A program made the position numbers and the translations under genes. A stretch of DNA of 64,000 bases from assembly GCA_016699425.1 (NCBI GenBank), contig CP064975.1, positions 130,979 to 194,978 on the forward strand. Direction: 5' to 3'. The notes under the pieces were generated by a model, which was given only the letters and a program-made list of their open reading frames with translations, did not search any database and was not told where the DNA came from. Origin of the DNA: Candidatus Moraniibacteriota bacterium (GTDB lineage Bacteria; Patescibacteriota; Minisyncoccia; Moranbacterales; UBA1568). The number at the start of each line of letters is the position of its first letter. Positions within the stretch are counted from its first letter, which is position 1. This document shows, piece after piece, positions 1 through 64,000 of the stretch.

Positions 1-14
1 GCCTCCTCGGGCGG

Positions 15-482
15 GTGCTCACCTTTCTCCAGAGTTTCATCGTGATCCTCTCACTTATCTTCATCATCATCGGCGCCTTCATGTATATCACCTCGGGCGG
101 TGAATCCGGCCGCATCGAGACCGCCAAAAAATGCATCACCGCAGCGCTCATCGGTCTCGCCATCGGTATCGCGGCACCAGCCTTCCTTCGTCAGATATCC
201 GAGATCCTCGGTTGGACCGGACCGGATGCGGCACTGCCAGCGGGTGTCGGGACCAGCCTCACCCTCATCGAGATCGCAACCAATGTCCTGAACTTCCTCC
301 TTTCTATCGTCGGCGTGGTGGCGCTCATCATGCTCGTCGTCGGGGCCTTCATGTACCTGACCGCCGCGGGGGAGGAGGATCGCATCGATACCGGCAAGTC
401 GATTGTGAAGTATTCCATCATCGGTATCGCGGTTGCCTTGGCGGCGCTCGTCCTCGTCCGTCAGGTGGCCAGCTTCTTTTAG
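15..482 (+). CDS. Membrane protein with two tandem TrbC/VirB2-like pilin-type repeats (GTG start at 15; may extend upstream of the window)
   Basis: Two homologous ~75-aa halves (FMYITSGGESGRIETAKK.. and FMYLTAAGEEDRIDTGKS..), each with two TM helices, a pattern typical of T4SS/conjugative pilins. The frame is open back to base 1. Confidence 0.5.
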   Translation: MLTFLQSFIVILSLIFIIIGAFMYITSGGESGRIETAKKCITAALIGLAIGIAAPAFLRQISEILGWTGPDAALPAGVGTSLTLIEIATNVLNFLLSIVGVVALIMLVVGAFMYLTAAGEEDRIDTGKSIVKYSIIGIAVALAALVLVRQVASFF

Positions 483-517
483 CGATGCGGCGAAAAGGTG
501 TAAAGAAAAAAGAAAAA

Positions 518-558
518 CGGGCTTCGCAAAGTTACTTGCGAAGCCCGTCTGATTTTCC
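518..558. terminator. Rho-independent terminator hairpin (12-bp stem CGGGCTTCGCAA/TTGCGAAGCCCG) followed by a T-tract
   Basis: Perfect inverted repeat at 518-547 followed by TCTGATTTTCC. It lies between convergent genes and could act in both directions. Confidence 0.6.
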
Positions 559-574
559 TGACAGCTGTTGGCTG

Positions 575-2020
575 TCAGGTGGTGTGGCACTGCCGGATTT
601 CAACCCGGAGCGTCCCGTCCCCTTCATGATTCCGGACTCCTTGATACCGGTTTACGTTGAGGGCGACCGCGAACGGTTGGTCGAATTTCAACCGCGTCCG
701 CTGATTGGCGGGAGCGATGGGGAGACGTGCTCCCATCGCCTGGATGACGAGCGCCCCATAAGGTACTCGTGCTTCCCCCGGCTCCTCTGTGATGAGGAGT
801 GGTTCACTGCCCGGAACATTGGGCGGTGCGAACCAAGGTTGGCCATTCATGTTGCGTACGACCTTCTGACCGTCCGGATTCCAGCAGAATCCAATACGCC
901 CGTATGAGTCCATCTCACAGAGTTGCGTGGGCACCGGGTCCATTGCGGTCCCGGCGAAGAACATCTGCCGCCGCTTTCCGGTGGCAGTGACTTCATACCG
1001 TCCCGCGGGGAGCGAGCCGATATCGACCTCGCCAGGCTGATTGCTTGGCGTGTAGTCGACGACCTTGACGGTCGTATCGCAGCTCCAGGCAGTCTGGGTG
1101 ACTGCCGTTTCCGTTGGTGTCGTCGCAACTGCCGGAGCGGGTTTGGAGGCCGCCCCGGACTGTTGCTGTGCAGTGTCCGCATCTGGCTTGGAGGCCGGTA
1201 GTGACCAGTGGAAACCAGATGTTTCCTCGAACCCGATCTTTTCGCATTGCGCGAAGTCGGCCTGGGTCGGGAGGACTGGAGCAACCTTTTTGGCCGGGTT
1301 GCCCTTTGCCTTCTCTTTGATGTTGGCGAAGCAGGTTGCGCGCTCAGCGTTGATTGCTTCTTCTACTGCTCGCTTGGCGTCATCCTCGGCCTTGTGGGCT
1401 TTGGTCGCTGTCCGGGCCTGATCGACCCAGCGCGTGACAGTGATGCCGGCATTGCCCGGGAGGGCCATGCCGAGCATAGTGATGAGCAGGGCACAGTTGA
1501 TCCAGAACATCAGCCAGGGGAACAATACACTCTCTTGGAACAGTACTACGGAGAGTAGTATGACCAGGAGGCCGACCGCCAAGATTGGAACGACGAGGAA
1601 TATATTGTCCTCGATATTCCAGAGGGCGATGACTTCCAACGCGACTGCCGAATACGACATCGCCCAGAGCCAGATGCGCCAGAGCTTCTTCGTGGCCTGC
1701 TTTGCTGCCGCTAGGCCTTCTGGTATCTCATTTTCCTCGCCGAGAGTGCCGCGGAAGAGATTGTAGATCCACACTGGTGGTGTGAGAGCCAGCGTGTAGC
1801 CGAGGAGGCTCGCACCCGTGTAGACGATGACGACGAGCATCAGTGTCCACAGGAGCGGGGTCAGATGGAAGAACTTGAGGAGTACTCCCACCATGATGAC
1901 GCTTACAACGATGAAGCAGAATCTCAGACCCGCAGAACGGATCCGTCGGTTGATGCGACCTACGTCTGCGGTGGCCTGTTCGGCCATTGCGCGGGCGTAG
2001 GGGGTGAGTGTGGTAGCCAT
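575..2020 (-). CDS. Hypothetical polytopic membrane protein with a large Cys-containing extracytoplasmic C-terminal domain
   Basis: 481-aa ORF with about six N-terminal TM helices followed by a Thr/Ala/Pro-rich linker and a C-terminal domain. No recognisable catalytic motif. Confidence 0.5.
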   Translation of the reverse strand: MATTLTPYARAMAEQATADVGRINRRIRSAGLRFCFIVVSVIMVGVLLKFFHLTPLLWTLMLVVIVYTGASLLGYTLALTPPVWIYNLFRGTLGEENEIPEGLAAAKQATKKLWRIWLWAMSYSAVALEVIALWNIEDNIFLVVPILAVGLLVILLSVVLFQESVLFPWLMFWINCALLITMLGMALPGNAGITVTRWVDQARTATKAHKAEDDAKRAVEEAINAERATCFANIKEKAKGNPAKKVAPVLPTQADFAQCEKIGFEETSGFHWSLPASKPDADTAQQQSGAASKPAPAVATTPTETAVTQTAWSCDTTVKVVDYTPSNQPGEVDIGSLPAGRYEVTATGKRRQMFFAGTAMDPVPTQLCEMDSYGRIGFCWNPDGQKVVRNMNGQPWFAPPNVPGSEPLLITEEPGEARVPYGALVIQAMGARLPIAPANQRTRLKFDQPFAVALNVNRYQGVRNHEGDGTLRVEIRQCHTT

Positions 2021-2078
2021 TATAGCCCCTCCTTTTCTTTACGGTTACTCGAACAGACTCGTAAGAGCCTGCTATCGA

Positions 2079-3122
2079 TTACTTCAGTATTGCTTGGAAG
2101 CCACCGATGATCAGCACAGTGAGGATCGCGAGGCCGCCGACGATATAGATGAATCGCCATTGGCGCTCGCTGCGCTCTGCGTTGGTCTGGCCACTGGTAT
2201 TCTGCCGCCGTTCCTGATCGCGGAGAGCGCCCTTGCACTTCCGGATGGCGAGGACCTTCTCTTGCAGCCAAAGCTGCATCCCTTCTTGCAGCTCGCGCTG
2301 TTCGGCGGGATTTTCTTCAGCTGCGTCGATCTTCTGGATCCACTCGAGTGTTTCATCACTCTCGAGCAGGACATCAATCGCGGGTCGAGCATCGCTGCCT
2401 TCGCCGATCTTGTAGTCCTTGAGGAGATACCTGGCTGTTGTAAGGTGGATATCCGTGTCATGCTCACCGTACCATTCCCGCAGCCTGCCCCAGACCTTCG
2501 CTGCCTTTTCTTTGGTAGCATTGAGGCCGGCTGCTGCAGTGTCCTTTGCGTTGTCGAGGACGTGCATACCTAGCAGGGTCTTGGCGACTGCCTCAACCCG
2601 CTCATCCTCCGTACCTTGGCCCACTGTAGCGCGCCAAGTTAGGGCGTTTACGACCTGCTGACCTTTCAGGCCAGTCAGCTCTTCCCACTTTACCAGAATT
2701 GGAATCTGCTTCACCTTTGCAGGGTTTTTTGGATCCTCAATCTCGGTGTTTCCGGTTGTTTTCTGGTGGTGGATAGGCGTGACTTCGGCCGCGATTGTCC
2801 TCAAAAGCATGGTGATGGCTCCATTCGGGAGCTTCGCCACGATTTTCTCGAACAGGTCGCATTCCTCCGGCTTTACCTGGTAGTTAATCGCTCGCGTGGC
2901 ATCATCCACCCAGAGAGTGGACAACCAGATGTGGAGGGAGTTGAGTTCCCCCTCGCGCGAGGCGTTTTCCGCAATGGTTTCAGGTCCGCCTGGCCCCCCT
3001 TCACTGCTTTTGGGGGTCGCTTCACGCTTACCGAAGATATACCGGATGACTCCTAGGCCAATGTCGCCCCATTCCTTAATGCCCAACATTCGGTTGATTT
3101 CTTTGAATGAGAAATCTGCCAT
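2079..3122 (-). CDS. Hypothetical protein with C-terminal TM anchor
   Basis: 347-aa ORF with a soluble N-terminal domain and a single C-terminal TM helix (FIYIVGGLAILTVLIIGGF). It is co-directional with the upstream membrane protein. Confidence 0.45.
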   Translation of the reverse strand: MADFSFKEINRMLGIKEWGDIGLGVIRYIFGKREATPKSSEGGPGGPETIAENASREGELNSLHIWLSTLWVDDATRAINYQVKPEECDLFEKIVAKLPNGAITMLLRTIAAEVTPIHHQKTTGNTEIEDPKNPAKVKQIPILVKWEELTGLKGQQVVNALTWRATVGQGTEDERVEAVAKTLLGMHVLDNAKDTAAAGLNATKEKAAKVWGRLREWYGEHDTDIHLTTARYLLKDYKIGEGSDARPAIDVLLESDETLEWIQKIDAAEENPAEQRELQEGMQLWLQEKVLAIRKCKGALRDQERRQNTSGQTNAERSERQWRFIYIVGGLAILTVLIIGGFQAILK

Positions 3123-3351
3123 GATGATCTCCTTCTGATCTTTCGATCAAGTAGTAGTACATTTGATTGTAAAGGTACCCACAAGCAACGTACTGCCGCT
3201 CGGTTGTGCGCGGGTACCGACCCAAATTTCACAACAGTCCATTCTAGCATAAAACAGTCAGAAAGTCAATCCAAAAGAGGTATTCGTTTGTGGCTTGGAT
3301 AAAGCAAAATAATAGATTCTTTTGACATCAAAAAATGCTGCGAAGTATTGA

Positions 3352-3380
3352 TTGACAAGACTGTGTTCTCGCTGTACAAT
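3352..3380 (+). promoter_or_regulatory. Consensus sigma70 promoter (TTGACA-17 bp-TACAAT) upstream of nusA
   Basis: TTGACA at 3352-3357, a 17-bp spacer, then TACAAT at 3375-3380, about 100 bp upstream of the nusA ATG. Confidence 0.7.
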
Positions 3381-3479
3381 AGGCGTGTAAGTTGGTGAGG
3401 GAGTGGAAGTTCGCGGAAGCGGGCTTTTTTTGTCGGAAATCCCTTTTTGTTCAGTAAATAATTGGTGTAAACCAGAAAT

Positions 3480-4823
3480 ATGGCTAAGAAGAAAGTAGTA
3501 GAAGCGAGTGAGTCAGAAAGCCTCTCGGGCCGGCTCGGCGAATTCGGTAGTGCGGTGATGCAGATCGCCGAAGAAAAGAATCTCCCGCGTGAAAAAGTGT
3601 TTGAAATCGTCGAGGCGGCGCTCGCGGCGGCCTACAAGAAGGACTACGGCAAGAAAGGCCAAGTCATCAAAGCGAAGTTTGATGAAGTGACGAAGTCGGC
3701 GGATTTCTTCCTCGTGAAGGAAGTCGTAGATGAGACCTTGCGGGACTTCACCGTACCAGAAGAGACAGAAGAAGGTGTACCAGAGCAGGGAGGTACTCGT
3801 CCGGAGCTGGTTATCGAGACAAGCGAGACCGACGAGGAGCGACTGCCGCGCTTCAATGCTGAGCGCGATCTGACGCTGGACGAGGCGAAGCTCATCAAGC
3901 AGGATGCCGTTATCGGCGACAGCATCGAAATCCCGCTCGAAAGTCATGAAGACTTCGGCCGGGTCGCCGCGCAGACGGCCAAGCAGGTCATCATCCAGCG
4001 GATCCGTGAGGCAGAGCGCGAAACGATGTTCACTGAATACAAGGAGAAGGAAGGTCAGGCGGTGAATGGTATCGTCCAGCGCATCGAAGGCCGCAATGTC
4101 TTTGTCGATCTCGGTAAGTCCACCGGTATTCTCTTTCCGTCGGAGCAGATCCCGGGGGAGAACTATCGCATGGGTCAGCATCTGAAAGTCTTCCTCACCC
4201 GTGTCGAATCCGATCCGAAGGGGCCAGGATTGATCCTGTCGCGCGCCCATCCCGAGATGGTCCGCCACCTCTTCACACTCGAAGTGCCAGAAATCGCCAC
4301 CGGAACGGTCGAGATCAAAGCGATCGCCCGTGAGGCGGGGAGCCGCACCAAGATCGCGGTTTTGGCCAATGAGGATGGTGTCGATCCGATCGGTTCTTGT
4401 GTCGGCCAGAAGGGGACACGTGTCCAGACCGTCATCGATGAACTCGGCGGAGAGAAAGTCGATATCATCGAATGGAACGAGGATGTGCAGAAATTCATCA
4501 GCGCGGCGCTCTCACCGGCGAAAGTGCTGTCGGTTGAGCTGCGTGAGGCGGAGCAGCAGGCGATCGTCACGGTCCCAGCGGACCAGTTGTCGCTCGCGAT
4601 CGGCAAGCGCGGGCAGAACGTCCGACTGGCGGCCAAGCTCACCGGCTGGCGCATCGATGTAAAGAGTCCGGAGGAAGAGGAAGTCTCCGGGGCAGAGGTG
4701 GAGACTGAAACAGAGGCACTAGCTGAGAATGAGTCCATCACTGAAACCGCACCGGAAGCAACCGAAGTCACCCCGATCTCGGCCGAAGCTTCTCCGGAAG
4801 CTGTTGCAGAGGAGAAAGAATAA
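3480..4823 (+). CDS. nusA: Transcription termination/antitermination factor NusA
   Basis: N-terminal NusA domain, an S1 domain and tandem KH domains (VDPIGSCVGQKGTRVQTVIDELGGEKVDII) are present. The acidic C-terminal tail is typical. Confidence 0.9.
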   Translation: MAKKKVVEASESESLSGRLGEFGSAVMQIAEEKNLPREKVFEIVEAALAAAYKKDYGKKGQVIKAKFDEVTKSADFFLVKEVVDETLRDFTVPEETEEGVPEQGGTRPELVIETSETDEERLPRFNAERDLTLDEAKLIKQDAVIGDSIEIPLESHEDFGRVAAQTAKQVIIQRIREAERETMFTEYKEKEGQAVNGIVQRIEGRNVFVDLGKSTGILFPSEQIPGENYRMGQHLKVFLTRVESDPKGPGLILSRAHPEMVRHLFTLEVPEIATGTVEIKAIAREAGSRTKIAVLANEDGVDPIGSCVGQKGTRVQTVIDELGGEKVDIIEWNEDVQKFISAALSPAKVLSVELREAEQQAIVTVPADQLSLAIGKRGQNVRLAAKLTGWRIDVKSPEEEEVSGAEVETETEALAENESITETAPEATEVTPISAEASPEAVAEEKE

Positions 4824-4873
4824 AAAGAACAGTATTCTTTCAGCTCTAACCTAACCTTTAATCTCTTACTCCT

Positions 4874-5413
4874 ATGAACTTGTGGCATGATGTGAAACTT
4901 GGCGACAATGCCCCCGAGGAGATCAATGTCATCATTGAGATTCCCAAGGGCTCGCCCAACAAGTATGAAATCGACAAGGAAACCGGGCTGATCAAGCTCG
5001 ACCGCGCCAATTATTCAGCGGCGCCGTACCCGTTTGATTACGGTTTTGCGCCGCAAACGCTCTGGGACGATGGTGATGCGCTCGATGTCATCGTGCTCTC
5101 GACCTTCCCGCTCGCGCCCGGCATCCTCGTGAATGCCCGGCCAGTCGCTATCATGGAGATGATCGACGGAGGGGACTCTGACTACAAGGTGATCGCGGTG
5201 CCGGTTGACGATAAGCGCTGGGATGATGTGAAAGACCTGAAGGATGTAAACACGCACAATTTGAAAGAATATCAGCACTTCTTCGAGACCTACAAGGTTC
5301 TGAAGGGGAAGAAGAACGAGGTCGCGGTTCACGGTTTCAAAGGCCGCAAGGATGCGCTGGCTGCCGTGAAGCGTTCGGTGAAGCTCTATGCGAAGGAGTT
5401 TGGGAAGAAGTAA
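4874..5413 (+). CDS. ppa: Inorganic pyrophosphatase (family I)
   Basis: EINVIIEIPKGSPNKYEIDKETGLIKLDR...YGFAPQT...DGDALDVIVL core motifs and the right size (179 aa). Confidence 0.9.
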   Translation: MNLWHDVKLGDNAPEEINVIIEIPKGSPNKYEIDKETGLIKLDRANYSAAPYPFDYGFAPQTLWDDGDALDVIVLSTFPLAPGILVNARPVAIMEMIDGGDSDYKVIAVPVDDKRWDDVKDLKDVNTHNLKEYQHFFETYKVLKGKKNEVAVHGFKGRKDALAAVKRSVKLYAKEFGKK

Positions 5414-5437
5414 TTCAGCCTGATCGGAAGACATCAT

Positions 5438-6730
5438 ATGGAAGTCAAAGTACAGAAGCTCCCTGCCTCACGCTGGGAAATCACCGTGACGCTCCCGTGG
5501 GAGGAGTGGCAGACACATCGTGAACACGCGGTCGAACACCTGGCGGCGAATGTGAATATGGCCGGGTTCCGCCAGGGAAAAGTGCCAGAAGCGATGCTCG
5601 AGCAGCGTTTTGGGAAGGAAGCGATTCTCATCGAGACGGCGGAGCATGCGGTCCATCACACCTATCCGCAGGCGCTCCTGGAAGCCAAGGCAGAGGCGAT
5701 CGGTCGACCGGAAATCAAATTTGATGCCGTGAAGGCTGATGAGCCGCTGGTATTCACCATTACGACTGATGTGTTACCGGAAATAGTCCTGAGAGAATGG
5801 CGCAAAGATGTCGCGAAGATTAATGCGGCGGCAGCCGAGAAACACATCTCGGTCACAGACGAAGAAATGAACAAAGAGCTCGCCGAGTTGGCCAAGATGC
5901 GCGCCAGTTTCGTGCCCGTTGATCGAGCTGCTGCTCTGAGTGATACGGCCAAGGTTGATTTCACGGTGACGGTTGACGGCGTGATCATCGAGGGTGGTAC
6001 GAGTACGGATCACGCCATTGTACTCGGTTCGGGCGCTTTCATCCCAGGTTTCGAGGACCAGATCATCGGTCTGACGAGCGGAGAAGAAAAGACGTTCGAG
6101 TTGACTTTCCCCGCAGAGTATCATGCCAAACACCTCGCTGGAAAACCGGCTACGTTTGCGGTGAAGTTGAAGTCGGTCGAGGAACAGAAGATACCGGCGA
6201 TTGATGATGCTTTTGCTCAGACGATCGGCAAGTTCGAGAGTCTCGCAGCCGTGAAGGAGAATATGCAAAAAGGAATGCTCGAGGAGAAACAGCGCGCGGC
6301 TAAAGAAGAGCAGCGGACGCTCATTCTCGATGCGTTGATTGCTGCGGCCGACATGGAGTACCCAGTTGTCCTCGTCGAGGAAGAGGCGAAGCGCATGCTC
6401 TTGCAGTTTCGGTCACAGGTCGAATCGATGGGGTTCGAGTGGGAGAAATATCTGACCGAGACGAAGAAGTCGGAAGCAGAGCTCGGCCTCGAGTGGGAAC
6501 CACAGGCCAAGAAGCGAGTCGCAGCGGAACTCGTCCTCCAGAAACTCGCCGCCGATGAGTCGATCGATGTCGACACCGAAGCGGTCGAAGCCGAAATGAA
6601 CAAGGTCTTCCAGTATTACAAAAACACCAAGCAAATCGAGGAGAAGATCGATATGGGCAAGCTCTATACGTCCGTGCGGGGGCAAATGGTGAATGAAAAG
6701 GTATTGACCTGGCTTGAAGGTATACGTTAA
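5438..6730 (+). CDS. tig: Trigger factor (ribosome-associated PPIase chaperone)
   Basis: N-terminal ribosome-binding domain, a central FKBP-type PPIase segment ([37 protein letters not shown]) and a C-terminal arm. The classical tig-clpP order is preserved. Confidence 0.9.
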
Positions 6731-6764
6731 ACATGGTAGACTGTCGGGACTTGATAAATTACCA

Positions 6765-7364
6765 ATGTCTATGTCATCTGTCCAGAACAATTACCTCGTG
6801 CCGATGGTGATCGAGAAGACGAACATGGGGGAGCGGGCCTATGACATCTATTCGCGGCTCCTGAAGGACCGGATCATCTTCATCGGCTCGCCGATCGACG
6901 ATGGCGTCGCCAATACCGTCATCGCCCAGCTGCTCTTCCTCCAGTCACAGAGTACCAAGGACGATATCAAGATCTATATCAATTCCCCCGGCGGGTCGGT
7001 CACCTCGGCGATGGCTATCTATGACACGATGCAGCATGTGAAGCCTGATGTCGAGACGATCTGCATCGGACTGGCAGCGTCGGCAGCGTCCGTACTGCTC
7101 GCGGCGGGGGCCAAAGGGAAGCGCTTCACGTTGCCCAATGCGGAAGTCATGATTCATCAGGTGCTGGGAGGTGTCGAGGGGCAGGCGACGGATATCGATA
7201 TCCATGCCCGGCATATCCTGAAGGTGCGTGATCGGCTGAACCGAATCCTCGTGAAGCATACGGGACAGAAGTTGGCCAAGATCGAACATGACACGGATCG
7301 GGACTACTTCATGACCGCCGAAGAGGCGAAAACCTACGGAATCGTCGACAAAGTCTTGTCCTAG
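6765..7364 (+). CDS. clpP: ATP-dependent Clp protease proteolytic subunit ClpP (alternative upstream start at 6714 overlaps tig)
   Basis: [25 protein letters not shown]...[19 protein letters not shown]...MIHQVLGG contains the Ser-His-Asp catalytic context. No clpX follows. Confidence 0.9.
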
Positions 7365-7400
7365 CCAGGTTAAGAGTATATTCTCAGAGAAATCAAAAAA

Positions 7401-7425
7401 CTGCCCCGTGTGGGCAGTTTTGTTC
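7401..7425 (+). terminator. Rho-independent terminator after clpP (CTGCCC-CGTGT-GGGCAG + TTTTGTT)
   Basis: Six-bp GC stem followed directly by a T-tract, 37 nt after the clpP stop. Confidence 0.6.
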
Positions 7426-7456
7426 GATACATGATACTAGCCAGAGGGGAGTGCGC

Positions 7457-7879
7457 CTAGGCAGCTTCCATTTCGGTTGACCGTTCATGGTGGCAAATAT
7501 GGCGCGCCATGAAGAGAAGCCCCCCCACGATAGCGAGATTTTTCAGAATCATGGTGTACTGCGTCTGGTCTTTCATCGCGTCTCCAGTAAATGTCGTGTG
7601 ACCGATAATAGTCGCGGCAACCGTGAAGGCGATGAGCATATCGACGGCGAGGGCAGATTTCCAGTTGAAGAGAAGCATTAGCCCGCCACCGAACTCGAAA
7701 ATGATGGCCAGCACAGTGAGGAGTGGCGCGACAGATTCGTTGGTGAGCGATCCGACATAGCCGACAGTCGCATCGAACCCAGTAAGCTTACCGAAACCAG
7801 CCACCACGAATAACAGGGCAAGAAACACGCGCGCAACTGTCGGGGTCCAGGGCGCTGTCGCACAGGTCTTGGAGAACAT
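7457..7879 (-). CDS. DoxX-family membrane protein
   Basis: 140 aa with four TM helices and the DoxX signature (LRVFLALLFVVAGFGKL...). Confidence 0.7.
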   Translation of the reverse strand: MFSKTCATAPWTPTVARVFLALLFVVAGFGKLTGFDATVGYVGSLTNESVAPLLTVLAIIFEFGGGLMLLFNWKSALAVDMLIAFTVAATIIGHTTFTGDAMKDQTQYTMILKNLAIVGGLLFMARHICHHERSTEMEAA

Positions 7880-8046
7880 AGCGTATGCTTAGGGATTACT
7901 CCCTCAGTATATCATCACCCGAGCCAGCTGGGTTGATGCGGTGGTTGGGTGCTTCCTGGTCAGGAAGCAAGGACACTTCCGAGAGGCATGCTCGCCGGCA
8001 GGATCCCAGTCTCCTGTCCGATGACGTGTAGGTCATATTGTATCCC

Positions 8047-8071
8047 TGGAAGCCTGTCTGCCGGTAAACAG
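8047..8071. repeat. GC-rich hairpin repeat (family member a: CCTGTCTGCCGGTAAACAGGCAGG) just downstream of the tRNA-Arg(TCT) 3' end
   Basis: Eight-bp stem with one G-U pair. Homologous hairpins occur at 8203-8224, 34621-34641, 41598-41615, 52186-52206 and 56206-56228. Confidence 0.6.
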
Positions 8072-8092
8072 GCAGGGAACATTCATATTCTG

Positions 8093-8164
8093 TGCCCCGA
8101 GAGAGAATCGAACTCCCATCAAGACCTTAGAAGAGTCCTGCTTTATCCATTAAGCTATCGGGGC
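8093..8164 (-). tRNA. tRNA-Arg (anticodon TCT)
   Basis: Hand-folded cloverleaf with acceptor GCCCCGA/TCGGGGC, D-arm GCTT-AATGGATA-AAGC, anticodon stem GGACT/GGTCT with two G-U pairs, loop CTTCTAA and T-arm GGGAG-TTCGATT-CTCTC. CCA is not encoded. Confidence 0.8.
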
Positions 8165-8165
8165 G

Positions 8166-8274
8166 TATTCTTTTGTAAAAAATTTTTAGAAGACTCCTGC
8201 TCCCTGCCTGCCGGTAGGCAGGTATCCATTGAGCTACAGGGACGGTTCGAGCGGGGCAATCAAATATCCACAGG
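8166..8274 (-). pseudogene. Degenerate partial copy of the tRNA-Arg(TCT) 5' half (acceptor/D-arm/anticodon arm) interrupted by a family hairpin
   Basis: Minus-strand reading GTCCCTGTAGCTCAATGGATA-[CCTGCCTACCGGCAGGCAGG]-GAGCAGGAGTCTTCTAA parallels tRNA-Arg GCCCCGATAGCTTAATGGATAAAGCAGGACTCTTCTAA. There is no T-arm or 3' acceptor strand. Confidence 0.5.
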
Positions 8275-8346
8275 GGTGGCTAGAGGGAATCGGACCCTCG
8301 TTCACGGTACCACAAACCGTTGTCTTACCATTAGACGATAGCCACC
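8275..8346 (-). tRNA. tRNA-His (anticodon GTG) with encoded G-1
   Basis: G-1 pairs with C73, acceptor GTGGCTA/TAGCCAC, D-arm GTCT-AATGGTA-AGAC, anticodon stem ACGGT/ACCGT, loop TTGTGGT, T-arm GAGGG-TCCGATT-CCCTC. Confidence 0.8.
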
Positions 8347-8425
8347 ACTCTAGATACTTGATCGTCACCAAGATATTTTTGAGATACGCTCTAGCAGAAA
8401 AGGATTGTGAAAGGAGAATGGAATG

Positions 8426-8498
8426 TGGGTGCGGGGGGGATCGAACCCTCGACCGTTGGCTTAAGAGGCCACTGCTCTACCAACTGAGCTACGCACCC
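8426..8498 (-). tRNA. tRNA-Lys (anticodon CTT)
   Basis: Acceptor GGGTGCG/CGCACCC, D-arm GCTC-AGTTGGTA-GAGC, anticodon loop CTCTTAA and T-loop TTCGATC. One mismatch each in the anticodon stem and the T-stem. Confidence 0.7.
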
Positions 8499-8704
8499 AA
8501 TAAAAAACACACTGTCAGACAGTGGTTCCAGCTTAGCGAATAAGGGCGCCGGCGTCAATATAAAGAAGGAGGACCCATTGAACAGCGGTTCAGGGTCCTC
8601 GGGTTGTGGGCTGGCTCAGGGCGAGTCAGGGCTCTTCGGTGGGGGATGCCTATTCAGACATCCGTGGGATCGCGGTTGTGCAAGATCATGGTCCTCGCTC
8701 TCGA

Positions 8705-8887
8705 TCAGCTGGCCGAAGTCTCGCCCTTGGCGCCGATGGTCTTGCCGAAGGCCCAGGCCGGGTTGTCGGGGCCCATGGTGCCGGCAGGGGTGGCGGTCGG
8801 GTGGTCTTCGGCAGCATCGACGCGGAAATCTGTGCCATTACCACGGCAGGGAGACCCACGCGGGGCGGGAGCGATGTGTTTCATCAT
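8705..8887 (-). CDS. Small hypothetical protein (60 aa, MMKHIAPAPRGSPCRGNGTDFRVDAAEDHPT...) within the GC-rich block
   Basis: Strong SD (GAGGAG about 5 nt before the ATG). It lies downstream of and co-directional with vanW. No homology recognised, and the surrounding region yields many spurious GC-rich ORFs. Confidence 0.3.
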   Translation of the reverse strand: MMKHIAPAPRGSPCRGNGTDFRVDAAEDHPTATPAGTMGPDNPAWAFGKTIGAKGETSAS

Positions 8888-9080
8888 GATCTCCTCGAAG
8901 GAGTTGATGGGGAGGGTGTGGCCAATGGGCCGATGAGAGCGGACGCTCGCACTTCGCGGGCCCAAGCCGCGCGCTGGCGTTCAGGGTACTGCGGAGCGAA
9001 TGACAGGGATCACCTCCTCTCTGGTAGGAACTATAAAGCTATGGTACCGGGAACACCGAATAGCTGTCAAATGGCGATCT

Positions 9081-10361
9081 TTAGGGGTGGATCTTCTTAT
9101 AATCGCGCCACTGCTTCTCCGACCAGCCTTTCGGTTTCGTGGTGTAGTTCGGTTCATCACCCGGATGTGGGAAGAGACTCGGCGACTTGTAATTACTCCA
9201 GAACATATCATCGATGAGCGTATTGCCCGAGGCATCCTTCACCGTGTGGGTGAAGACGGTCTTCATACTGCCATCTGGGTGGCTTTCGAGGATATGCGGC
9301 CCATCGATGGTGACGGTGCGGCCATCTCGGGTGCCATACATGGAAAAGGTGAGGAGGGTGCCGTTTATTTCTGGCACGAGGAGGATGGTTCCGGGGGTGT
9401 TGTTGGTGAACTTCAGGTCCGGCCGGGGGACATAGACGGTCGCATCCATGCCATAGGGCTTGTAGTACTGGACGGGGTAGGCGTGGTTCCGGCGTTCGGT
9501 GATTTTCAAACCAGATTGGAGGGCAGCGCGGAAGACCGTCGTCGAGACTTGGCAGATGCCGCCACCGAATTCCGGCTCGGTCTTGTTGTTTTTGATGACG
9601 AGTTCAGGGAGATAGCCGTGTTCGCCGTCGACTTCTCCGAGATGATCGACGAAGGAGAAAGTCGCGCCAGGCTCAATAATGACACCGTCGAAGTCTTGGA
9701 TGGCGCGAGTGATGTTGTAGATGCGATTTTTCGGCGAACCACGGAAGTTCGTCGTGGCCGTCCCGATGAGCTCGGTGATGCCAAGGCTAGAGAGTGTTTC
9801 GGCCGAGACTTTGGCTGACGTGACGATGCTCGGGAGCCGGATGGTCAGGGTGGCCTGTTGAGCGGAGCGAAGAGCAGATTCCAATTGGGCCAGACTCGCT
9901 TCGATGTCTACTGTGATGCCATTTTCTGCGGGTACGGCGATGGCGACCGAGGCGTCTTGGACAGTGAGGCGAGCATCTTTCGGGTCGCGGTCGGCTTTGT
10001 CGGCGAAGCTCTCGATACTCATCCTCAGTCGATCAGGGAGGAGTTCGAGCGAATGAGCCAGGACGATGTGACTGCGAGTGGCGCGCGAGAGAAAGGCGTC
10101 GCAGAAACTCGGGAGCGGATCACAAGCCCGAGTCGTATCCTCAAACTCAGGCGACTTTCCTGGTTCGTAGGTGAGATGCGTCTTATCGGTATACCAGGAA
10201 AGGACCTCGGTGTGGTCCATAATCTGGACGAAGGCATCAGTTTGCAGGGTCAGGTCATCCGGAATCGTGAATGCTCGGACAATTCCGGGACAAAGAAAAA
10301 CAAGAGCAACAAAAGGTGCCGCATACAACAGCTGAAGATACCGAACAACGCGAATGGGCAT
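9081..10361 (-). CDS. VanW-family protein with N-terminal TM anchor
   Basis: Conserved VanW core (GATFSFVDHLGE...GGGICQVSTTVFRAALQSGLKITERRNHAYPVQYY). Confidence 0.8.
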   Translation of the reverse strand: MPIRVVRYLQLLYAAPFVALVFLCPGIVRAFTIPDDLTLQTDAFVQIMDHTEVLSWYTDKTHLTYEPGKSPEFEDTTRACDPLPSFCDAFLSRATRSHIVLAHSLELLPDRLRMSIESFADKADRDPKDARLTVQDASVAIAVPAENGITVDIEASLAQLESALRSAQQATLTIRLPSIVTSAKVSAETLSSLGITELIGTATTNFRGSPKNRIYNITRAIQDFDGVIIEPGATFSFVDHLGEVDGEHGYLPELVIKNNKTEPEFGGGICQVSTTVFRAALQSGLKITERRNHAYPVQYYKPYGMDATVYVPRPDLKFTNNTPGTILLVPEINGTLLTFSMYGTRDGRTVTIDGPHILESHPDGSMKTVFTHTVKDASGNTLIDDMFWSNYKSPSLFPHPGDEPNYTTKPKGWSEKQWRDYKKIHP

Positions 10362-10368
10362 GCGATAA

Positions 10369-10941
10369 TTAGAAACCTCTCACCTGGATCTTCTTTGTTT
10401 TGGTCGTATCAGCCTTGGGGAGACGAATCGTCAGAATGCCGTTCTTCAGTGCCGCATCAGCCTTTTCGGGGATGACATCGACAGGGAGGAGGACTGAGCG
10501 GGAAAAAGAACCCCAGTAGCACTCCTGGTAATAGTAGTTGCCGCTCTCGACGATTTCCTCGTTCTTGCGCTCGCCTTTGACGGTGACCATGTCGTTGTTG
10601 ATAGAGACATCGAGGTCCTCGGGCTTTACCCCGGCGATGGTCGACTTGATGACGATGTCGTTTTCCGTCTGGTAGACATCGATAGTGAGCTGCCCCTCGG
10701 CATTGTCATCGGCCATGCTGCCGCCACCCGTATAGGATGGGGTGCTCCAGGACGGCTCTTCTGGTTCGGGAGCATAGGTTGGCTCGGTATTCATCTGGAG
10801 CGGTGTTTCTTCTTCTTGGGCGTAGACGCTGACACTCTCCTCCTTGTAGGAAGGAGAACCATCAAGTTCGCGTGCGCCGGTGAGTCGTTCAAAAAAAGAG
10901 CGTTTCTGTTTCATGGTGGTGCTGTTTAATTGGTATTGCAA
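10369..10941 (-). CDS. Hsp20/alpha-crystallin family small heat-shock protein (probable true start at the internal Met, about 10914)
   Basis: Alpha-crystallin domain (QLTIDVYQTENDIVIKSTIAGVKPEDLDVSINNDMVTVKGERK...GSFSRSVLLPVDVIPEKADAALKNGILTIRLPKA). Confidence 0.8.
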   Translation of the reverse strand: MQYQLNSTTMKQKRSFFERLTGARELDGSPSYKEESVSVYAQEEETPLQMNTEPTYAPEPEEPSWSTPSYTGGGSMADDNAEGQLTIDVYQTENDIVIKSTIAGVKPEDLDVSINNDMVTVKGERKNEEIVESGNYYYQECYWGSFSRSVLLPVDVIPEKADAALKNGILTIRLPKADTTKTKKIQVRGF

Positions 10942-10998
10942 TACTCCTAGTATAGAGGAAGCCTGGCCACTCCGGCAAGAAGCCCGGGCATACCGCCC

Positions 10999-11436
10999 TT
11001 AGAGCGAGGAATTATAGAGGGTGTGAACCAGGATGGCTCCGAGGAGACCGACGAGTGGACTCAGGCTATAGCTTTCCTGGAGCCGGAGGCCACTGTAGAT
11101 GATCAGGGTGCCGAGGAGGTGAATACCGGCCATCGCCCCGAGGCTTGTAGGCTCGGAGAGAGCGGATGATGAGAGCATGACGAGGGCGATCTCAGCCGAG
11201 ACGAACCCGAGACCGAAGAGAGAGGCGTGGAGCCAGGATAGGGTATCCGGTGAACGTTTCCCGAGCTGGAGGAGAAACGCGAGCTTGGCTCCTTCTTCGA
11301 GCGTGGCGGCCCCGACGAGGAGGATGAGCGATGGTGCGTTCGTCAGTGGTGTGGTGAGAAACAGCGAGAAAAACACCTGAGCGAGGAGAGCGGCGGTGGC
11401 CGCAAAGAAACCAAAGATGAGTGCGAGGATGGGCAT
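10999..11436 (-). CDS. Hypothetical integral membrane protein (4 TM)
   Basis: 145-aa hydrophobic ORF whose start overlaps the valS stop, suggesting an operon. No motif recognised. Confidence 0.5.
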   Translation of the reverse strand: MPILALIFGFFAATAALLAQVFFSLFLTTPLTNAPSLILLVGAATLEEGAKLAFLLQLGKRSPDTLSWLHASLFGLGFVSAEIALVMLSSSALSEPTSLGAMAGIHLLGTLIIYSGLRLQESYSLSPLVGLLGAILVHTLYNSSL

Positions 11437-14102
11437 TATGAGGAGAGTTCTTGGATGGACTGAGAGAGGGTGATGAGCTTTGCCTCAGCGGTGGCGAGTG
11501 AGGTGCGCTGAGCAGAGATGATATTTTCCGGAGCCTTTTCGGTGAAGCCAGCGTCGGCGAGACGAGTCTTCAATCCAGCAATATATTTTCTGAGTTCGGC
11601 GGTTTCTTTTTCGAGCCGCGCTTTTTCAGCGGCGACATCGATCACATCACCGAGATGGACGAAGGCCCGGAGGCCGCCAGCGATGATACTGGCGCTCGCA
11701 GCCGGTCGGGCAGCGACAGCATCGGTGATGAGAACTTCAGCGACTCGGCCGAGACGTTCGATGATGGGCGTAAACGGCGTGAGTGTCACTGCATCGCCGA
11801 TGAGGGTCAGCGAAAGTGTTTCTTTCGGATCGATATGGTAGACGGCACGGACATTGCGGATTTTCTGGATGAGGTCGATGATGGTGAGAAAGTTGCCGGT
11901 CGGGGCAGAGTCTGGCTGATGTGGGGCTGCTGGCGTGTTCCAGCGCTGAACCATCAGCGGATACTTCTCGTTCGGGTAAAGCGATGTGTACAAGGCCTCG
12001 GTCACGAATGGCATGAAGGGATGCCAGAGCTTCAGGAGCTCATTGAAGACATGGACGAGGACAGTATCATGTTTTTCGATCTTGTGGATCTCGATATACC
12101 AATCGGCGAATTCATTCCACGTGAAGTCCCGCAGCGTTTCGGCTGCGAGCGAGATGTTGTAGGTGTCGAGTCGTTGAGAGACCGTGCTCCGGACTGTCTC
12201 GAGTCGCTCAAGTATCCATGTATCGGCAGGCGAGAGATGTCCGGACAGCCGAGCAGGTTGGTCCCAGCAGATGCTTTCGGGTGTGACCGAAGAGGTGAGG
12301 TAGCGCCCCATGTTCCAGAGCTTGTTCACGAAATTTCGCATCGCGATGGTCTTCTCAGTGGAGAGCTTCAGATCGTTTCCGGGAGTTGATCCGACGACTA
12401 AAGCTAAGCGGAGCGCATCGGCGCCGTTTTCGGCGATCACATCGAGGGGGTCAACGATATTGTCGAGAGACTTCGACATCTTGCGACCTTGCTCATCGCG
12501 CACGAGACCGTGGAGATAGACGGTCTGGAACGGGGCCTTCCCGAAGAAGTACTCGGACATGAGTATCATCCGCGCCACCCAGAAGAAGAGGATATCATAG
12601 GCGGTTTCAAGGAGTACAGTGGGGTGATAAGTCTTGAGATCCACGGCGGATTCGTCGGGCCAGCCGAGGGTGGAGAATGTCCAGAGTCCCGACGAGAACC
12701 AGGTGTCGAGTGTATCGGGGTCTTGCTGCCAGCCATCACCATCGGGCGCTTCGATCCCACAATACGTTTCATTACCGCGATACCACACTGGGATGCGGTG
12801 ACCGAACCAGATCTGGCGGGAGATACACCAGTCGCGGAGGTTGTCGATCCAGTGGAAATAGATTTTCTCAAAACGTTCAGGGAGGATGTCGACGGCTTTC
12901 GAACGTACCGCATCCTGCATGAGCGTCTTCAGGGTGACGGTCCGTCCCGCTCGTTCGAACTCTTTATTCACCGCGACGAACCACTGTCGCTTGATCTGTG
13001 GTTCGATCACGCCACCGCCGCGGCTATTGATGGCGACATTGTGGACATAGTCGGCTTCCGTCTTTACGACTAGTCCTTTGGCGATGAGCGCAGCGATGAT
13101 CTGTTCCCGCGCTTCGGCGATCGGCAGACCGGAGAATTCTCCGGCGATCGCGAGGAGCTTTCCGTCTTCACCGATGATTTGTTCTCGGTCGAGCCCATGG
13201 CGTTCGGCGATGTCGAAGTCGGTGTGGTCATGCCAGGGGGTGATAGTCATCACGCCAGTGCCAAAGGCCATGTCGATGACGGTGTCCTTCACGATCGTCG
13301 CCTCGATCGGGCCATTGATCCACTCGACGGTGAGTTTCTGGCCATCAGCATAGGCCGCATAGCGTTCGTCGTCCGGATGCATGACGACATATTTGTCGCC
13401 GAATTTTGTCTCAGGCCGGGCGGTCGAGATCACGAACGGTCCGTATTGCAGATAGTAGAAGGGGATCTTTTCCTCTCGCCACTCGATCTCGTCATCTGAG
13501 ACGGTGGTCTGGAGGTTCGGGTCCCAGTTCACGATGCGGTTGCCGCGGTAGATGAGACCGTCGTCATACATGCGCTTGAAGGCGGTGCGCACCGCGAGAC
13601 TGCGCTTATCATCGAGCGTATAGGCTTCGCGTGACCAGTCGAGCGAAGAGCCGAGCTTCTTCGTCTGGTGGACGATGGTGTCATGACTCTCTTGGGCAAA
13701 TGCCTCGACTCGGCGGAGGAGCTCTTCGCGGCCGAGGTCGTGGCGGGTCTTGCCCTCGGTCTGGTAGATGATTTTTTCGACTTTGCTCTGGGTGGCGATG
13801 GCGGCATGATCGGTGCCGGGGACCCAGAGAGTGCGATAGCCCTGCATCCGTTTGAAGCGCACGATCAGGTCCTCGATGGCGAGCATGCAGGCGCTGCCGG
13901 TGTGGAGGGTCCCGGTGACGTTCGGTGGTGGGAGGACGATAGAAAATGGCTCGGCATCGGCGGCCGTTACGCCACTCGTGACACAGGTGTCGGGATTGAA
14001 AAAGCCGCTCTTCTCCCAGCGGGCGTAGAGGCGGTCTTCCCACGCTTTGGGGTCATAGGCTTTGGGGAAATCGGTTGTCGCTGATTCATCGGACATATCC
14101 AA
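11436..14102 (-). CDS. valS: Valine--tRNA ligase
   Basis: 888 aa with a class I aaRS core (PPPNVTGTLHTGSA HIGH-like motif, KMSKSLDN), an editing domain and a C-terminal coiled coil. Confidence 0.95.
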   Translation of the reverse strand: MDMSDESATTDFPKAYDPKAWEDRLYARWEKSGFFNPDTCVTSGVTAADAEPFSIVLPPPNVTGTLHTGSACMLAIEDLIVRFKRMQGYRTLWVPGTDHAAIATQSKVEKIIYQTEGKTRHDLGREELLRRVEAFAQESHDTIVHQTKKLGSSLDWSREAYTLDDKRSLAVRTAFKRMYDDGLIYRGNRIVNWDPNLQTTVSDDEIEWREEKIPFYYLQYGPFVISTARPETKFGDKYVVMHPDDERYAAYADGQKLTVEWINGPIEATIVKDTVIDMAFGTGVMTITPWHDHTDFDIAERHGLDREQIIGEDGKLLAIAGEFSGLPIAEAREQIIAALIAKGLVVKTEADYVHNVAINSRGGGVIEPQIKRQWFVAVNKEFERAGRTVTLKTLMQDAVRSKAVDILPERFEKIYFHWIDNLRDWCISRQIWFGHRIPVWYRGNETYCGIEAPDGDGWQQDPDTLDTWFSSGLWTFSTLGWPDESAVDLKTYHPTVLLETAYDILFFWVARMILMSEYFFGKAPFQTVYLHGLVRDEQGRKMSKSLDNIVDPLDVIAENGADALRLALVVGSTPGNDLKLSTEKTIAMRNFVNKLWNMGRYLTSSVTPESICWDQPARLSGHLSPADTWILERLETVRSTVSQRLDTYNISLAAETLRDFTWNEFADWYIEIHKIEKHDTVLVHVFNELLKLWHPFMPFVTEALYTSLYPNEKYPLMVQRWNTPAAPHQPDSAPTGNFLTIIDLIQKIRNVRAVYHIDPKETLSLTLIGDAVTLTPFTPIIERLGRVAEVLITDAVAARPAASASIIAGGLRAFVHLGDVIDVAAEKARLEKETAELRKYIAGLKTRLADAGFTEKAPENIISAQRTSLATAEAKLITLSQSIQELSS

Positions 14103-14149
14103 AAAATACCACAGAAAAGGCTTGGATTCAAGGAAAAACAGTATTCCAG

Positions 14150-14211
14150 AAAAAAAACAGCCCCCGACTTGTCATACAGACCAAGTCAGAGGCTTTCATT
14201 CGGACGTTGCC
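14150..14211 (-). terminator. Putative terminator (imperfect hairpin GACTTG..CAAGTC followed by a T8 run on the minus strand) after ORF 14212..15243
   Basis: A stem is followed by GGGGGCTG and eight Ts on the minus strand. The stem-to-U-tract spacing is non-canonical. Confidence 0.35.
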
Positions 14212-15243
14212 CTAATCGATGGACCCCCGGCCGCCCCTCGAATACGTCTTAAGGAACCCGCCCAGACCGCCTCTTTTTTGCTTGAGGAGTCCATCTAAGT
14301 ATGTTCGAAGCTCAAGACGCAGCGGGGTACCGAGTCGTTCGCCAGCGATTCGATTCGTTTTCCACACGATACCGAACAAGCGCATCGTACCGAATATGGT
14401 GTCAGCTGTATCGTCTGACGTCGCCTCCTCCAGCGGCTTTGCGAGCCCGTAGTCAACGAGCAACTGCCACACCGGCTTCATGAGCCCGATTTCCATAAGC
14501 GCTGCCTGATACTTACGCTTCAGTTCCTCGACAGCCTGGGGTACGACCTCCTGCAAAGGAAGTCCCGGACGAGTACCGCCGATGATCCGATCCATTTCCA
14601 AAAAAGCGTTGGTCATGTCTTCGGACTGCTGCAACAGCAGGGCATGATCGCTTGCCAAGAGCCTCGCCCGCTGCTCCAAACCTACACTTGCTTCGGAGTT
14701 AGCTGCCAGAAGCGGCATGAGGATCTTGAGTACGGCTTCTGCCGACTCCTGTTCCTCTTGCTTCACCGCTGCCGCCTTGACGTCGTCAGCTGAAACATCA
14801 CCCATGAGGTACTGGCACAAGAGATCACCGTCCGGGACGTACGGTCCGTTGGTATATCCCTGTCCTGTGTGGTATTCTTCCCCGTCAATAGTGACGGAGA
14901 GTACTCCATGGTCGTAGACCTGACCTATCCGGCCGATCGGCGACACCCACATAGTATCGCCGTCTGCTTTGAACATGGGCACACCTTCTGCTGGATCTTT
15001 GACCGATGATATGCCGATGAAACACCCACGACGACGAGGCTTCTCATCAATCCACACAGCAACAATCCCGGCCTTGTCCGGATGAACCGTAAACATCGAC
15101 ACCGGAACACGTCTTTGGGTACTGACCGGCATACTTGACCCAAGGACAGTGACGCTCTCCACACCTCTCATTAACGAAATTGGAATCCCGGCGCCTGATT
15201 TAACCGACGTCATGGGGATAACAAGATTCGTGCTAGGTCTCAT
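14212..15243 (-). CDS. Hypothetical protein
   Basis: 343-aa ORF with even composition and no recognised motifs. Confidence 0.5.
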   Translation of the reverse strand: MRPSTNLVIPMTSVKSGAGIPISLMRGVESVTVLGSSMPVSTQRRVPVSMFTVHPDKAGIVAVWIDEKPRRRGCFIGISSVKDPAEGVPMFKADGDTMWVSPIGRIGQVYDHGVLSVTIDGEEYHTGQGYTNGPYVPDGDLLCQYLMGDVSADDVKAAAVKQEEQESAEAVLKILMPLLAANSEASVGLEQRARLLASDHALLLQQSEDMTNAFLEMDRIIGGTRPGLPLQEVVPQAVEELKRKYQAALMEIGLMKPVWQLLVDYGLAKPLEEATSDDTADTIFGTMRLFGIVWKTNRIAGERLGTPLRLELRTYLDGLLKQKRGGLGGFLKTYSRGGRGSID

Positions 15244-15417
15244 TTTCCTTCTCCTGGAAATACCCTCCGGCGGAGGGTGGAGTTAAAGAACTTCGGTACC
15301 CGCGGCGCGGCGTACCTCGGCAATTTGATTCTCCCATTGCCGTACGAGGAGGCTTATCTCAAGCGAAAAATCTGCCTTGGGAAAAGCATTATATTCTATA
15401 TGAAAATACAATTTGTG

Positions 15418-16512
15418 TCAATGGTCGACTGCGAGCGGCAGATGAGCCGAAGGTTCGAGTGTCGTCGCATTGGATCGGAGCGCCATGCGTTCGGTTTCGC
15501 TCATCCGGGCATAGCGCAGCATGCCGGCGGCGCCGATCATCGCGGCATTGTCGAGTGAATACTGGAATGGCGGCATGAGGAATTGGCAGTCGGAGTACGT
15601 GGCGACCATAGCTGTCATCCGCTCGCGCAGCCGTACGTTGGCCGAAACGCCGCCCGCGATGACGACAGTCTTCGGCTGATACTCCTGGAGGGCACGTTCC
15701 GTTTTCCCCACCAGCGTATCGACGACCGCTTCCTGGAACTCATGGGCGATGAGCGCGACGAATTCCCGATTGCTTTTCTTTTCGTCAGATTCTTTTTGCA
15801 GGGAGTACAGCACCGCCGTCTTCAGTCCGGAAAACGAGAAGCGATAATCGTCGGAGCTGAGCATGGGGCGAGGAAAGCGTTTGGCGGGCACACGTTCGGC
15901 TGCTGTCCGATAGGCATCAGCGCGTTTTCCGATCTCTGGCCCGCCGGGATAGGGGAGGTTAAGCATTTTCGCAACTTTGTCGAAAGCCTCGCCGGCGGCA
16001 TCGTCATCTGTCTCGCCGAGGAGTTTATACTCGAAATGATCGTGCATCAAGATGAGCTGGGTGTGGCCGCCCGAGACGATAAGAGCGAGGAGCGGAAATT
16101 CCAAATCTTTTTTGTGAGTCGTCGGTTGTGAGTCGTCGGTCAGCATGTTGGCATAGATATGGCCTTCGAGGTGATTCACGCCGAGGAGTGGTTTGTCCCA
16201 GGCGAGGGCGAGTGTCTTGGCGGCTGAGACACCGATGAGGAGTGCGGGGATGAGTCCGGGTCCCTGAGTCACGGCGACGCAATCGAGGTCCTGGGGAGTG
16301 ACCGAGGCTTCATGGAGCGCGGATTCGACGACGGGGATGATGTTCCGCACATGCTCACGCGCGGCGAGGTTCGGGATGACACCACCCCAGGCAGCGTGAA
16401 GTTCCGCTTGAGACGAGACGATGCTCGAGAGAACGGAAAGTGAAACGCCATCATAGCCGATGATGGCGGCGGCGGTTTCGTCACACGAGGTTTCGATGGC
16501 GAGGAGTTTCAC
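15418..16512 (-). CDS. tsaD: tRNA N6-adenosine threonylcarbamoyltransferase TsaD (Kae1/Gcp family)
   Basis: LAIETSCDETAAAI N-terminus, HxxGH-type metal site (VNHLEGHIYA) and ASKHD fold motifs. Confidence 0.9.
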   Translation of the reverse strand: MKLLAIETSCDETAAAIIGYDGVSLSVLSSIVSSQAELHAAWGGVIPNLAAREHVRNIIPVVESALHEASVTPQDLDCVAVTQGPGLIPALLIGVSAAKTLALAWDKPLLGVNHLEGHIYANMLTDDSQPTTHKKDLEFPLLALIVSGGHTQLILMHDHFEYKLLGETDDDAAGEAFDKVAKMLNLPYPGGPEIGKRADAYRTAAERVPAKRFPRPMLSSDDYRFSFSGLKTAVLYSLQKESDEKKSNREFVALIAHEFQEAVVDTLVGKTERALQEYQPKTVVIAGGVSANVRLRERMTAMVATYSDCQFLMPPFQYSLDNAAMIGAAGMLRYARMSETERMALRSNATTLEPSAHLPLAVDH

Positions 16513-16696
16513 AGGATGACGTTTAGGGCATTCCCACTCTAGCGGGCAGGGGACGAATAGACAAGTATCTCGTGTGGTTGCTTACAGTGGGAGGATAGCG
16601 ACGAGCGCGCCGATACCAACGAGCGTGGCGAGGAGTTTCAGGAGAATGGAAAGCCGGTGCTCGTGGAGGTAATGGAGCTCCTCTCGTATCCAGTTG

Positions 16697-17161
16697 TCAT
16701 TGCCGCGTCGAGCGACGAGCGCTTTCATTTCCTCGGGCGACCAAAGAGGTGATGAAGTGATCGAAATCATAATGGATCTCGCCGTCTTTGCTGGAAAAGA
16801 ATTTGTACCAGCGTGAGGAAAATGGCCAGAAGAGTCGGATGCCATAGCCCATACCGGAGAGGTCATGGACGAAGTGCCCAAACACTCCGAGGGCAAAGAG
16901 TAGCATCCAGGCCGGACCAGAGAGTGTGCCGACGAGGAGTGCGATGGGGATGTAGGGGATGGGATTGTGGAGGAGCGATCGGTGTGCGCCGAGGACTGTG
17001 CCGCCGACCGTCCCGCGCATGGCATACTCGATCCAGAAATCGATGTCGGGGAGCAGAGCAAAGACGACTCCGGCGAGCATCCAGCCAGAGGTGAGCTCCT
17101 GTCCGAACAAGAATCCTGTCAGAAAGGCCCAGAGGAGACCAAGTTTGATATCGAGAAACAT
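16697..17161 (-). CDS. Membrane-bound metal-dependent hydrolase (YdjM/DUF457-like), tentative
   Basis: Polytopic protein with conserved His residues (HRSLLHNP, HFVHDLSG). Confidence 0.4.
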   Translation of the reverse strand: MFLDIKLGLLWAFLTGFLFGQELTSGWMLAGVVFALLPDIDFWIEYAMRGTVGGTVLGAHRSLLHNPIPYIPIALLVGTLSGPAWMLLFALGVFGHFVHDLSGMGYGIRLFWPFSSRWYKFFSSKDGEIHYDFDHFITSLVARGNESARRSTRQ

Positions 17162-17257
17162 AAATCGCCAGAAGTGTAACAGGAAAAAGAAAAAGGCTCC
17201 AGTCGATTGGAACCCTATTTAGTGACGAAACAATTTGGTAGTTTTCCAATGTCACGA

Positions 17258-17467
17258 CTATCGATCCTCGTCATTGAGGAATTGCTGAACGCGATCGGGG
17301 TCGTTGTGACCAAGTTGGAGCGCTATGTCTCTCGCCTTTTCTTCTACAAACAATCTTGGCCGGTGGGTTTCGGTGCTGGGTTCGGGAGGACGATTTGATT
17401 TCTCTTTAGGCGCGGCCGGTTTCGCTTCTGAATCAAGCTTCTTGGGTACTTCAAACATACAGTACAT
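17258..17467 (-). CDS. Small hypothetical protein (69 aa)
   Basis: SD GAGGGAAA 8 nt upstream of the ATG. The product is hydrophilic and Pro/Glu-rich. Confidence 0.4.
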   Translation of the reverse strand: MYCMFEVPKKLDSEAKPAAPKEKSNRPPEPSTETHRPRLFVEEKARDIALQLGHNDPDRVQQFLNDEDR

Positions 17468-17529
17468 TATGCTTATTTCCCTCAGAGTATACTCCCTTTT
17501 GAGTCATGCTGTCCATTTTGGGCCCTGTT

Positions 17530-17778
17530 CTATCGGCGGAGCGCTTTGATGATAGCGATGAGGACGACCGCGCCGATGAGGGCGACAATGAAGCTTTGGA
17601 GATTGAAGCCGCTCACTCCACCGTAGCCGAAGAATCCAGCGAGCCAACTGCCGAGAGCGGACCCGACGACACCAACGACGACATTGAGCAGGATGCCTTG
17701 CTGGCCATCTGTTTTCATGATCATCGAGGCGACCCAACCGACGACACCACCGAAGATGATATAGATGAGAAAGCTCAT
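17530..17778 (-). CDS. GlsB/YeaQ/YmgE-family stress-response membrane protein
   Basis: 82 aa with a Gly-rich three-helix signature (GGVVGWVASMIM...GVVGSALGSWLAGFFGYGG). Confidence 0.75.
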   Translation of the reverse strand: MSFLIYIIFGGVVGWVASMIMKTDGQQGILLNVVVGVVGSALGSWLAGFFGYGGVSGFNLQSFIVALIGAVVLIAIIKALRR

Positions 17779-17819
17779 ATGATTACTATTAATGAATAAA
17801 AGTTACTGACTAAGAAGAA

Positions 17820-18044
17820 CTATTTCTTGATATTGACGTCAATTGTATCGGGAACATTGATCGTCGGGCTGCTCGGAGAGCTTTTCGTCTCTTGACTGCC
17901 TCGCATGGCGGGTAATCCGTACGCGAAGAAGAGAAACCCAACCACTACGAGGATCACGACACCGATGAGTACTCCTGCCAAACCGCTGCCTCCATCCGAT
18001 GGGGCGGGTGATTGCGCTGGTGGGTTGTTGATGATAGTGGCCAT
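17820..18044 (-). CDS. Small membrane protein (74 aa, single TM)
   Basis: Pro/Ser-rich N-terminus followed by a TM helix (LAGVLIGVVILVVVGFLFFAYGL). Confidence 0.4.
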   Translation of the reverse strand: MATIINNPPAQSPAPSDGGSGLAGVLIGVVILVVVGFLFFAYGLPAMRGSQETKSSPSSPTINVPDTIDVNIKK

Positions 18045-18058
18045 AAGAGAGGGTATAG

Positions 18059-18415
18059 TTACTGATCTTGCTGATCGAGTTTGACCGCGGCCTCAGGCGT
18101 CGAGACGCTCATGCTCATGACGAGGAGCTTGATGATACCCCAGGCGACGACGAAATATACGAACATCGCGAGGATAGTCGTCCACTCAAAGACACTGCCT
18201 TGGGCCTTGGAAACTCTGAAGACCGTCGCAAACGGCGCGGTGAACGGTGCCGTCACCATGTAGATGAAACTGGTGAACCCGGCTCCAGCATTGGCACCGA
18301 GGAGTTTCAGCACGAGGCGGAAAGCGAGAAGCACCTCGACCAGACCGAGGATATACCAGACGATCTGGGTCCCGCGGTAGAGGGGGCGAGTGCTGCTGGA
18401 TGACATGGCATCCAT
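18059..18415 (-). CDS. YggT-family membrane protein (tentative)
   Basis: 118 aa, two TM helices and topology typical of the YGGT family. The assignment rests on pattern only. Confidence 0.45.
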   Translation of the reverse strand: MDAMSSSSTRPLYRGTQIVWYILGLVEVLLAFRLVLKLLGANAGAGFTSFIYMVTAPFTAPFATVFRVSKAQGSVFEWTTILAMFVYFVVAWGIIKLLVMSMSVSTPEAAVKLDQQDQ

Positions 18416-18573
18416 AAGGGTGAGACTAATAATTACATACCAACGGTCCGAAAAGCACAGCTTTGGTCCATAGGGTGATGTAATTAAAAGGTTCTCTTGG
18501 TACCTCTAGTATACTCTTTTTTGGCGAAAGAAGTAGCGAGTGTTTAAGCTGTCTCTTGAGGCATTGGAGTCAT

Positions 18574-18607
18574 AAAAAAATTCAAGGCGTAAGATTGCTC
18601 TTACGCC
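18574..18607 (-). terminator. Rho-independent terminator (GGCGTAAGA-GCAA-TCTTACGCC followed by TTGAATTTTTTT on the minus strand)
   Basis: Nine-bp perfect stem followed by a U-tract, directly downstream of the secreted-protein gene. Confidence 0.7.
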
Positions 18608-18630
18608 CTGTAGTACGTGGACGATGTCCG

Positions 18631-19044
18631 CTATTTTCCGCTGAGGATCTCCGCGATCCGCGCTCGACCTTTAGCTTCGGTGGCCTTGGCCCGCTCGTGT
18701 TCGGCGGTCATGGCGTGGAAGCGCTTCTTGGAAGTGAAGAAGACGACACCGCTCGGGCATGGCGCGCCGAATGCCTGTCCCGGGATGCTGTAGCGGACCA
18801 GGACCAACTCCTCACCGCCTTCGCTCATGAACCCTACGGCGGTCACTTTGCCGGTCTCGTTGATAGAACAAGTTTCCCCGTAGGAAAACTCGTTGTTACC
18901 GCTTGCTACGGGTTCCGGATTCAGGACCTTGACCCACTCGTGGCCGGGGACCTTGGCTACGTCGCCTTTCTTGATGACTGCTTGTGCCGAAGCGATGGAA
19001 GCAAAGGCCCAGAGCACTGCGGTAATAAAGAACTTGGCTATCAT
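18631..19044 (-). CDS. Secreted hypothetical protein (signal peptide; the ORF extends to 19080 with an upstream Met)
   Basis: MIAKFFITAVLWAFASIASAQA signal peptide followed by a ~115-aa domain. Confidence 0.5.
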   Translation of the reverse strand: MIAKFFITAVLWAFASIASAQAVIKKGDVAKVPGHEWVKVLNPEPVASGNNEFSYGETCSINETGKVTAVGFMSEGGEELVLVRYSIPGQAFGAPCPSGVVFFTSKKRFHAMTAEHERAKATEAKGRARIAEILSGK

Positions 19045-19152
19045 GGAAACCTCCAGTAAGTTGTGTCTAGTGGTAATCACCAGACTCCATATACTAGCAC
19101 ACTTTTAACTCCCTGTCCAGTTGAAAATAGTCCTAGAAAAGCCTCGATTCTG

Positions 19153-19177
19153 TATATTTTCCGTAGCCCCAAGGGGA
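19153..19177. repeat. attR-like partial copy of the tRNA-Glu 3' end (left island boundary)
   Basis: 15/15 identity with 25274-25288, then 6/10 matches over the next 10 nt. Confidence 0.55.
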
Positions 19178-19275
19178 GTTTCGCCTTGCTGTCTGCTGAC
19201 AGCTTCGTTGTCCTGGGCAGCGCTGAATGCTCACTCGCATTCATCGACACTCGCCATGCCTTCACGGCAGGGCTC

Positions 19276-19296
19276 GCACCTGCCCGTTCGATTCCC
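19276..19296. repeat. Inverted partial copy of the tRNA-Glu T-arm/acceptor (CCCGTTCGATTCCCCTTGG)
   Basis: 16-nt exact match to the reverse complement of 25281-25296. This is an additional tRNA-derived scar at the island edge. Confidence 0.5.
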
Positions 19297-19511
19297 CTTG
19301 GTAAAAATACCAACAAAAAACACCGCTCCTCGCGGAGGGTGCTTTTATTGGTCACGTAGACCAAATAAGAAAGTCGTGGAATCAGATTATACCAGAGCTA
19401 AAGGAGTGGCAAACCCTTCAGAAGGAGGAAGTAGAATGCTCGGTATTGGCTTAATTACGCTTCCCCACTGCGGTCGCTAATCTACCCATAGGGAATAGAA
19501 ACGCCTAGAAA

Positions 19512-20222
19512 TCATCGACTTCTTAGTATCTCCTGTTTTTCAATCTTACTGGCTTCGGCGTTTTCTTCTAGTTCAGCGAGTATAATCTTCTTTTCTCGGT
19601 CAATTTCTTTCTTGTCTAGTTTTGGTCCTCTAGTCTTCAAGAAGACCGTCATTATTTTATTGCCTAGGGGTTTATCATACTTGATCTGTAAACGAACACG
19701 CGCCAGTAAAGTCACTATTTTATCCTGTAAGTGAATCAGAAAAGGTCGTAGCTGCTCATCAAGTGATCCAGCCAGCGATCCAACATTACTCCTGTAATCT
19801 TCTAGAGTTAGGTTCTTTTGAAGTAATGCTACACGAATCTCATCATACCCCTTTGATATATTCTCCACGTCATCATTTAACCTTCTTAAATCGTAGTGAT
19901 AAGCATAGAGTTCGTTCTTTAACGATAGATCGTACAGCATTTCGTAGTGAGATTTATCGATGGACAAGTAGCGCAGATGTTCAAAAGTAACATTATTTAT
20001 CTTGATAGCCGCTACAAACCGGCCTATTGTAAACAGATTATCTTGAATTACAGCCCCGTCTTCGAGGAGCTGCATCTCAAGACTTACTAAGGAGTTATAG
20101 TGTCTGACTTGTCTCTCATAAAGCTTTGTGAAGAACTCTGCTAGGCGCAAAAAAAGAAAAGCAAAAAAAGCTCCAGAAAATGCACTTATCATACTGAAAG
20201 CTATGTTGGATTCCATAGTCAA
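19512..20222 (-). CDS. Island cassette gene 4: hypothetical protein with N-terminal TM helix
   Basis: 236 aa, AT-rich codon usage, one N-terminal TM followed by a predicted coiled-coil/soluble domain. Its start overlaps the stop of the upstream gene by 4 nt. Confidence 0.55.
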   Translation of the reverse strand: MTMESNIAFSMISAFSGAFFAFLFLRLAEFFTKLYERQVRHYNSLVSLEMQLLEDGAVIQDNLFTIGRFVAAIKINNVTFEHLRYLSIDKSHYEMLYDLSLKNELYAYHYDLRRLNDDVENISKGYDEIRVALLQKNLTLEDYRSNVGSLAGSLDEQLRPFLIHLQDKIVTLLARVRLQIKYDKPLGNKIMTVFLKTRGPKLDKKEIDREKKIILAELEENAEASKIEKQEILRSR

Positions 20223-20497
20223 TCCCGTGTCTCTTTACAAATATATAGCCCCAGTTCTTTATCTTGGATCTTACACTTATAACCACATTCAAAAGTAGCA
20301 TTAGGTAAAGAGCGCTTAGAAAATTCGAAGCCCGCCAGACATTCTTCGAAAGACTCGTAAGAGTCTATGGCTTTGATAGCTTCTTCTGCTAACTCGCCAT
20401 TCGGATATACGAACAAAGACCATCTATCCTTCTGCAGGAAAGAAATTAAGAACCCTACGCCAATGACGATAAAGGCTACAACAAAAAACTTTTGCAT
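20219..20497 (-). CDS. Island cassette gene 3: small Cys-containing membrane-anchored protein (92 aa)
   Basis: N-terminal TM (FFVVAFIVIGVGFLISF) followed by a small domain with four Cys. Translationally coupled to its neighbours. Confidence 0.5.
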   Translation of the reverse strand: MQKFFVVAFIVIGVGFLISFLQKDRWSLFVYPNGELAEEAIKAIDSYESFEECLAGFEFSKRSLPNATFECGYKCKIQDKELGLYICKETRD

Positions 20498-20509
20498 AGA
20501 AGAAGGCTC

Positions 20510-20692
20510 TTAGCAGGCGGTAGTATAAGTAGATACCTCACCCTCCTTAATCTCAAGGGCTATTCGTCTTAACTCGGTAATCTCTTCTGCCTCTTCTCTT
20601 GTTACCTCTTCGGAAACTGCAGTATCTCTAAGGCTATCTTCCTTAGTTACCTCATCAAGTTTAGTGAATATGATACTAAAGTCTCTACTCAT
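20510..20692 (-). CDS. Island cassette gene 2: small acidic protein (60 aa)
   Basis: Glu-rich 60-aa ORF whose start overlaps the protease gene stop (ATGA). Confidence 0.4.
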   Translation of the reverse strand: MSRDFSIIFTKLDEVTKEDSLRDTAVSEEVTREEAEEITELRRIALEIKEGEVSTYTTAC

Positions 20693-21843
20693 ACGATTTT
20701 CTTTTTTGTTTGTGATTCTAGTTGCTGACGTAAATTACCCAGATCAATTTCTTTCTTACACGAAGGACACTTAATTTTATTGTCTGCTGGAAACTCTATA
20801 GTTCCAGCCTCCAGAGGCCTTTTCTGATCGAAGTCCACTTGAATTTTTGAAGTGTGATTACAGTTCTGGCACTTAGCTTCGACAACTGCTCCGTTTGCTT
20901 GAGCCGGATTAACGTTTGTATTTTGAGCTAAGAACCGATAAATCTGAGAATCTACTGTTTCGATTACCTTGTATATACTCGTTGAACTAAAGGTCATTTC
21001 TAGCAGGGTATAGTACCTTAGAATAGCTTCTTCTAATTCGGTCCCGGTGTAATCATTTATCTTCAGCTTCATTGAAGCTAAGTCTTGTATCTTGAGAGAC
21101 TTAGCGTGAGTTTTCCATCTAGAATGGTCGCTCAGACTTTTAGCAATCTCCTCAGCTCTTTTTTCCTTCTCTTCAGGTGTTACGGGTCGTCCGTCAGAAG
21201 AATGTGTCGTCCAGTCTTTGAACTTATATTTAACTAACCACTCCTTCACTAAAACTCGAGCAAACTCCATAGCATTCTGAGCGTTTTGAAGTTCTCCTGG
21301 AGATATATTCTGGAGAATAGGAACGTAGGCACGATTCAATATACCTGTTTCCAAGACTTCTTTCTTAATCTTTTCCATCCCTTCTAATAAAGCATCTGCA
21401 GAGAATTGCTTATTCTGGGCAAGCATTTGAGCATCAATTGGCCCAAGGCTGGATAGCGATCCCATTAATATTTCGTCTCCAGAAAGAGCGATGATGGTTC
21501 CGGCGCTTTTTGCGTAGCCAGGGATAATAACGGACACCTCTTCATACTTCCCTCGCAATAATCGGACAATATCTTCTGCCACCTCGCCAGAACCACCGGG
21601 AGTTTCTAAAATAAGATCAAGCTTTTTACCTTTTAGATTTGAAAGCTGATCACTTACTGGTAATAGATCAGCATAGCCAATAGCTATAAGGTTGGTTTGC
21701 TTGTTAAGATCGGCAGCATACACTAAAACATCCCTATTCCCTCTAAGGCTAGATATTTTTTGCAATTGCTTCTTCCTTTCCAGAGAAAGAGCCTCTAGGT
21801 TGGAAGCAATATTCATATTCAGATATTCGCTATAGTAGCCCAT
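20689..21843 (-). CDS. Island cassette gene 1: ClpP/S49-fold serine peptidase (SDH/prohead-protease-like) fused to a C-terminal CxxC...CxxC zinc ribbon
   Basis: LDLILETPGGSGEVAEDIVRLL...IIPGYAKSAGTIIALSGDEILMG matches the ClpP/SppA-type nucleophile context. The C-terminus has CQNC...CPSC. Confidence 0.6.
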   Translation of the reverse strand: MGYYSEYLNMNIASNLEALSLERKKQLQKISSLRGNRDVLVYAADLNKQTNLIAIGYADLLPVSDQLSNLKGKKLDLILETPGGSGEVAEDIVRLLRGKYEEVSVIIPGYAKSAGTIIALSGDEILMGSLSSLGPIDAQMLAQNKQFSADALLEGMEKIKKEVLETGILNRAYVPILQNISPGELQNAQNAMEFARVLVKEWLVKYKFKDWTTHSSDGRPVTPEEKEKRAEEIAKSLSDHSRWKTHAKSLKIQDLASMKLKINDYTGTELEEAILRYYTLLEMTFSSTSIYKVIETVDSQIYRFLAQNTNVNPAQANGAVVEAKCQNCNHTSKIQVDFDQKRPLEAGTIEFPADNKIKCPSCKKEIDLGNLRQQLESQTKKKIV

Positions 21844-22239
21844 TCTGATTTCTTTAAGTCAAGTTGATTTTAGCACTTTTTAAGCATCTAAAAAATAGAT
21901 TAAATTATCATTGAAATCATAGGCTTTGTAAAGTCATTTTTCAAAAACTGAAAAAATTATGGGGGACGTATTATACCGTATATCAGAGATCTGTTTTTAA
22001 TCCACCCCCCTCACCCCTGTAGCTCCTGTGGAATTTGAATGATCCAAAAAACCAGTTTTTTAATTAAAGAAATGGGGAGGATGTATTAGCTAAGATCTAA
22101 TCGCTAGGCCCATAACAAAGAAGTTACCTAGCAAAAGGATAAAGGCCCTGATATAAAGCTTCTTTAACAATTACTACTCTAACCTTGAACGCAGAAGCAA
22201 GCGAACACATAAACGCTTGAAGCGAACTCTGTTTCGCTT

Positions 22240-22386
22240 CTAGTTATTGTCCTTAGACACTCTTTTTCTTTCTTCTAACCAGTGGCATACAAGCCAAATA
22301 CCACCAATGATAAGCGTCAGTAAGCCTACGACGCGCAAGAGGTTGTCAAACCATACCGAGAAACTAACGGTCCCTAGTTCTTCCAT
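22240..22386 (-). CDS. Candidate 48-aa hydrophobic peptide (MEELGTVSFSVWFDNLLRVVGLLTLIIGGIWLVCHWLEERKRVSKDNN) in the island non-coding spacer
   Basis: ORF found by hand (below the 60-aa cut-off of the ORF track) with a single TM helix. No clear SD. Confidence 0.2.
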   Translation of the reverse strand: MEELGTVSFSVWFDNLLRVVGLLTLIIGGIWLVCHWLEERKRVSKDNN

Positions 22387-22622
22387 AAACAGTACTTAAT
22401 GCTTAGGCTCTCCACATCGGACGCAAAACAAAAGGACGCCCGACTGGTTAGCCACGTTCGGTGTCCTTGCGGAAGCCTACTTATGACGTCGAGCGCCCCT
22501 TTCAGGCCACAAATAGGCCAAAAAAGACGCAAAGACGTCTAATTTCCGCAAAAACACAACGTAGCTAACCACCTTGATATTATCTTTTAAAAAGTCTTAA
22601 ATCAAGGTTAGGGGGATTTCTT

Positions 22623-23264
22623 ATGAGAATGAGTATGATACTGGACACCAGGAAAGCTTTTAATGCTGGCCGTTTTCAAAGCCAAGAGGAGTTCCTTGCC
22701 TTTCTGCTCGGCGATACACTGTACGAGCACAGAAATATTTATTTTCAATGCGATAGCCAGATCTATTATTCTATTGAGGAGAGCCTACGTGATAAAGAAA
22801 GGAAGAGATGTTTCCGCGTGGAAGTCTCTAGGCTAGAGGGCTATACCGGATATTTTTTTCTGACAAATATCAGCAGAACAGCCCTAGAGAAGAATGATTC
22901 CGAATGGCCGAAAGCAAAGATTAATCGAAGCCTGAAAAACGAGGCTCTAATGTTTGATACAGAAAAGTCATTGATCGCGGGGAAGACTGCCGTTAGTAAA
23001 ATCAAACCTAATACTAAGGAGAATGGGCTTTGCGTCTTTTTGTTTAAGCAGAAGACAGACCACTTTGTTGATTGGTCTCTCTTTATGGAGCACTGCACTG
23101 GGAGTGAGTACAATATGACAAAAGATGACAAAGCAAAAAATAACAGTGACAAGAAGATGATTAAAGATACTATCGATCGAATAAACAAAAGGGTTCAGAA
23201 GGACTTTGATGTAACGGATGAACTGTTTCAGTTCGAGAGAAATTGTATCAAAAGAAACTTTTAG
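22623..23264 (+). CDS. Island hypothetical protein (213 aa)
   Basis: AT-rich ORF upstream of and co-directional with the recombinase. No motif recognised. Confidence 0.5.
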   Translation: MRMSMILDTRKAFNAGRFQSQEEFLAFLLGDTLYEHRNIYFQCDSQIYYSIEESLRDKERKRCFRVEVSRLEGYTGYFFLTNISRTALEKNDSEWPKAKINRSLKNEALMFDTEKSLIAGKTAVSKIKPNTKENGLCVFLFKQKTDHFVDWSLFMEHCTGSEYNMTKDDKAKNNSDKKMIKDTIDRINKRVQKDFDVTDELFQFERNCIKRNF

Positions 23265-23343
23265 ATAAGCCAAAAATCTTTTGTCGGAAGTGAGTCACGG
23301 GGGTAAGGCGTAGAGTTGGGGCATAAAACCTCAACTCTTTTTT

Positions 23344-23583
23344 ATGCAGGACAATCACTTTTCTACTTCTGACTTTTACCTAGCCGCCTATTGTGTCGCC
23401 CAAGGGATGAAGATAGCAGGTATCAGCCGGAGCGGATCCGGTAAGGCAACTTTTCTTTTGGAGGGTGCGCCAAAAGGAAGAGAACTAATGAAAGAGTTCT
23501 TATTTAGTGACCCGAATGTAGAGGCCAAGCGTTTTGTTTCGGCAATCAAGGAACTGAAGCAATTACTTTATTCGGTAGCGTAG
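23344..23583 (+). CDS. Island small protein (79 aa), possible recombinase accessory or directionality factor
   Basis: Small basic protein immediately upstream of the serine recombinase. The functional call rests on position only. Confidence 0.35.
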   Translation: MQDNHFSTSDFYLAAYCVAQGMKIAGISRSGSGKATFLLEGAPKGRELMKEFLFSDPNVEAKRFVSAIKELKQLLYSVA

Positions 23584-23587
23584 CGTG

Positions 23588-23764
23588 ATGATCTCCATTG
23601 AAAGATGCCGACAACTAGTACCTGATCTCAAAAATCTCTCTGATGAAGAGGTTATTGAGATTAGAGAGAATCTCTATGAGGCAGGCTTGCTTGCTTTAGA
23701 GGTTTGGGCCGAAGAGAATAGTGGTTCCAAAAATCCCCCTTGGGTATTGCCCGCCAGGCCTTAA
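23588..23764 (+). CDS. Island small protein (58 aa; MISIERCRQLVPDLKNLSDEEVIEIRENLYEAGLLALEVW...)
   Basis: Hand-found ORF between the 79-aa gene and the recombinase. It is acidic, helical and tightly packed against its neighbours. Confidence 0.3.
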   Translation: MISIERCRQLVPDLKNLSDEEVIEIRENLYEAGLLALEVWAEENSGSKNPPWVLPARP

Positions 23765-23788
23765 GGAGTACCATAGTAGTAAACAAAA

Positions 23789-25312
23789 ATGAGTATGAAA
23801 AGTTCTGATACAAAAACTGGGATTATATACTGCCGAGTGTCTTCACTGGAGCAAGTGGAGGGCACAAGTCTTGGAACGCAGGAGAAGATCTGTCGCGAAT
23901 ACGCCAACAAAGAAGAGATCAAAATCCTTAAGGTATTTGTAGAAAAAGGAGAATCTGCAAAAACAGCTAATAGAACAGAGTTTAATAAAGCCATCGCTTT
24001 TTGTGCAGACAAGAAGAATCAAACAACTTTCTTCATTGTTCACAAAGTAGATAGGTTTGCGCGTAACCAGGACGATCACGCCATTGTAAGGAGTAGCTTA
24101 AAACGTCTAGGTGTTGAGCTAAGATCAGCGACCGAGCCAATCGATGAGACTCCTATGGGGCGTTTTATGGAAGGGGTCTTGTCGGCCACTGCAGAGTTTG
24201 ATAATAGTGTCCGTTCAATTCGTACCACACAAGGTATGAAAGAACGTCTCAAAAATGGCATCTGGGTATGGCAAGCCCCACTTGGGTACCACAGACCCTA
24301 CAGGGGTTCAAATCTCTTTCCTGAACCAAATATAGCCCCTCTCATTAAGCTAGGGTTTGAGGAATACTCAAAAGGAACCTACACCTACGAAAAGCTTGCC
24401 TTGTTTCTTTCTGAAAGGGGTCTTAGATCTAGAGCCGGAAAAGCTATCACTCCTCAGTTAATGGAGAAAATCATAAAGAACCCTCTCTATTGTGGAGTCA
24501 TCAAAACCTGGGGTGAGTCCGAGGGAGCTTTCGAGCCCATCATATCGAAGGAGTTATTTTTCAAGTGCCAGCCGGAAGGCATAAGATCAGCACAACCGAA
24601 TCCGCGCTCACTCAATAACCCTCTTTTTCCGTTAAGGCGTTTCATACAGTGTAGCAACTGCGAAACACCTCTTACAGGTAGTACGTCGAAAGGCAGGGAC
24701 GGGAAAGGGTATCCATACTATCATCATCACCATAAGGGCTGTGAGGAGGCTAAATCTGTACCCAAAGAAGCTTTCGAGCAGCTCTTCATCCAATTTTTAG
24801 ATGATATTTCTCCGGATGCAAAGTATGAGAAGCTTTTCAAGGCTATTGTTCTGGATATTTGGAAGAATAACTATAAGAGAATTGATGAGGAAAATGCCAA
24901 AATAAATAGAGCTGTTACTGCTTTAGAGAAGGATAGACAAAAAATCTTTGATCTCCATCGTTCTGGAAAGTATTCCGATGAAGACTTTGATGAGCAAAGG
25001 AAACTAATCTCTGTAAAGATAAATCAGAAACGACTCCTACTAAGGGAGAAATGGGATGAAGAGTTTGAAATGGAAAAAGTTTTAGACTACTGCTTTATCT
25101 ATGTTCGAAACAGTGCTGAGGCGTGGAAGAAGGCCCGGTATGAACGAAGAATAAGACTACAGAAGCTAGTCTTCGCCGGAAGGATAGATTATGACGGAAA
25201 GAAACTTGGAACCACCGAATTACGGCAGATCTATCGGATAAATCAGGCATACCAGTCTGATAAATCCTCTTTAGTAGCCCCAAGGGGAATCGAACCCCTC
25301 TTACCAGGATGA
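23789..25312 (+). CDS. Large serine recombinase (integrase)
   Basis: N-terminal resolvase catalytic domain (IIYCRVSSLEQ with the catalytic Ser, KVDRFARN), a recombinase domain and a C-terminal Zn-ribbon region (CSNCETPL...HHHHKGC). The last 38 nt are tRNA-Glu sequence. Confidence 0.85.
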   Translation: MSMKSSDTKTGIIYCRVSSLEQVEGTSLGTQEKICREYANKEEIKILKVFVEKGESAKTANRTEFNKAIAFCADKKNQTTFFIVHKVDRFARNQDDHAIVRSSLKRLGVELRSATEPIDETPMGRFMEGVLSATAEFDNSVRSIRTTQGMKERLKNGIWVWQAPLGYHRPYRGSNLFPEPNIAPLIKLGFEEYSKGTYTYEKLALFLSERGLRSRAGKAITPQLMEKIIKNPLYCGVIKTWGESEGAFEPIISKELFFKCQPEGIRSAQPNPRSLNNPLFPLRRFIQCSNCETPLTGSTSKGRDGKGYPYYHHHHKGCEEAKSVPKEAFEQLFIQFLDDISPDAKYEKLFKAIVLDIWKNNYKRIDEENAKINRAVTALEKDRQKIFDLHRSGKYSDEDFDEQRKLISVKINQKRLLLREKWDEEFEMEKVLDYCFIYVRNSAEAWKKARYERRIRLQKLVFAGRIDYDGKKLGTTELRQIYRINQAYQSDKSSLVAPRGIEPLLPG

Positions 25313-25346
25313 AAACCTGGCGTCCTAACCGATAGACGATGGGGCC
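25275..25346 (-). tRNA. tRNA-Glu (anticodon TTC); its 3' end is overlapped by the serine recombinase ORF
   Basis: Acceptor GGCCCCA/TGGGGCT, D-arm GTCT-ATCGGTTA-GGAC, anticodon stem CCAGG/CCTGG, loop TTTTCAT, T-arm AGGGG-TTCGATT-CCCCT. Confidence 0.8.
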
Positions 25347-25554
25347 GTCCTGCGCTAAAGCTTCGGAACGGCAAGCCTTCAATAGAGACGAAAAAAGCCT
25401 CTAGAAAGGCATGGCTACTGTATCATACGGGATGATTTTGGCAAGCCACTAAGAGCGATGAGAGAGCAGAGTTGACAGCAATCGTATACCGTGATACACT
25501 CCACAAGTTATTTTGGTTCCTTTTTCAACAGCAAGACCTCAAGGGGGGTAGAAG

Positions 25555-25797
25555 ATGCAGGAAATAATTCAGCAGGTGAACCAGCTGGCGATGCTGGTCG
25601 GCTACGGGGTTTTCGTAGCGGGTGCCGGGTACATCGCCTGGCAGGCAAATCGAGCCTTGGCTCGCCGCCGTAAGAGGAGGCTTGCCAGTGCTCCGCTGGA
25701 AACAGTACTCTTCAACCCGTTCGGAGAGCAAGAAATTCCTCTCGGGACCGAAAGCTGGGGAGCGGCGGCTGCAATGCAGAGCCAGACGAACAACTAA
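25555..25797 (+). CDS. Small membrane protein (80 aa)
   Basis: SD AAGGGGGGTAGAAG upstream of the ATG. One TM helix (LAMLVGYGVFVAGAGYIAW) and a basic stretch. Confidence 0.45.
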   Translation: MQEIIQQVNQLAMLVGYGVFVAGAGYIAWQANRALARRRKRRLASAPLETVLFNPFGEQEIPLGTESWGAAAAMQSQTNN

Positions 25798-25875
25798 ACG
25801 CCAGTCAGAACTAGAAGGCTGGCAAGACAAAGATCCCTGCTACGCATTGCGCGGCAGGGGTCTTCACTTTTTTAC

Positions 25876-27117
25876 TCAATTTTCCGCGCGGTATTTTGTG
25901 ATGAGATCAGCGTAGAGCCGGGCGCTCGGGCGGATGGTGCGTTTCTGGGTGATGCGGTCGACATGGACGAGGCCAAATTTCAACCAATAGCCCTTGTCCC
26001 ATTCGAAATTGTCGAGGAGCGACCAATAGAAGTATCCACGGACATCGACACCGTCATGGATCGCACGCTCCATTGCAGTCAGCGCGGCGGGGATGAACTT
26101 CTGGCGCAGTTCATCGCTTGCATCAGCGATACCATTTTCTGTCACATAGATCGGCTTGCCATATGACTTCAATTCGACGAGGGCGTGGTAGAGCGACTCT
26201 GGATAGTATTCCCAGCCGAAGTCGGTCTGGATTTTGTTTTCATTTTGGTCGAACCAGCCGTCGATGCGGTGGTGATTGTAGTGATTGAGCCCGATGAAAT
26301 CTTGCTCAGCGTCAATCTTGTTGAGGAACCAATGATTCCAAAGCTGATCAGCAACTTTCTTGAGCAGGCGGTTCCACATCGTACTGCCTGCTGCTTCGAA
26401 CCAGATATTATGTTTGGCGATACCGACTTCGGCGTGTGGGAAGTGGTTCTTGATGGTTCGGTAGGCGAGCCGGTGGGCACGGATCAGGTTGCGGAGGACA
26501 GCGAAATACAAAATTGGATTTCTTCGTTGCGGAGGCCAAGCGCCTTTCAGATACCCATGTGAGGCGACGACATCGGGCTCATTGAGCGTGACCCAATACC
26601 GTACGTCATTACCGAAAGCCAAAACCATTTTTTCAACGAAATATTCGAAGTAACATGGAAAATTTTTTGCGGCAATTCCACCCTCTTTGGAGAGCCAGAG
26701 CGGGAGTGTCCAATGCCAAAGGGTGACGAAGGGCTCGATACCTCGGGCGCGGAGAGCCTGAATCATTTGTCGGTAATGTTCGATGGCGGCTTCATCAAAT
26801 TTCCCCATTTCTGGTTCAATACGCGACCATTCGATGGAAAAACGATAAGCACTGAGGTTGAGTGATTTCAGAATGTCGAAATCCTCCCTGTACCGATTCC
26901 AGTGATCGCAGGCGGTGCCGGAGATATAGTTGGCCGGATCGGTCGCTTCAGACTCGAATTTTTTCCAATGCGGATTCCATCGGAAAGACGCCTCTGACTC
27001 GCGAGCCAGTCGGTTGGCATTCTGTTTCTCCCACTCGCTCCAGTCATTGTGCTGGCCGCCTTCGACTTGATGCGCTGCAGTCGCAGCACCCCAGAGAAAG
27101 CCTTTTGGAAACGGCAT
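25876..27117 (-). CDS. Beta-glucosidase, glycoside hydrolase family 1
   Basis: GH1 signatures: FLWGAATAAHQVEG N-terminus, the acid/base TLNEP motif and the nucleophile YVTENG motif. Confidence 0.9.
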   Translation of the reverse strand: MPFPKGFLWGAATAAHQVEGGQHNDWSEWEKQNANRLARESEASFRWNPHWKKFESEATDPANYISGTACDHWNRYREDFDILKSLNLSAYRFSIEWSRIEPEMGKFDEAAIEHYRQMIQALRARGIEPFVTLWHWTLPLWLSKEGGIAAKNFPCYFEYFVEKMVLAFGNDVRYWVTLNEPDVVASHGYLKGAWPPQRRNPILYFAVLRNLIRAHRLAYRTIKNHFPHAEVGIAKHNIWFEAAGSTMWNRLLKKVADQLWNHWFLNKIDAEQDFIGLNHYNHHRIDGWFDQNENKIQTDFGWEYYPESLYHALVELKSYGKPIYVTENGIADASDELRQKFIPAALTAMERAIHDGVDVRGYFYWSLLDNFEWDKGYWLKFGLVHVDRITQKRTIRPSARLYADLITKYRAEN

Positions 27118-27186
27118 AGGAAGGGTTGCTTTGGAGGATTATTGCTGCTATCATACCACGTCTGTCTGCACCTTTTGACGTATACT

Positions 27187-28911
27187 ATGAGTATGCAAGC
27201 AACTGTGTCGAAAAGCGTTTTCACGTTCCCAAATCCGAAAACGATTGTGCCGAGGGAACGGCGCATACAACGTGCACTCGAAATGATCCCGGGTACGCTC
27301 ACTTGGGGTACGCTCATCGGAGTGATTGTGTTGTCCTTCTTTGCGCCAGTGTATGCCGCCGTGTTCATCATGGTCTTTGATACGTACTGGATCTATCGGG
27401 CGATCTATATCTCCATCTTTTCTCTCCAAGCACAATGGAATATCGCTGAGGGGAAACGGATCGACTGGCGGGAACGCTACGAGGAATCGGTGCATCCGGT
27501 AGCATATGTGGAGAAATTGAAAGCACGGATCAGGTCACTCCGGACTGAGATGAAGGCGTCGCATGGTATCGGCGAATGGAAGAAACGGCGTGGGCTCCGT
27601 CAGGCGATAGGCCGAACGAAGCGCATCCTCCGTGAGACCGAGCGGCTCATTCCGCTCGAGCCAGTCATCATGGATTGGCATGACGTGATCCACGTCGTGC
27701 TCCTCCCGACCGCGGGGGAGCCAGTCGAGGTGATCGAGCCAGCGATCGAGTCGCTCACCAAGTCACGCTTCCCGTTGGACCAGATCATCGTCCTCCTGGC
27801 GACCGAAGAGCGCGAAGACCCGGCGACTCGATTGCCGAAAGTTGAAGCGCTGCGGGCGAAATTCGGGCACTTGTTCAAAGACTTCCTCGTCACGACGCAT
27901 ATCGTGGAAACCGGCGAGATGAAGTGCAAGGCGTCCAATGCGACGTTTGCGGCAAAGGAATTGATGCAGTATCTCGACGGAAAGGGGATCGATTATAAGC
28001 GGGTGGTGTTTTCTAACTTCGACTGTGATTCAGTCATCCATCCCGAGTACTTCGCGGCCCTGACCTATCACTATACGACCAGCCCCAATCGGCTGCGTCG
28101 CGCGTATCAGCCGCTTCCTATGTACCACAACAATCTCTGGGATACGAACGCGTTCGTCCGGGTCGTCGTGACGGGGTCATCGTTCTGGCATCTGTATCAG
28201 TCGACGCGGCGCGAGATGGTGACATTTTCCTCGCACTCGGAGCCGTTTGATACGCTGGTGAAGGTCGGATTTTGGCCGGTCAACATGATTAGTGAGGACT
28301 CAGTCATTTATTGGAAATGCCTCGCCTATTTCCATGGTGACTATGAGGTACAGCCGATCCATTTGCCCGTTTCGCTCGACGCCGTGCTCGCGCCGACGTA
28401 TTGGAAGACGATCGTGAATCAGTACAAACAGAAACGACGCTGGGCTTATGGGATCGAAAATTTCCCGGTGACGATGCGCGCGATCTGGCCGGACGCCGGG
28501 ATTCGCACTAGGACCAAGCTCCGCATCATGTTTGAAATGCTCGAGGGCCACTACTCCTGGGCGACGACTTCATTCCTTCTAACCTTCCTCGGCTGGTTGC
28601 CGCTGTTCCTCGGTGGGGGCATCTTCAAAGAAAGCGTCCTCGCCCACAATCTCCCATTTTTCACGCGCACGCTCATGACACTCGGCATGTCGGGGCTGCT
28701 CGTCTCGATCCCGATGTCACTTCTGACACTACCACCGCGGCCCAAACGCTATCACTGGTCACGCAATCTCCTCATGTTTTTCCAGTGGTTCTTGGTGCCG
28801 ATCGTGGCTTTCCTCTCGGCGATCCCGGCGATTGATTCGCAGACCCGCATCCTCACCAAGCGCTACTTCGGTGAATTCTGGGTGACCGAAAAGATGCGGA
28901 AACAAGGGTAA
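27187..28911 (+). CDS. Processive family-2 glycosyltransferase (cellulose/chitin-synthase-like, polytopic)
   Basis: Multiple TM helices flank a cytoplasmic GT-A domain with D, DxD and QKRRW (QxxRW) motifs. The Met at 27187 is chosen because the ORF-track start at 27049 overlaps the GH1 gene. Confidence 0.75.
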   Translation: MSMQATVSKSVFTFPNPKTIVPRERRIQRALEMIPGTLTWGTLIGVIVLSFFAPVYAAVFIMVFDTYWIYRAIYISIFSLQAQWNIAEGKRIDWRERYEESVHPVAYVEKLKARIRSLRTEMKASHGIGEWKKRRGLRQAIGRTKRILRETERLIPLEPVIMDWHDVIHVVLLPTAGEPVEVIEPAIESLTKSRFPLDQIIVLLATEEREDPATRLPKVEALRAKFGHLFKDFLVTTHIVETGEMKCKASNATFAAKELMQYLDGKGIDYKRVVFSNFDCDSVIHPEYFAALTYHYTTSPNRLRRAYQPLPMYHNNLWDTNAFVRVVVTGSSFWHLYQSTRREMVTFSSHSEPFDTLVKVGFWPVNMISEDSVIYWKCLAYFHGDYEVQPIHLPVSLDAVLAPTYWKTIVNQYKQKRRWAYGIENFPVTMRAIWPDAGIRTRTKLRIMFEMLEGHYSWATTSFLLTFLGWLPLFLGGGIFKESVLAHNLPFFTRTLMTLGMSGLLVSIPMSLLTLPPRPKRYHWSRNLLMFFQWFLVPIVAFLSAIPAIDSQTRILTKRYFGEFWVTEKMRKQG

Positions 28912-28998
28912 ATCTGACCCTTGCGAGAATGTAGAAAACGTGCTACGATATAGTGTCGTCAATTTTGGCGTCGTGAAGTTCCTTGAGGGGGTGGAAAA

Positions 28999-29295
28999 AT
29001 GGACGAAAGGGATCAAGCCGAACTCGAAGAGTATCGGCGGCAAGAACGAGGAGGTCGCGTGCTCGCACTGGTCATCCTCGCGGCAATGGTGACATTGGTT
29101 GGCGGCTGCACCATCGCCGCATACAAGGCTGATGCCTTGTACTCGATTGGCACGGGCTTTGGGCTCGACGCCGCGAAGATGGTGCGGTACTTTTCCGCGC
29201 CGAGGCAGCTGCCTCCAGACAAACCGAGCGCTACCCCTGGCAAGTGGGAGCACGGTGGGGGAGTACCCCGTGCGGCTAAGGGCACTCGCATCTGA
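28999..29295 (+). CDS. Small membrane protein (98 aa)
   Basis: SD GAGGGGGTGG upstream of the ATG. Acidic N-terminus followed by a TM helix (VLALVILAAMVTLVGG). Confidence 0.45.
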   Translation: MDERDQAELEEYRRQERGGRVLALVILAAMVTLVGGCTIAAYKADALYSIGTGFGLDAAKMVRYFSAPRQLPPDKPSATPGKWEHGGGVPRAAKGTRI

Positions 29296-29388
29296 GTCGC
29301 CTCACCGGGAGAGAGTGGCCAGGAAAGAAAGAAGCAGCGTATCAGTCCAAGACTGGCACGCTGTTTTCAATTCCTTGAATTTGATTAT

Positions 29389-29421
29389 TCCAAGTGGATC
29401 CGTTCTTCGACGGTCCGGAGA
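29389..29421. repeat. Displaced, synonymously re-coded copy of the recG 3' end (direct repeat of 30506-30538)
   Basis: 31/33 nt identical to the true recG terminus. Read on the minus strand it still encodes ...TVEERIHLE-stop, using GAA/TAA where recG has GAG/TAG. Confidence 0.7.
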
Positions 29422-29426
29422 AAGAA

Positions 29427-30449
29427 TCAGATCGGGTAGCTGTTGATCACTTTGAGAAACCGCTCCTCGGTCTCGGGAGTGATGGCATCAAGGAATTTAT
29501 TCATATCGTTATCGAGTCCCGTGTCTGCTACATAATGCTCGCGGGCGTGTTTCAAATGCGTAGCAGTAAACTGTTCATCGGCAACGAAACCGAAATAGTT
29601 TTTCAATTGAGACATTCTTTCGACGATTTCATCGGCCTGGAGAATATAATTTCGTTTGCCCGCTATGGCTTCCGGATCGAGCGCCTGTTTTATTTCAGTT
29701 GACATCTGTCCGGAGAATTTTCTTACGGCGTGACCCTTCTCGTGCGCTTCAATGATATTCTTTTGTCTGGGTGTAAGGGGCATGTTCTCCCGTGTCGAAG
29801 CGTCGGAAAATACGACACCTGAATGAATAAGTTCATCTTTGCTTGTTTGAGCATCGATTCTGTGTTGAGATACCCCCAATGCTTTTTCTGTTTTCCCATA
29901 TTCGCTCGCCTTGCCCACGCCTGTCGCCTGGAATCTATCCCGTACGCGCGCTGAAAAATCTTGAACCTGCTGTTTCTGGAAAGAGAGAAACTGGTCCGCT
30001 TTATCTAGCGGCCCGGGTTCCTCGTCGGGAAACGAGTCTGCATGGGTCGCGAAAGTACCTTCCAGCTTCATCTGGGTTGCAGGGTGGAGAAGCCGTTCGT
30101 GCAACAAGAGTGTCCAATCGCCGGGATAATTCGCCTCTGCTTCAACGATCTTTGCTTCCACTTCCAGTATCCGCTTCTGGGTTATCGTTTGGGCAGGTGA
30201 ATTTGCGACGCTTCCCTCTAGTCCTAGTGTGGTGCGGGCAGTTGTGAGAGCGGCCTGAGTTTCTTCATAAGTAACTTTCGTGGCATCAAGTCCCTTTTTG
30301 AGCATCTCGATTTTCTGAGTTCTCGCGCCCAGTACTGCTGGGTCATCGACGACGGAGGTGAGTGGTTTTTGCTCGACTGCTTCCGGTGGGGCCTGCTCTT
30401 CGCTTGGAGATGGTATCTTTTCTACGGTTCCCTTTCCTTCAAAGTCCAT
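29427..30449 (-). CDS. Hypothetical protein with an HExxH (HEKGH) zinc-metallopeptidase-like motif, carried on a ~1.1-kb insertion
   Basis: 340-aa ORF with IIEAHEKGHAV. It lies between recG and the displaced copy of the recG 3' end. Confidence 0.55.
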   Translation of the reverse strand: MDFEGKGTVEKIPSPSEEQAPPEAVEQKPLTSVVDDPAVLGARTQKIEMLKKGLDATKVTYEETQAALTTARTTLGLEGSVANSPAQTITQKRILEVEAKIVEAEANYPGDWTLLLHERLLHPATQMKLEGTFATHADSFPDEEPGPLDKADQFLSFQKQQVQDFSARVRDRFQATGVGKASEYGKTEKALGVSQHRIDAQTSKDELIHSGVVFSDASTRENMPLTPRQKNIIEAHEKGHAVRKFSGQMSTEIKQALDPEAIAGKRNYILQADEIVERMSQLKNYFGFVADEQFTATHLKHAREHYVADTGLDNDMNKFLDAITPETEERFLKVINSYPI

Positions 30450-30502
30450 ACGGTGCTGTCTTTTACCTTATTGTAGTGCTTTGGTGGGGATATCTTCCTA
30501 TT

Positions 30503-32590
30503 CTACTCCAAGTGGATCCGTTCTTCGAAGGTCTGGAGGGCCCGGCGGAGAAGGGGATGACTCGCGAGTGTCGGGTCGGCGGCGAGGACGGCAGCAGCTT
30601 TTTCGCGAGCGATTTGGATGAGCTTCACATTGGACAGGTGCTCCATGGCGATGTCGGGGAGGCCGGACTGGCGCGTGCCCAGGAAGGCACCGGGACCGCG
30701 CAGTTTCAAATCAATCTCAGCGAGTTCAAAACCACTCGTGGTTTCTTCCAGTGCTTGCAGTCTCGCACTCTCAGGACTTTTGCCGTCGCTCGGAAAGAGA
30801 AAACAGTAGCTCTGCTCGCTCCCACGCCCGACGCGGCCGCGGAACTGGTGGAGCTGGGACAGGCCGAAGCGCTCGGCGCCCTCGATGAGCATCACCGCCG
30901 CATTCGGGATATCGATGCCCACCTCGACGACGGCGGTCGCGACGAGGACGTCGAGTTTTCCGTTCTTGAAAGCCTGCATGACGGCCTCTTTTTCTTTCGC
31001 CTTGAGTCGGCCGTGAACGAGTCCGAGCGAACGATCAGGGAAAATATCTTTAGCGAGGCGTTCGTGTTCGGATGTCGCGGCCTTCACCTCTTCCATCGCT
31101 TTGCTTGCTTCGACCAAGGGGAGGATGACGAAGGCCTGCCGGCCCTTCTGGATTTCCTCTTCGATGAAGGCGTAGACTTTTTCCCGGGCGGTCTCGCTCG
31201 CGGCGACACGAGTGATGATGGGCTTCCTGTCCCGAGGCATCTCATCGAGGAGAGAGAGGTCGAGATTGCCGAAGAGCGTGAGGGCGAGCGTACGCGGGAT
31301 GGGTGTGGCGGTCATGGTGAGGAAGTGCGGGATGGTCGACTCTGAACCATCTTCGCTCGCGAAGGCTTGTTCTTGGAGCCGGGCGCGTTGGGCGACACCA
31401 AAGCGATGCTGTTCATCGACGACGATGAGGGCGAGCGACTGGAAGCGAACGGCGTCCTCGAGGATGGCGTGGGTGCCGATGACGATATCCGGTATCCCGG
31501 CCTCGATCGCTTTGATGAGCGACCGGCGACTGATGGTCTCGCCCGAGAGGGTCGAAGTACTGCCGGTGAGGAGGGCGACGTTTTTTCCGAGGGGCGCAAA
31601 GAGCCGTTCAAAGGTCTGGGCGTGCTGTGTGGCCAGGACTTCGGTCGGAGCGAGGAGCGCGGATTGGTATCCGTTTTGGACAGTCGCGTACATTGCGGTC
31701 GCGGCGACGACAGTCTTGCCACTGCCGACATCGCCATTTAGGAGTCGGTTCATGGGGTGCGATTCGCGGAGGTCGGCGAGGATTTCAGCGATGGCTTTTT
31801 CCTGGGCAGCAGTCAGGGCGAAGCCGAGTGTCGTGAGGAAGGCTTGGTGGTCAGCGGGGGAGAGAGGAATATTTACAGCCTGACCCTCTGCGGCGGTGGC
31901 GCGGACGGCGAGGCTTTTCAGCTGGAGAAAAAACATCTCCTCGAAGGCGAAGCGTTTTTTGGCGAGGAGGACTTGCTTTTCGGTCTTGGGGAAATGAATA
32001 TAGGCGAGCGCAGTGCGGAGGTCGGGGAGGTGGAGGTCGGTGATGATCGCGGTATCGAGCGGATCGGGGATGGCTTTCAGTTTTCCGAAAATGGTCGCAA
32101 TCTGCCAGCGTAGGAATTTCGAGGTGAGGCCCGTCGTCTCGGGGTAGACAGGCACGAGGCGCCCTGTGTGCGTCGCGGCCCGCTCAGCTCGCTCAAAGGC
32201 CGGTGATTGTATGACGAGGCTGTCCCGGTCGCGGACGACTTTACCGGAGAGCCGGACTGTCTGCCCCTCTTTCAAGACCGTCTGTACGAAGCGCTGATTG
32301 AACCATATGGCGCGAAGCGTGCCGGTGGCATCTTCGATCGTCGCTTCGGTCAGGAGGAGTTTCTTTTTCCAGGTGCGCTCGGCCGAGAGGGTGGTGACGG
32401 TGCCTTCGACGGTGACGCGGGTGTCGGGCATCAGGTCAGCGATCGGCGTCGTGACCGAGTAATCCTCGTAACGGGCCGGGAAATGATAGAACAAGTCGCG
32501 CACCGTTTCGATACCGAGGCGCTTCAGGGCGTACCAGTGGGCCTTCTTGATCGTGGGGGAGGTGTCGAGTCGGGTCGTGAAGTCAAGCAT
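30503..32590 (-). CDS. recG: ATP-dependent DNA helicase RecG
   Basis: Wedge domain plus SF2 helicase with Walker A (GDVGSGKT), DEQH box, motif VI (QLHQFRGRVGRG) and an intact C-terminus. Confidence 0.95.
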   Translation of the reverse strand: MLDFTTRLDTSPTIKKAHWYALKRLGIETVRDLFYHFPARYEDYSVTTPIADLMPDTRVTVEGTVTTLSAERTWKKKLLLTEATIEDATGTLRAIWFNQRFVQTVLKEGQTVRLSGKVVRDRDSLVIQSPAFERAERAATHTGRLVPVYPETTGLTSKFLRWQIATIFGKLKAIPDPLDTAIITDLHLPDLRTALAYIHFPKTEKQVLLAKKRFAFEEMFFLQLKSLAVRATAAEGQAVNIPLSPADHQAFLTTLGFALTAAQEKAIAEILADLRESHPMNRLLNGDVGSGKTVVAATAMYATVQNGYQSALLAPTEVLATQHAQTFERLFAPLGKNVALLTGSTSTLSGETISRRSLIKAIEAGIPDIVIGTHAILEDAVRFQSLALIVVDEQHRFGVAQRARLQEQAFASEDGSESTIPHFLTMTATPIPRTLALTLFGNLDLSLLDEMPRDRKPIITRVAASETAREKVYAFIEEEIQKGRQAFVILPLVEASKAMEEVKAATSEHERLAKDIFPDRSLGLVHGRLKAKEKEAVMQAFKNGKLDVLVATAVVEVGIDIPNAAVMLIEGAERFGLSQLHQFRGRVGRGSEQSYCFLFPSDGKSPESARLQALEETTSGFELAEIDLKLRGPGAFLGTRQSGLPDIAMEHLSNVKLIQIAREKAAAVLAADPTLASHPLLRRALQTFEERIHLE

Positions 32591-32723
32591 AGTCGGGAGT
32601 GTTCATGGCTCCAGTATAGCGTATGAAAAAAAAGAACCCTGAAACCGCGGATGCGGCCAGGGCCTGAAGTCTGCGCTGTACGACGCAGAGGGGAGGGAGG
32701 GAAGCGCGGTTGGAATGCTGCCG

Positions 32724-33185
32724 CTACCGTGATGCGCGGCGTGAAACGTGCTCTTTGTTCCGGCGATTGATCGCCGGGAGTGAAGTGGTTGTCGACGTCG
32801 AGACGTCGGGGATGTTGAACTCAAGTTCGTTCATGAGACCGTCGAAGTGTGGCTTTGTGGGCGCTTCGGTCATGGATGCCTGGCGGATGGTAACCTGTGG
32901 GCCATCGAATGTGAGTGAATACCTCGGTTTGAGTTTTCCACCCGGACTGGAAAGATTGAACTTTTCAACCAGTTGATTGAGCCTCTGTTGCTGCTCCAGA
33001 GAGAGTACGTCCTCGAACGTTACAATGCACAAGCGTGCATTGAACCTGTCAAAAGCAGTTGAATCTGTAACCGTTGGTAACGTCATTTTCTTTCTTGCCC
33101 CCATAAAAGTATTGAGGCGCATTCCCTGTTCCCTTATATTTTTAAACAACGTCCCTATGGTACTGGATAAATGAGAGTTCGTCAA
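32724..33185 (-). CDS. Hypothetical protein (153 aa)
   Basis: Moderately plausible ORF. No motif recognised. Confidence 0.4.
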   Translation of the reverse strand: MTNSHLSSTIGTLFKNIREQGMRLNTFMGARKKMTLPTVTDSTAFDRFNARLCIVTFEDVLSLEQQQRLNQLVEKFNLSSPGGKLKPRYSLTFDGPQVTIRQASMTEAPTKPHFDGLMNELEFNIPDVSTSTTTSLPAINRRNKEHVSRRASR

Positions 33186-33257
33186 GGGTAAATCGAGTAA
33201 AAAATTCCCGCCGCAGAGGGTGTTGCATCTCTGGGCGGGGGAGTTCCTGTGTCGGCG

Positions 33258-33653
33258 TTATTGCTTCAACAGAGGCGTGGCGCTGACATATATCGGTCGG
33301 TTATCGTCAGTTTCTTCGACGATGGGACATTGACCGTGACCAAGAAACGGTAGGTCTCCGTCTGGGGATTCGTAGCCGAAATGTTTGGCTACTGCCTTGA
33401 AGTCCTCTTGTCCTAGAGGAAGTTTCTTTAGTGGTCTTAGGAGGACGACAGCACCATGGAAATCAGGTGAAAACGTCGGCCCTTTCTTCTGGAGGACATA
33501 GGCGCCGAGCGAACTGAGCACGATGCCTTGTTCAGTTGATTCGAGGTCTCGATCAAAGTGGAGGTGGAGCGCCAAGCATCCGGTGCTCCGATGCTGAAGG
33601 CCAGCATGGCGCACAGCGGGGAGTCTGGAATACATGGAGGAGTCTCCTTTCAT
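33258..33653 (-). CDS. Hypothetical protein (about 125-131 aa)
   Basis: ORF with internal candidate starts. No motif recognised. Confidence 0.4.
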   Translation of the reverse strand: MKGDSSMYSRLPAVRHAGLQHRSTGCLALHLHFDRDLESTEQGIVLSSLGAYVLQKKGPTFSPDFHGAVVLLRPLKKLPLGQEDFKAVAKHFGYESPDGDLPFLGHGQCPIVEETDDNRPIYVSATPLLKQ

Positions 33654-33767
33654 CTGTGGGGTTGAAAATATTCTTGTTTTTAACGAGCGCCATCACTATA
33701 GCCGAGAAAAGGCGCTTCGTCAAGGTTTCGGTTTGAATCCCGCTCGGCGGGGTGTTAGCATAGGTGC

Positions 33768-34598
33768 ATGCCAAAAGCGTATTGGAACGGAAGCTATTGC
33801 GATGAGTCAGCCATCCATATCAGCCCGCGAGACCTCGGCCTCTTGCGCGGGTATGCGGTGTTTGACGTGATGCCGGTGTACCGGGGCCGCCCCTTTCATA
33901 CTGATCGGCACTACGCGCGGCTCGCTCGTTCGGCCGAGACGCTCCGTCTCCAGTTGCCGGTGGATGCCGCCGCATTTACCGTGATCGCGACTGAATTGTC
34001 CCAACAAGCGGGTTTGACCGAAGCGACCATCCGCACCGTCCTCTCGGGTGGCTCGAGTGAAAATGGTTTTCGGCCGGCGTCGGGCCGAGAGAATTTTTTC
34101 ATGCTCGTCGAATCAGTCCATGCGCCGCACCCATCGACCTATCAAGACGGCGTGCGGCTCATCACACTCGAATACGGACGCTCCTTGCCGCAGGTGAAAT
34201 TCGCCAATCATGCAATAGCGATCCAGGATCTGGGCAGACGAGATGCAGCTGGTGCATACGAGACGTTGTATGTGAACGGAGGAATGGTCTCGGAGTGTTC
34301 GCAGAGCAATCTCTTTTGGGTTCGGGATGGTCAGATCGGCACGACTTGGGATGATGTGCTCTGGGGGATCACACAGGGATTGGTGATGGAGTTGGCGGCA
34401 GCGCGGGGGAACGCTGTCAGGAAAACCTCTATCACCCTCGAGGAATTATTTCAAGCCGATGAAATTTTCATTACGGGTAGTAGTAAAGCGCTCGTCCCAG
34501 TCGTCGAGATCGACGGTCGGAAAATTGGGAACGGTACGGTCGGATCGATTACACGAGAACTGATGGTGGCGTATCGGGAGTATTGCGTGAAGTATTGA
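33768..34598 (+). CDS. Class IV aminotransferase (branched-chain or D-amino-acid aminotransferase family)
   Basis: 276 aa with fold-type IV hallmarks (RGYAVFD, ETLYVNGG, EIFITGS). Confidence 0.75.
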   Translation: MPKAYWNGSYCDESAIHISPRDLGLLRGYAVFDVMPVYRGRPFHTDRHYARLARSAETLRLQLPVDAAAFTVIATELSQQAGLTEATIRTVLSGGSSENGFRPASGRENFFMLVESVHAPHPSTYQDGVRLITLEYGRSLPQVKFANHAIAIQDLGRRDAAGAYETLYVNGGMVSECSQSNLFWVRDGQIGTTWDDVLWGITQGLVMELAAARGNAVRKTSITLEELFQADEIFITGSSKALVPVVEIDGRKIGNGTVGSITRELMVAYREYCVKY

Positions 34599-34602
34599 GA
34601 AT

Positions 34603-34648
34603 GTGTCCCCGCGTGGAGTCCCTGTCTGCCGACAGGCAGGGAACCACG
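34603..34648 (-). pseudogene. Duplicate of the last ~25 nt of tRNA-Arg(CCG) with a family hairpin inserted in its T-loop
   Basis: GTGTCCCCGCGTGGAGTC at 34603-34620 is an exact copy of 34663-34680. It is followed by CCTGTCTGCCGACAGGCAGG and then AACCACG. Confidence 0.6.
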
Positions 34649-34664
34649 ATACGATACTGCTTGG

Positions 34665-34736
34665 TGTCCCCGCGTGGAGTCGAACCACGGTCTCTTCCTT
34701 CGGAGGGAAGTGTCCTATCCGTTGAACTACGGGGAC
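34665..34736 (-). tRNA. tRNA-Arg (anticodon CCG)
   Basis: Acceptor GTCCCCG/CGGGGAC, anticodon stem CTTCC/GGAAG, loop CTCCGAA, T-arm with TTCGACT loop. Confidence 0.8.
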
Positions 34737-34809
34737 GGAAAAATTGAAATATATCTACTTGGTCTGACTGGAATCCCAGCCCGTAGAAGCTACGCTTCAA
34801 GCGTTGCTG

Positions 34810-34890
34810 GCGGGGAACCACGATTTCATCCTTCGGAGGTATGTGCCTCCCGCCCGAACGACGGACATCGTTCAGTCGGGCGGGTATCCA
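34810..34890 (-). pseudogene. Degenerate pseudo-copy of the tRNA-Arg(CCG) T-arm/anticodon region with a long imperfect hairpin
   Basis: GAACCACGATTTCATCCTTCGGAGG parallels tRNA GAACCACGGTCTCTTCCTTCGGAGGG. It continues into the palindrome CCCGCCCGA...TCGGGCGGG. Confidence 0.45.
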
Positions 34891-35069
34891 TTATACGACG
34901 AGCGCGAAGTACGACAGAGTATTTTCTTAAACAGAAACACAAAAACCCTATCACACATCGTGACCGAAAGGCAAACTGATTGTAACACAGAGGGATGTTT
35001 TTTCGATTGACAGCTCTGGACAGATGGGAGATAGTTGTCACGTGACATATTTCAAGGAAGGAGAAAATC

Positions 35070-35264
35070 ATGCGTGTGTTGGAGCGTCCGCGTGGTCGTC
35101 CGTGCGGTATTCTCGAGTTACTCTCTGGTGGTGTAGGAAAATCGACGCCAGAGTTACTCGAACAGGGAGTCCGTGTCCTAGTCCCTCCGCGAGAGAATAA
35201 TACAGGAGGGAGACTGAGTCAGTCCTTTGATCCCGATCGATGGGAGCAGGTAGCCGCTCAGTAA
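35070..35264 (+). CDS. Small hypothetical protein (64 aa)
   Basis: Strong SD AAGGAAGGAG 7 nt upstream of the ATG. Basic product. Confidence 0.35.
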   Translation: MRVLERPRGRPCGILELLSGGVGKSTPELLEQGVRVLVPPRENNTGGRLSQSFDPDRWEQVAAQ

Positions 35265-35366
35265 TAAGCAGTATCGGTGGCCTAGAGGCGCTTGAGGGAT
35301 TCCCTTTGGCGCCTCTCTCTATATCCATACATCCCGTCGAGCACAGTCCTGTGGCGCGTGTTTGAG

Positions 35367-36569
35367 CTAATGTTCGGGGACAAGGGTGGACCGGTCTTGG
35401 TAGAGGTAGAGATAGAGGTAAAAGGGGAGAAGTACTGCTACGAATAGAATGGCGATGCACAGAAATCCCAGTCGATAGGAGAGATGCTGAATCGCGAAAC
35501 CGAGTCCGAAACTGGCCACGGCGGTGACGGCCATGTCAATCTGTCCGGGTATGGAGAGGAGGGTTGCTTTGAACCGACTGTCCTTGATGATTTCGACGAG
35601 AAAGCTGGTACCGACCTGGCTCAGTCCCCATTGGAAGGCATTGATAGTGAGGAAGAGCGTCACGACAACCCAAGGGGAAGCGATGATCCCCAGGAGGAGG
35701 AGTTGGAACGCAAAGATGATCAACAGAAAAGCTTGGAAGTTGTAAATATCTCTGAAAGCCGTATGCAGTTTGCCGCTGTAGGCGAGCATCAGTGAAGCGA
35801 GTGCGCGGCCGATACCAAAGAAAACGCCGAACCAGATCACGGGGACCTCGAGTAATGATTGGTATGGGGCGCGGAATACCCCGACCGATACGAGAGTCCC
35901 AGTGATGATTCCCATGAAAATGGCGTGTCGAAAGTATCGCAAACGGAAACCCTCTCGGAGGACATCTCGAAAGTTTGTCACGCCCATTTCCTCGACATGT
36001 TCGGGGGTGACGGGTGGTTTGATCAGGGAGAAAGAAATGATCAAACCGATCACATCCAAGATGAGTCCGACCAAGAAAGGGAGCTTGTAGCTGAATTCGA
36101 CCAAGAAGGGGACGAGCACCATCAGGACGACGGGTACGGCAAATCCGAGCGAACTCGCTTTCCCCATCACTTTTGAATATTCCTTTTCTCGTCCCAGGGC
36201 ACGGAGCGTTTCGTGCATGAAGGCGCTGCCGGTGCCACTATGAAACGCCTGACTGAGACTGAGGAAAACTCCGCCCAAGATGAGGAGGTATACATGGTTG
36301 GCGATGAGGAGGAAAAAAGAGGAGAGCACCATAAAGACTCGGGCGACGATGAGGGTTTCCTTGTGTCCGAGCTTGTCTGCGAAATATCCACTAGGTACTT
36401 GAAAGAGGAAACCAGCAATGCTTCCGATGAGCAGTATGGTGCCGATCCATTGAGGGGTGACTTCGGGGATAGTGAGATAATAGGCACCCAAGATTGCCAC
36501 GAAAACACGCTTATTCGTGATGAGGATAAGCGTGTACTTCCAAATGTTACTCTGGAGTCCGGATCGCAT
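35367..36569 (-). CDS. MFS-family transporter
   Basis: About 12 TM helices. The start is placed at the Met at 36569 because the longer ORF (to 36626) would overlap tRNA-Arg(GCG). Confidence 0.7.
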   Translation of the reverse strand: MRSGLQSNIWKYTLILITNKRVFVAILGAYYLTIPEVTPQWIGTILLIGSIAGFLFQVPSGYFADKLGHKETLIVARVFMVLSSFFLLIANHVYLLILGGVFLSLSQAFHSGTGSAFMHETLRALGREKEYSKVMGKASSLGFAVPVVLMVLVPFLVEFSYKLPFLVGLILDVIGLIISFSLIKPPVTPEHVEEMGVTNFRDVLREGFRLRYFRHAIFMGIITGTLVSVGVFRAPYQSLLEVPVIWFGVFFGIGRALASLMLAYSGKLHTAFRDIYNFQAFLLIIFAFQLLLLGIIASPWVVVTLFLTINAFQWGLSQVGTSFLVEIIKDSRFKATLLSIPGQIDMAVTAVASFGLGFAIQHLSYRLGFLCIAILFVAVLLPFYLYLYLYQDRSTLVPEH

Positions 36570-36584
36570 GATACAAATAAATGG

Positions 36585-36657
36585 TGCGCTCGGCAGGAAT
36601 CGAACCTGCGACCCTCTGGACCGCAACCAGATGCTCTATCCACTGAGCTACGAGCGC
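36585..36657 (-). tRNA. tRNA-Arg (anticodon GCG); CCA encoded (to 36582)
   Basis: Acceptor GCGCTCG/CGAGCGC, D-arm GCTC-AGTGGATA-GAGC, anticodon stem TCTGG/CCAGA, loop TTGCGGT, T-arm GCAGG-TTCGATT-CCTGC. Confidence 0.75.
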
Positions 36658-36747
36658 AAAAAAAGAGTCGAGAACGAAGAATCTTGAATCTGGGTTATCG
36701 TCTCTCTTTCGAAATTCTAGATTCTACACTCTAGACCCTTTCGAGAA

Positions 36748-37227
36748 CTAAATATGCAGCATTTTCTCCAGGGTGTCAATGATGGTCGGTTCGTGCTTCT
36801 CCTCCGGGACATAATCAAGCAAGAGGTTTCGGAGCTCTTCGGCCGGGACATCACCGATCGGGATATGGATGTAGGGTGAGATGATGCCGTTGGAGTGGAG
36901 GCTGAGCACGCCCTCGAGCGGTGACTCTTCATAGATCCAAAATGAATGAATGTCTTCGAAGTCGTAGAGTGTCTTGCCGCCGAGTATGCCCTTGCTCGTG
37001 ACGGCGAACTCGAACTCGCGCGGGTCACGGGTGAGGAAGAGATAGCCGACGATACCGATCAAGAAGAACGTGATCGCCATGATCGGGCTATTGGTGAAGA
37101 TCGCGTAGGCGATGATGAGCGCGAGGAGAACAGTCGAAACCATCAAACCGCGCGGGTTGGGCCGGACATGGATGTGTTCCGGCGCGCGCCACGACAAGAG
37201 GGGAGTACCGGCGAGCATTGGTTCCAT
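36748..37227 (-). CDS. Hypothetical membrane protein (2 TM plus soluble C-terminal domain)
   Basis: 159-aa ORF with TM helices near residues 30-75. No motif recognised. Confidence 0.5.
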   Translation of the reverse strand: MEPMLAGTPLLSWRAPEHIHVRPNPRGLMVSTVLLALIIAYAIFTNSPIMAITFFLIGIVGYLFLTRDPREFEFAVTSKGILGGKTLYDFEDIHSFWIYEESPLEGVLSLHSNGIISPYIHIPIGDVPAEELRNLLLDYVPEEKHEPTIIDTLEKMLHI

Positions 37228-37332
37228 AGAGTATGTGAATATTTCTTTTTATTCACTATACCATGATTTGTCCTGTCCGCGATCCCGTCAGAGAGCGGGG
37301 AACCTTCGGTACCTTGCCCTATCCAATCAAAG

Positions 37333-37419
37333 CGGAAGCGGAAGGATTCGAACCTTCGGTACCGTTTCCGGTACTGCAGTTTTCAAGACTGCTGCCTTCA
37401 ACCGCTCGGCCACGCTTCC
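37333..37419 (-). tRNA. tRNA-Ser (anticodon TGA), class II long variable arm
   Basis: Acceptor GGAAGCG/CGCTTCC, anticodon stem GCAGT/ACTGC, loop CTTGAAA, a variable arm of about 18 nt and T-loop TTCGAAT. Confidence 0.8.
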
Positions 37420-37487
37420 GCTCTGATAAGATAGTTTAGTTTTTCCGCCAGAGGCGGGATTGCTGTTTATAACTACATTGTAATGAC

Positions 37488-37606
37488 ATGTAGATAAACA
37501 GGGAACAAGACTGCTGCCTTCCCTGCCCGCCTTCGGAGGGAACCACTCGGCCACTCCTCCGCTTTCATAAGATACCCTTCAATCCCACCCGGCGGACCAC
37601 GCTTCC
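37488..37606 (-). pseudogene. Two degenerate partial copies of the tRNA-Ser(TGA) 5' region separated by a hairpin
   Basis: GACTGCTGCCTT-[CCCTGCCCGCCTTCGGAGGG]-AACCACTCGGCCACTCCTCCGC parallels the tRNA segment GACTGCTGCCTTCAACCGCTCGGCCACGCTTCCGC. A second copy (GGCGGACCACGCTTCC) lies at about 37590-37606. Confidence 0.5.
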
Positions 37607-37626
37607 CTTAGGTTATTTATCCTAGG

Positions 37627-37698
37627 TGCCCCGAGAGAGAATCGAACTCCCATTGCCGGTTCCGAAGACCGGAGCTTTATCCATTAAGCTATCGGGGC
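37627..37698 (-). tRNA. tRNA-Arg (anticodon TCG)
   Basis: Acceptor, D-arm and T-arm are identical to tRNA-Arg(TCT). The anticodon arm differs: stem CCGGT/ACCGG, loop CTTCGGA. Confidence 0.8.
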
Positions 37699-37745
37699 AT
37701 GTTCTGCGGGTAGGGAGGTCAGGTATCCTACCACTGAGCCCCGCC
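37699..37745 (-). pseudogene. tRNA 5'-half-like fragment (GCGGGCGGGGCTCAGTGGTAGGATACC...) immediately upstream of tRNA-Arg(TCG)
   Basis: It has acceptor- and D-arm-like sequence but no matching 3' half. Confidence 0.3.
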
Positions 37746-37889
37746 CGCACCGCATTCGCCAGCCCGACAAGAGTGTCATTCTGGCGGGCGGAGCGATTCG
37801 GGCAGGTACGAGCGCATACGGTTCTCCCGCTATGGGATGCATAGCCTTCTTTTTGTAGCCTGAAACGGATGATCCGTCCAGACCCCAGA

Positions 37890-39482
37890 CTATTTCTTCA
37901 CCTCGAGGATGGGCCGGAGTGACGCGCCATTCATGACTTCGGGTTTCTCCAGACCGAGGATATCGAGGATCGTCGGCGCGACATCGGAGAGGAGACCATG
38001 AACTTCATTTTGCTCGCGGATCATCTCGGCTGAGGTTTTCTCGCGGTGATTGCCGGCGGTGATATACCAGAGCGGGATCGGATTGGTCGAATGCTCTGTG
38101 TCGCGTTCGCCGGTTTGGAGGTTGGTGACTTCCTCGACATTGCCGTGGTCCGCCGTGACCATGAGCGCGCCGCCGGCTTGCAAGATGGCAGGGATGAGCC
38201 GCGACAGGCTTTTGTCGGTCGCCTCGACGGCTTTGATGGAAGCGGCTTCGTTGCCGGTGTGGCCGACCATGTCGGGGTTGGCATAATTCACCAGGATGAA
38301 ATCATAGATGTTCTCCTGAATCTTATTGATGACCATGTCGGTTACTTCGGGGGCGCTCATCTCGGGCTGCTCATCGAAATGCGCGACTGCAGGCGAGGGG
38401 ATGAGGATGCGGTCTTCATTGGGAAATGCCTCTTCATTGCCCCCATTGAAGAAATAGGTGACATGGGCATACTTCTCGGTCTCGGCGATGCGGAGCTGGC
38501 GCAGACCGGCCTTCGAGAGAGTTTCACCCAAGCTATCATGGACATCTTCGGGTGGATAGGCGACATGCACGGGCAGGCCCTTCTCATATTCAGTCATCGT
38601 GACGAAGTGGAGATCGAGCAGTTTCTCGCGGATGAAGCCGTCGAATTCTGGGAGAACGAATGCCTTGGTGATTTCGCGGGCCCGGTCTTCGCGGAAATTG
38701 AAGAAAATAACCGCATCGCCATCTTGCACAACGCCGACGGGCGTGCCGTCCTTCTCGATGACGGTCGGTTCGATGTATTCGTCGGTGATGTTCTTGGCAT
38801 AGGATTGCTCGAGGTGGAGCAGCGGATCATTGGTTCGTTCACCGATACCTTTGGTCAGCATGAGATAGGCTTTTTCCACGCGGTCCCAGTTGTTGTTGCG
38901 GTCCATCGCGTAGTGGCGACCGACGAGACTGCCAATTTCGCCGACACCGACGAGTTTCATCTCACGGGCGAGTTCGCGGAGATGGACGATGCCAGACGTC
39001 GGCGCAGAATCCCGGCCATCCATGAAGGCATGGACCACGACTTTCGTGAGGTTTTGTTCTTTGGCGAGGCGGAGGAGCGCGAGGATATGGTCTTTGTGTG
39101 AGTGGACGGAACCCGGACTGATGAGTCCCATGAGGTGCAGTGTCGAATCATGCGCCTTCACGGCGTCGACGGCCTCGAGAAGCGTCGGGTTCAGGTTGAA
39201 ACTACCGTCCTGAATCGCGAGGGCGATCCGAGGCATGTTTTGATAGATGATGCGGCCGGCGCCCATGGTCATGTGGCCGACTTCGGAGTTGCCGGCGGTG
39301 TTCCAGGGCAAACCGATTGAAATCCCCGAGGCTTGGAGGGTCGTCATCGGGTAATAGCGATTGAGTTTGTCGAAGGTCGGCAGCTTGGCCTCACGGATCG
39401 GGTTGCCCTGGGTGGTATTGGAGATACCCCAACCATCGAGAACGACGAGGACAAAAGGCCGAAAAGTATTTTCTGTCGGCAT
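37890..39482 (-). CDS. gpmI: 2,3-bisphosphoglycerate-independent phosphoglycerate mutase
   Basis: 530 aa. The N-terminal VLVVLDGWG, the metal-binding Ser/His/Asp residues and the C-terminal domain are all present. Confidence 0.9.
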   Translation of the reverse strand: MPTENTFRPFVLVVLDGWGISNTTQGNPIREAKLPTFDKLNRYYPMTTLQASGISIGLPWNTAGNSEVGHMTMGAGRIIYQNMPRIALAIQDGSFNLNPTLLEAVDAVKAHDSTLHLMGLISPGSVHSHKDHILALLRLAKEQNLTKVVVHAFMDGRDSAPTSGIVHLRELAREMKLVGVGEIGSLVGRHYAMDRNNNWDRVEKAYLMLTKGIGERTNDPLLHLEQSYAKNITDEYIEPTVIEKDGTPVGVVQDGDAVIFFNFREDRAREITKAFVLPEFDGFIREKLLDLHFVTMTEYEKGLPVHVAYPPEDVHDSLGETLSKAGLRQLRIAETEKYAHVTYFFNGGNEEAFPNEDRILIPSPAVAHFDEQPEMSAPEVTDMVINKIQENIYDFILVNYANPDMVGHTGNEAASIKAVEATDKSLSRLIPAILQAGGALMVTADHGNVEEVTNLQTGERDTEHSTNPIPLWYITAGNHREKTSAEMIREQNEVHGLLSDVAPTILDILGLEKPEVMNGASLRPILEVKK

Positions 39483-39509
39483 TTTTGTTATTTATTTGGC
39501 TTTCTTTAG

Positions 39510-39560
39510 CGCAGTATAGCAGCACTTGCCTTTTGACAAAAGGCAAGAATGGGAGTAGTC
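39510..39560 (-). promoter_or_regulatory. Candidate promoter for gpmI embedded in a 10-bp-stem palindrome (TTGCCTTTTGACAAAAGGCAA)
   Basis: On the minus strand, TTGTCA is followed after 15 nt by TGCTATACT (an extended -10). The palindrome also presents TTGACA on the plus strand. Confidence 0.35.
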
Positions 39561-39795
39561 TGCCTCTGCAGATACTAATTTTCAATTCGCTCTTCATGTG
39601 TCGCGTTTTCCGATTGGTACCGAAGGAGAGAAAGCTATGATTCCTCGGATTTTCCCAGTTTCCTACACAACTCTCTTTGGGGAGGCGGGCCGCCCGTAAT
39701 GTGTGCCTGACCCTCGTGCTCGTGCTCATGTTATTGCGTTTGCACCCATACTGATCGGAAGCGAGGCGGCGCCTGAGGCAGCGTCATTTTCGTGT

Positions 39796-41322
39796 ATGAC
39801 CCCGCTCACCATTATTCTCGCCCTTGCTGCACTCGGCATCGGCGTCCTTGTCGGATACCTCATCCGTCAAAACCTGGCCAAGAAGCAGCTCTCCACGGCT
39901 GAGGGCCAAGCGGCCAAAATCATCGAAGAAGCCAAGAATACATCAAACACTCTCACACTCGAGGCCAAGAATAAGGCCGTCGAGATTCTTGAAGTTGCCA
40001 AGAAAAACGAACAGTCCCGAGAGGAGAAGATCGGCCATCAGGAATCCCGGCTCGAAAAGCGCGAAGAGCAGATTGAAAAGGAGGCGCAAGCGATCGATGA
40101 TGAGAAGAAGCGGCTCCTCAGCCGGGCCGAAGAGATTCAGGCGATCAAGGCTGAGGTCGAAAAGCTGAAGCAACAAGAAGTCGAAGAGTTGCAGCGCACC
40201 GCCAAGCTCAGTCATGAGGAGGCTGAGAGCCGGCTCATGAAGCTCGTCGAGGAAGAGAGCAAGGATGCCCTCGTCGCCCGGATGTCGAAGCTCGAAAATG
40301 AGGCGCATGATGAGCTCGAAAAACGCTCGTTCCAGATCATGGCGACGATCATCCAGAAGTACTCGCGCACCCATGTGTCCGAGTTCACCACGACCACGAT
40401 CACCATCCCGTCGGACGATATCAAGGGTAAGATCATCGGCAAGGAAGGTCGCAATATCCGCGCGCTGGAAAAGGAAACTGGGGTGGAACTCATCGTCGAC
40501 GATACGCCGGAGTCCATCATTATCTCGGGTTTTGACCCGGTGCGTCGCGAGGTGGCCCGCATCGCGCTCGAGAAGCTGATCGCGGACGGTCGTATCCATC
40601 CGGCCCGCATTGAAGAGGCGGTCGCGGAGGGGCGCAAGGAAATCGACAACAAGATCAAGGAAGCTGGCGAGGCCGCGGCCTATGAAGCGGGGGTAGCCGG
40701 TCTCCATCCGAAACTCCTTTACATCCTCGGGCGGCTCCGTTTCCGCTACAGTTACAAACAAAATGTGCTCCTCCACTCACTCGAAGTGTCCTATCTCTCG
40801 GCAGCGCTCGCGGCCGAACTCGGCGCGGATGTCGCGACGGCTCGCAAGGCTGGACTCATGCATGATATCGGCAAGGCGGTGGATCATGAAATCGAGGGGA
40901 CCCATGTGAAGATTGGGATGCGCATCTTGGAGAAATTTGGGATCGGGCAGAGTGTCATCGACGGGATGAAGTCACATCATGACGAATACCCGCACGCGAC
41001 GATCGAGAGCTATATCGTGACGGCGGCGGATGCCCTGTCGGCGGCTCGGCCCGGAGCGCGCAAGGAAACAGCCGAGAAGTATATCAAGCGGCTCGAAGAA
41101 CTCGAATCCCTCATCAATACCTTTCCGCAGGTGGAGAAGTCCTATGCGATCCAAGCTGGTCGTGAGGTTCGCATCTTCGTCAATCCCGAAAAGACCGACG
41201 ACTACGGCGCGATGACCCTCGCCCGCGACGTATCAAAGCGCATCCAAGAAGAGCTCCAATATCCTGGAGAAATAAAAGTGGTGGTATTTAGGGAAACAAG
41301 AGCAGTAGAATATGCGCGATAA
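39796..41322 (+). CDS. rny: Ribonuclease Y
   Basis: N-terminal TM, a coiled coil, a KH domain (IIGKEGRNIRALEKETGVELIVDD) and an HD domain (HSLEVSYLSAALAAELG...LMHDIGK). Start placed at MTPLTIIL. The last 13 codons use atypically AT-rich codons. Confidence 0.9.
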   Translation: MTPLTIILALAALGIGVLVGYLIRQNLAKKQLSTAEGQAAKIIEEAKNTSNTLTLEAKNKAVEILEVAKKNEQSREEKIGHQESRLEKREEQIEKEAQAIDDEKKRLLSRAEEIQAIKAEVEKLKQQEVEELQRTAKLSHEEAESRLMKLVEEESKDALVARMSKLENEAHDELEKRSFQIMATIIQKYSRTHVSEFTTTTITIPSDDIKGKIIGKEGRNIRALEKETGVELIVDDTPESIIISGFDPVRREVARIALEKLIADGRIHPARIEEAVAEGRKEIDNKIKEAGEAAAYEAGVAGLHPKLLYILGRLRFRYSYKQNVLLHSLEVSYLSAALAAELGADVATARKAGLMHDIGKAVDHEIEGTHVKIGMRILEKFGIGQSVIDGMKSHHDEYPHATIESYIVTAADALSAARPGARKETAEKYIKRLEELESLINTFPQVEKSYAIQAGREVRIFVNPEKTDDYGAMTLARDVSKRIQEELQYPGEIKVVVFRETRAVEYAR

Positions 41323-41365
41323 AAGTGGCCTGCCCGTCCGAAGCTGGAATTTTCAGCGAAGGCGG

Positions 41366-41407
41366 GTCGTGTTCCGCGAGACCCGCGCGGTCGAGTACGC
41401 CAGGTAG
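41366..41407. repeat. Displaced GC-rich re-coded copy of the rny 3' end (encodes VVFRETRAVEYAR-stop out of frame with rny)
   Basis: The hand translation of 41366-41407 is identical to the final 13 residues of RNase Y plus a stop. It lies 44 nt downstream of the real stop, and its codon usage matches the bulk genome. Confidence 0.65.
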
Positions 41408-41488
41408 TGAAATTTCGACGAGCGAAGCTTGATTGCTATAAAAACAACACTTGGGAGTTGTTTTTATATGTCGAAATTCTACTACCTG
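41401..41488. repeat. 88-bp MITE-like palindromic element (19-bp terminal inverted repeats CAGGTAGTGAAATTTCGAC / GTCGAAATTCTACTACCTG, inner 9-bp-stem hairpin)
   Basis: Near-perfect 19-bp inverted repeats (two mismatches) enclose a core with AAAAACAAC...GTTGTTTTT. The left repeat starts inside the displaced rny end. Confidence 0.55.
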
Positions 41489-41679
41489 GTACGCCCGCTA
41501 ATACAGCTTCTAGGTTGTAGTGGGTAGCTTGTAGGCGGTAGCTGGTTGCGTGTGGGTTGTAAGCGGGTAGGGATGAGAAAATACAGAAAAGAGCAGGTTC
41601 CCGAGATGGGCTTGCCTGCCGGTAGGCATGAATTTTGCTTTATGTAAAGCAAAAATACTGATTCTAGTGGCAGCGGTTC

Positions 41680-41708
41680 TTGACAGAATCCCTGCGGGGT
41701 GCTACCAT
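41680..41708 (+). promoter_or_regulatory. Sigma70-like promoter (TTGACA-17 bp-TACCAT)
   Basis: Consensus -35, a 17-bp spacer and -10 TACCAT. It predicts a transcript start near 41715. Confidence 0.5.
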
Positions 41709-41714
41709 GTGGCT

Positions 41715-41979
41715 ACCTTTGATTCGCGCTTCCATGAGAAGACGGTCAGGGGGTGGTAGTGTCCCATTGTCGTTCTTGTTTGTGTTACTGTTCTCACTGT
41801 TTGTTCTGTTTGTTCGCAGGAGTTCGCAGGGGCCTGGTGCGCACCGCGCCCCGAAACCATTCTGGTACCCTTTGCACCACCCATATCGCCGCGTCTGATC
41901 AACGCAGCACCCAACGTCCGTAGTGGATTACTTGAGGGACTCCAAACCCCTCGGAATCGTCTACGGACTTTTCTTTATT
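41715..41979 (+). ncRNA. Candidate ~265-nt small RNA or short-ORF transcript bounded by a promoter and a terminator
   Basis: The unit runs from the predicted transcript start to a terminator at 41916-41979 (GTCCGTAG...CTACGGAC followed by TTTTCTTTATT, with an inner GAGGG/CCCTC stem). The only ORF is a 72-aa Arg-rich low-complexity one. No homology recognised. Confidence 0.3.
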
Positions 41980-42268
41980 ACTGCATTGTTGACTAGATAG
42001 CACATGGGTGCTATTTTTTCTTTTCATTAACAACAGGAGATTTTCATGGACAGGGAATGGGACTGGTGGGTGAAGTCATTTATCTTGCTTCCGATCGAAC
42101 AAGGCCGGAAAGACTTGGAAACGCGACCCAATCGCGGTGAGGCGGCACGAGTTCAGGTTGGGGACATCATCTGTTTCAACCGGTCTGTCCGTCGACGAGT
42201 CATCGCAATCCGGCACTACCAATCGTTCAAAACGATGCTTGTGGTTGAAAAGTCTGAACGTTTCTATC

Positions 42269-43473
42269 GTTACCGTTACCTTTTCAGTTGATAGTAGGGC
42301 GCTTTTTTTCAAAAAGTTTTACTGCTTCTACGCCTAGTTTTACTAATGTCTCAGGCCAGCGAGCCTGTTTTTTGATACTCAAAGAGAGTGAAGGGTAACC
42401 GTTCAAATATTTAAATTTAGCTTCACAATCTGTAAAAAGGCTTGGTTCTCCTCCGTATCATCCACGCATTCAACCAACACTGAGCCGAAGCAAAACTCTG
42501 AAAACCCTTGATCGTCTTCAGCCTCCCATTGAGATGGGAATTGTAGAGTTCAATGAGATTGGTGTTGTTGGGACAGCCTGGCAGCAGCAAGTAATTGAAG
42601 AGTTCCTCCTGCCGGTACGCTATCTCACTTACGATGTTTTTGAGCAGACGTTTCTCTCTCTTGATGCTCGCGGCAAAAGATCGAATGGCGTTCGTCACAT
42701 CCTCTCGTTCTCCAAACACGCTCTCCTTGAGAGCGTAAAAGAAGGGCCGGTATCGCTCTTCACTCCGCACCCGTAAAGCCACCCGGATATTCTCCAGGTA
42801 GTGGTTGTGGCAGAGCTGCAGCCGAGCCGACGGAAAAACCTTCAGGAGAGCCTTTTTCAGGCCAGAGCGGTCATCGGCGACCACGATCTGAAGATCATAG
42901 CCAAGTTGCTTCACTTGATGGAAGAAACGTGAGAAGGACACCTCATCTTCCGCTGTATACAAAGCCCCGAAGGGAATATCGTGGGTCAAGTAATCAATGC
43001 CGTAGAGAAAAGGAATCTTTCTCGCAAAGCCTTTGACCGCCACATACTTCCCATCCATGACAAGGATGCCCGAGAAGCGTCTCGGGTCACAGAGGGTTTG
43101 CGTCAGAGCGTCATTGGAAGGAAGTTGTGCTAATTCTCTTGTAACTCTCACGAAGGCTTGTTTTCCCGAGAGACCATATTCATCTCCTAATTTACGAAAC
43201 GGTACCCCATCAATATGCTCGATCCACAGCAGTCTCGGATCATGCCCGAAGTAACGAGAAAAAGAATGTTCACAAGCACGACACAGGTAGTGATGGCTGT
43301 AGCCTTGGGAGCCATTCTTCACCGTCTCACGACTGCTGCAGCGGGGACAGTGACGTGACCATTTTTTTTGACATGCTGAATGAAATTTAAGGCTTAAAGT
43401 CAACTTTACAGCCGGTTTGAGGCTCTAGTCTAACAAGAACAACACTTTCCATCAACTGAAAAGGTAACGGTAT
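42269..43473. mobile_element. Complete ~1.2-kb IS element with 22-bp terminal inverted repeats (TACCGTTACCTTTTCAGTTGAT) and a ~10-bp target-site duplication (CGTTTCTATC)
   Basis: The left repeat at 42271-42292 is the reverse complement of 43451-43472. The direct repeat CGTTTCTATC lies at 42259-42268 and 43474-43483. The element holds a single transposase ORF. Confidence 0.75.
42423..43403 (-). CDS. IS transposase with N-terminal zinc ribbon plus DDE domain (IS1595/ISNCY-like; family call tentative)
   Basis: CPRCSSRETVKNG...CRAC zinc ribbon. Candidate catalytic acidic residues in ILVMDGKYV, IVVADDRSG and HNHYLEN. Confidence 0.7.
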   Translation of the reverse strand: MTLSLKFHSACQKKWSRHCPRCSSRETVKNGSQGYSHHYLCRACEHSFSRYFGHDPRLLWIEHIDGVPFRKLGDEYGLSGKQAFVRVTRELAQLPSNDALTQTLCDPRRFSGILVMDGKYVAVKGFARKIPFLYGIDYLTHDIPFGALYTAEDEVSFSRFFHQVKQLGYDLQIVVADDRSGLKKALLKVFPSARLQLCHNHYLENIRVALRVRSEERYRPFFYALKESVFGEREDVTNAIRSFAASIKREKRLLKNIVSEIAYRQEELFNYLLLPGCPNNTNLIELYNSHLNGRLKTIKGFQSFASAQCWLNAWMIRRRTKPFYRL

Positions 43474-43861
43474 CGTTTCTATCCGGGCGCCACGAGAGAT
43501 GTCATTCTCGGAGCCCTCAGAGAAATGTATCGGACTGATCCCGAGCAGGGAGTGTTCTGCTTCGAACTCGAACGAATTAGTTAAGGGGGCATCATGTACC
43601 AATCGTGATGCCCTTTGAAATTTCGATTCTTGACAGAAATCCCAGAGGAGAGCCAAAAACTCCTGCCCGAAATGCGAAGTTCGTTTCAACTGAAAAATGA
43701 GTAAAGGTTTTTTCTTCAGGAGCAGGTTTCCCTAGAGTAGATTCGTATAACGTGGCAGGCGGGGCTTGCGCACTTCTAGATTTTGGCTTATTCTCGGGGC
43801 AAGGAGGCTGAGGTCTCCAAAAAGAATGAAACAATAAGCTAGAAAGAGAGGTGGAAAAATT

Positions 43862-44143
43862 ATGGGTAATGTAAACAAAGATTCATTGGTGCACTCAATC
43901 GTCGACAAGACCAGCCTTTCCAAGAAGGATATCGAACTCGTACTCGAAGCTTTCGAGGATGTGGTGACGGCGGAACTCCGCAAGGGAAACAAGGTCACGC
44001 TGACCGGCTTCGGGACTTTCAAGGTCTCGAATCGGGCGGCGCGTGAAGGCATCAATCCGCAGACCAAGGCCAAGATCATGATTCCGGCCATGACGGTGCC
44101 AAAGTTTACCGCAGGTAAGGGTCTGAAGGAAGCTGTCAAGTAG
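43862..44143 (+). CDS. hupB: DNA-binding protein HU
   Basis: 93 aa with the HU/IHF signature (GFGTFKVSNRAAREGINPQTKAKIMIPAMTVPKF). Confidence 0.9.
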   Translation: MGNVNKDSLVHSIVDKTSLSKKDIELVLEAFEDVVTAELRKGNKVTLTGFGTFKVSNRAAREGINPQTKAKIMIPAMTVPKFTAGKGLKEAVK

Positions 44144-44320
44144 CCGAGAGTCAGCTCCATTTGAGAGCAGCAGTTTCGGTAGTCAAGAAGGAAGCCAAGA
44201 AAAAAGATAGAGACGGCATCCCGTTTTCCATTTAGGGGCGGGATGCTTTCTTTTGGCGTTCAGTTTCGGCGCCCTATTTTGGCGCCCAGAAGGGAAGAAA
44301 TGCTACTATAACGGTATACA

Positions 44321-45025
44321 ATGAACCGTGCAGCTAAAGGCGAGTGCTGGTTCGGATTGGGGATTAATCCAGAGAGAATAAGAGATATGTCTCGTATGAA
44401 AACGACATTTGCTTCCATGCTCCGGCGACCGGTATCACAGAAAGAGAGAATCGCATGGTTCATCCTATTTCTCATCGTCGTGGTGGGGGTGCGCTACTTC
44501 GCTCCACATTTCCGTCCCGTGACGCTAGTGGAAGCACCGATCATGCCTGGTTTGCGGATAGAAGATGCCGCTGTCTCCGGTCTGCCACAGCCGGTGCTTC
44601 ATGCAGAGAGTACGCTGTCATTTGATCCGGCGGAAGTACAGACGAATATCGGCAAGACCTTCACGCTGACGGCGGCCGTGGATTCCGCGGCTAATCAGGT
44701 GAGTGGCGCAGAATTGTATGTGCATTTCGACGCGACCAAACTCAAACTCGTTAGTATCGCGGCCTCACCAGTATTTTCTCTCAGTCTTCAGTCGCCCGTG
44801 ATCGACAATCGGCAGGGGACGGGCTCGATAGCGATTGGTGTCCCGCTCGATCAGCCAGCGGTCGTTGGGCGCCAAGCCATCGCTACCTTTTCGTTTCGGG
44901 CACTCGCGCTGGTTTCGAGCACGGAGGTCACTTTTTCTGAACGGACTATCGTCGCAGCTGACGATGAGCCAGGGAGCGTCATCCGCGAGACGAAGCCAGC
45001 TCATGTGATCATTTTGGCCCGGTAG
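44321..45025 (+). CDS. Secreted/membrane-anchored cohesin-like module protein (paralog 1; alternative start 44387)
   Basis: N-terminal TM followed by a ~140-aa module homologous to those in 46228..48267, 48309..48962 and 50182..51045 (LSFDPAEVQTNIGKTFTLTAAVDSAANQVSGAELYVHFDATKLKLVSIAAS...SIAIGVPL...ATFSFRALA). Confidence 0.6.
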   Translation: MNRAAKGECWFGLGINPERIRDMSRMKTTFASMLRRPVSQKERIAWFILFLIVVVGVRYFAPHFRPVTLVEAPIMPGLRIEDAAVSGLPQPVLHAESTLSFDPAEVQTNIGKTFTLTAAVDSAANQVSGAELYVHFDATKLKLVSIAASPVFSLSLQSPVIDNRQGTGSIAIGVPLDQPAVVGRQAIATFSFRALALVSSTEVTFSERTIVAADDEPGSVIRETKPAHVIILAR

Positions 45026-45041
45026 ACTTGGAGAAGGGATT

Positions 45042-46030
45042 CTAAATAGGGAGGGGCTCCGTACAGATGAGTTGTCCTGTAGAGCGTAAAATGAAAAGAA
45101 TACCATCATATCGGAGACATATCTTCACTGCGCGTACGCAGGAATTGTTCTCTGTCTGAGTATGTGGCCCGTGTCGGTGGTGCGAGCGACAGAGTTCGTC
45201 CATGAGGATTGGGACACTGGCACCCCACCGGCCAGTTGGCCGTACAAGGATGCTCCTGGCGTTTGTCCGGCTGGCTGGAAGGGGAATGTATTCCATGGAT
45301 GGGGCCCTGGTCTAGCAGGGTATTGCCAGTCGTTTTCTGAATGGGCACAGACTGGTCTTTCTACAACACACGCGTACAGCGGGACACGGTCGTTCTTCAT
45401 CAAGCGAGTCGCGGGGTGTCTGAGTCAGGGGTCATCGATATTGCCCTCCCCACCCCATACCCAAGCAAGATTTACGTAGCCTTCCGGCTCTGGCTGGATA
45501 GTAATTTCATCAACTTCAACACCCCGACTTCGCGTGAGCCGAGCTATCACTTCCTGTTTACGAATAGCGCACAATCGGGAACGGGCCTGCGGGTGAATAT
45601 GCTCTCGAAGGTTCCGTATATTGTGAATCATAGCTGCGGAGCCAATGAAGGCGGTTTCCCCTATAATCGACCCTACACTTTTTTCGATTTTCAAGATTAC
45701 ACTACGAGTCACTTTCGAGGAGGGTTCTTTCCGGGGTGCTATAACCTGCTTGATCACCTGAACGAATGGCTTGCGGTAGAATTCATGTTTGATTCACCTG
45801 GCGGCCATATCACAGCATGGATTAATGGTACGGTCGTCTATGATTATGACGACACGATTACGGACTCGAACTTTACATCACTCCAGATATCGAACTACAT
45901 GTCGAGTGAAGATGGGACAGGTTTCGATACGAGTTACTACATTGATGACTTCGTTGTCGCCGATACGTTCATTTCGCTAGCGGCCGACACCACCCCACCC
46001 GCCGCCCCAACGGGGCTCGCTGCGACATGA
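45042..46030 (+). pseudogene. Frameshifted gene for a ConA-like/LamG-type jelly-roll domain protein (fragments in at least three frames)
   Basis: MKRIPSYRRHIF... (45042..45107), MWPVSVV...SQGSSIL (45162..45479) and a 229-aa fragment (45341..46030) overlap in different frames. The C-terminal part ends in a Pro/Thr linker. Confidence 0.5.
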
Positions 46031-46227
46031 CCATGAGAGAACGGGACACGGGGCGCGAGTCCATTGACAAGAATTAGGGGAGGGACTAGGCGTTTGGACG
46101 AGTGAAGTGCTAAGATAGGCGTATATATTTTCTGAAAGTAGAGTCAGGTGGGTGTTTTTTCTGTTCGGTTTCAGACAATGGATGGGGGAGAGCGGCGATT
46201 TAATAAAGATAATAAACAAGGTAACTT

Positions 46228-48267
46228 ATGCTGAACTCAAATCTCGAGAAGAACGTCGAAAAGGGGTACCAATCACTCGGACGGTCAATACTCCTCGTGG
46301 GGAGGCAGAAGGTTCGGTTTTCTCTGGCGCTCCTTAGCATCATGTTCGTGGGCGGGGCGCTCGCGATGCTCATCTGGAACGTCTCAAGTACCTTCAACAA
46401 TGACTCAATCCAAGGCTCGCTCGCTTTGTTGCCGGGGGTGGAGTTGAATACCACGCAGGCAGCCGCGAATTCGACCTTGCTTTTCAATCCGGCCAGTGTG
46501 TCTGTCGCTGGTGATCAGCAGTTCTCCCTGGATGCGCGGATCAATCCTGGTACCAACGCAGTGAGTGCGGTCGAGCTGCATGTCACCTATGATCAAACAA
46601 AATTCCGACTGGATAGCATCACGGCTTCATCCCCGTTCACTCTCGAGCTGGCTGCGGCGTCAATCAACAATACAAATGGTACGGCCTCTATCGCGTTGGC
46701 GGTTCCTTTGACAAGCCCGTCGGTCACGACGACATCGACGATCGCGACGTTCTCGTTTCATTCCCTGGCGTCCGTGACAGGTTCTTCGATTGCGTTTACC
46801 GCAGCGTCGATCGCTTCTGCTGATGGCGAATCTGGCAATGCGATCATTACTCGTACACCAGCGACCGTTACGGTCGATGGCACAGCGCCCACCATCACCA
46901 CCATCACCTCGTCCCAAGCCAACGGAACATACACGACTGGTGCCGTCATCCCGATCAATCTCACCTTCTCCGAAGCAGCGACCTCGACTGGCAATGTCAC
47001 GGTCACACTGGAAACTGGTACGACCGATCGCACCTGCACGTTCACTGTGTCGAATTCGACGACGGGGAGCTGTAACTACACGGTCCAAGCCGGAGATACC
47101 ACAACTGATCTCAACGTGAATACGGTCTCTGGTGTCATCCGGGACCAGGCTGGGAATGCGATGACCAACTTCGTTCCGACGACGAACCTGGCTGCTAACA
47201 AGGCACTGGTGATTGATACGACTGCTCCGACCAATCAGCAAACTGTCTTTTCGACGAGTGTTTCGGTAGCGGGCGGAGCAAGTGTCACGATCGTTTCGTC
47301 AGGAGACTCCACGAACAATGTCTGGTTTGCCCCATCGGGTACCACAAACTTCGTAGCGAGCGCGACTATGACCAAAGCCGCGAATGGCTCATCGACCACC
47401 ATCCTCGCCCCAGCTACAGGTGGAAGCTACAAGCTGTTTGTGATCGATGCGGCCGGCAATGTGTCTACAGCCTCAACAGCAACCTTGACGGTTGATAGCG
47501 TGCCGCCCACCATCACCACCATCACCTCGTCCCAAGCCAACGGAACATACACGACTGGTGCCGTCATCCCGATCAATCTCACCTTCTCCGAAGCAGCGAC
47601 CTCGACTGGCAATGTCACGGTCACACTGGAAACTGGTACGACCGATCGCACCTGCACGTTCACCGTATCGAATTCGACGACGGGGAGCTGTAACTACACG
47701 GTCCAAGCCGGAGATACCACAACTGATCTCAACGTGAATACGGTCTCTGGTGTCATCCGGGACCAGGCTGGGAATGCGATGACCAACTTCGTTCCGACGA
47801 CGAACCTGGCTGCTAACAAGGCACTGGTGATTGATACGACAACGCCGGTGATCTCTGTGGTATCGGCGATCCCGAGCATTACCCGGGACTCTACACCGTA
47901 CTATGTGTTCAATGCGACAAAGCCCGGAACGATCACGTATGGGGGCGGCTGTTCATCGAGTACGACTGCCGCCGTATCGGGCAGCAACACCGTCACTTTC
48001 AACACACTGAGTCCAGGTACGTACGCGAGCTGCACACTCTTCATCACGGATGCATCGAGCAATTCGAGTAACACGCTCAGTATCGCTTCGTTCGTTGTGA
48101 CATACGCGAGTGATCTCAATTTGGACCGGACGGTAAATGTTATCGACTTCGGTGTTCTGAAGACAAACTACGGCACCACCAATGCTGCGGGCGATATCAA
48201 TAGCGATGGCCAGGTCAATGTGCTGGACTTCGGCGTCCTGCATGGTCAGTATGGGAGCAGTGTGTAA
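46228..48267 (+). CDS. Scaffoldin-like surface protein: TM anchor, cohesin-like module, two identical 112-aa Ig-like repeat modules, further beta-rich modules and a C-terminal dockerin
   Basis: 679 aa. The cohesin-like module is residues ~85-215. An exact protein repeat is encoded by a 336-bp DNA tandem repeat. The C-terminal dockerin reads DLNLDRTVNVIDFGVLKTNYG / DINSDGQVNVLDFGVLHGQYG, two DxNxDxxVNxxD Ca-loop repeats. Confidence 0.7.
   Translation: MLNSNLEKNVEKGYQSLGRSILLVGRQKVRFSLALLSIMFVGGALAMLIWNVSSTFNNDSIQGSLALLPGVELNTTQAAANSTLLFNPASVSVAGDQQFSLDARINPGTNAVSAVELHVTYDQTKFRLDSITASSPFTLELAAASINNTNGTASIALAVPLTSPSVTTTSTIATFSFHSLASVTGSSIAFTAASIASADGESGNAIITRTPATVTVDGTAPTITTITSSQANGTYTTGAVIPINLTFSEAATSTGNVTVTLETGTTDRTCTFTVSNSTTGSCNYTVQAGDTTTDLNVNTVSGVIRDQAGNAMTNFVPTTNLAANKALVIDTTAPTNQQTVFSTSVSVAGGASVTIVSSGDSTNNVWFAPSGTTNFVASATMTKAANGSSTTILAPATGGSYKLFVIDAAGNVSTASTATLTVDSVPPTITTITSSQANGTYTTGAVIPINLTFSEAATSTGNVTVTLETGTTDRTCTFTVSNSTTGSCNYTVQAGDTTTDLNVNTVSGVIRDQAGNAMTNFVPTTNLAANKALVIDTTTPVISVVSAIPSITRDSTPYYVFNATKPGTITYGGGCSSSTTAAVSGSNTVTFNTLSPGTYASCTLFITDASSNSSNTLSIASFVVTYASDLNLDRTVNVIDFGVLKTNYGTTNAAGDINSDGQVNVLDFGVLHGQYGSSV
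46887..47840 (+). repeat. Tandem direct repeat inside the scaffoldin gene: two 336-bp copies (46887-47222 and 47505-47840), >99% identical, period 618 bp
   Basis: The copies differ at only about two positions. Each encodes APTITTITSSQANGTYTTGAVIPINLTF...NLAANKALVIDTT. Confidence 0.85.
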
Positions 48268-48308
48268 GAAGTGGTGGAGTGAAGATGGTTATCTCGTGAA
48301 AACATAAA

Positions 48309-48962
48309 ATGACTAAAACTATCATTATGGACGACCTCCGAAAAACGGATGCGGGAGGAATGGGCAGTGCCGTGGGATTGGGAGCAGTGATTCTCGTCTT
48401 GGTCGTCGTGGGGATAGTCGTGTGGAAGTATAGTGCGACCTCACTCGCCCCGTCATCGCCCCAGGTGGTGACTGGTGTAAAGGAGACACCGCTGCCACCG
48501 GAGGAACTGGTCCGCGTCACTCCGGCGCTTGGGCATGCAGAAAGCACACTGGAATTCACCCCGGAAAAGTCGTCAGTGGCCGTGAGTCAGCGCTTCTCGT
48601 TGGATGCGGTCGTTCAACCAGGCAGCAATCGGGTCAGTGGTGCCGAACTTCACGTTCGGTTTGATCCGAAAATGGTTCAGTTGGAAGGGATCCAGGCGTC
48701 ACCCGCCTTCTCCCTCGAATTGCAGGCAGCGAAGATAGACAATGCCGCTGGGACGGCAGTCATCGCTTTGGGTACCTCGCTCAACGAATCGTCCGTCGTT
48801 GCAGAACAGACGGTGGCGAAGTTTTCCTTCCTCGCGCTGGATTCAGTCGGCACGACGCGTGTCGAGATCGTCGATACATCGCTTGTCTCGGCTGATAATG
48901 AAGCACAGAATGTTCTGAAAGCAATAAAGGCGGCACAAGTCACGATTTCAACGGGAGACTAA
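48309..48962 (+). CDS. Membrane-anchored cohesin-like module protein (paralog 2)
   Basis: N-terminal TM plus one module (LEFTPEKSSVAVSQRFSLDAVVQPGSNRVSGAELHVRFDPKMVQLEGIQAS...). Confidence 0.6.
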   Translation: MTKTIIMDDLRKTDAGGMGSAVGLGAVILVLVVVGIVVWKYSATSLAPSSPQVVTGVKETPLPPEELVRVTPALGHAESTLEFTPEKSSVAVSQRFSLDAVVQPGSNRVSGAELHVRFDPKMVQLEGIQASPAFSLELQAAKIDNAAGTAVIALGTSLNESSVVAEQTVAKFSFLALDSVGTTRVEIVDTSLVSADNEAQNVLKAIKAAQVTISTGD

Positions 48963-48974
48963 TTCTTGGACCGG

Positions 48975-49490
48975 ATGATAGCAATGCATATGGATGAGGC
49001 AATCGCAGGAAAGTGCGTACGGGATATCATGCGGCATGACGTGGTCTCGGTCGCTTCGGACCAGACAATTCAGGATGTCGCGGAAGCGCTGACGAAGCGA
49101 AGCATCCATGGCGTTCCCGTCATCGACAGGGACTCTACGGTGGTTGGGATCGTGACAGAATCGGATTTCTTCATGAAGGACCGGGCCACTCTGCATATCC
49201 CTTCGTTTATGGATATCATGCAAAAGACGATGGTCGCGAAGGCACTGGGGGATACCGATCGCGCCACCATCGACCGGGTCCTCTCGGCTCGAGTGAAGGA
49301 TATCATGACGGCCGAGTGCATGACCGTGTATGAGGGGACTCCTCTGCATGATCTGCTGCAGATATTTGCGACGACTCACTTCAAGACCATCCCAGTCGTT
49401 GACGACCAGCGCCGGTTGGTGGGTGTCGTGACCGTGATGGATATGTTGACCGCGATCACTCCTCCTGTTGGGCGGGTTTCGGGAGCGTGA
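48975..49490 (+). CDS. CBS-domain pair protein
   Basis: Two CBS motifs (VRDIMRHDVVSVASDQTIQDVAEALTKRSIHGVPV and VKDIMTAECMTVYEGTPLHDLLQIFATTHFKTIPVV). A TTG alternative start lies at 48966. Confidence 0.75.
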   Translation: MIAMHMDEAIAGKCVRDIMRHDVVSVASDQTIQDVAEALTKRSIHGVPVIDRDSTVVGIVTESDFFMKDRATLHIPSFMDIMQKTMVAKALGDTDRATIDRVLSARVKDIMTAECMTVYEGTPLHDLLQIFATTHFKTIPVVDDQRRLVGVVTVMDMLTAITPPVGRVSGA

Positions 49491-49586
49491 ATAGTGCAGC
49501 AGCGGGTGGGAGATTGAAACATTATATGGGGTCGTGTTATATTATGATTCATGTGAGCAAACGGTAGCTCAGTCGTGCGTTGATTC

Positions 49587-50108
49587 GTGAAAGATACTAT
49601 GAACAGGAAATATTTCAGTACTATGCAGTGGGTGTTCGGACTCGTGGCATTTGCGGTGCTTCCGGGTGTGGCGAATGCTGGTACGGCGCATTTGACCTGG
49701 AATGCGAACAGCGAAGGTGATCTCGCTGGATATACGATTTACTATGCGACGTCATCTCACTCGGGGACATGCCCGACGGGGTATACGAGCAACCAGAACG
49801 CTGGAAATGTTACTTCTTACTATTTCGACAACTTGACCGCTGGGCAAACATACTATTTCCAGCTGACCGCCAAAGACACGTCAAATAACGAGAGCGGGTG
49901 TTCGACGAGCCCGGGTGAAGTTTCGAAGCTCATCACTTACCGTAGTGATTTGAATACGGACCATGCGGTGAACGTCCTCGATTTCGGGGTACTCCATACG
50001 AACTATGGGAATACGACGCCGGGCAATGTCGCCGACATCAACCGGGATAGCGCGGTGAACGTCCTCGATTTCGGAATCCTTCATGGAGAATACGGTGGCA
50101 GTTTCTAG
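49587..50108 (+). CDS. Secreted fibronectin-type-III plus dockerin protein
   Basis: Signal peptide, an FN3-like module (LTWNANSEGDLAGYTIYYA...TYYFQLTAKDTSNNES) and a C-terminal dockerin (DLNTDHAVNVLDFGVLHTNYG / DINRDSAVNVLDFGILHGEYG). Confidence 0.7.
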   Translation: MKDTMNRKYFSTMQWVFGLVAFAVLPGVANAGTAHLTWNANSEGDLAGYTIYYATSSHSGTCPTGYTSNQNAGNVTSYYFDNLTAGQTYYFQLTAKDTSNNESGCSTSPGEVSKLITYRSDLNTDHAVNVLDFGVLHTNYGNTTPGNVADINRDSAVNVLDFGILHGEYGGSF

Positions 50109-50181
50109 GATTGGAGTGGAGAGATAGCTTCCACGAACACGGTGTCGAGACACACAGCACAACAAGTTAAACGAAAATAAT

Positions 50182-51045
50182 ATGGATCTGATGAGTATTA
50201 CAAAGAGAGGAACGCGGTCTTCTTCTTCGCTCGCCCTACTCGTGTTTGTGCTGCCGATGTTTCTGTCTCTCACTTTGCCAGTTCATGCGGCCGCCGACAC
50301 GACTCTCTATTTCAATCCAGCGAGTGCTGCTCAGACAGTCGGAGATGACTTCAGCTTGGTCGCAACGATTAACCCAGGAGCGAACGCGGTCAGCGCTGTT
50401 GAGTTGCATGTGACCTTTGATCAGACCAAGCTCCGACTGGATAACATCACGGCTTCAGGGACTTTCTCACTGGAGCTTGCGGCTGCTGTAATCAATAATA
50501 CCGACGGCACTGCCTCAATCGCTCTTGCTGTCCCGCTCGCGAGTCCGTCGGTGACGACCACGTCTGCGGTGGCGACCTTTGCCTTCCATGCACTTGCAAA
50601 CGGGACGGATTCACCGGTGGCCTTCACGACTGCTTCTCTTGCTTCGGCAGATAGTGAGTCCGGCAATGCAATCTCGGTCCGGACATCGGCTTCGGTGACT
50701 ATCACAGGGGGTTCTTCATCGAGTAGCGATGATGATGGTGATGGCGGTGGACACAAGAAAAAGAAAAAGGTCTCCCCACGGAAAATCACGAATTCAGTAA
50801 AATCGGTTCATCGGGGGGGTACGTTGACCCAGCGCGGGAAAAAGTTTTCCAAGAATTCCCTCGTCGCGCTCTATTTCTCCAAGCCGAACGGGACGTACTA
50901 TCCGCCGATGATGGTGAAGACGAGCGGGAGTGGTGCATTTATGATCAAGTATCGGGTCACTAAGCCAGCGGGGAAATATAGCTGGTATGTCGTCGATACC
51001 AAGACTGGCAAAAAGAGTAAGGTTATGACATATACGGTCAAATAA
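50182..51045 (+). CDS. Secreted cohesin-like module protein (paralog 3) with an Asp/Gly/Lys-rich linker and a C-terminal beta domain
   Basis: Signal peptide, then a module 70-80% identical to the scaffoldin module (LYFNPASAAQTVGDDFSLVATINPGANAVSAVELHVTFDQTKLRLDNITAS...), then SSSSDDDGDGGGHKKKKK and a ~90-aa C-terminal domain. Confidence 0.65.
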   Translation: MDLMSITKRGTRSSSSLALLVFVLPMFLSLTLPVHAAADTTLYFNPASAAQTVGDDFSLVATINPGANAVSAVELHVTFDQTKLRLDNITASGTFSLELAAAVINNTDGTASIALAVPLASPSVTTTSAVATFAFHALANGTDSPVAFTTASLASADSESGNAISVRTSASVTITGGSSSSSDDDGDGGGHKKKKKVSPRKITNSVKSVHRGGTLTQRGKKFSKNSLVALYFSKPNGTYYPPMMVKTSGSGAFMIKYRVTKPAGKYSWYVVDTKTGKKSKVMTYTVK

Positions 51046-51061
51046 GCGAGCCAAGCGGACT

Positions 51062-52081
51062 ATGGGAAGGCAGGAAATTGTGAAGTATGCACTATTAGCG
51101 GCCGCTGCGTTGGCGGTCGCTTTTGTTGTGTATTTTTATTTTTTGCGATCGTCAGAGCAGACGGCACCAGTGAGTAACACGACACGTGATTCAGCGTCTT
51201 TGGAATCGCCTGGGGCGTCTGACGATCAGCGCCCGGAAGGGCGAGAAACGATCATAGCTGAAATTGATGGTGTTATCAGGCAGGTAAGTTTGCCTAGTGG
51301 TAAACTGGAACCGATGACTGATTTTGTCGAGGCACTTCCGATGGAACTCCAGCTGGAGTCCTATACCGGAGTCGACCCGGCATTCCAGAAACCAGAAGCT
51401 CCAGATCTTTGGTTTCAACCCCGGGTAGGGAAGTTGATCTTCGGACATGTCGTGACCCCTGATGGGCGAGATGTGGCACCGGTGTATGTCTGTGATACGG
51501 AAGCCCACCGATGCGAACATACTGGACCAGGAGCGGACCTCGGAGCCGCAACCGTGCCGCAGGGAGCGGTGAGTGGTACTGGCGAGAGGCTCGTGGTGAT
51601 CAATCAGCATGATACCCCCAATACCGAGACTGGCGCACACTGGGATCTGTTGGTCTATGCGACGAACCGGCTCGATACCCCGGAACGGACCATCGATATC
51701 TCGGCGGCGATCGATCGAAGCCCGGAAGCCGCTTACGACAGTGTCTCGTCGGTAGCGTGGAGCCCAGACGGAACCCAAGTGGCTATCGTGTCATCTCGGA
51801 GAATCGTCATCGTCGATATCCGATCCGGTACCGTCACGCAGGTGTTTGAGGCGCCAGCACCGGTCGACGAAGACGCCAATCCGTCATGGGACAATAGCCT
51901 GCTCGTCTGGTCACCTGGCGGCCGGTATCTCGCCTTTGCGAGCTATTCAGAAGCGGCGGGTGCGAGCGATGAGTCCGACGAGGAAACCGCTGATACATTG
52001 ACGGCCATCGATCTGGAGCAGGGGAATGCACTCCAGACACTCGTCCGAGGGGAAAGCGTCCGTCTCGTCACCGGAGAGTGA
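51062..52081 (+). CDS. Membrane-anchored beta-propeller (PD40/TolB-like repeat) protein
   Basis: N-terminal TM plus a domain with WSPDG/WSPGG repeats (VAWSPDGTQVAIVS, LVWSPGGRYLAFAS). Confidence 0.55.
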   Translation: MGRQEIVKYALLAAAALAVAFVVYFYFLRSSEQTAPVSNTTRDSASLESPGASDDQRPEGRETIIAEIDGVIRQVSLPSGKLEPMTDFVEALPMELQLESYTGVDPAFQKPEAPDLWFQPRVGKLIFGHVVTPDGRDVAPVYVCDTEAHRCEHTGPGADLGAATVPQGAVSGTGERLVVINQHDTPNTETGAHWDLLVYATNRLDTPERTIDISAAIDRSPEAAYDSVSSVAWSPDGTQVAIVSSRRIVIVDIRSGTVTQVFEAPAPVDEDANPSWDNSLLVWSPGGRYLAFASYSEAAGASDESDEETADTLTAIDLEQGNALQTLVRGESVRLVTGE

Positions 52082-52185
52082 AGTCAGATGGATGCCGGGT
52101 TGACTCTCGGGGAGGAGACCGGTACACTGGGCAGGCACTAAGCGTTTATTTAGAGCGAGCGGGGCATCGTATACCGGTAGTACCT

Positions 52186-52206
52186 GCCTACCGGCAGGCA
52201 GGCGTC
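52186..52206. repeat. GC-rich hairpin repeat (family member e: CCTGCCTACCGGCAGGCAGG, the exact reverse complement of the copy at 8203-8222), 28 nt upstream of tRNA-Pro
   Basis: Exact reverse complement of the hairpin between tRNA-Arg(TCT) and tRNA-His. Confidence 0.6.
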
Positions 52207-52233
52207 TGCTCCTTGTCCTGTCACACAAAATAT

Positions 52234-52304
52234 CGGAGCGTAGTATAGTGGTAGTACGCCTGGTTTGGGACCAGGTGGTCCGAGTCCGATTCTCGGCGCT
52301 CCGA
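52234..52304 (+). tRNA. tRNA-Pro (anticodon TGG)
   Basis: Acceptor CGGAGCG/CGCTCCG, D-arm GTAT-AGTGGTA-GTAC, anticodon stem CCTGG/CCAGG, loop TTTGGGA, T-arm CCGAG-TCCGATT-CTCGG. It is flanked by the 10-bp inverted repeats TGTCACACAA (52218-52227) and TTGTGTGACA (52311-52320). Confidence 0.8.
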
Positions 52305-52419
52305 CTACAAAGTTGTGTGACGGGGTGAAGGAGCAGATAGTCTGGGTTCCCCGCCTGCAACGCTGTTGCGTAGCAATTGCGGGCAGGAATTCCCAGTGCC
52401 CCGACAGAATTTCTTCTCT

Positions 52420-52752
52420 ATGAGGAAGCAATACCGAAAGCTGGTGCGCGATCGTATCCCGGACATCATCCGAAAAAAGGGAGGGATACCGGAAATTCGG
52501 ACTCTGCCGGAAGGGGAGTACCTTCAGGCACTCAAAGAGAAGTTTAAGGAAGAACTCGCTGAATATCTCGCCGCTGAGACTCCAGAGGCACGGCTCGAAG
52601 AGATGGCGGATATCTTTGAAGTTATTACAGTCTTGAATGCCACCGAAGGGCGCAGTGTCGAGCAGGTGATTGAGACGCAGAAAAAGAAGCGTGAAGACCG
52701 AGGCGCCTTCGAGGAGCGGATCTTCTTGGAGTCAGTAGAGGAACCGGAATGA
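52420..52752 (+). CDS. MazG/PRA-PH-like nucleoside triphosphate pyrophosphohydrolase (small all-alpha NTP-PPase)
   Basis: KLVRDRIPDII...EELAEYL...EEMADIFEVI pattern typical of PRA-PH/MazG-type house-cleaning NTPases. A TTG alternative start lies at 52366. Confidence 0.55.
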   Translation: MRKQYRKLVRDRIPDIIRKKGGIPEIRTLPEGEYLQALKEKFKEELAEYLAAETPEARLEEMADIFEVITVLNATEGRSVEQVIETQKKKREDRGAFEERIFLESVEEPE

Positions 52753-53765
52753 AAAAAGTCGTCACGATCGGTGGAGGGACGGGGAGCTTCATGCTCCTGT
52801 CCGGACTGAAAGAGTACCCGATCGAACTGTCGGCGATCGTCTCCATGGCGGACGATGGCGGCTCGACCGGAGTGCTTCGTGATGAGCTCGGTGTCTTGCC
52901 GCCGGGCGATGTACGCCAGTGTCTGGTGGCGCTTTCGGATACCCCCGAGCGGCTGCGTGAGCTGATGAATTACCGTTTCGAAAATGGCGGTCTCGAGGGG
53001 CATAATTTCGGTAATCTCCTCCTCTCGGCGCTTGAGAAAATCACCGGTGACTTCGGTGATGGCGTCCGTGAAGCAGCTCAGATCCTCAATGTCCGCGGTG
53101 AAGTCATTCCTGTCACACTTTCGGATACCCGGCTCTATATGGAGCTAGTGGATGGCAGACGCCTTTCTGGTGAGCACGAGATCAATACTGATACGAAGTT
53201 CGAGCGGGTCGGTGTGAAGCGAGTCTCTCTCAAGCCTGTGCCCCGAGCGAATCCGCTGGCCGTCGAGCGCATCCTCGCCGCCGACCTCATCGTCATCGGT
53301 CCAGGGAGTCATTACTGCGCGATCATCCCGAGCCTCATCGTCCCCGGTATCGCTGAGGCCCTGCGCAAGACGAGGGCAAAGGTGGTATACAATTGCAATC
53401 TCGTTTCCAAACACGGGCAAACTGACCGATTCGCGCTCGAAGACTATGTCGACGCGCTGCATACGCTCATTGGGAAGCCGCGGATTGATTTCGTTACGTA
53501 CAATACGTCCCGACCGACCGAACGGCTCCTGAAGAAGTATGCCCATGAGGGGAGTATCGTGCCGTTCCGCCAAGATGATCCCAAGCGCCGGTACCGAGTA
53601 ATCCAGACGGACCTCTTGAGCCAAGAAAAAGTCAGGCGTCGGCGTGCGGACAAGATCGCCCATACCCGCGCTTTCATCCGCCATGATCCGAAGAAACTCG
53701 CTCGGGTACTGATGCTCCTCCTCGAGATCGGGGAGTATGAAAATATCCTGAATGATATCGTGTAG
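52749..53765 (+). CDS. yvcK: Gluconeogenesis factor YvcK/CofD-family protein (UPF0052)
   Basis: VVTIGGGTGSFMLLSGL...MADDGGSTGVLR are the family N-terminal motifs. 338 aa. Confidence 0.8.
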   Translation: MKKVVTIGGGTGSFMLLSGLKEYPIELSAIVSMADDGGSTGVLRDELGVLPPGDVRQCLVALSDTPERLRELMNYRFENGGLEGHNFGNLLLSALEKITGDFGDGVREAAQILNVRGEVIPVTLSDTRLYMELVDGRRLSGEHEINTDTKFERVGVKRVSLKPVPRANPLAVERILAADLIVIGPGSHYCAIIPSLIVPGIAEALRKTRAKVVYNCNLVSKHGQTDRFALEDYVDALHTLIGKPRIDFVTYNTSRPTERLLKKYAHEGSIVPFRQDDPKRRYRVIQTDLLSQEKVRRRRADKIAHTRAFIRHDPKKLARVLMLLLEIGEYENILNDIV

Positions 53766-53942
53766 TCCTCGACCGCACCTTGTCATGGTGGGACGGATTG
53801 ATTAGTATGGATGTAGTTCTTTCGGGATCGTAGAGAGTAGGCGGACCAGTGTGGCCTCGGGTGGGTATATACCCTCGGAGGCTATAGTGGCCCGCTTGCT
53901 TGCCTCTTTGGCTAGTACGGGACTCCTACAAGGAGAAATGCC

Positions 53943-54116
53943 ATGAGAAAGATGTCCCCCCACGATCCCCCCGTCGCTGACTTCGAGACTTTCGCTGCTG
54001 CTTCGGTCGAGGACCGTCCGCCCGACACCAGCAAGTTCGAGAATGCAGTTCACGCCAGCGCCATTACTGGCCGACACGCCGACACCGACGACAACCGCGT
54101 GGCCGTCGTCATCTGA
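53943..54116 (+). CDS. Small acidic hypothetical protein (57 aa)
   Basis: Hand-found ORF with SD AAGGAG 7 nt upstream of the ATG. Asp/Ala-rich. Confidence 0.3.
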   Translation: MRKMSPHDPPVADFETFAAASVEDRPPDTSKFENAVHASAITGRHADTDDNRVAVVI

Positions 54117-54262
54117 GCCCAAGCCCGTCGGAGGACCCCCAAAGACAATTGTCTGCGGGGGCCCGAACTTTTTTCTCGCTTTGCACGGAGGCGTTATTCT
54201 GGGGAGAGTAGTCGTGATTTTTGGCTTACGAGAGGGGAAAAGGAGCCCAGAGTCAGCGGATG

Positions 54263-54291
54263 TTGACAGGATGGTTCGGCTGTGCTATACT
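54263..54291 (+). promoter_or_regulatory. Consensus sigma70 promoter (TTGACA-17 bp-TATACT)
   Basis: Perfect -35, a 17-bp spacer and a near-consensus -10. It predicts a transcript start near 54298. Confidence 0.6.
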
Positions 54292-54297
54292 CCCTCT

Positions 54298-54586
54298 TCG
54301 AGATAGAAGGCTTGAATCCCTGAGAGAGAAAGCCGTACCGAAGTTTGTATGCCCCAAGGTGTCAGCGAATATGCTGGGCACGCGGCGACACAAAAGATAG
54401 AGCCGTACCGTTTTTCTCTCACGGATTCAAGAATTGACCGTTCCTTGCTCACAGGCTGTGCTACGAGACGAGTGGATGGACCGATGCCGCTTTCCAAGTG
54501 TCAAGGAAGGCCGTAGCTGTCCGTTCGCTCACTCTTTGTGGTAGCGAAGAGAATTTTCCCGCAACTGACCGAAAGGAGGTCGCCAC
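54298..54586 (+). ncRNA. Candidate ~290-nt structured 5' leader or sRNA between a strong promoter and a perfect-SD ATG at 54587
   Basis: Long-range complementary arms (CTTGAATCCCTGAGAGAGAAAGCCGTACCG at about 54307-54340 and AGCCGTACCGTTTTTCTCTCACGGATTCAAG at about 54401-54432) with AGCCGTACCG repeated. The ORF downstream of the SD (AAAGGAGGT) is basic, low-complexity and runs antisense into the VOC gene. Confidence 0.3.
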
Positions 54587-54698
54587 ATGTCCGCCCATGA
54601 ATACGCCATATTGAAAGCGCATCGCCATCGTAGACACCCCTTGAACAAGATTCGTTGGGGTGTTCACTTTTTATGGCGCTTAAGGACACTTGAGAGAT

Positions 54699-55139
54699 TC
54701 AGAGTGCGAGTGGCCGCGTCGGTCGTGCGACCGCACCGGGATCGGTCTTCCATTCGTCCGAGACATCGACGTAGAGTTCGAGCTCATTGCCATCGGGATC
54801 GAGTATGTACAGGCTGTGCGTCACCGTGTGATCAGCCAGACCGATAATCGTCACGCCAGCCTTTTCGAGCTCGGCCTTTGCCTGTCGCAATTCCTCGTCC
54901 GTGTTGCCGATTTTCAAACCAATATGGTAGAGGCCGGGTTCGGGTACGTGTTTGGGCCGGGGAATGCCACCAATACCGATGAGGAGTAATTCGTGATGGG
55001 TCCGGCCGGTGGTGAAGAGCGCCGCGCCAGGCATGTCGCTCGCGATTTCGGGAAAGCCGAGCGTATCGCGATAGAATGTGCGGGAGCGCTCGAGATCCGA
55101 GACATACAGGACGATATGGCCGAGTTCGTGGATGTTCAT
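54699..55139 (-). CDS. VOC-family protein (glyoxalase/bleomycin-resistance/dioxygenase fold)
   Basis: 146 aa with paired beta-alpha-beta-beta-beta modules (HIVLYVSDLERSRTFYRDTLGF...HIGLKIGNTDE...LYILDPDGNELELY). Confidence 0.75.
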   Translation of the reverse strand: MNIHELGHIVLYVSDLERSRTFYRDTLGFPEIASDMPGAALFTTGRTHHELLLIGIGGIPRPKHVPEPGLYHIGLKIGNTDEELRQAKAELEKAGVTIIGLADHTVTHSLYILDPDGNELELYVDVSDEWKTDPGAVARPTRPLAL

Positions 55140-55246
55140 AATGATCCGACTAACGGGTAAAAGGTTTGTGTTTTCAAGAGCTTGGGGAACGCCATCCCCA
55201 GCATATCTGCCTCTGACAGTATTGGGAAGCCTCCTTTGACGATTGG

Positions 55247-56023
55247 TTGGAGAATGGCTACAATGGTTTCGTTATGCCCAATTCCCTGCTGAAATTCAGA
55301 AACAAGGTCCAGGTCGCGGACGGCACCTGGGCATTTCACTTTGAGAAGCCGGCAGACTTCACTTTTGAAGCCGGACAATATGTCGCGCTTGTTTTGCCAC
55401 GTCTCCTCGTACCAGACAAACGCGGTCCGGTCCGCTCACTTTCGATCTGCTCGGCCCCGTCCGAAGCTGACTTGATGTTTGCTGTCCGTATCACCGACAG
55501 CGGTTTCAAGCAGACACTCATGTCGCTCGAGCCGGGCGAAGTCGCTCAGGCGACGCCACCCATTGGACATTTCACTTTGTCGCATGCGGCGGATGGGAAA
55601 CGGGTCGTATTCCTGGCTGGCGGTATCGGGATCACGCCGGTGAGGAGTATCTTGATAGAGGCGGCCCAGGCGCAAGTAGTTCGGCCGTTCACTTGTTTCT
55701 ACTCGAACCGGATGCCGAAGGACGCGGCGTTCCATGAAGAATTGAAAACCCTCTCGCTCCCAGACTATTCCTATGTGGCGACTTTTACCCAGGAGACGTC
55801 GGTCAGTACCGGAGCTGCTGATGAGCGCGGCTACATCACTGCGGAAATGCTCCGCAAGTATGTGCCCGCCGGAGAGATCTTGACGAGCTGGTACTATCTC
55901 GTCGGTACGCCGGCGTTTGTCGAGGCGATGGAGGCGATGCTCGAGAGCATGGGAATCCTGAAGGACCGTTGTGTGAATGATCTGTTCACCGGTATGACGT
56001 CCGTAACGCAGGCTGTGAAGTAG
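55247..56023 (+). CDS. Ferredoxin-NADP reductase-like FAD/NAD(P)-binding oxidoreductase
   Basis: FAD-binding beta-barrel (RSLSICSAP, an RxYS-type motif) plus an NAD(P)-binding domain (VVFLAGGIGITP). Confidence 0.65.
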   Translation: MENGYNGFVMPNSLLKFRNKVQVADGTWAFHFEKPADFTFEAGQYVALVLPRLLVPDKRGPVRSLSICSAPSEADLMFAVRITDSGFKQTLMSLEPGEVAQATPPIGHFTLSHAADGKRVVFLAGGIGITPVRSILIEAAQAQVVRPFTCFYSNRMPKDAAFHEELKTLSLPDYSYVATFTQETSVSTGAADERGYITAEMLRKYVPAGEILTSWYYLVGTPAFVEAMEAMLESMGILKDRCVNDLFTGMTSVTQAVK

Positions 56024-56105
56024 GCTGATCGCGAGAACCCTCCTTCGCTCATGTAGCATGAGCTTGGGCGGGTAAATAGTACCGTTGTGTAGATAGCCAG
56101 AACAA

Positions 56106-56176
56106 GCGGGATTAGTATAATGGTAGTACATCACCCTTCCAAGGTGAGGGCGCCGGTTCGATTCCGGTATCCCGCT
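56106..56176 (+). tRNA. tRNA-Gly (anticodon TCC)
   Basis: Acceptor GCGGGAT/ATCCCGC, D-arm GTAT-AATGGTA-GTAC, anticodon stem TCACC/GGTGA, loop CTTCCAA, T-arm GCCGG-TTCGATT-CCGGT. Confidence 0.8.
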
Positions 56177-56194
56177 CAAAGAACGTAGTGTGAC

Positions 56195-56290
56195 TCGCGG
56201 GTTCCCTGCCCGCCGGCAGGCGGGGATTCCCGTCTCTCGCTCACGGTATGGCAGGCGGGGATTCCGGTATCCTCTCAAGATACGATAAAC
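56195..56290 (+). repeat. Hairpin (CCCTGCCCGCCGGCAGGCGGGG) plus two tandem degenerate copies of the tRNA-Gly 3' end (T-loop to CA)
   Basis: GGCAGGCGGGGATTCCCGTCTCTCGCTCA and GGCAGGCGGGGATTCCGGTATCCTCTCA both parallel the tRNA 3' segment GATTCCGGTATCCCGCTCA. Confidence 0.55.
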
Positions 56291-56364
56291 TCAATACAAT
56301 TAAGAGATTCCCGCTTGCCCTGCCAAAGCTTGCAGAGCGGTGGCGGGTCTCTCGCTCAGTGTAA

Positions 56365-57678
56365 TTGCCTCGCTCGAGGTTTTTTTTGTTTCTGCGGTAT
56401 ACTAACAACACCAATATGCTTGCCTTTCGCCAAAACATGGACCGGAGGGAAAAGCGTTTTCTTTCCTTTCAGGCCCTCATCGTTGCCCTTATTGTGGTCT
56501 TTGCTTTGGGCGGGACCTATCTCTTCATGCGGCCGAAGCCGGCTCCGGCAGTGGAGCCAGCGCCGAATCCGCAGCCACTGTCCGAGTGGGTGAATCCGGC
56601 GGTCGTCTGGGATGAGGCTGCTGGGGAAGCCGAAGAGGCTGAAAAACCGATTGAGGAATTGCTCGAGTTGCCGCCCTTGCCTCCGCCTCCACCGCCATCG
56701 ATGGATCGGATGAAGTACAAGGGTTGCGTGGCGGATGGCTTTCTCTCGGGTTACGGTGATGATATCAACAGCGCCATCGCGCTCGTCAATCGGTCCGAAT
56801 GCTACTACTTGCACCGCGCGCTCGAGACGTGGCTCAAGCCGCCGGATTTCAAGTTGGCCCGGAAGATCGTCTCGAAGATCGAACGCAAGGATATCGTCTA
56901 TGGCATGTTCATCGCCGAGGCGATCTCAACGAATGAGGATTATTATTTCCCGGCCGAGGAGCGCGAGTTTGAGTTCAAGGAGATGTGTCGCAACGGGACG
57001 AAGAACGTGTGGGGTGAACACACCTGCAAGCCATCCTTTGAACGACTCGAATATCGCAAGTACCTGAAATACATCACCGAGCGAGCGATGGATATGGGTG
57101 TTCAGAGCTTTCTGTTCGGGCAAATATTTTATCAGGAGAAGAGTGATCTGTCTCAGGCGATCATCCCGGATATCATCCGCGGAATGCGTGAGTATGCGGA
57201 GTTTCGCGGGATGGAGATCATCATTGGGGCACAGACAAACGATATCACCGATCCGACGTATCTCGGCTATTTTGATTTTATCGAAGGCGGGGTGGGGATT
57301 GACAGCACGGGTGAAGTTCAGGACAACTCATGCCATAGCCGCTGGTGGCAAGAGCCGGGCGACTGGTGTTGGGCGCTCCTCTGGCATCCAACCTACAAGG
57401 ACAAGGCGAAAAATGTTTTCGTTCATTTCGATTGGAGCGGGAAGATTGGTGATGATATGAGCGTCTTCACCCGGATGAGTCAGGACCGGCGAGCGAGTAC
57501 GATGCGTCGGCTCCATGACCGTTTCCGTCGGGAACGGGTCGGTTTCCTCCTGCCACTCATGGCGACACTCCACCGTGAGAACAATGGTTGTTACGGGCCA
57601 AAGAAACGCTACTATTCAGCTCATCGCAAGTACTCGTGCCAGGATGAGGACGCCATCAATGACATCCTGAAAAAGTGA
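56365..57678 (+). CDS. Hypothetical membrane-anchored protein with a poly-Pro linker (alternative starts 56416/56437)
   Basis: N-terminal TM (ALIVALIVVFALGG), a Pro-rich linker (LPPLPPPPPPS) and a ~330-aa Cys/Trp-rich domain. No motif recognised. Confidence 0.5.
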   Translation: MPRSRFFLFLRYTNNTNMLAFRQNMDRREKRFLSFQALIVALIVVFALGGTYLFMRPKPAPAVEPAPNPQPLSEWVNPAVVWDEAAGEAEEAEKPIEELLELPPLPPPPPPSMDRMKYKGCVADGFLSGYGDDINSAIALVNRSECYYLHRALETWLKPPDFKLARKIVSKIERKDIVYGMFIAEAISTNEDYYFPAEEREFEFKEMCRNGTKNVWGEHTCKPSFERLEYRKYLKYITERAMDMGVQSFLFGQIFYQEKSDLSQAIIPDIIRGMREYAEFRGMEIIIGAQTNDITDPTYLGYFDFIEGGVGIDSTGEVQDNSCHSRWWQEPGDWCWALLWHPTYKDKAKNVFVHFDWSGKIGDDMSVFTRMSQDRRASTMRRLHDRFRRERVGFLLPLMATLHRENNGCYGPKKRYYSAHRKYSCQDEDAINDILKK

Positions 57679-57748
57679 GTCGGGCGAGACAGTGCACCCT
57701 GGTATATCAACACACCCGGGGCATGGGTGGGGTGATATACTGAAGACT

Positions 57749-58090
57749 ATGGATGAACCTCTCCCGACCAAGCGTTTTCAGAAATGTGCTGAGGATTTCC
57801 GTTGCGCCCAGTGCTCGTTCCATGTCGTTGGTAATGGGTTTACCAATCACTGCCCGCGCTGCCTCTACAGCCAGCATGTTGATATTCACCCCGGTGATCG
57901 TACAGCGGTATGTGGCGGGATGATGGCGCCGGTCGGTATCGAGCCCTTCGGTCATGGATGGAAGATCCTGCACCGTTGCCAGACCTGTGGCCATGAGCGC
58001 AAGAATAAGGTCGTCGCAGCCGATGATTTTGAGGCCGTGCTCGCGCTTCAGCAGGCAGCCAATCGGAAGCGGTTCTATACTGGGAGGTGA
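57749..58090 (+). CDS. RNHCP-domain protein (zinc-ribbon family)
   Basis: FRCAQC...GFTNHCPRC...CQTCGH contains the RNHCP signature (FTNHCP) and two CxxC pairs. Confidence 0.65.
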   Translation: MDEPLPTKRFQKCAEDFRCAQCSFHVVGNGFTNHCPRCLYSQHVDIHPGDRTAVCGGMMAPVGIEPFGHGWKILHRCQTCGHERKNKVVAADDFEAVLALQQAANRKRFYTGR

Positions 58091-58216
58091 ACGCTGTGCG
58101 TTGCACTGAGACTTATTTCCTTCGGTGGCAGTGAGAGAGCAGGTAGGGAGAAAAAAATAAAAAATAATGGCGACGGATATTCCTGCGTGGAATATCGAAA
58201 GGCTACATAACCAGGT

Positions 58217-60751
58217 ATGCAGTGGAAAAAGATGGCTCTGCCGGAGTCGGAAGACATCATCATCGAGCTCGGCTCGCGGAAAAGCGGCCTGTCACAGGCA
58301 GAAGTCCGGGAACGGCTCAATGAATACGGTCCGAATCGCCTGACGGAAGAGGTTTCGCCGTGGCCGGCGATGCTCAAGCGACGCTTCCGCTCGTCTTTTC
58401 TTTACCTATTGCTTGCGGCGGCGCTTCTGTCGTTCATTCTCGGCGAGCGGCTCGAGGCCGCGCTCATCCTCGTCTTCGTCTTCATCAATGTCGCGCTCGA
58501 GAGCTATCAGGAATATCATTCGGAACAGAGTATCCGTCTCCTCCGCCGATACCTCGTCTCGCATGTACGGGTTCGGCGGGGAGGGGAAGTTCTCTTGGTC
58601 GAAAATGAAAGCGTCGTACCCGGGGATATCGTGCTGGTCGAAGCGGGGGATCGTTTAGCGGCGGATATCCGATTCATTTCTTCGACCGCACTCATGCTCG
58701 ATGAGAGTGTGATGAGTGGTGAGTCAGTACCGGTCGCGAAGACACATGCTCCGCTCATTTTTCCTAAGGCGGAGCAGTCAGAAGCGGCAAATATCGGATT
58801 TGCCGGAACCGTCGTTACCTCGGGCCGTGGAGAAGGTATCGTCATTGCGACTGGTAAGGAGACATCGCTTGGAGATATCGCGACCATGACCGAAGAACCG
58901 CGTCATGAGACGACCTTCGAAAAGGGGATCAATCATTTCAGTCGCTTCATCCTTCGTCTCGTCGCTGGGACACTGTTCTTCATTTTCATCGCCAATATTT
59001 TCCTCCGGCGTGGGGAGACGAATGTGGCTGAGTTGCTTATTTTCTCCTTGGCACTGGCTGTCTCCGTCATCCCCGAGGCGCTACCCGTTATCACGACCGT
59101 GACGCTTTCACGCGGGTCGATCCGTCTGGCCCAGAAGAAGGTTGTTGTGAAGCGCTTGTCAGCGATCGAGGATCTGGGCAGCATCAGCGTCTTGTGCACG
59201 GACAAGACCGGAACACTGACCGAGAATGCGCTGGCGGTGGCAGATGTGCAGGCAGTTGATCGCGCGGCCTGTCTCCGTATGGCGAGTATCGCCTCGGTTC
59301 AGACGCCGATCAATCGTGCGCTTTTGCATGACCCGTTTGATCTCGCCATCTGGCACGCGCTCTCGGAAGCGGAAAAGATCAGCGTGGCGGGCGTCGCCCG
59401 GATCGATTCACTCCCGTTCGATCCAGGACGTCGCCGCAACAGCGTGTTGGTTCAGCTCGAACGAAAGACGACCTTGATCGTGCGGGGGGCGTTCGAGGAA
59501 ATCATCGGGCGTTGCGCTGATCTCTCGGATTCAGATCGATCCCGCCTCATCGGCTGGGGGAATGCTGCGGGCAAAGAAGGGAAACGCGTGCTTGCAGTCG
59601 CGACCCGGTTGTTGCCAAGGAAACGTGTCATCAATGCTACAGCTGAGGACGCCTTAACCTATGTGGGGATGGTCGCCTTCCTCGATCCACTCAAGAAATC
59701 TGCCACCAAGACTATCTCTGACGCTCGGGCGCTCGGTATCTCGGTGAAGATCCTTACTGGGGATAGCCTCGATGTGGCCGCAGCGGTCGCCAAATCCGTC
59801 GGATTGGTGAATGACGTCGCTGAGGAGGTTATCACCGGAGCTGAGTTGGAGGCCCTTTCGGCGGCGCTCCAGCGGGAGCAAGTCGAGCGCTGTCATGTCT
59901 TCGCTCGGGTATCGCCCCAGCAGAAGCACCTCATCATCAGTCTCTTGCAAGAGAAACACGAGGTCGGATTCCTCGGCGAAGGCATTAACGATGCGCCGGC
60001 GCTGAAACTGGCGAATGTCGGGCTTGTTGTCCAGGGCGCGGCGGACATCGCCAAAGAAGCAGCGGATATCGTCCTCCTCCAGCGTAACCTGGGCACGGTC
60101 ATCGAGGGTGTGCGGGAAGGACGGATCATCTTTGCGAATATCCTGAAGTATCTCCGTATTACGCTCACTTCAAACTTCGGAAACTTCTATTCTGTCGCGC
60201 TCGCGTCTCTATTCCTTCCATTTGTCCCGCTCTTACCGATTCAGATCCTCCTCCTCAACCTTTTGTCAGATTTCCCGATGATCGCTGTTGCGACTGACAA
60301 TGTCGATCAGGAGGAACTCGGAAACCCGCGCTCTTATCAGGTCGGTTCGGTGGTCCTCATGACCATTTTTTTCGGTTTTGTAAGTTCGCTCTTCGATTTT
60401 GCACTTTTCGCGATGTTCTACCGCGAGGGAGCGCCGGCGCTTCAGACAGCATGGTTCATGCTCTCGCTTGTGACGGAGATCATCCTGATCTTTTCGCTTC
60501 GGACCAAGTCATTTTTCCTCGCCGCCCGGCGGCCTTCGTGGGCGCTCATCGGACTCTCCTTCCTCGCACTTGTAGCAGCTTTTGGAGTTGTCGAAACGAG
60601 GGTCGGGCGAGAGGTATTACACTTTTCCCCCGAGAGCGGGCACATCATCATGGTTGTGATGATGCTCGCGGGGCTCTACTTCGTCGCCACGGAGGGGGTG
60701 AAGCGCTACTATGTCCGTCACTTTGAGGCCGCTCGAGGCAAAGCTATATGA
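58217..60751 (+). CDS. Cation-transporting P-type ATPase (MgtA/Ca-ATPase-like, type II/III)
   Basis: 844 aa with CTDKTGTLTEN phosphorylation motif, TGDSLDVAAAVAKSVGL, GEGINDAPALK and about 10 TM helices. Confidence 0.9.
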   Translation: MQWKKMALPESEDIIIELGSRKSGLSQAEVRERLNEYGPNRLTEEVSPWPAMLKRRFRSSFLYLLLAAALLSFILGERLEAALILVFVFINVALESYQEYHSEQSIRLLRRYLVSHVRVRRGGEVLLVENESVVPGDIVLVEAGDRLAADIRFISSTALMLDESVMSGESVPVAKTHAPLIFPKAEQSEAANIGFAGTVVTSGRGEGIVIATGKETSLGDIATMTEEPRHETTFEKGINHFSRFILRLVAGTLFFIFIANIFLRRGETNVAELLIFSLALAVSVIPEALPVITTVTLSRGSIRLAQKKVVVKRLSAIEDLGSISVLCTDKTGTLTENALAVADVQAVDRAACLRMASIASVQTPINRALLHDPFDLAIWHALSEAEKISVAGVARIDSLPFDPGRRRNSVLVQLERKTTLIVRGAFEEIIGRCADLSDSDRSRLIGWGNAAGKEGKRVLAVATRLLPRKRVINATAEDALTYVGMVAFLDPLKKSATKTISDARALGISVKILTGDSLDVAAAVAKSVGLVNDVAEEVITGAELEALSAALQREQVERCHVFARVSPQQKHLIISLLQEKHEVGFLGEGINDAPALKLANVGLVVQGAADIAKEAADIVLLQRNLGTVIEGVREGRIIFANILKYLRITLTSNFGNFYSVALASLFLPFVPLLPIQILLLNLLSDFPMIAVATDNVDQEELGNPRSYQVGSVVLMTIFFGFVSSLFDFALFAMFYREGAPALQTAWFMLSLVTEIILIFSLRTKSFFLAARRPSWALIGLSFLALVAAFGVVETRVGREVLHFSPESGHIIMVVMMLAGLYFVATEGVKRYYVRHFEAARGKAI

Positions 60752-61284
60752 CGGTGCTGCGGCGGGTGTTGGGAGAGAAAATGTATCAGGTTCTCCTCGC
60801 GGGGCTCCTCCTTGCTGCACTCTTGTATCAGAAAGAAACTGGTATCCTTCCTGAGTGGCGTGTCCCGGATGCGATACCAGAGAGTACGGCAGAGGTCCGA
60901 GTCACCCGTGTTATCGATGGCGATACTTTTGAAATCGAAGGCGGGGAACGGGTGCGGCTCATCGGTGTCGATACGCCGGAGAGCGTGAAGCCGAATACGC
61001 CGGTCGAGTGCTATGCGCGGGAGTCGAGCGAGTATCTCAAGGGTTTGATAGAGGGGAAAGCCGTGAGGCTCGAACGTGATCGAACAGACCGCGACCGATA
61101 TGCGCGGCTCTTGCGCTACGTCTATCAGGGCGATGTATTTGTGAACGAGAGAATTGTCCGTGAGGGGTATGCGAAGTCGGTGGCGTATCGTCCGGACATT
61201 CAGAATCAGGCGCGTTTGGACGATGCGGAACGCCAAGCGAAAGCGGAGCAGCAAGGCCGTTGGGCTACCCAGGCTTGTCCGTAG
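60748..61284 (+). CDS. Thermonuclease (SNase-like) family nuclease with N-terminal TM anchor
   Basis: IDGDTFEIEGGERVRLIGVDTPE...RYARLLRYVY matches the SNase OB-fold active-site context. Confidence 0.75.
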   Translation: MTVLRRVLGEKMYQVLLAGLLLAALLYQKETGILPEWRVPDAIPESTAEVRVTRVIDGDTFEIEGGERVRLIGVDTPESVKPNTPVECYARESSEYLKGLIEGKAVRLERDRTDRDRYARLLRYVYQGDVFVNERIVREGYAKSVAYRPDIQNQARLDDAERQAKAEQQGRWATQACP

Positions 61285-61300
61285 GCGCGTTGCTCGACCG

Positions 61301-61342
61301 CGAAAAACAAAGAGTCCCAGGAACTGAGTGGTTCCTGGGACT
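61301..61342 (-). terminator. Rho-independent terminator (12-bp stem AGTCCCAGGAAC/GTTCCTGGGACT followed by CTTTGTTTTTCG on the minus strand)
   Basis: Perfect 12-bp stem with a U-tract on the minus strand, downstream of 61366..61644. It may also terminate the convergent nuclease gene. Confidence 0.65.
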
Positions 61343-61365
61343 CTCGCCTTCTGACCGATGAGACT

Positions 61366-61644
61366 CTAGAGTTTGCGGCGGAGCTCTTCCTCAACCTTCT
61401 TCAAATTCTCATCTGAGAAGTGGCCTGGCGCATTGGTTTTCAGGTTCTCAACAAGCCGGTCAATTTCTTTCTCTGATATTCCACTTTGCATCCCGTCTTC
61501 ATTCAAATCACCATCCAGCACGGCGCGGACATAACGGATATCATCCTCGGACAGACCGCGATCACGAAGCCTCGGAATGACCGATTCGCGGAATTCTTCT
61601 CGGGTCACCTTTTTGCTGTCGCTGTCACCAAAAAGCCAGAACAT
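61366..61644 (-). CDS. Hypothetical acidic protein (92 aa)
   Basis: Helical, Glu/Asp/Arg-rich ORF upstream of the terminator. Confidence 0.45.
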   Translation of the reverse strand: MFWLFGDSDSKKVTREEFRESVIPRLRDRGLSEDDIRYVRAVLDGDLNEDGMQSGISEKEIDRLVENLKTNAPGHFSDENLKKVEEELRRKL

Positions 61645-61703
61645 AGAGTAAGTCGTTAGTAGTTAGCTGATAGCGTCGGAGAAATTCAAAGTGAGCGACT
61701 CAG

Positions 61704-63437
61704 TTATTTCTTTTCAGTAATTTCAGTTTGGTGGCGACTGAGAAAATCTGACAGTGTCAGGGCCCCGATCTTGCCTTCACTCCGATGCTCGACGCTAAGG
61801 GTCTCAGCAGTGACTTCTTGGTCACCGACGACGACGATGTAAGGGACTTTCTCGACTTTGGCATTGCGGACTTTCTTCCCGAGGGACTCATCACTTCGGT
61901 CGAGTTCGACCCGGATGTCGGATTTCCAGAGCTCGGTCACGATACCTTCGGCATAGGTGAGGTGCTTCTCGCTAATTGGGAGAACCTTCACCTGGACCGG
62001 CGCGAGCCAGAGCGGGAATATGCCTGCGGTGTGCTCGATGTAGACGGAGAGAAAGCGTTCGAGTGATCCAAGGAGTGCCTTGTGAATCATCACCGGCCGT
62101 TTTTCTGCCCCATCAGAGTCGACGTAGGCGAGACCGAAGCGTTCTGGTTGGACAAAATCCAGCTGCACGGTGGCACACTGCCATTCTCGTCCTAAGGAAT
62201 CCCGGACCATGAAATCAATTTTCGGGCCATAGAAGGCGGCTTCTCCTGGGCCGGGAATCGCTTCGAGAGATTCTTCTTTGGCTACTTTCGTTATGACAGA
62301 CTCTGCCAATTCCCAGGTTGCGGCATCGCCTAAGAATTTGTCAGAATCATCGCGGAACGAGAGTCTCGCGTAAAAATCGAGCCGGAGCGTAGTGTAGAGT
62401 TCCTTGACCATGAGGACGACATTTCGAAGTTCCGTTTCCATGTCTTTTTCCTGGCAGAAGACGTGGCCATCGTCCTGAGAAAGCGATCGGACGCGCGCGA
62501 GTCCATGGAGTTCGCCGCTTTTTTCGTCACGGTAATTGGTGGTGTTCTCCATGTAGCGCACGGGGAGTTCGCGATAACTCCAAGGTTTTCTCGCAAAGAG
62601 CTGAGCGTGGTGCGGACAATTCATCGGTTTCAACATGAAAACATCGTCGGATTCAGCGCTTGTCACCTCGAAACGCTCGGGGTATTTCTCATAGTGGCCG
62701 GAGTGTTTGTAGAGCTCGGTGCGAGCCATATGCGGAGTCCAGACTCGTTCGAAACCGTACTTGGCCTGGAGTTCTTGGGAATAGCCAGCGAGCGTGTCGC
62801 GGAGGAAACAGCCTTTGGGAGTGAAGAGCGGAAGGCCGGAACCGACGAGTTCGGAAAGTGTGAAAAGATCAAGCTCTCGGCCTAGCTTGCGATGGTCGCG
62901 CTTCTTGGCTTCTTCTTGCTGGGCGAGATAGGTTCGCAAATCAGTCTCTGTTTCGAAAGCCAGTCCGTACACTCGGGTGAGCATAGGATTCTTCTCATCA
63001 CCCCGCCAATATGCTCCGGCCAAATGAGTGAGCATAAAACTCTGCGCATCAATCTCGCTGGTATTTTCTACATGCCCACCCGCGCAAAGATCGGTAAAGT
63101 CACCGGTTGTGTACAGGGTGATGGGCGTGCCGACCTGAGCTAGATCATCGATGATGGCTAGTTTGAATGGGTTGCCTTTGAAGTGGGTTCGAGCTTCTTC
63201 TACCGAGACATCTTGGCGGACAAAGGGCAGTTTCTTGTTGACCTGCTTGCGCATGGTCTTTTCAAAAGCCCGAAAATCTTCCGGGATAGGTGTTCGGCCT
63301 TCAGAAAATTGAATATCGTAATAGAATCCGTTTTCCGTTACTGGACCGACCGAGAGCAGGGCCTTCGGATCGTGCTCGAGCGCGGCGATGGCCAAGAGGT
63401 GAGCTAGAGAATGTCGTTTTTCTTGTATCGAAGCCAT
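61704..63437 (-). CDS. thrS: Threonine--tRNA ligase, lacking the N-terminal TGS domain (TTG alternative start at 63476)
   Basis: Class II aaRS motifs (HRKLGRELDLF, FRDESS-like motif 2 region, GxGxGxER-type motif 3) and a C-terminal anticodon-binding domain. Confidence 0.9.
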   Translation of the reverse strand: MASIQEKRHSLAHLLAIAALEHDPKALLSVGPVTENGFYYDIQFSEGRTPIPEDFRAFEKTMRKQVNKKLPFVRQDVSVEEARTHFKGNPFKLAIIDDLAQVGTPITLYTTGDFTDLCAGGHVENTSEIDAQSFMLTHLAGAYWRGDEKNPMLTRVYGLAFETETDLRTYLAQQEEAKKRDHRKLGRELDLFTLSELVGSGLPLFTPKGCFLRDTLAGYSQELQAKYGFERVWTPHMARTELYKHSGHYEKYPERFEVTSAESDDVFMLKPMNCPHHAQLFARKPWSYRELPVRYMENTTNYRDEKSGELHGLARVRSLSQDDGHVFCQEKDMETELRNVVLMVKELYTTLRLDFYARLSFRDDSDKFLGDAATWELAESVITKVAKEESLEAIPGPGEAAFYGPKIDFMVRDSLGREWQCATVQLDFVQPERFGLAYVDSDGAEKRPVMIHKALLGSLERFLSVYIEHTAGIFPLWLAPVQVKVLPISEKHLTYAEGIVTELWKSDIRVELDRSDESLGKKVRNAKVEKVPYIVVVGDQEVTAETLSVEHRSEGKIGALTLSDFLSRHQTEITEKK

Positions 63438-63532
63438 AATGCTATGTATCTTAGCCAAAACTGTGACTTTGCGCAAAAAACCGCCCCATCGGAAAGGGCG
63501 GCTTCGGGCGAGGAGTAGCGACAGTCAGAGAA

Positions 63533-64000
63533 TTACTTCTTCTCTTCGACTTCCTGGAACGAGAGAACGAGGTCTTTTTTCAGGTCGACGGACTGGCTCA
63601 CGACACTGCCATCCTTGCGCTTGATGGTGATGGTCACGGGGGTAGTGCCGACACCGGACTGCTTCTGGAGCAAGAGTTGATAGCCTTCTTCCTTGATGGT
63701 GTCGGGCAGCTCATACTTGATCATGCCCGGCGTCTCGTGATTCATGACTGCATCGACGAAGACACCAAAAAACGTCTTATTGAAGGCCTCATCGGTCAAG
63801 GGGTAACTCACGAGCTGACGCTCGAGGAGCTTCGCCCCTTTCGGGACATATGCACGTAAGTACGAGTGATAGTCGCTCGTCCGCCAGTCCCCATAGGTCG
63901 CGCGATGTTTGTAGGTGTGGGTGAGCGTGGCGATTGGTTTCTCGCCCGTGAAGTCCACTGTGTAGTCGACGGAACGACTGACGAAGTAGTCACTCTTTAG
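63533..64000 (-). CDS. Hypothetical protein, 5'-partial (the frame stays open to the window edge)
   Basis: The ORF continues in frame beyond base 64000. No motif recognised. Confidence 0.4.
   Translation of the reverse strand, partial: LKSDYFVSRSVDYTVDFTGEKPIATLTHTYKHRATYGDWRTSDYHSYLRAYVPKGAKLLERQLVSYPLTDEAFNKTFFGVFVDAVMNHETPGMIKYELPDTIKEEGYQLLLQKQSGVGTTPVTITIKRKDGSVVSQSVDLKKDLVLSFQEVEEKK

Follow-up and report, generated by a model that had tools for sequence, protein, structure and literature searches.

The GC-rich hairpins beside tRNA genes in a 64,000-nucleotide stretch of the Candidatus Moraniibacteriota contig CP064975.1 (the window) are, with a probability that we put at about 0.7, copies of a mobile 20-nt palindrome that accompanies ~80-aa GIY-YIG nucleases encoded at tRNA genes, the window sites being relics of such cassettes without the open reading frame (ORF). 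The observations behind this reading are a cassette architecture that recurs in other genomes, a statistical link between palindrome and nuclease, precise insertion of the palindrome and its preference for loops. The ValRS of the window is 55-58% identical to those of Saccharibacteria and Uhrbacteria MAGs, in keeping with a Patescibacteria-like organism.

The canonical palindrome, CCTGCCTGCCGGCAGGCAGG, is a perfect 20-nt palindrome with an 8-bp stem and a CCGG loop. A consensus search (≤3 mismatches) yielded six such copies in the window and 0 in 100 dinucleotide-preserving shuffles of it, the chance expectation being none. The first-pass annotation of this DNA had also counted at least six; all of its sites exist, but its positions at 41.6 kb and 52.1 kb were off by 13 and 3 nt. 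The copies are listed below without strand, M and T denoting two variants.

8053-8076, no strand: hairpin copy of the M type (CCTGTCTGCCGACAGGCAGG) with a loop 4 bases longer, 15 nt beyond the tRNA-Arg(TCT) 3' end
8203-8222, no strand: hairpin copy, exact T variant (CCTGCCTGCCGGTAGGCAGG), from consensus match and fold
34621-34640, no strand: hairpin copy, exact M variant, from consensus match and fold
41611-41630, no strand: solo hairpin copy, T variant with 2 mismatches; no adjoining tRNA, an IS-like element 640 nt away
52183-52202, no strand: hairpin copy in the D arm of an older tRNA, from consensus match
56205-56224, no strand: hairpin copy in a Gly-like T loop, from consensus match

All six copies were predicted to form DNA hairpins with stems of 6-10 bp (-4.3 to -8.6 kcal/mol), and those at 8203 and 52183 are exact reverse complements over 22 nt, as had been reported. 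No T-run follows any of the six on either strand; the hairpins were rightly judged not to be simple terminators, and the intrinsic terminator reading was rejected. Five of the six lie 15-55 nt from a tRNA end, also in agreement with the earlier count, and since ~3% of the window is equally close to a tRNA (our own calculation), the binomial probability of this proximity is ~1e-7. The hairpins had been placed beyond tRNA 3' ends, which is correct for only three (8053, 34621 and 56205): the 52183 copy lies 31 nt upstream of tRNA-Pro, and the 8203 copy lies 21 nt upstream of tRNA-Arg(TCT) and 50 nt past tRNA-His. Each tRNA-side hairpin was also said to carry a partial tRNA copy. Four of the five are embedded in a partial copy of the neighbouring tRNA, but the surroundings of the 8053 hairpin contain no recognizable tRNA fragment.

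Ten intact tRNAs were called in the window by ARAGORN. The partial copies described earlier for tRNA-Arg(TCT), tRNA-Arg(CCG) and tRNA-Ser are real (8186-8243, 34603-34648, 37506-37560 and 37576-37606), as are the two tRNA-Gly 3' ends, although three Gly-like 3' pieces were found (56195-56358). Two further copies had been missed, a near-complete one of tRNA-Arg(CCG) at 34760-34905 and an older tRNA split around tRNA-Pro (52160-52210/52332-52406).

8092-8164, minus strand: intact tRNA-Arg(TCT), partner of the 5' relic (ARAGORN/Rfam)
8186-8243, minus strand: partial 5' copy of tRNA-Arg(TCT), positions 1-38, ending in the anticodon loop
34603-34648, minus strand: partial 3' copy of tRNA-Arg(CCG), T arm and acceptor 3' strand, positions 48-73
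34662-34736, minus strand: intact tRNA-Arg(CCG) (ARAGORN/Rfam)
34760-34905, minus strand: nearly complete but degenerate copy of tRNA-Arg(CCG), on the upstream side of the genuine gene, with two palindromic inserts
34776-34814, no strand: third palindrome, shell CCCGCC(A/T)GC...CGGGC(T/A)GG around a nested inner hairpin, inserted at GGTTC^GATTCC in the T loop of the Arg-CCG copy at 34760-34905
34849-34884, no strand: palindrome of a second family, shell CCCGCCCG...CGGGCGGG, located within the D loop of the Arg-CCG copy at 34760-34905
37284-37313, minus strand: 3' tRNA-Ser fragment, variable arm to GGTTC, breaking into a GC hairpin in the T loop
37506-37560, minus strand: 5' portion of a tRNA-Ser(TGA) copy that stops in the anticodon loop
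37576-37606, minus strand: second 5' tRNA-Ser fragment, more degenerate
52160-52210, plus strand: older tRNA, 5' part (acceptor, D arm, 5' strand of the anticodon stem), with hairpin 52183-52202 in the D arm
52234-52305, plus strand: intact tRNA-Pro(TGG), flanked by the 5' and 3' parts of the older tRNA
52332-52406, plus strand: 3' part of the same older tRNA, with a third-family palindrome (52350-52387) in the T loop
56195-56243, plus strand: tRNA-Gly-like 3' piece, T arm and acceptor 3' strand, with hairpin 56205-56224 in the T loop, TTC on one side and GATT on the other
56250-56277, plus strand: right half of the hairpin with tRNA-Gly T loop and acceptor 3' end, a truncated second relic
56306-56358, plus strand: third tRNA-Gly-like 3' relic, with the same TCTCTCGCTCA end as the first

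The match of every piece is to the tRNA next to it, on the same strand, and not to the other pieces, and the spacers between pieces and intact tRNAs are only 13-90 nt. The piece at 34603-34648 is identical to tRNA-Arg(CCG) at 26/26 positions outside the hairpin, which lies between TTC and GA of the T loop. In the Arg(TCT) copy the hairpin sits at the 3' end of the D loop (GGATA^GAGC), and the D loop of the Ser copy at 37506-37560 holds a 19-nt hairpin variant (37522-37540). The CCCGCCCG...CGGGCGGG shell was also found in the D loop of a pseudo-tRNA at locus L055 and in L225 (loci are cited by L numbers). The acceptor, anticodon and T stems of the older tRNA pair between its two halves, and this outer tRNA was recognized only after removal of the inserts and addition of an artificial anticodon loop; the leader (52206-52228) and trailer (52313-52336) of the nested tRNA-Pro are inverted repeats. 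A covariance-model scan scored none of the tRNA-like segments as a tRNA, and no other Rfam family was called on any of them, even at E≤1. ARAGORN called no partial copy, and the upstream Arg-CCG copy was still not called with both palindromes excised. The reading of the fragments as intact but unusual tRNAs was rejected on these grounds, and the data support that they are dead fragments, not oddly folded tRNAs.

As an independent sample, 80 loci of small (~80 aa) GIY-YIG genes were picked by protein profile or similarity only. We take an intact cassette to have three components: the nuclease ORF, a complete tRNA and a partial duplicate of that tRNA. In type A the duplicate is a 5' piece that lies upstream, in type B a 3' piece that lies downstream. 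A tRNA on the same strand abutted the ORF in 63 of the 80 loci (50 type A and 13 type B). A hairpin (≤3 mismatches) was present within 120 nt of the ORF in 56 of the 80, in its exact canonical form in 32, and hairpin density was ~3 per kb near the ORFs versus 0.06 per kb elsewhere in the same loci, a ~50-fold excess. The insert lay within a copy of the partner tRNA in ~43 of 56 analysable type A loci, and other type A loci carried related palindromes, including the second and third families of the window. In the partial duplicates the hairpin occupied the D arm of 5' copies and mostly the T loop of 3' copies. Direct reading bore this out in loci of type A (L053, L094, L026, L164, L176, L197, L232, L218, L221, L183 and L241) and of type B (L184, L230, L238, L204, L248, L177 and L250). 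Among mapped insertions, 35 of 39 fell in unpaired positions or at loop/stem junctions versus 53% expected, events that are not independent because the counted sites recur per tRNA type. One hairpin and GIY-YIG pair (L090) lay outside tRNA, in frame within an HsdS gene.

The sampled nucleases belong to PF01541, and their catalytic residues are conserved (invariant Y5, Y15, R25, H29 and E61), in the related loci only, no such gene being present in the window. Among solved structures, UPF0213 proteins and the structure-specific nuclease SLX1 are closest to them, and the small GIY-YIG family comprises at least 7374 clusters at 90% identity. Hairpin variant did not track nuclease clade in a small sample (permutation p=0.25), and co-evolution of the two was rejected for want of a signal.

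Five window sites (Arg-TCT, Arg-CCG, Ser-TGA, Pro-TGG and Gly-TCC) would correspond to such cassettes minus the ORF, and two copies (41611 and 8053) are solo. At all five, a partial copy of the adjacent tRNA lies on the same strand and a palindrome occupies a loop or arm: the D loop at 8203 and 37522, the D arm at 52183, and the T loop at 34621 and 56205. No ~80-aa GIY-YIG ORF lies between partial copy and intact tRNA, and no GIY-YIG ORF or remnant was found in the 64-kb window by tblastn or by the family HMM in all six frames; the loss of an ORF is therefore deduced from architecture. Because the ORF is absent and the spacers are so short, the sites were classed as relics, not as intact members. 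The piece at 8186-8243 matches type A minus the ORF, and that at 34603-34648 matches type B minus the ORF (compare L184 and L238). The D-loop site GGATA^GAGC of tRNA-Arg(TCT) is shared by the window, L183 and L232, the T-loop position between TTC and GA is shared by 34621 and L184, and the hairpin variants of the window are common to GIY-YIG loci elsewhere. ORF-less relics of this kind, a partial tRNA with a palindrome, also occur in other genomes (L022, L045 and L007). At tRNA-Pro, where a complete tRNA lies nested within an older one, the arrangement differs from a simple type A or type B cassette.

The palindrome is not confined to the window. Near-exact 20-mers (pattern CCTGCCTRCCGGYAGGCAGG) matched at least 120 genome stretches, versus an estimated ~2 expected in 596 Gb, and were also found in 48 viral-contig stretches. 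The matches listed include Patescibacteria, Bacteroidota (cultured isolates among them), Omnitrophota, Planctomycetota, Nitrospirota, Chloroflexi and several proteobacterial groups, and among them the flanks of the 20-mer are unrelated. Filled and empty paralogues differ by exactly the 20-mer at L071, L108, L099/L035, L120, L026, L094 and L053, as do 34621 and 34664-34689 within the window, and no target duplication was present at these insertions. Palindromes may be nested, one copy lying at the centre of another, and their flanks have no motif except avoidance of T at -1 and A at +1. In loci selected by hairpin, only ~10% of copies lie in tRNA-like sequence, only 4 of ~125 adjoin a GIY-YIG gene and ~90% are outside tRNA-like sequence with no such gene within 8 kb; most palindromes are therefore far from a nuclease gene. 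When all ORFs at 121 hairpin loci were clustered, no recurrent protein family was found in cis, and a cis-encoded mobilizing protein was rejected, no family occurring in more than 8 of the 121.

In intact cassettes the palindrome is inserted into an unpaired part of the duplicate's cloverleaf, namely the D loop, position 9, the anticodon loop or the T loop. We infer that tRNA genes are invaded by the cassette as a selfish element of the homing type, and that the tRNA stays functional through the duplication. The nuclease may recognize the palindrome as a hairpin, a cruciform or a symmetric duplex and, directly or through its breaks, may seed palindromes nearby and elsewhere, as is thought for RAYT proteins and REPs; by this analogy the nuclease would be what mobilizes the palindrome. 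Within the dead tRNA copy, the palindrome could persist by interrupting a direct repeat that would otherwise delete the ORF, and it might also disable a potentially harmful pseudo-tRNA. A broader proposal, which we advance tentatively and would not call probable, is an apparently undescribed pan-bacterial partnership in which a tRNA-nested Slx1/UPF0213-type nuclease of ~80 aa recognizes a universal 20-nt palindrome and seeds it into single-stranded loops without target duplication. Candidate targets would be tRNA D and T loops, terminator loops and the palindrome's own loop. The unit of nuclease and palindrome appears able to cross phyla, possibly because its tRNA landing site is universal.

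That the palindrome is instead an independent loop-seeking mobile sequence moved by another enzyme, with cassettes or integrases merely supplying dead tRNA as landing sites, we consider unlikely. The distance of most copies from tRNA-like sequence and from GIY-YIG genes speaks for it, as does the lack of co-phylogeny between hairpin variant and nuclease clade. Palindromes also occur inside the loops of terminators or other hairpins (L112, L120, L031 and L102) and in other repeats, inverted repeats of ≥7 nt flank 16% of palindrome sites versus 5% of controls, and one contig has 6 copies and no nuclease gene in the parts read. Against this stand the hairpins near 56 of 80 nuclease loci with their local excess, and the hairpin that accompanies the GIY-YIG domain in the HsdS gene. 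Nor do all dead tRNA pieces carry a hairpin equally often: of the tRNA-Thr 3' halves arrayed at L042, only 1 of 4 has one. An independent sequence would, moreover, still require another enzyme conserved across the same phyla. It is very unlikely that the hairpins and tRNA-like pieces are functional RNA elements such as processing signals, terminators without a U-tract, stabilizers or decoys. Stable hairpins do lie on the transcribed strand beside tRNAs, the hairpin of an intact cassette would belong to a 5' or 3' untranslated region of nuclease mRNA, and REP hairpins are known to stabilize mRNA. However, a U-tract is absent, the hairpins lie on either side of the tRNA and at differing places within the fragments, the fragments are decayed and truncated at variable points, and no Rfam family matches at E≤1. 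The same 20-mer also occurs in unrelated contexts including coding sequence, with asymmetric variants in both strand orientations.

The first-pass annotation favoured either a tRNA-derived SINE/MITE-like family or scars of tRNA-targeting elements such as the resident island. The latter was right as a general idea, but the resident island is not the responsible element. It encodes a large serine recombinase (23789-25312) at tRNA-Glu and has its own 15-nt att-like repeat (19163-19177 versus 25274-25288), a copy of the tRNA 3' end at the far border; no canonical hairpin is found at the island or its tRNA-Glu, and the island was rejected as the source on both counts. Partial tRNA genes left by integration are common, and the study that documents them treats only integrase- and CRISPR-derived fragments (PMC9897764). 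We nevertheless regard it as hardly credible that the window fragments are att scars of lost integrase islands or prophages and the hairpins unrelated local repeats, even though the island and the tRNA-Thr array at L042 fit such a history. Integrase scars are 3' (rarely 5') repeats a whole island away, whereas the window pieces are of both kinds and within 90 nt of their tRNAs; a tRNA repeat at the far end of a recombinase island was found only for tRNA-Glu, not for the hairpin-bearing pieces. These have no adjoining integrase, and four of five tRNA-adjacent hairpins, together with related palindromes, lie inside the fragment. The resemblance is that intact and partial tRNA flank foreign DNA and that breaks fall in anticodon or T loops. 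The differences are that the "island" amounts to one ORF of ~240 nt, and in the window to nothing at all, that 5' duplications predominate and that the palindrome sits inside the dead copy. A SINE/MITE-like family would account for repeated tRNA-like pieces with a common hairpin, yet its probability is close to nil. It does not fit because each fragment copies its own tRNA, not a common master, and the only shared part is the cross-phylum 20-mer. Terminal inverted repeats are absent, and MITE membership was rejected since comparison of filled with empty sites revealed no target duplication and 20 nt is the element's entire length.

The proposed nuclease and palindrome pair resembles REP/REPIN sequences and their RAYT (TnpA_REP, IS200/IS605-type Y1) transposases in several respects. 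Both feature a short palindrome scattered outside genes in many copies, some of them directly beside a small nuclease gene but most of them solitary and distant from it. Both kinds of palindrome insert without duplicating the target, and both seem to involve single-stranded or hairpin DNA. Unlike in that system, the partner here is a GIY-YIG (UPF0213/Slx1-like) protein instead of an HUH/Y1 enzyme, and no protein family, Y1 RAYT included, recurred near the 121 hairpin loci, the linked gene being GIY-YIG. The palindrome has no GTAG head and is a perfect single 20-mer, not an imperfect palindrome or REP doublet. It is identical across many phyla without a conserved flank, whereas REPs are lineage-specific, and the nuclease gene lies at tRNA genes with tRNA duplication. 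Free-standing GIY-YIG homing endonucleases (T4 Seg, including SegB in a tRNA cluster, and I-TevI) offer a second parallel. In both, the nuclease ORF makes up nearly the whole insert and lies in or beside highly conserved genes, so that homology on either side can bring it into naive alleles; a homing life cycle would also be consistent with the tandem arrays and the degenerate copies. The protein here, however, is a catalytic domain of ~80 aa without the DNA-binding domains of I-TevI and Seg, it is harboured by cellular chromosomes from many phyla, the target gene survives through partial duplication instead of an intron, and a constant palindrome accompanies the gene. The mobile GC clusters of fungal mitochondria are short GC-rich palindromes that insert into loops and genes and into one another, and their mobilizing enzyme is not known. 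They are similar in inserting into loops and nesting, but are unrelated in sequence, organellar and without a known GIY-YIG link at tRNAs.

In the searchable literature, the 20-mer and its 14-18-nt cores were not found in a relevant context, and no description of tRNA-linked small GIY-YIG genes with a palindrome was found. The data suggest that the tRNA-nested GIY-YIG/palindrome element is a widespread selfish element that this literature does not describe. Small GIY-YIG proteins are annotated only as "GIY-YIG nuclease family protein" or "putative endonuclease", and the link to tRNA genes, partial tRNA duplications and one 20-nt palindrome gives the family a concrete, testable biology. The cassettes would account for pseudo-tRNA fragments that muddle tRNA annotation, especially in the small genomes of Patescibacteria. 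A repeat identical across phyla is unusual among bacterial repeats. As a minimal pair of nuclease and DNA site, the element is a candidate system in which cleavage may depend on structure or sequence and short sequences may insert by a new route; if the partnership is real, few known autonomous selfish DNA units would be as small (~250-320 bp), and it would be the GIY-YIG equivalent of REP/RAYT. Cultured carriers of the cassette include Salinimicrobium sediminis and Ekhidna lutea.

The window contained 10 intact tRNA genes, identified concordantly by ARAGORN and Rfam. A search with the consensus hairpin (≤3 mismatches) yielded six matches, compared to none in 100 shuffled sequences, in agreement with the first-pass annotation, which had claimed at least six copies.

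Hairpin copies in the window (exact extents of consensus matches; T and M are sequence variants of the 20-mer, and solo denotes a copy outside any tRNA fragment)
8053-8076, solo hairpin 15 nt downstream of tRNA-Arg(TCT)
8203-8222, hairpin, exact T variant
34621-34640, hairpin, exact M variant
41611-41630, solo hairpin
52183-52202, hairpin, exact T variant
56205-56224, hairpin

All six copies were predicted to form DNA hairpins; in the canonical form, a CCGG loop capped an 8-bp stem (-8 kcal/mol, DNA folding). The exact reverse complementarity noted earlier between the 8203 and 52183 copies extended over 22 nt. Five of the six were beside tRNA genes, as had been claimed, at 15-55 nt from a tRNA end; the proposed position past tRNA 3' ends applied to three of them, and two were located ahead of the 5' end. 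No T tract followed any of the six copies, consistent with the earlier view that they are not simple terminators. The solo hairpin at 41611-41630 was 640 nt from an IS-like element (42268-43475), in which a Mutator-family transposase ORF (42423-43403, reverse strand) lay between 25-nt terminal inverted repeats of 96% complementarity.

Read on the tRNA strand, four of the five tRNA-near hairpins were inside copies of the adjoining tRNA. Such a degenerate copy had been described earlier beside each of the five; around the 8053 copy, no tRNA fragment was recognisable.

tRNA fragments in the window
8186-8243, upstream 5' piece of tRNA-Arg(TCT), GTCCCTGTAGCTCAATGGATA[hairpin]GAGCAGGAGTCTTCTAA, terminating in the anticodon loop
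34603-34648, downstream piece of tRNA-Arg(CCG), CGTGGTTC[hairpin]GACTCCACGCGGGGACAC
34760-34905, upstream copy of tRNA-Arg(CCG), near-complete and degenerate, with two other GC palindromes, in the D loop and the T loop
tRNA-Ser, three pieces (two 5', one 3')
tRNA-Gly, three 3' pieces
tRNA-Pro, gene flanked on each side by one half of an older tRNA, in which base pairing persists in the acceptor, anticodon and T stems

Without its insert, 34603-34648 was identical to the T arm and acceptor end of the real tRNA-Arg(CCG). In the older tRNA around tRNA-Pro, the hairpin occupied the D arm and a palindrome the T loop; the tRNA-Pro leader (52206-52228) and trailer (52313-52336) formed a 23/24-nt imperfect inverted repeat that lengthens the anticodon stem of this split tRNA. 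The covariance-model check suggested earlier for oddly folded intact tRNAs was negative: no window fragment was recognised by any Rfam model, tRNA included, even at E≤1.

Outside the window, the same parts were found together with a gene (L-numbers denote genome, metagenome or viral-contig loci found by the hairpin or by a nuclease profile). In L053, L094, L026 and the viral contig L164, a dead 5' tRNA copy with the hairpin in its D loop preceded an ORF of ~80 codons, and the intact tRNA came after the ORF. The ORF encoded a GIY-YIG domain (PF01541), and the nearest solved relatives of the protein were UPF0213 proteins and SLX1. Ascertainment bias was countered by using a profile of six cassette proteins on metagenome contigs with the hairpin ignored; 517 relatives were confirmed, and the best 80 of the 517 were analysed. 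A same-strand tRNA abutted the ORF in 63 of these 80, comprising 50 loci of type A (dead 5' copy, ORF, tRNA) and 13 of type B (tRNA, ORF, dead 3' copy). The partner tRNAs were chiefly Arg and Leu, and also Lys, Phe, Met, Gly, Thr, Asn, Ser, Glu and Cys. A hairpin (≤3 mismatches) was present ≤120 nt from the ORF in 56/80 loci and the exact canonical 20-mer in 32/80, the exact-hairpin loci having a median protein identity of only 54%. Hairpin density by the ORF was ~50 times that elsewhere in the same loci.

When the upstream region was aligned to the partner tRNA, a clean hairpin insert was found in ~43/56 type A loci; many of the remaining type A loci had related palindromes, including the window-type shells CCCGCCTGC...GCGGGCAGG and CCCGCCCG...CGGGCGGG. 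In type B loci, the T loop was the usual position of the hairpin within the dead 3' copy. On the partner cloverleaf, 35 of 39 inserts occupied unpaired or loop/stem-junction positions versus 53% expected, with sites recurring per tRNA type and the events not independent. The ORF was essentially the entire unique insert in the tandem arrays L183, L241 and L250, and both the ATG and the stop codon of the L183 ORF were within tRNA-derived sequence. Intact cassettes were also present in cultured isolates: at tRNA-Leu(CAA), Salinimicrobium sediminis (L250, 9518-10320) carried two type B units in tandem, the nuclease gene being decayed in one and intact in the other, and a T-arm copy containing the hairpin came after each gene; at tRNA-Leu(TAA), Ekhidna lutea (L251, 9880-10330) carried a type A cassette whose D loop contained two decayed hairpins. 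In L090 (2751-4892), with no tRNA nearby, an HsdS (type I restriction specificity) ORF contained an in-frame GIY-YIG domain (aa 391-458); a canonical hairpin was in-frame in HsdS ~40 nt upstream of the domain, and a second hairpin-like copy was ~140 nt further up.

The window fragments matched these cassettes in their components, in the order of these and in the hairpin variants, and their insertion points were of the same kind. The tRNA-Arg(TCT) insertion site GGATA^GAGC was identical in the window, L183 and L232, and the L184 T-loop site GGTTC^GAC matched that at window 34621. No GIY-YIG ORF or trace of one was found in any frame of the window, where the spacers were only 13-90 nt, and comparable ORF-less relics were found via the hairpin alone in other genomes, many of them Patescibacteria (L022, L045, L007). 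Taken together, the data suggest, with a probability of roughly 0.7, that the window holds decayed cassettes at 5 of its 10 tRNAs plus two solo hairpins. The simple cassette types do not account for tRNA-Pro, a complete tRNA lying within the anticodon loop of a dead one. The ValRS of the host was 55-58% identical to Saccharibacteria and Uhrbacteria sequences; the host is probably a Patescibacteria-like organism.

The pattern CCTGCCTRCCGGYAGGCAGG was scanned over one genome per species (596 Gb) and matched at least 120 genome stretches versus ~2 expected by chance on our own estimate. Hosts among the matches listed were Patescibacteria, Omnitrophota, Planctomycetota, Nitrospirota, Chloroflexi, Ignavibacteria, Bdellovibrionales, gamma/delta-proteobacterial MAGs and Bacteroidota, including cultured Winogradskyella, Olivibacter and Flagellimonas. 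The perfect palindrome CCTGCCTGCCGGCAGGCAGG was the dominant form among the matches listed, with unrelated flanking sequences, and 48 stretches with the hairpin were found in viral contigs. Filled and empty paralogous or orthologous sites differed by exactly the 20-mer, without target duplication (L071, L108, L099/L035, L120 and several tRNA cases). Nesting of one copy at the centre of another was seen repeatedly, some copies lay in the loop of a terminator or of another local hairpin, and inverted repeats ≥7 nt flanked 16% of hairpin sites versus 5% of controls. No protein family recurred beside the hairpin in hairpin-selected loci.

Direct repeats ≥7 nt flanked 20% of hairpin sites versus 7% of controls, and solo copies were often within degenerate short tandem repeats (6-14-nt units) running on both sides (for example in L081, L091, L072, L131, L125, L145 and L067). 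The hairpin also occupied a fixed site in two repeats common to distant genomes, CCCTCTCCTTTGGAGAGGG^GTTAGGGGTGAGG and TCATTGCGAGGAGCG^AAGCGACG...GCAATC (L099 1270-1320, L035 7377-7410, L147 977, L148 332 and 4512; L071 940, L077 789). Besides the 20-mer, a second small GC hairpin (CCCGCTGAAGGGCGGGACAAGT) was present in one L108 paralogue and absent from the other (1504-1540 vs 121-160); precise insertion seems not to be confined to a single family of tiny GC hairpins.

These analyses establish how the cassette is built, the statistical association of hairpin and nuclease gene, the exactness of insertion and the bias towards loops; the mechanism outlined next is inferred. The ORF may be a selfish nuclease gene of the homing type, with tRNA genes as its points of entry. 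The partial duplication would leave one tRNA copy intact, so that the host could tolerate the cassette, and the conserved tRNA sequence on either side could supply the homologous stretches needed to pass from one genome to another. The palindrome appears to be born perfect in very distant hosts and to decay afterwards, which would imply that its sequence is set by something conserved; the sole conserved thing found beside it is the GIY-YIG nuclease. The simplest model would be a REP/RAYT-like partnership: the symmetric 20-mer, or the hairpin/cruciform it forms, would be recognised by a small Slx1-like nuclease, probably a dimer, and cleavage by this enzyme would give rise to new copies in single-stranded loops close by and, more rarely, elsewhere. 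That the nuclease mobilises the palindrome is a tentative proposal. Selection may also favour palindromes in the dead tRNA piece, because they would break up the direct repeat through which the ORF would otherwise be lost, and would wreck the D-loop/T-loop elbow of the pseudo-tRNA. Alternatively, an independent palindrome could seek loops by itself, dead tRNA copies being merely safe sites; in its favour, most hairpin copies were distant from any nuclease gene and hairpin variants did not follow nuclease clades, yet we consider it unlikely.

Integrase scars, including those the first-pass annotation attributed to the resident island, do not fit the fragments: the spacing, the presence of 5' pieces and the absence of integrases all disagree, and the single recombinase island of the window, at tRNA-Glu, lacked the canonical hairpin and had a short att-like repeat specific to it. 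This low-GC island (19163-25346, ~6 kb, 39-47% GC) contained a large serine recombinase ORF (23789-25312, forward strand) overlapping tRNA-Glu (25274-25346, reverse strand), a direct repeat of the last 15 nt of tRNA-Glu (19163-19177) and an inverted T-arm copy (19286-19301) adjoining a GGCAGG...CCTGCC hairpin; it looks like an integrated element distinct from the hairpin family. Functional RNA, terminator and SINE/MITE readings each failed on their tests, the last having been suggested earlier as a tRNA-derived family.

The cassette and palindrome are akin to two known kinds of element, homing nuclease genes, if the cassette is read as a selfish nuclease gene in tRNA genes, and REP/RAYT palindromes, given the proposed cognate nuclease. 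Their distinctive features are a partner of the GIY-YIG type, a position at tRNA genes together with duplication, and one sequence common across phyla. The small GIY-YIG family comprised at least 7374 clusters with only generic names in the sources, and no NCBIfam model fitted these proteins. No description of the palindrome or the tRNA-nuclease arrangement was found in the literature searched, which excluded most subscription journals.

Several tRNA loci had further rearrangements. In L042 (4660-5160), four different tRNA-Thr 3' halves stood in series behind tRNA-Thr(CGT), each preceded by GGGGTAAA and only the last with a T-loop hairpin, which looks like serial replacement at one tRNA. In the viral contig L164 (830-1100), the downstream tRNA-Lys copy after the type A cassette was interrupted past the anticodon stem by what looks like group-I-intron-like sequence and then an HNH-like ORF, suggesting several selfish elements stacked on one tRNA. 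A full-length initiator-like tRNA-Met in the viral contig L153 (2240-2340) carried the hairpin in its variable region and, including this insert, would resemble a long-variable-arm tRNA; in L124 (8570-8660), also a viral contig, the same tRNA-Met was cut off 3' of the hairpin with the T arm deleted. Within the window, two 300-nt copies (46856-47155 and 47474-47773; 96% identical, 618 nt apart) were an internal repeat of a surface-protein-like gene, a 679-aa dockerin-domain ORF (46228-48267).

Follow-up and report, generated by a model that had tools for sequence, protein, structure and literature searches.

The DNA analysed here (the window) is a stretch of 64,000 nucleotides, and the sole strong dip in GC content within this 64-kb window coincides with an island at 19360-25273, where GC is 0.409 compared to 0.553 and 0.547 in the 10 kb to either side. 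The original prediction had described an AT-rich block between GC-rich flanks and proposed that windowed GC be computed; the contrast was borne out (0.41 vs 0.55), but the shift begins at around 19360 and not at 19153, and the element, at 19360-25277, is 5,918 bp (5.9 kb) long rather than 6.1 kb. An intact tRNA-Glu(UUC) gene lies at the right-hand end on the minus strand (25275..25346; Rfam, 58.9 bits; 25274-25346 according to ARAGORN), and a gene for a large serine recombinase (LSR), read from the plus strand (23789..25312), runs into it.

The remaining genes fall into two groups. On the minus strand are a 236-aa ORF (19512..20222) without a family match in Pfam, PHROGs or PADLOC scans, two small ORFs of 92 aa and 60 aa (20219..20692) without a significant match in Pfam or PHROGs, and a 384-aa ORF (20689..21843) with a ClpP-like, SDH-type serine protease domain (PF01972, E 6.5e-18) that also matches phrog_11747, a family of unknown function, with E 4.5e-56. 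On the plus strand are a 213-aa ORF with no assigned function (22623..23264), with a homologue (cluster 4) at the corresponding place in element L013, a 79-aa DUF5659 protein (23344..23583; PF18903, E 1.2e-11), at the position of which L002 and L003 also have a 79-aa ORF (compared by length and position), and a conserved 59-aa ORF directly upstream of the LSR (23585..23764). This last ORF belongs to a cluster (cluster 1) with members in 10 of the 18 elements delineated, in every case adjoining the LSR, and is the only widely shared gene besides the LSR, the cargo being almost wholly different between elements. We infer that it may be a regulator, a directionality factor or an excision cofactor. 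None of the cargo genes was recognised as a defence gene by PADLOC, Pfam found no Phage_integrase-family (tyrosine) recombinase among the island ORFs and a scan for promoters and terminators added nothing significant.

The LSR ORF in its integrated state encodes 507 aa and, in keeping with what had been predicted, its final 38 nt are antisense tRNA-Glu, residues 497-507 (APRGIEPLLPG) being read together with the stop codon from the tRNA. The public record annotates this gene as 385 aa; gene callers mis-handle such LSR genes. Pfam identifies a Resolvase domain (PF00239, E 3.9e-31, residues 12-158) and a Recombinase domain (PF07508, E 3.5e-12), and a match to Zn_ribbon_recom (PF13408) scores 24.0 bits, below the 25.3 cutoff, with cysteines C288, C291 and C318 invariant among homologues. 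The AF2 model of homologue P0021 has beta strands at 282-309 followed by long helices at 340-387 and 393-419. Residues 205-425 of the island LSR match the C-terminal domain of A118 integrase in the PDB (4KIS, E 8e-6), with further matches to 3GUV and to gamma-delta resolvase. The nucleophile motif YCRVSS is invariant in 51 LSR homologues and the island LSR retains the invariant residues of its family.

Relatives with an empty site were located via the flanking GH1 protein. In L087, where this protein is 98% identical and the left flank shows ~96% DNA identity, window positions 18059-19365 and 25274-25372 are contiguous and 19366-25273 are wholly absent, the alignment breaking at 19365 / 25274. 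The junction in L087 reads ...TTATTGGTCAC GTAG CCCCAAGGGG... and is identical to the reconstructed attB. L084-L086, in which the GH1 protein is 90% identical, are also empty at this site. The search of related genomes originally suggested as a check thus yields an uninterrupted tRNA-Glu locus in both L087 and L084-L086, and the presence of such a site in a relative with ~96% left-flank identity marks the block as an integrated element. When JGI metagenome contigs were scanned for exact patterns, neither the reconstructed attB nor 56 nt of the tRNA gave a match (0 in both cases).

Comparison with L087 and the reconstructed junction places a GTAG core at each end of the element on the plus strand. 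At attL (19356..19359) the chromosomal B arm lies to the left, comprising the hairpin at 19318-19346 plus TTATTGGTCAC, and the P' arm of the element lies to the right; at attR (25274..25277) the core corresponds to tRNA positions 74-71 and the tRNA provides the B' arm of attB. In the window attL and attR are identical only over GTAG, as would be predicted for a serine recombinase, and in 15 sister elements the identity extends over 4-11 bp around (T)GGTAGCCC, with the Val codon staying in frame across the attL/attR cores of these elements. The attP junction predicted for the excised form is ...GATAAATCCTCTTTAGTAGACCAAATAAGAAAGTCGTGG...; the P' and B' arms are similar, each starting with GTAGCCC.AG. 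P' has TGGAAYC at 22-28, and GGGAATC (12-18) and TCGAACC (17-23) occur in B', so that the T-loop-like motif in P' is displaced outward, by an offset for which 5 bp and 10 bp both fit; structural work on LI integrase and attP is reported to have shown half-site motifs in attP displaced outward by 5 bp. The exact crossover dinucleotide is deduced from comparison; provided that cleavage occurs at one position throughout the family, L022 would confine the crossover to positions 73-71.

The original prediction overlooked that integration splits the LSR ORF and leaves a tail behind. At the left-hand end of the island, 5.9 kb from the LSR body and on the same strand, is an intact detached tail, DQIRKSWNQIIPELKEWQTLQKEEVECSVLA (19359..19454, with the stop codon at 19452-19454), which continues the reading frame of the Val codon (GTA, 19356-19358); in the LSR the same shared core codon encodes Val496. 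The coding part (19359-19451) specifies ~31 conserved residues of the form ..SWNQII.EL.EW.., and a tail HMM matches it (E 2.7e-8), with matches confined to the LSR strand. Joining the LSR body (codons 1-496) to the detached tail in silico gives a single ORF of 530 aa. Across 26 tails the entropies of the three codon positions are 1.15, 0.94 and 1.44, second positions being the most conserved, and the hydrophobic residues are heptad-spaced in an amphipathic pattern, which speaks for selection on the tail as protein. The tail of P0021 is predicted to be helical with low confidence, pLDDT being ~70 and dropping to ~40.

This layout is far from peculiar to the island. The clade has at least 885 LSR homologues (E<=1e-10) and 565 matches in species-representative genomes. 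Among the 120 best homologues 105 end in the tRNA-type peptide (..LVAPRGIEP..) and 10 have the tail LV..V..SWNQ..L..W in its place. The LSR stop codon lay inside an antisense tRNA at 49 of 81 genome loci, the tRNA being tRNA-Glu at 37 of the 49 and Ala, Arg, Lys, Leu, Ile, Met or Pro at others, and these loci span Patescibacteria, Acidobacteriota, Myxococcota and Melainabacteria. In 16 tRNA-integrated loci the tail HMM located a detached tail (E<1e-3) on the same strand as the LSR and 4-9 kb upstream of it; the opposite strand gave nothing better than E 0.7. On the evidence of these loci the split-LSR layout is family-wide and recurs in many bacterial phyla. No earlier description of this element family was found in the literature searched, coverage of which was incomplete.

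Five independent assemblies contain 4,644-nt contigs with 30-nt terminal overlaps that are circular permutations, with 0 mismatches, of one 4,614-bp circle. It carries a 527-aa tail-fused LSR, 58% identical to that of the island, and no recognisable replication gene was found in it; the circle could be a transient excision product. A second free relative, contig L001, has ends that overlap by 54 nt (2 mismatches), which is suggestive of circularity. The empty site, a free circular relative and dozens of parallel insertions together argue for an integrative element. To judge from these comparisons, 19360-25277 is a mobile DNA island integrated at the extreme end of tRNA-Glu by an LSR, and the original view of a small, cargo-carrying integrative element at the tRNA-Glu 3' end, moved by a large serine recombinase, is upheld. 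It very probably represents a large, previously unremarked family of elements that targets tRNA 3' ends, mostly those of tRNA-Glu, and in which attP lies inside the LSR ORF. The site is located within the enzyme's own reading frame, ~33 codons before the stop, and attB combines the acceptor/T-arm of the tRNA (B' arm) with the hairpin downstream of it (B arm). Exchange took place within the shared 4-bp GTAG core (tRNA positions 74-71), leaving the body of the tRNA unchanged. Integration has split the ORF: codons 1-496, which encode the catalytic and DNA-binding body, have gained APRGIEPLLPG and a stop codon from the antisense tRNA, and the tail has been left at attL, 5.9 kb away, in frame and on the same strand; excision would rejoin the ends to give the 530-aa tail-bearing protein.

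Since the gene is split by integration, the LSR would exist as two isoforms that report the integration state. It can be proposed tentatively that the 530-aa episomal and 507-aa integrated isoforms differ in stability or in the direction of the reaction, the rewriting of the C-terminus partly setting directionality; the tail helix might, for example, dock on the coiled-coil/zinc-ribbon region or constitute a degradation tag. Approximately 11 of 38 tails end in Ala, a hint of an ssrA-like tag. The possibility that the split ORF is a neutral by-product, attP simply overlapping the gene's 3' end, the tail having no peptide function and being conserved as a P' site and through recent common ancestry, is similarly doubtful. 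The most conserved codons, S-W-N-Q, lie no more than ~28 bp from the core, in the region expected to hold an LSR half-site, and spell a T-loop-like motif, and both the length and the C-termini of tails vary. The first ~9 tail codons probably double as the P' half-site, and as the putative P' motif falls on the invariant W-N codons (TGGAAY), conservation of the tail may partly reflect selection on DNA rather than on protein. However, conservation reaches 60-66 bp from the core, beyond the ~±25 bp expected of an LSR attP footprint, the pattern is both amphipathic and codon-periodic, the second codon position varying least, and detached tails stay open and conserved in elements of different phyla. 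We infer that the tail is a functional peptide, the role of which may be control of stability or directionality. If the two isoforms do differ, directionality in a widespread clade would be set partly by recombination and not by a separate directionality factor alone, and two state-specific isoforms make this new mode of directionality or stability control testable.

That the island is a remnant, fixed and no longer mobile, of an ancient insertion is improbable. The island is without replication, capsid or transfer genes, as such a remnant might be, but its LSR ORF and detached tail are both intact, the LSR has the invariant residues of the family including YCRVSS, the att arms carry no mutations with respect to the family consensus and the element is absent from the relative with ~96% left-flank DNA identity. 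More improbable still is a degraded prophage or phage satellite in place of a plain integrative element. The 384-aa protein has a weak match to head-maturation proteases (phrog_1684, E 1e-8) and the free relative L001 carries a GP3_package-like gene. Against this, Pfam and PHROGs revealed no capsid, terminase (including its large subunit), portal, tail or relaxase/T4SS genes in the island; the expected lack of capsid and conjugation genes is thus confirmed, only the ClpP/SDH-like protease and the integrase being found. Furthermore, cargo is almost entirely dissimilar between elements and the best LSR relative in IMG/VR has <=33% identity; with no close relatives there, the elements are not catalogued viruses.

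To the left of the element lies a chromosomal structured unit of ~140 nt (19163..19303), and between it and the tRNA a terminator-like hairpin (19318..19346) that is directly 3' of tRNA-Glu in the empty site. The 5' end of the unit is an exact 15-nt repeat, GTAGCCCCAAGGGGA, found at 19163-19177 and 25274-25288 and corresponding to the antisense tRNA 3' end, and at its 3' end GTTCGATTCCCCTTGG repeats the T-loop and acceptor strand of the tRNA in sense orientation. Only ~0.01 matches to the repeat would be expected by chance and none of 100 shuffles gave two. The direct repeat of the tRNA-Glu end that was originally described is thus real and non-random, but it is not 25 nt long, and it does not bound the island: in the L087 empty site the left copy is still there, as is all sequence as far as 19359. 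An element delimited by this repeat (19163-19177 / 25274-25288), with crossover inside it as in classical tRNA islands, is exceedingly improbable, being refuted by L087, in which 19163-19359 is unchanged, and being at odds with a GC shift that begins only at ~19360, with the absence of the repeat from most sister elements and with a tail that would be fused out of frame, 190 nt and a terminator-like hairpin away. The repeat is therefore no att duplication but forms the 5' end of a conserved chromosomal unit that mimics the tRNA-Glu 3' end, and island finders based on repeats would misplace the boundary on account of this neighbour. The unit is present in the empty sites of L087 and L084-L086. 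Homologous units occur in L023, L018 and L005 (three copies), and the unit alignment contains compensatory pairs, with similar support when folded on either strand. No Rfam family was assigned to it in the window or in L005. A tmRNA, a Y-RNA-like RNA and an intron-containing tRNA were rejected, being without ARAGORN or Rfam support, as was a miniature non-autonomous element dependent on the LSR for its movement, the ends being B'-like and not P/P'-like and the unit being stable in the empty sites of relatives at 90-98%.

To our knowledge, large serine recombinases have been thought to avoid tRNA genes. This clade extends their target range, the tRNA 3' end being the target at most loci examined, and many of its members occur in Patescibacteria, the mobile elements of which are poorly known. 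LSRs that recognise the conserved, ubiquitous acceptor/T-arm of tRNA-Glu could serve for genome insertion without a landing pad. The island LSR has its enzyme family and domain order (Resolvase, Recombinase, and a putative zinc ribbon with inserted coiled coil, the zinc ribbon match being sub-threshold) in common with phiC31, Bxb1, A118/LI integrase, TP901-1 and SPbeta SprA. As with the large serine integrases of phages and ICEs, attP adjoins the integrase gene and recombines with attB over a core of a few bp. Those enzymes, however, typically insert in protein-coding genes, whereas the attB of the island is a tRNA 3' end, its attP lies inside the LSR ORF and the reaction rewrites the C-terminus of the enzyme. 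In the LSR surveys consulted tRNA-gene targeting is absent or limited to unverified candidates (PMC7192596, 14/297; PMC8092301), and tRNA is not mentioned in PMC10083194.

Integrases of the SSV1 type in archaea likewise have a site within int, target a tRNA, are split on integration and are restored on excision (PMC8371274). These are tyrosine recombinases of archaeal viruses that are divided into two large non-functional parts, whereas the island encodes a bacterial serine recombinase in which only a ~31-residue tail is exchanged and the catalytic and DNA-binding body stays intact. In mycobacteriophages BPs and Brujita and clusters G/N/P attP also lies inside a phage gene, the C-terminus of which is swapped or truncated by integration so that the protein behaves differently, and the resulting integration-dependent immunity involves C-terminal degradation tags (PMC4557955, PMC8092301). 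There the split gene is a repressor and the integrases are tyrosine integrases (PMC4557955; examples in PMC8092301), whereas in the island the recombinase itself is split. Classical tRNA islands with tyrosine integrases likewise insert at a tRNA 3' end, leave the tRNA intact and carry AT-rich cargo that varies. The island differs from them in that it has no tyrosine recombinase, has GTAG in place of an att duplication of 15-76 bp and has an int gene overlapping the tRNA in convergent orientation.

The AT-rich block that the original prediction placed at tRNA-Glu is borne out by GC content computed over the window, which falls from about 0.55 to 0.41 across approximately 19360-25270, the sole strong dip within 64 kb. 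A minor dip (0.474 against about 0.54) was also seen at 42001-44000. The large serine recombinase (LSR) is encoded by a 507-aa ORF at 23789-25312 (+), in which a Resolvase domain, a Recombinase domain and a zinc ribbon of near-threshold score were identified. Its sequence matches that of the A118 integrase structure and, as had been proposed, the final 38 nt of the ORF are antisense to a tRNA gene, tRNA-Glu(UUC) at 25275-25346 (-). At NCBI the window LSR has a counterpart of 100% identity, encoded on a 1.2-Mb contig. The public record of the LSR protein (P0002) has only 385 aa and lacks the catalytic domain, whereas in the window the ORF runs intact over 507 aa, and the shorter annotation is probably a gene-calling artefact tied to the tRNA overlap or to start-codon choice. 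tRNA-Glu is preceded by a promoter-like site at 25417-25444 (-). Integration leaves the tRNA's own terminator-like hairpin 5.9 kb away, so that read-through from the tRNA would run antisense to the LSR 3' end, a possible regulatory consequence.

The C-terminus ..KS.LV-APRG(I/V)EP.. is found in 105 of the 120 best LSR homologues (mostly 500-510 aa and mainly metagenomic), and its APRG(I/V)EP peptide is an antisense reading of a tRNA acceptor/T-arm. Ten of the 120 are longer and continue LV..V..SWNQ(I/L)..EL.EW..F. The window, too, encodes this tail: it lies at 19359-19451, on the strand of the LSR, and follows a GTA (Val) codon at 19356-19358. When 23789-25277 is joined to 19360 onward the result is an uninterrupted 530-aa ORF whose junction, ..KSSLV/DQIRKSWNQ.., agrees position for position with the long homologues. 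From this match a crossover was predicted within the core GTAG, present at 19356-19359 and 25274-25277, as was an attB of the form ..TTATTGGTCAC-GTAG-CCCCAAGGGGAATCG.. The attP circle junction of the window element is predicted to read ...CAGTCTGATAAATCCTCTTTAGTAGACCAAATAAGAAAGTCGTGGAATCAG... and the attB repaired after excision ...GCTTTTATTGGTCACGTAGCCCCAAGGGGAATCGAAC...

Exact-pattern scans of JGI metagenomes gave no matches to the predicted site; empty-site contigs were reached via homologues of the flanking GH1 glycosidase, which led to syntenic contigs. In one relative's contig, L087 (GCA_049645545.1; GH1 protein 98% identical), the site is identical in sequence to the predicted attB. Window 18059-19365 aligns with L087 4307-3001 at 95.9% identity and 25274-25372 aligns with 3010-2911, and no part of 19366-25273 was found in the alignment. 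The uninterrupted tRNA-Glu locus that was to be sought in relatives therefore exists in L087, and three further contigs (L084-L086; GH1 protein 90% identical) are also empty. Because 19366-25273 is absent from the L087 site, the element is 5,918 bp and not 6.1 kb as originally predicted, and 19163-19355 is chromosomal. The exact 15-nt repeat GTAGCCCCAAGGGGA at 19163-19177 and 25274-25288 is real and non-random (about 0.01 matches expected), but it fails as the left bound, its left copy being part of the chromosomal sequence kept in L087. The island, at 19360-25277, and its past mobility are established. The spacer between GH1 and tRNA-Glu differs among these close relatives (window 25372-25873; L084 11242-12306; L087 2258-2938), holding in L084-L086 an 80-aa GIY-YIG ORF that is absent from the window, and the aligned blocks that flank this spacer are separated by approximately 150 nt in L087, compared to 12 nt in the window.

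A free circular form of a related element was recovered in five independent sequencing runs, each of which yielded one contig of 4,644 nt whose ends overlap by 30 nt, and these contigs (L170-L174) are circular permutations of a single 4,614-bp circle with 0 mismatches. Besides a 527-aa tail-fused LSR the circle encodes a DUF2335 protein and a secreted protein of 452 aa whose linker is rich in Pro and Thr, and no replication gene was recognisable among its genes. Another comparison contig, L001, is probably also circular.

A scan of species-representative genomes produced 80 loci, or 81 counting the window, and in 49 of these 81 the LSR ORF terminates within an antisense tRNA: Glu in 37, Ala and Arg in 3 each, Leu in 2, and Lys, Pro, Ile and Met in 1 each. 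The overlap with tRNA-Glu is almost always 41 nt and the hosts include Patescibacteria, Acidobacteriota, Myxococcota, Melainabacteria and others. In 16 tRNA-integrated loci a tail profile (E<1e-3) picked out a detached tail, always on the LSR strand and 4.0-8.9 kb upstream of that gene, and on the opposite strand it found nothing better than E 0.7. Identity between attL and attR is confined to a stretch of 4-11 bp about (T)GGTAGCCC, a sequence complementary to the tRNA end GGGCUACC(A), and the Val codon stays in frame. Comparison of the window core GTAG with the core TGACCC of another locus, L022, would narrow the exchange to tRNA positions 73-71, assuming that all family members cut alike. 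Locus L002 (1347-8089) has two LSR genes 3.6 kb apart, the first of 525 aa with a fused tail and the second, of 522 aa and more distant, extending 65 nt into antisense tRNA-Ala; the two together could represent a composite or tandem element. In the acidobacterial locus L051 a tail-fused LSR (9974-11542) is followed 2.7 kb downstream by a near-identical detached second tail (14275-14346), an arrangement that is not accounted for by a single integration.

The tail is concluded to be under protein-level selection. Codon positions 1, 2 and 3 have entropies of 1.15, 0.94 and 1.44 over a set of 26 tails, in which W-N is invariant and a heptad-like hydrophobic spacing continues to approximately codon 21, that is 60-66 bp from the core; a homologue's tail is helical in an AlphaFold prediction of moderate to low confidence. 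The first nine or so codons overlap the expected P' half-site, which starts GTAGCCC.AG, as the tRNA arm does, and has a TGGAAYC motif that resembles a T-loop and is displaced outward by 5 or 10 bp relative to its B' counterparts. Because of this overlap the invariance of W-N may reflect a double constraint. Ala is the last residue (-LA, -IA, -VA, -AA) in approximately 11 of 38 tails, which is above chance expectation, and the window tail ends ..SVLA; such endings are reminiscent, as a weak hint, of ssrA-like degradation tags.

The chromosomal segment at 19163-19303 is a structured unit (GC 0.60; z-scores -4.5 and -5.4) of a GC-rich kind, approximately 130-180 nt long, that is conserved in several Patescibacteria. 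Homologues adjoin tRNA-Glu in L084-L087, L023 and L018 (for example L084 12418-12583, L023 6217-6395 and L018 5117-5245) and three occur in L005 (4922-5101, 5099-5258 and 11453-11637). The 5' end is the complement of a tRNA-Glu T-loop/acceptor copy, and the 3' end repeats, in sense orientation, the T-loop and acceptor strand of the local tRNA-Glu, with which it co-varies; in the window an inverted 16-nt copy of these tRNA parts lies at 19286-19301. Several helices have compensatory changes (9-11 base pairs), and no Rfam family matched the unit. In L005 (Moranbacteria GW2011_GWC2_37_8) an LSR element lies between two units (in the regions 4841-5350 and 11440-11640), not at the tRNA, and the last 25 nt of its LSR gene are tRNA-like and form part of a unit; since this element is inserted at a unit, the units apparently can serve as alternative attB sites. 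The nearby tRNA-Glu has the opposite orientation and an altered 3' terminus, ..TTGGCGCGA, and an inversion possibly occurred at this locus.

Cargo is almost wholly different between elements, the shared genes being limited to the LSR and, directly upstream of it, an ORF of 51-107 aa that is present in 10 of 18 delineated elements (23585-23764 in the window). The window cargo includes a 384-aa homologue of ClpP/SDH-type proteases, a DUF5659 protein and several ORFs without a family match, and, in keeping with the claim of an element without capsid or conjugation genes, its recognisable genes include none for capsids, transfer, replication or defence. A search of IMG/VR found no close relatives.

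What sets this element apart is the split-ORF architecture together with tRNA targeting by an LSR clade, and state-dependent recombinase isoforms are offered as a directly testable hypothesis. A survey of integrative elements described serine integrases that use t(m)RNA genes as previously unreported and had only 14 candidates among 297 (PMC7192596), a large LSR catalogue nowhere mentions tRNA (PMC10083194) and the M. abscessus prophages with serine integrases are all inserted in ORFs, at cores of 5-8 bp (PMC8092301). No serine recombinase with its own C-terminus exchanged by integration was found in the literature, the coverage of which was incomplete, so that absence is unproven. The SSV-type tyrosine integrases of archaea likewise have attP inside the recombinase gene (PMC8371274), and in integration-dependent immunity attP also lies inside a gene, but that gene encodes a repressor (PMC4557955).

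Follow-up and report, generated by a model that had tools for sequence, protein, structure and literature searches.

A two-gene SDH-type protease cassette in the cargo slot of a Candidatus Moraniibacteriota integrative island, a candidate defence or addiction module

Four tightly packed genes on the minus strand of a Candidatus Moraniibacteriota genome, the first of which encodes a ClpP-like serine protease, raise the question of whether they act as one system and of what the protease does. The genes, called A to D in their order of transcription, were confirmed as open reading frames at positions 19512 to 21843 of the window, i.e. the whole stretch of 64,000 nucleotides that was analysed. They lie in an integrative island of about 6.1 kb (19163-25288) inserted in a tRNA-Glu gene, with a GC content of 0.39-0.44 vs 0.50-0.59 in the flanks. 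The integration target is a tRNA-Glu(UUC) (25274-25346, minus strand), recognised by ARAGORN and by the Rfam tRNA model (58.9 bits), and its 3' 15 nt form the right copy (25274-25288) of an exact direct repeat. The left copy, GTAGCCCCAAGGGGA (15 nt, 19163-19177), represents the displaced 3' end of tRNA-Glu and marks the attL-side boundary. The island integrase is a large serine recombinase of 507 aa (23789-25312, plus strand) with Resolvase, Recombinase and Zn_ribbon_recom domains and a match to the phrog_95 integrase family at 1.5e-78. Three backbone genes (22623-23764, plus strand), divergent from the cargo, encode a 213-aa protein, a DUF5659 protein of 79 aa (1.2e-11) and a 59-aa protein; the first resembles a 221-aa protein encoded in the backbone of sister island L107 (29% identity, 3.5e-24), and the matching DUF5659 layout was found in islands L083, L101 and L107. 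The low GC content, the recombinase, the tRNA-Glu junction and the 15-nt repeat bear out the proposal of the initial annotation that the four genes are island cargo.

Protein A (384 aa, ATG start, 20689-21843, minus strand) is the core cassette product, a cytoplasmic SDH-type serine protease of the ClpP fold in which neither a TM segment nor a signal peptide was found. It is composed of a ClpP/crotonase core (residues ~38-148), a helical domain (~149-287), a zinc ribbon (~318-367) and a C-terminal helix. Pfam PF01972 (SDH_protease) matched residues 71-162 with 65.2 bits against a cut-off of 31.3, residues 106-124 (IIPGYAKSAGTIIALSGDE) form the region of the nucleophile motif, and CxxC pairs are located at 325/328 and 359/362, so that the earlier description of A as a ClpP/S49-like serine protease with a zinc ribbon held, and could be narrowed to the SDH family. 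The nucleophile serine, S113, is placed in the expected GxSxG-like turn, and the serine motif was kept in 76 of 77 homologues of A. The fold neighbours are ClpP, SppA and NfeD, and the top Foldseek match was PDB 4kwb, an SppA crystallised with its C-termini bound in the active sites. A search for relatives returned 3,526 proteins, more distant SDH proteases among them; the best 120 were full-length with the zinc ribbon, and PF01972 was present in all of these best 120.

A was also compared with narrower families. The NCBIfam equivalog NF047768 (Clp_like_SDH) scored 73.5 bits on A, below its threshold of 250, so A belongs to the superfamily but lies outside this equivalog; the relatives from Legionella, E. 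coli and Leptospira likewise stayed under 250, with 54-74 bits. A was rejected as a ClpP (MEROPS S14), with 17.9 bits for CLP_protease vs a cut-off of 20.2 and no conserved AAA+ partner among its neighbours, and as an SppA (S49) or NfeD, with 15.1 bits vs 155 for TIGR00706, 27.5 vs 40 for NfeD1b_N, no TM segment and no SPFH neighbour. It was also rejected as a phage head-maturation protease (NF045542, 35.7 bits vs 120), and structural genes were neither present in the island nor recurrent across 80 loci encoding relatives of A. Phage prohead proteases, which are ClpP-related, do show weak profile similarity to A over the catalytic core, always below cut-off. The best PHROG was phrog_11747, of unknown function and not a head protease, and the weaker matches to phrog_1684, phrog_94 and phrog_53 ranged from 1e-8 to 4e-6. 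No capsid, portal or scaffold gene was found in the island, and the initial judgement that a prohead maturation role is unlikely was upheld.

The gene that follows A encodes protein B (60 aa, 20510-20692, minus strand), and its start overlaps the stop of A (ATGA). B is acidic, as had been noted, with a pI of 4.4 and a C-terminus ending in EVSTYTTAC. It matched no Pfam, NCBIfam, PHROG or PADLOC family, and neither a signal peptide nor a hydrophobic segment was detected in it. The results of a B-profile search showed that a homologue of B lies directly 3' of A, on the same strand throughout, in 73 of the 76 informative loci, and that it ends 171-240 nt past the stop of A in 71 of these 73. The B gene was uncalled in the Legionella pneumophila loci that we examined, so that this partner is an ORF that gene callers can overlook. 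The 80 loci encoding relatives of A were distributed over more than 20 bacterial phyla and three archaeal lineages (Nitrosopumilaceae, Methanomicrobiaceae and Ca. Argoarchaeum), with identities of 45-64% for A. Pairwise identities of A and B were correlated (r=0.74), and their means were 24% for B vs 54% for A, B being the faster to diverge. All-against-all clustering of the 80 loci revealed no third conserved partner; what recurred besides were ORFs lying off-frame or antisense within A and paralogues of a general kind, response regulators and ABC ATPases among them, and the 150 nearest neighbours of the pair were distributed over 129 Pfam families. The conserved unit is thus A and B only, a self-contained pair that moves horizontally between bacteria and archaea. 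These data define a large subfamily of zinc-ribbon SDH proteases, spanning more than 20 bacterial phyla and archaea, and identify B as its obligatory small partner. Homologues of the pair occur in culturable Legionella, Bacillus, Oceanobacillus and Geomonas, which makes it experimentally tractable.

The most sharply conserved feature of B is its tail, which has the consensus [ED]-P-x-[ST]-[YF]-T-x-[ST]-COOH across loci. Counted from the stop, a tyrosine or phenylalanine is found at position -4 in 60 of 73 sequences, a threonine or serine at -3 in 66 of 73 and a serine or threonine at -1 in 58 of 73. Further conserved motifs are an N-terminal F-x-I-[IV]-F-x-K-L and a helical EI-x-EL-R-x-I. Mutual information between the B tail and the columns of A placed positions 85, 118, 142 and 143 of A among the columns most associated with an arginine at -2; this covariation was rejected as evidence, since the signal tracks one clade and is confounded by phylogeny. 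The same four positions of A adjoin its catalytic motifs.

The two remaining genes encode membrane proteins. Protein C (92 aa, 20219-20497, minus strand) contains four cysteines and a single N-terminal membrane or signal anchor (hydrophobic segment, residues 1-24), and protein D (236 aa from a TTG start, 19512-20222, minus strand) is all-helical and anchored by a single hydrophobic segment at residues 6-28, both in agreement with their first description; the NCBI call for D starts at the ATG at 20216 and is 234 aa long. The AF2 model of D is a helical bundle (pLDDT 87), for which a fold search against the PDB returned nothing below an E-value of 0.2 (the best, at 0.23, were PA28-like helical bundles), and D belongs to no family in four libraries. 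The candidate assignments of C to Imm41 (17.5 bits vs a cut-off of 26.9) and of D to Mad3_BUB1 (below cut-off) were rejected. Translational coupling of all four genes had been claimed: a true overlap (ATGA) exists between A and B alone, 12 nt separate B from C, and C and D share 4 nt if D starts at the TTG but lie 2 nt apart with the ATG start.

Searches by tblastn for C and D gave zero matches in the 80 loci encoding relatives of A. Only 13 homologues of C were found, in contexts that include a position behind SNase and AbiEii (L107), a position behind Peptidase_M78 and DUF4411 (L095) and a DnaK chromosomal neighbourhood (L105/106). D has 53 homologues, and all those that are taxonomically labelled are from Patescibacteria; in a family of patescibacterial islands it recurs as the last cargo gene or close to it, behind six other kinds of cargo. 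C and D are therefore not membrane effectors of A, as they had been thought to be, given that they follow unrelated cargo in sister islands. Nor did the idea of one module made of the protease and three partners survive, the four genes being found together in none of the 80 loci and in none of the sister islands examined. From this distribution, C and D appear to be island-associated, Patescibacteria-restricted membrane proteins that are merely on the transcript of A-B.

Sister islands, recognised by D, by C or by the DUF5659 and recombinase backbone, carried other genes in the position of A-B. These were a type I RM system, an MTase with an 848-aa protein, Peptidase_M78 with DUF4411, a region with an MvaI/BcnI RM system (the four also seen ahead of D), an HI_1054 helicase, and SNase with AbiEii. 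The closest island, whose C and D are 83% and 89% identical to those studied here, has Peptidase_M78 and DUF4411 in the exact place of A-B, followed by C-D. The island thus has a swappable cargo slot, filled here by A-B. Very few defences have been characterised in the Patescibacteria (CPR), and the slot of their small serine-recombinase islands, through which RM, Abi, TA-like and protease modules are exchanged, offers a place to look for new immune genes in this group.

The surroundings of A-B elsewhere were also compared. The pair was located beside an AlwI-type RM system, beside a Panacea-domain gene and at the border of an integrase island in Legionella, and its nearest neighbours included PADLOC matches to BrxL, PglZ, a type I specificity subunit, AbiEi and DolB. 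Enrichment of known defence genes over the 80 loci was only modest, and some copies stood alone amid housekeeping genes. A search of E. coli genomes with the Legionella A-B gave no match at the DNA level, a search that amino-acid-level relatives could escape. Prophages of E. coli and Klebsiella encode, in slots of their immunity regions, distant relatives of A that are each accompanied by a small ORF. The identity of these enterobacterial proteins to A is 27-39% and extends at most over the ClpP and helical domains; they have no zinc ribbon and their small partners are unlike B. In E. coli lambdoid prophages, a 300-aa relative that lacks the zinc ribbon and matches the ClpP and helical domains at 34% identity is located, with a 56-aa ORF, behind a cI-like repressor and beside HicAB. 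In a Klebsiella phage, an SDH-like gene lies beside ImmA/XRE and the small gene comes first. The post-cI slot of lambdoid prophages, which is expressed in the lysogen, typically carries host-protecting genes. Some E. coli prophages retain the small gene alone, the protease being gone, which is the pattern to expect were the protease the dangerous partner and the small protein harmless.

The nearest named system to A-B is FS_HP_SDH_sah, the likeness being one of name and architecture. It reportedly comes from phage-inducible chromosomal islands and is said to have been validated experimentally as anti-phage by Fillol-Salom et al. in Cell in 2022. To our knowledge, no mechanism has been established for it. 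Both it and A-B are accessory cargo of small integrative mobile elements, and its two genes, encoding a ClpP-fold protease of PF01972 (SDH_sah/SDH_protease) and a protein without known domain, may find their counterparts in A, with its PF01972 match, and in the family-less B that adjoins it in 73 of 76 loci. The arrangement had been called undescribed, which is only partly right, since DefenseFinder already has FS_HP_SDH_sah among its system names (PMC13532340). In PADLOC-DB 2.0, none of the four proteins had a match at E <= 0.1, no other island protein was hit, and the SDH proteases of E. coli, Legionella or Leptospira gave no match either; as PADLOC was silent on every SDH protease tried, its negative result is uninformative about FS_HP_SDH_sah. 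Proteases of this family with the ClpP fold are annotated by the thousand as "ClpP", and the literature searched on PF01972, SDH_sah and "serine dehydrogenase proteinase" yielded no worked-out biology and nothing relevant beyond the DefenseFinder name.

Other systems resemble A-B in part. SppA (MEROPS S49) and the NfeD PH1510-N share with A the ClpP/crotonase fold and a serine in the same GxSxG-like turn; A differs from them in lacking both a membrane anchor and a stomatin partner, in its additional helical domain and its zinc ribbon, and in being mobile and not a housekeeping protease. IetAS, a toxin-antitoxin and defence system with a serine-protease toxin, provides plasmid stabilisation and anti-phage activity (10.64898/2025.12.08.692795). 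It offers an earlier example of a two-gene TA/defence module on mobile DNA whose toxic component is a serine protease. The partner of IetS is a large ATPase antitoxin vs the 60-aa acidic B, IetS is subtilisin-like rather than of the ClpP fold, and we saw no sequence relationship between the two systems. The ATGA overlap, the small, acidic and fast-evolving B, and the persistence of the small gene without the protease in E. coli recall type II-like toxin-antitoxin pairs.

We infer that defence or addiction, the latter in the manner of a toxin-antitoxin pair, is the most likely role of the as yet uncharacterised A-B module, and the defence or toxin role first suggested for the cargo is the best-supported reading. 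B would bind A and hold the protease inactive, its C-terminal consensus tail sitting in the substrate groove of A in a product-like manner, for which the C-termini of SppA in their own active sites (4kwb) offer a model. Upon infection or loss of the element, B would be removed or displaced, and the freed A would cleave host or phage proteins and halt growth or phage development. B might just as well serve A as its substrate, activator or adaptor. The chances seem evenly balanced that the island has a swappable slot carrying an A-B defence or addiction cassette in which the tail of B restrains A, with C and D separate. More tentatively, the bacterial and archaeal A-B pairs in general may be a protease TA/Abi module in which B plugs A with a product-like tail and infection or element loss frees A, the zinc ribbon possibly serving as a sensor or in targeting. 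The sharply conserved tail makes restraint of A a testable hypothesis which, if true, would give the first mechanistic model of SDH-protease immunity and a new mode of gating for a protease toxin.

Several other explanations were weighed against a restrained protease. B may be a substrate or precursor from which A releases an active peptide (a signal, a bacteriocin-like peptide or a toxic one), or which A degrades as a timer. Precursors are often encoded by small genes adjoining proteases, and the strict coupling of A and B and the motifs that B conserves besides its tail fit this explanation. We nevertheless consider it unlikely, given that no exporter, modifying enzyme or immunity gene is conserved with the pair, that B lacks a signal peptide or hydrophobic segment, and that a conserved free C-terminus is better suited to docking than to internal cleavage. 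That A-B serves the mobile elements themselves, either in counter-defence by degrading host immune proteins or as an ImmA-like regulator that cleaves a repressor, would agree with its presence on islands, prophages and a plasmid and with the ImmA/XRE neighbour in the Klebsiella phage. This seems quite unlikely to us: some copies have no recognisable element around them, no conserved repressor gene adjoins the pair, the position in lambdoid prophages is the lysogen-expressed one behind cI, and the matching slot of the sister islands holds defence, not anti-defence, genes.

The view that the four genes form one system, in which A activates or controls the membrane effectors C and D in a proteolysis-triggered abortive infection, draws on their close packing on the minus strand between a single promoter-like region and a single terminator-like hairpin, on the membrane anchors of C and D and on the occurrence of C-D together in the closest island. 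It appears largely refuted by distribution, and is highly improbable, with C and D missing from every one of the A-B loci, D following its six unrelated cargo types without A, C found with AbiEii cargo and in the DnaK context, and A-B standing alone between housekeeping genes in places. Still harder to credit is a housekeeping protease of the SppA, NfeD or ClpP type, acting in signal-peptide or membrane-protein quality control, with B an incidental ORF. The source annotations do name A ClpP, and its fold neighbours are those three proteases; A nonetheless fails to reach any curated cut-off of the ClpP, SppA, NfeD and head-maturation models, it has no membrane segment, signal peptide, stomatin or ClpX partner, and its distribution is patchy and cross-domain at 45-64% identity, in a low-GC island and with no conserved chromosomal synteny seen. 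The conservation of B in 73 of 76 loci also argues against an incidental ORF.

Signals that may govern the transcript were located at both ends of the cargo. A candidate operon promoter (21904-21944, minus strand), 60-100 nt 5' of the start codon of A, consists of two overlapping sigma-70-like matches, TTGAAA-17-TATGAT and TTTACA-17-GATAAT, each agreeing at 10 of 12 positions, in a region where the count of such matches is not above that of shuffles. A hairpin followed by a U-run (19306-19345, minus strand), seen in the RNA fold of window positions 19160-19345 (minus strand) and 167 nt 3' of the stop of D, is the likely terminator of the A-B-C-D transcript; it was flagged on the plus strand too, and its position is conserved in L095. 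The left end of the island also holds a GC-rich structured segment (19178-19301, minus strand; z = -3.5). The Rfam search of 18400-26000 had the tRNA as its sole match and so gave no family for this segment, whose end is an exact but inverted copy of a 16-mer from the T-arm of tRNA-Glu and which is a candidate recombination-site arm or small RNA.

Four minus-strand open reading frames were called exactly where the initial annotation had placed them: A (21843..20689, 384 aa), B (20692..20510, 60 aa), C (20497..20219, 92 aa) and D (20222..19512), which is 236 aa long with a TTG start and 234 aa with the start that NCBI calls, the ATG at 20216. The overlapping stop and start codons that it described were found at the A/B junction (ATGA) and, only with the TTG start, between C and D (4 nt, as opposed to a 2-nt gap with the ATG), while 12 nt separate B from C. 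A carries the serine motif and the two C-terminal CxxC pairs quoted for it, and no hydrophobic segment was found in its sequence; B is indeed acidic (pI 4.4), C contains four cysteines and a single N-terminal hydrophobic segment, and D has a single hydrophobic segment, also N-terminal. The GC content of this cargo stretch is 0.39-0.44 versus 0.50-0.59 for its flanks, and sequence comparison revealed an exact 15-nt direct repeat at the bounds of the island (19163-19177 and 25274-25288) in this Candidatus Moraniibacteriota MAG. The 3' end of tRNA-Glu(UUC) forms the right copy. A 507-aa large serine recombinase adjoins this tRNA, and the genes before it, divergent from the cargo like the recombinase itself, encode a 59-aa product, a DUF5659 protein and a product of 213 aa.

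A protein search with A returned 3,526 matches, the best 120 of which were all full length, 57-65% identical to A and labelled as Parcubacteria, Bacteroidota, Acidobacteriota, Planctomycetota, Deltaproteobacteria and Legionella pneumophila. When a single genome of each species was scanned, relatives of A were encoded at 80 loci, spanning more than 20 bacterial phyla as well as Nitrosopumilaceae, Methanomicrobiaceae and Ca. Argoarchaeum. A belongs to a large family that is highly conserved and moves horizontally. Comparison of the A-D proteins with these 80 loci by tblastn detected B in 27 and C and D in none. A same-strand ORF of 47-93 aa starts -20 to +60 nt from the A stop in almost all loci, and a B profile built from the small ORFs directly after A detected homologues in 73 of the loci; all share the strand of A, and 71 end 171-240 nt past its stop. 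Of the seven loci without a match, four lie on contigs that break off within A, and one (L067) possibly holds a divergent B. The two others, L064 (8001-9185), with a variant active-site turn (PGSSMSAG) and one CxxC lost, and L071 (8001-9170), where a membrane protein comes next instead, have no detectable B and may be decaying or rewired copies. B was present yet uncalled in the Legionella loci examined; in L. pneumophila L087-L089 it lies directly after the protease (~9157-9360), ends in ...VQCYSGS and is missing from the called genes.

All-against-all ORF clustering over the loci showed no third partner that recurs; the other recurring clusters were only off-frame or antisense ORFs within A and generic paralogues, and the 150 nearest neighbours fell into 129 Pfam families, none found in more than 3 proteins. 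The pairwise identities of A and B correlate (r=0.74), and B diverges faster, with a mean identity of 24% versus 54% for A. B proteins share an N-terminal motif (F-x-I-[IV]-F-x-K-L), a helix motif (EI-x-EL-R-x-I) and a tail, [ED]-P-x-[ST]-[YF]-T-x-[ST]-COOH, whose position is constant relative to the stop codon. B is an obligatory, co-evolving small acidic partner of A with a conserved free C-terminus.

The proposal that the four genes form one system did not hold, since only A and B travel together elsewhere. Of the 53 homologues of D, every taxonomically labelled one is from Patescibacteria. D stands behind the cargo in the loci examined, often as the final cargo gene, and in sister islands the A-B slot holds restriction-modification, Abi and TA-like genes. 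D follows HsdM/S/R of a type I RM system in L081 (cargo 1004-5989; two small function-unknown genes then follow D), an N6_N4 methylase and an 848-aa protein in L083 (DUF5659 and HTH_17 present), an HTH and a 187-aa protein in L085 (507-aa serine recombinase present), and an HI_1054 helicase in L097 (a HARE-HTH gene follows D), and it ends a region with an MvaI/BcnI RM (3484-5070) and a LexA-like gene in L101. In the closest relative, L095, D is 89% identical and preceded by a C homologue of 83% identity, and a Peptidase_M78 and DUF4411 pair (894-2503) occupies the exact position of A-B; this decisive exchange indicates that A-B and C-D are exchangeable modules. A single A-B-C-D system is not supported, given this swap and the absence of C and D from the 80 loci; A-B is very probably the functional unit, and C and D are very probably unrelated to it.

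Only 13 homologues of C were found. One follows SNase and AbiEii (3837-5988) in sister island L107, whose 221-aa backbone gene is matched by the 213-aa protein of the window. Another, 76% identical, sits in an HrcA-GrpE-DnaK chromosomal neighbourhood (L105, 2965-3252; L106, 6001-6288), is followed by LysE and GDSL lipase genes and has no island genes around it, so C is not intrinsically island-borne. D belongs to no known family. Its model is a membrane-anchored helical bundle (pLDDT 87) that matched no PDB fold, and conservation is high in its N-terminal half (FSAFAGAFFAFLFLRLAEF...HYNSL). This Patescibacteria-restricted family stands behind very different defence-type cargo; island maintenance, exclusion and defence accessory are candidate roles.

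The ClpP/SppA-like nature assigned to A was borne out. A matched Pfam SDH_protease (65.2 bits, threshold 31.3), fell far under the curated cut-offs of the NCBIfam SDH equivalog, ClpP, SppA, NfeD and head-maturation models, and had the function-unknown family phrog_11747 as its top PHROG (4.5e-56). The confident AlphaFold model (pLDDT 86, 26 homologues as input) comprises a ClpP/crotonase core (~38-148), a helical domain (~149-287) and a beta zinc ribbon with a terminal helix (~318-380). SppA entries led the Foldseek search, including 4kwb, entitled "SppA with C-termini bound in the active sites". Profile-to-PDB alignment placed S113 with the ClpP and PH1510 nucleophiles, and S113, K145, D137, H214, H240, H246 and four cysteines are invariant in the A alignment. 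A is a predicted catalytically intact cytoplasmic serine protease.

A DNA-level search of E. coli detected no protease of the zinc-ribbon family. Yet 20 of 5,426 complete E. coli genomes encode a 300-aa "SDH family Clp fold serine proteinase" that lacks the ribbon and shares 34% identity with A across the ClpP and helical domains (E 6e-42). Its gene lies directly after a lambdoid-prophage cI-like repressor, adjoining HicAB, with a 56-aa ORF 0 nt downstream. In a Klebsiella phage, a 71-aa ORF overlaps the start of an SDH-like "SppA" beside ImmA/XRE immunity genes. SDH proteases paired with small ORFs thus recur at accessory positions that are expressed in the lysogen. A differs from the enterobacterial relatives examined in having a zinc ribbon and in its partner, a B protein bearing the characteristic tail; the order of the two genes also differs from that in the Klebsiella phage. 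Some E. coli lambdoid prophages have kept the small gene while the protease is gone, a pattern resembling that of orphan antitoxins. Eight such E. coli records, with the 56-aa gene after the cI-like repressor, were listed; L104 5014-5184 (E. coli FHI_NMBU_10) may be compared with L103 6001-7074.

The defence or toxin role put forward for the four genes found no support in that form and was kept for A-B, which we lean towards regarding as a defence or addiction module. B would restrain A, and its loss or displacement would free a protease harmful to the cell or phage. The serine-protease toxin precedent of IetAS (10.64898/2025.12.08.692795), the lone survival of the small gene in E. coli relatives and the fast evolution of B fit such a scheme without proving it. 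A plug mechanism, in which the B tail would lie in the substrate groove of A as a product mimic, is a rather doubtful proposal that we make tentatively; its precedent is the SppA structure in which C-termini are bound. Alternatively, B may be a substrate or precursor.

The nearest named entity to the A-B pair, likened by name and description, is FS_HP_SDH_sah of DefenseFinder. It is reportedly a validated anti-phage system from phage-inducible islands. Its name is attested (PMC13532340). No PADLOC model matched the SDH proteases tried. Strong PADLOC matches near A-B included BrxL, PglZ, a type I specificity subunit, type II/III methylases, AbiEi and DolB, and defence-gene enrichment among the nearest neighbours was modest. 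One A-B copy adjoins an AlwI-type RM cluster, another a Panacea-domain gene; in Legionella A-B lies at the edge of a tyrosine-integrase island, a Leptospira plasmid carries a relative 39% identical to A with a 61-aa ORF, and some copies are without any mobile context.

Small serine-recombinase/DUF5659 islands of CPR bacteria swap cargo in a single slot, which could be mined for new Patescibacteria defence genes. The recombinase ORF extends 39 nt into the opposite-strand tRNA-Glu (25274-25312), its C-terminal residues (…APRGIEPLLPG) being translated tRNA sequence. The divergent intergenic region of 780 nt that separates A from the 213-aa backbone gene contains a putative 48-aa gene with a hydrophobic segment (22240-22386, minus strand); an HTH_17 gene occupies this position in sister islands and none was seen in the window. 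At the left end, a GC-rich segment of ~125 nt (19178-19301), conserved downstream of D in L095, lies between the 15-nt repeat and GTTCGATTCCCCTTGG (19286-19301), an exact 16-mer of the tRNA-Glu T-arm in inverted orientation. The minus-strand fold of this end (19178-19301 and 19306-19345; z = -3.5) consists of a terminator hairpin and a multibranch structure closed by a 9-bp stem. This structured segment had no match in Rfam, and the GC-rich segment could be a recombinase attachment-site arm or a small RNA.
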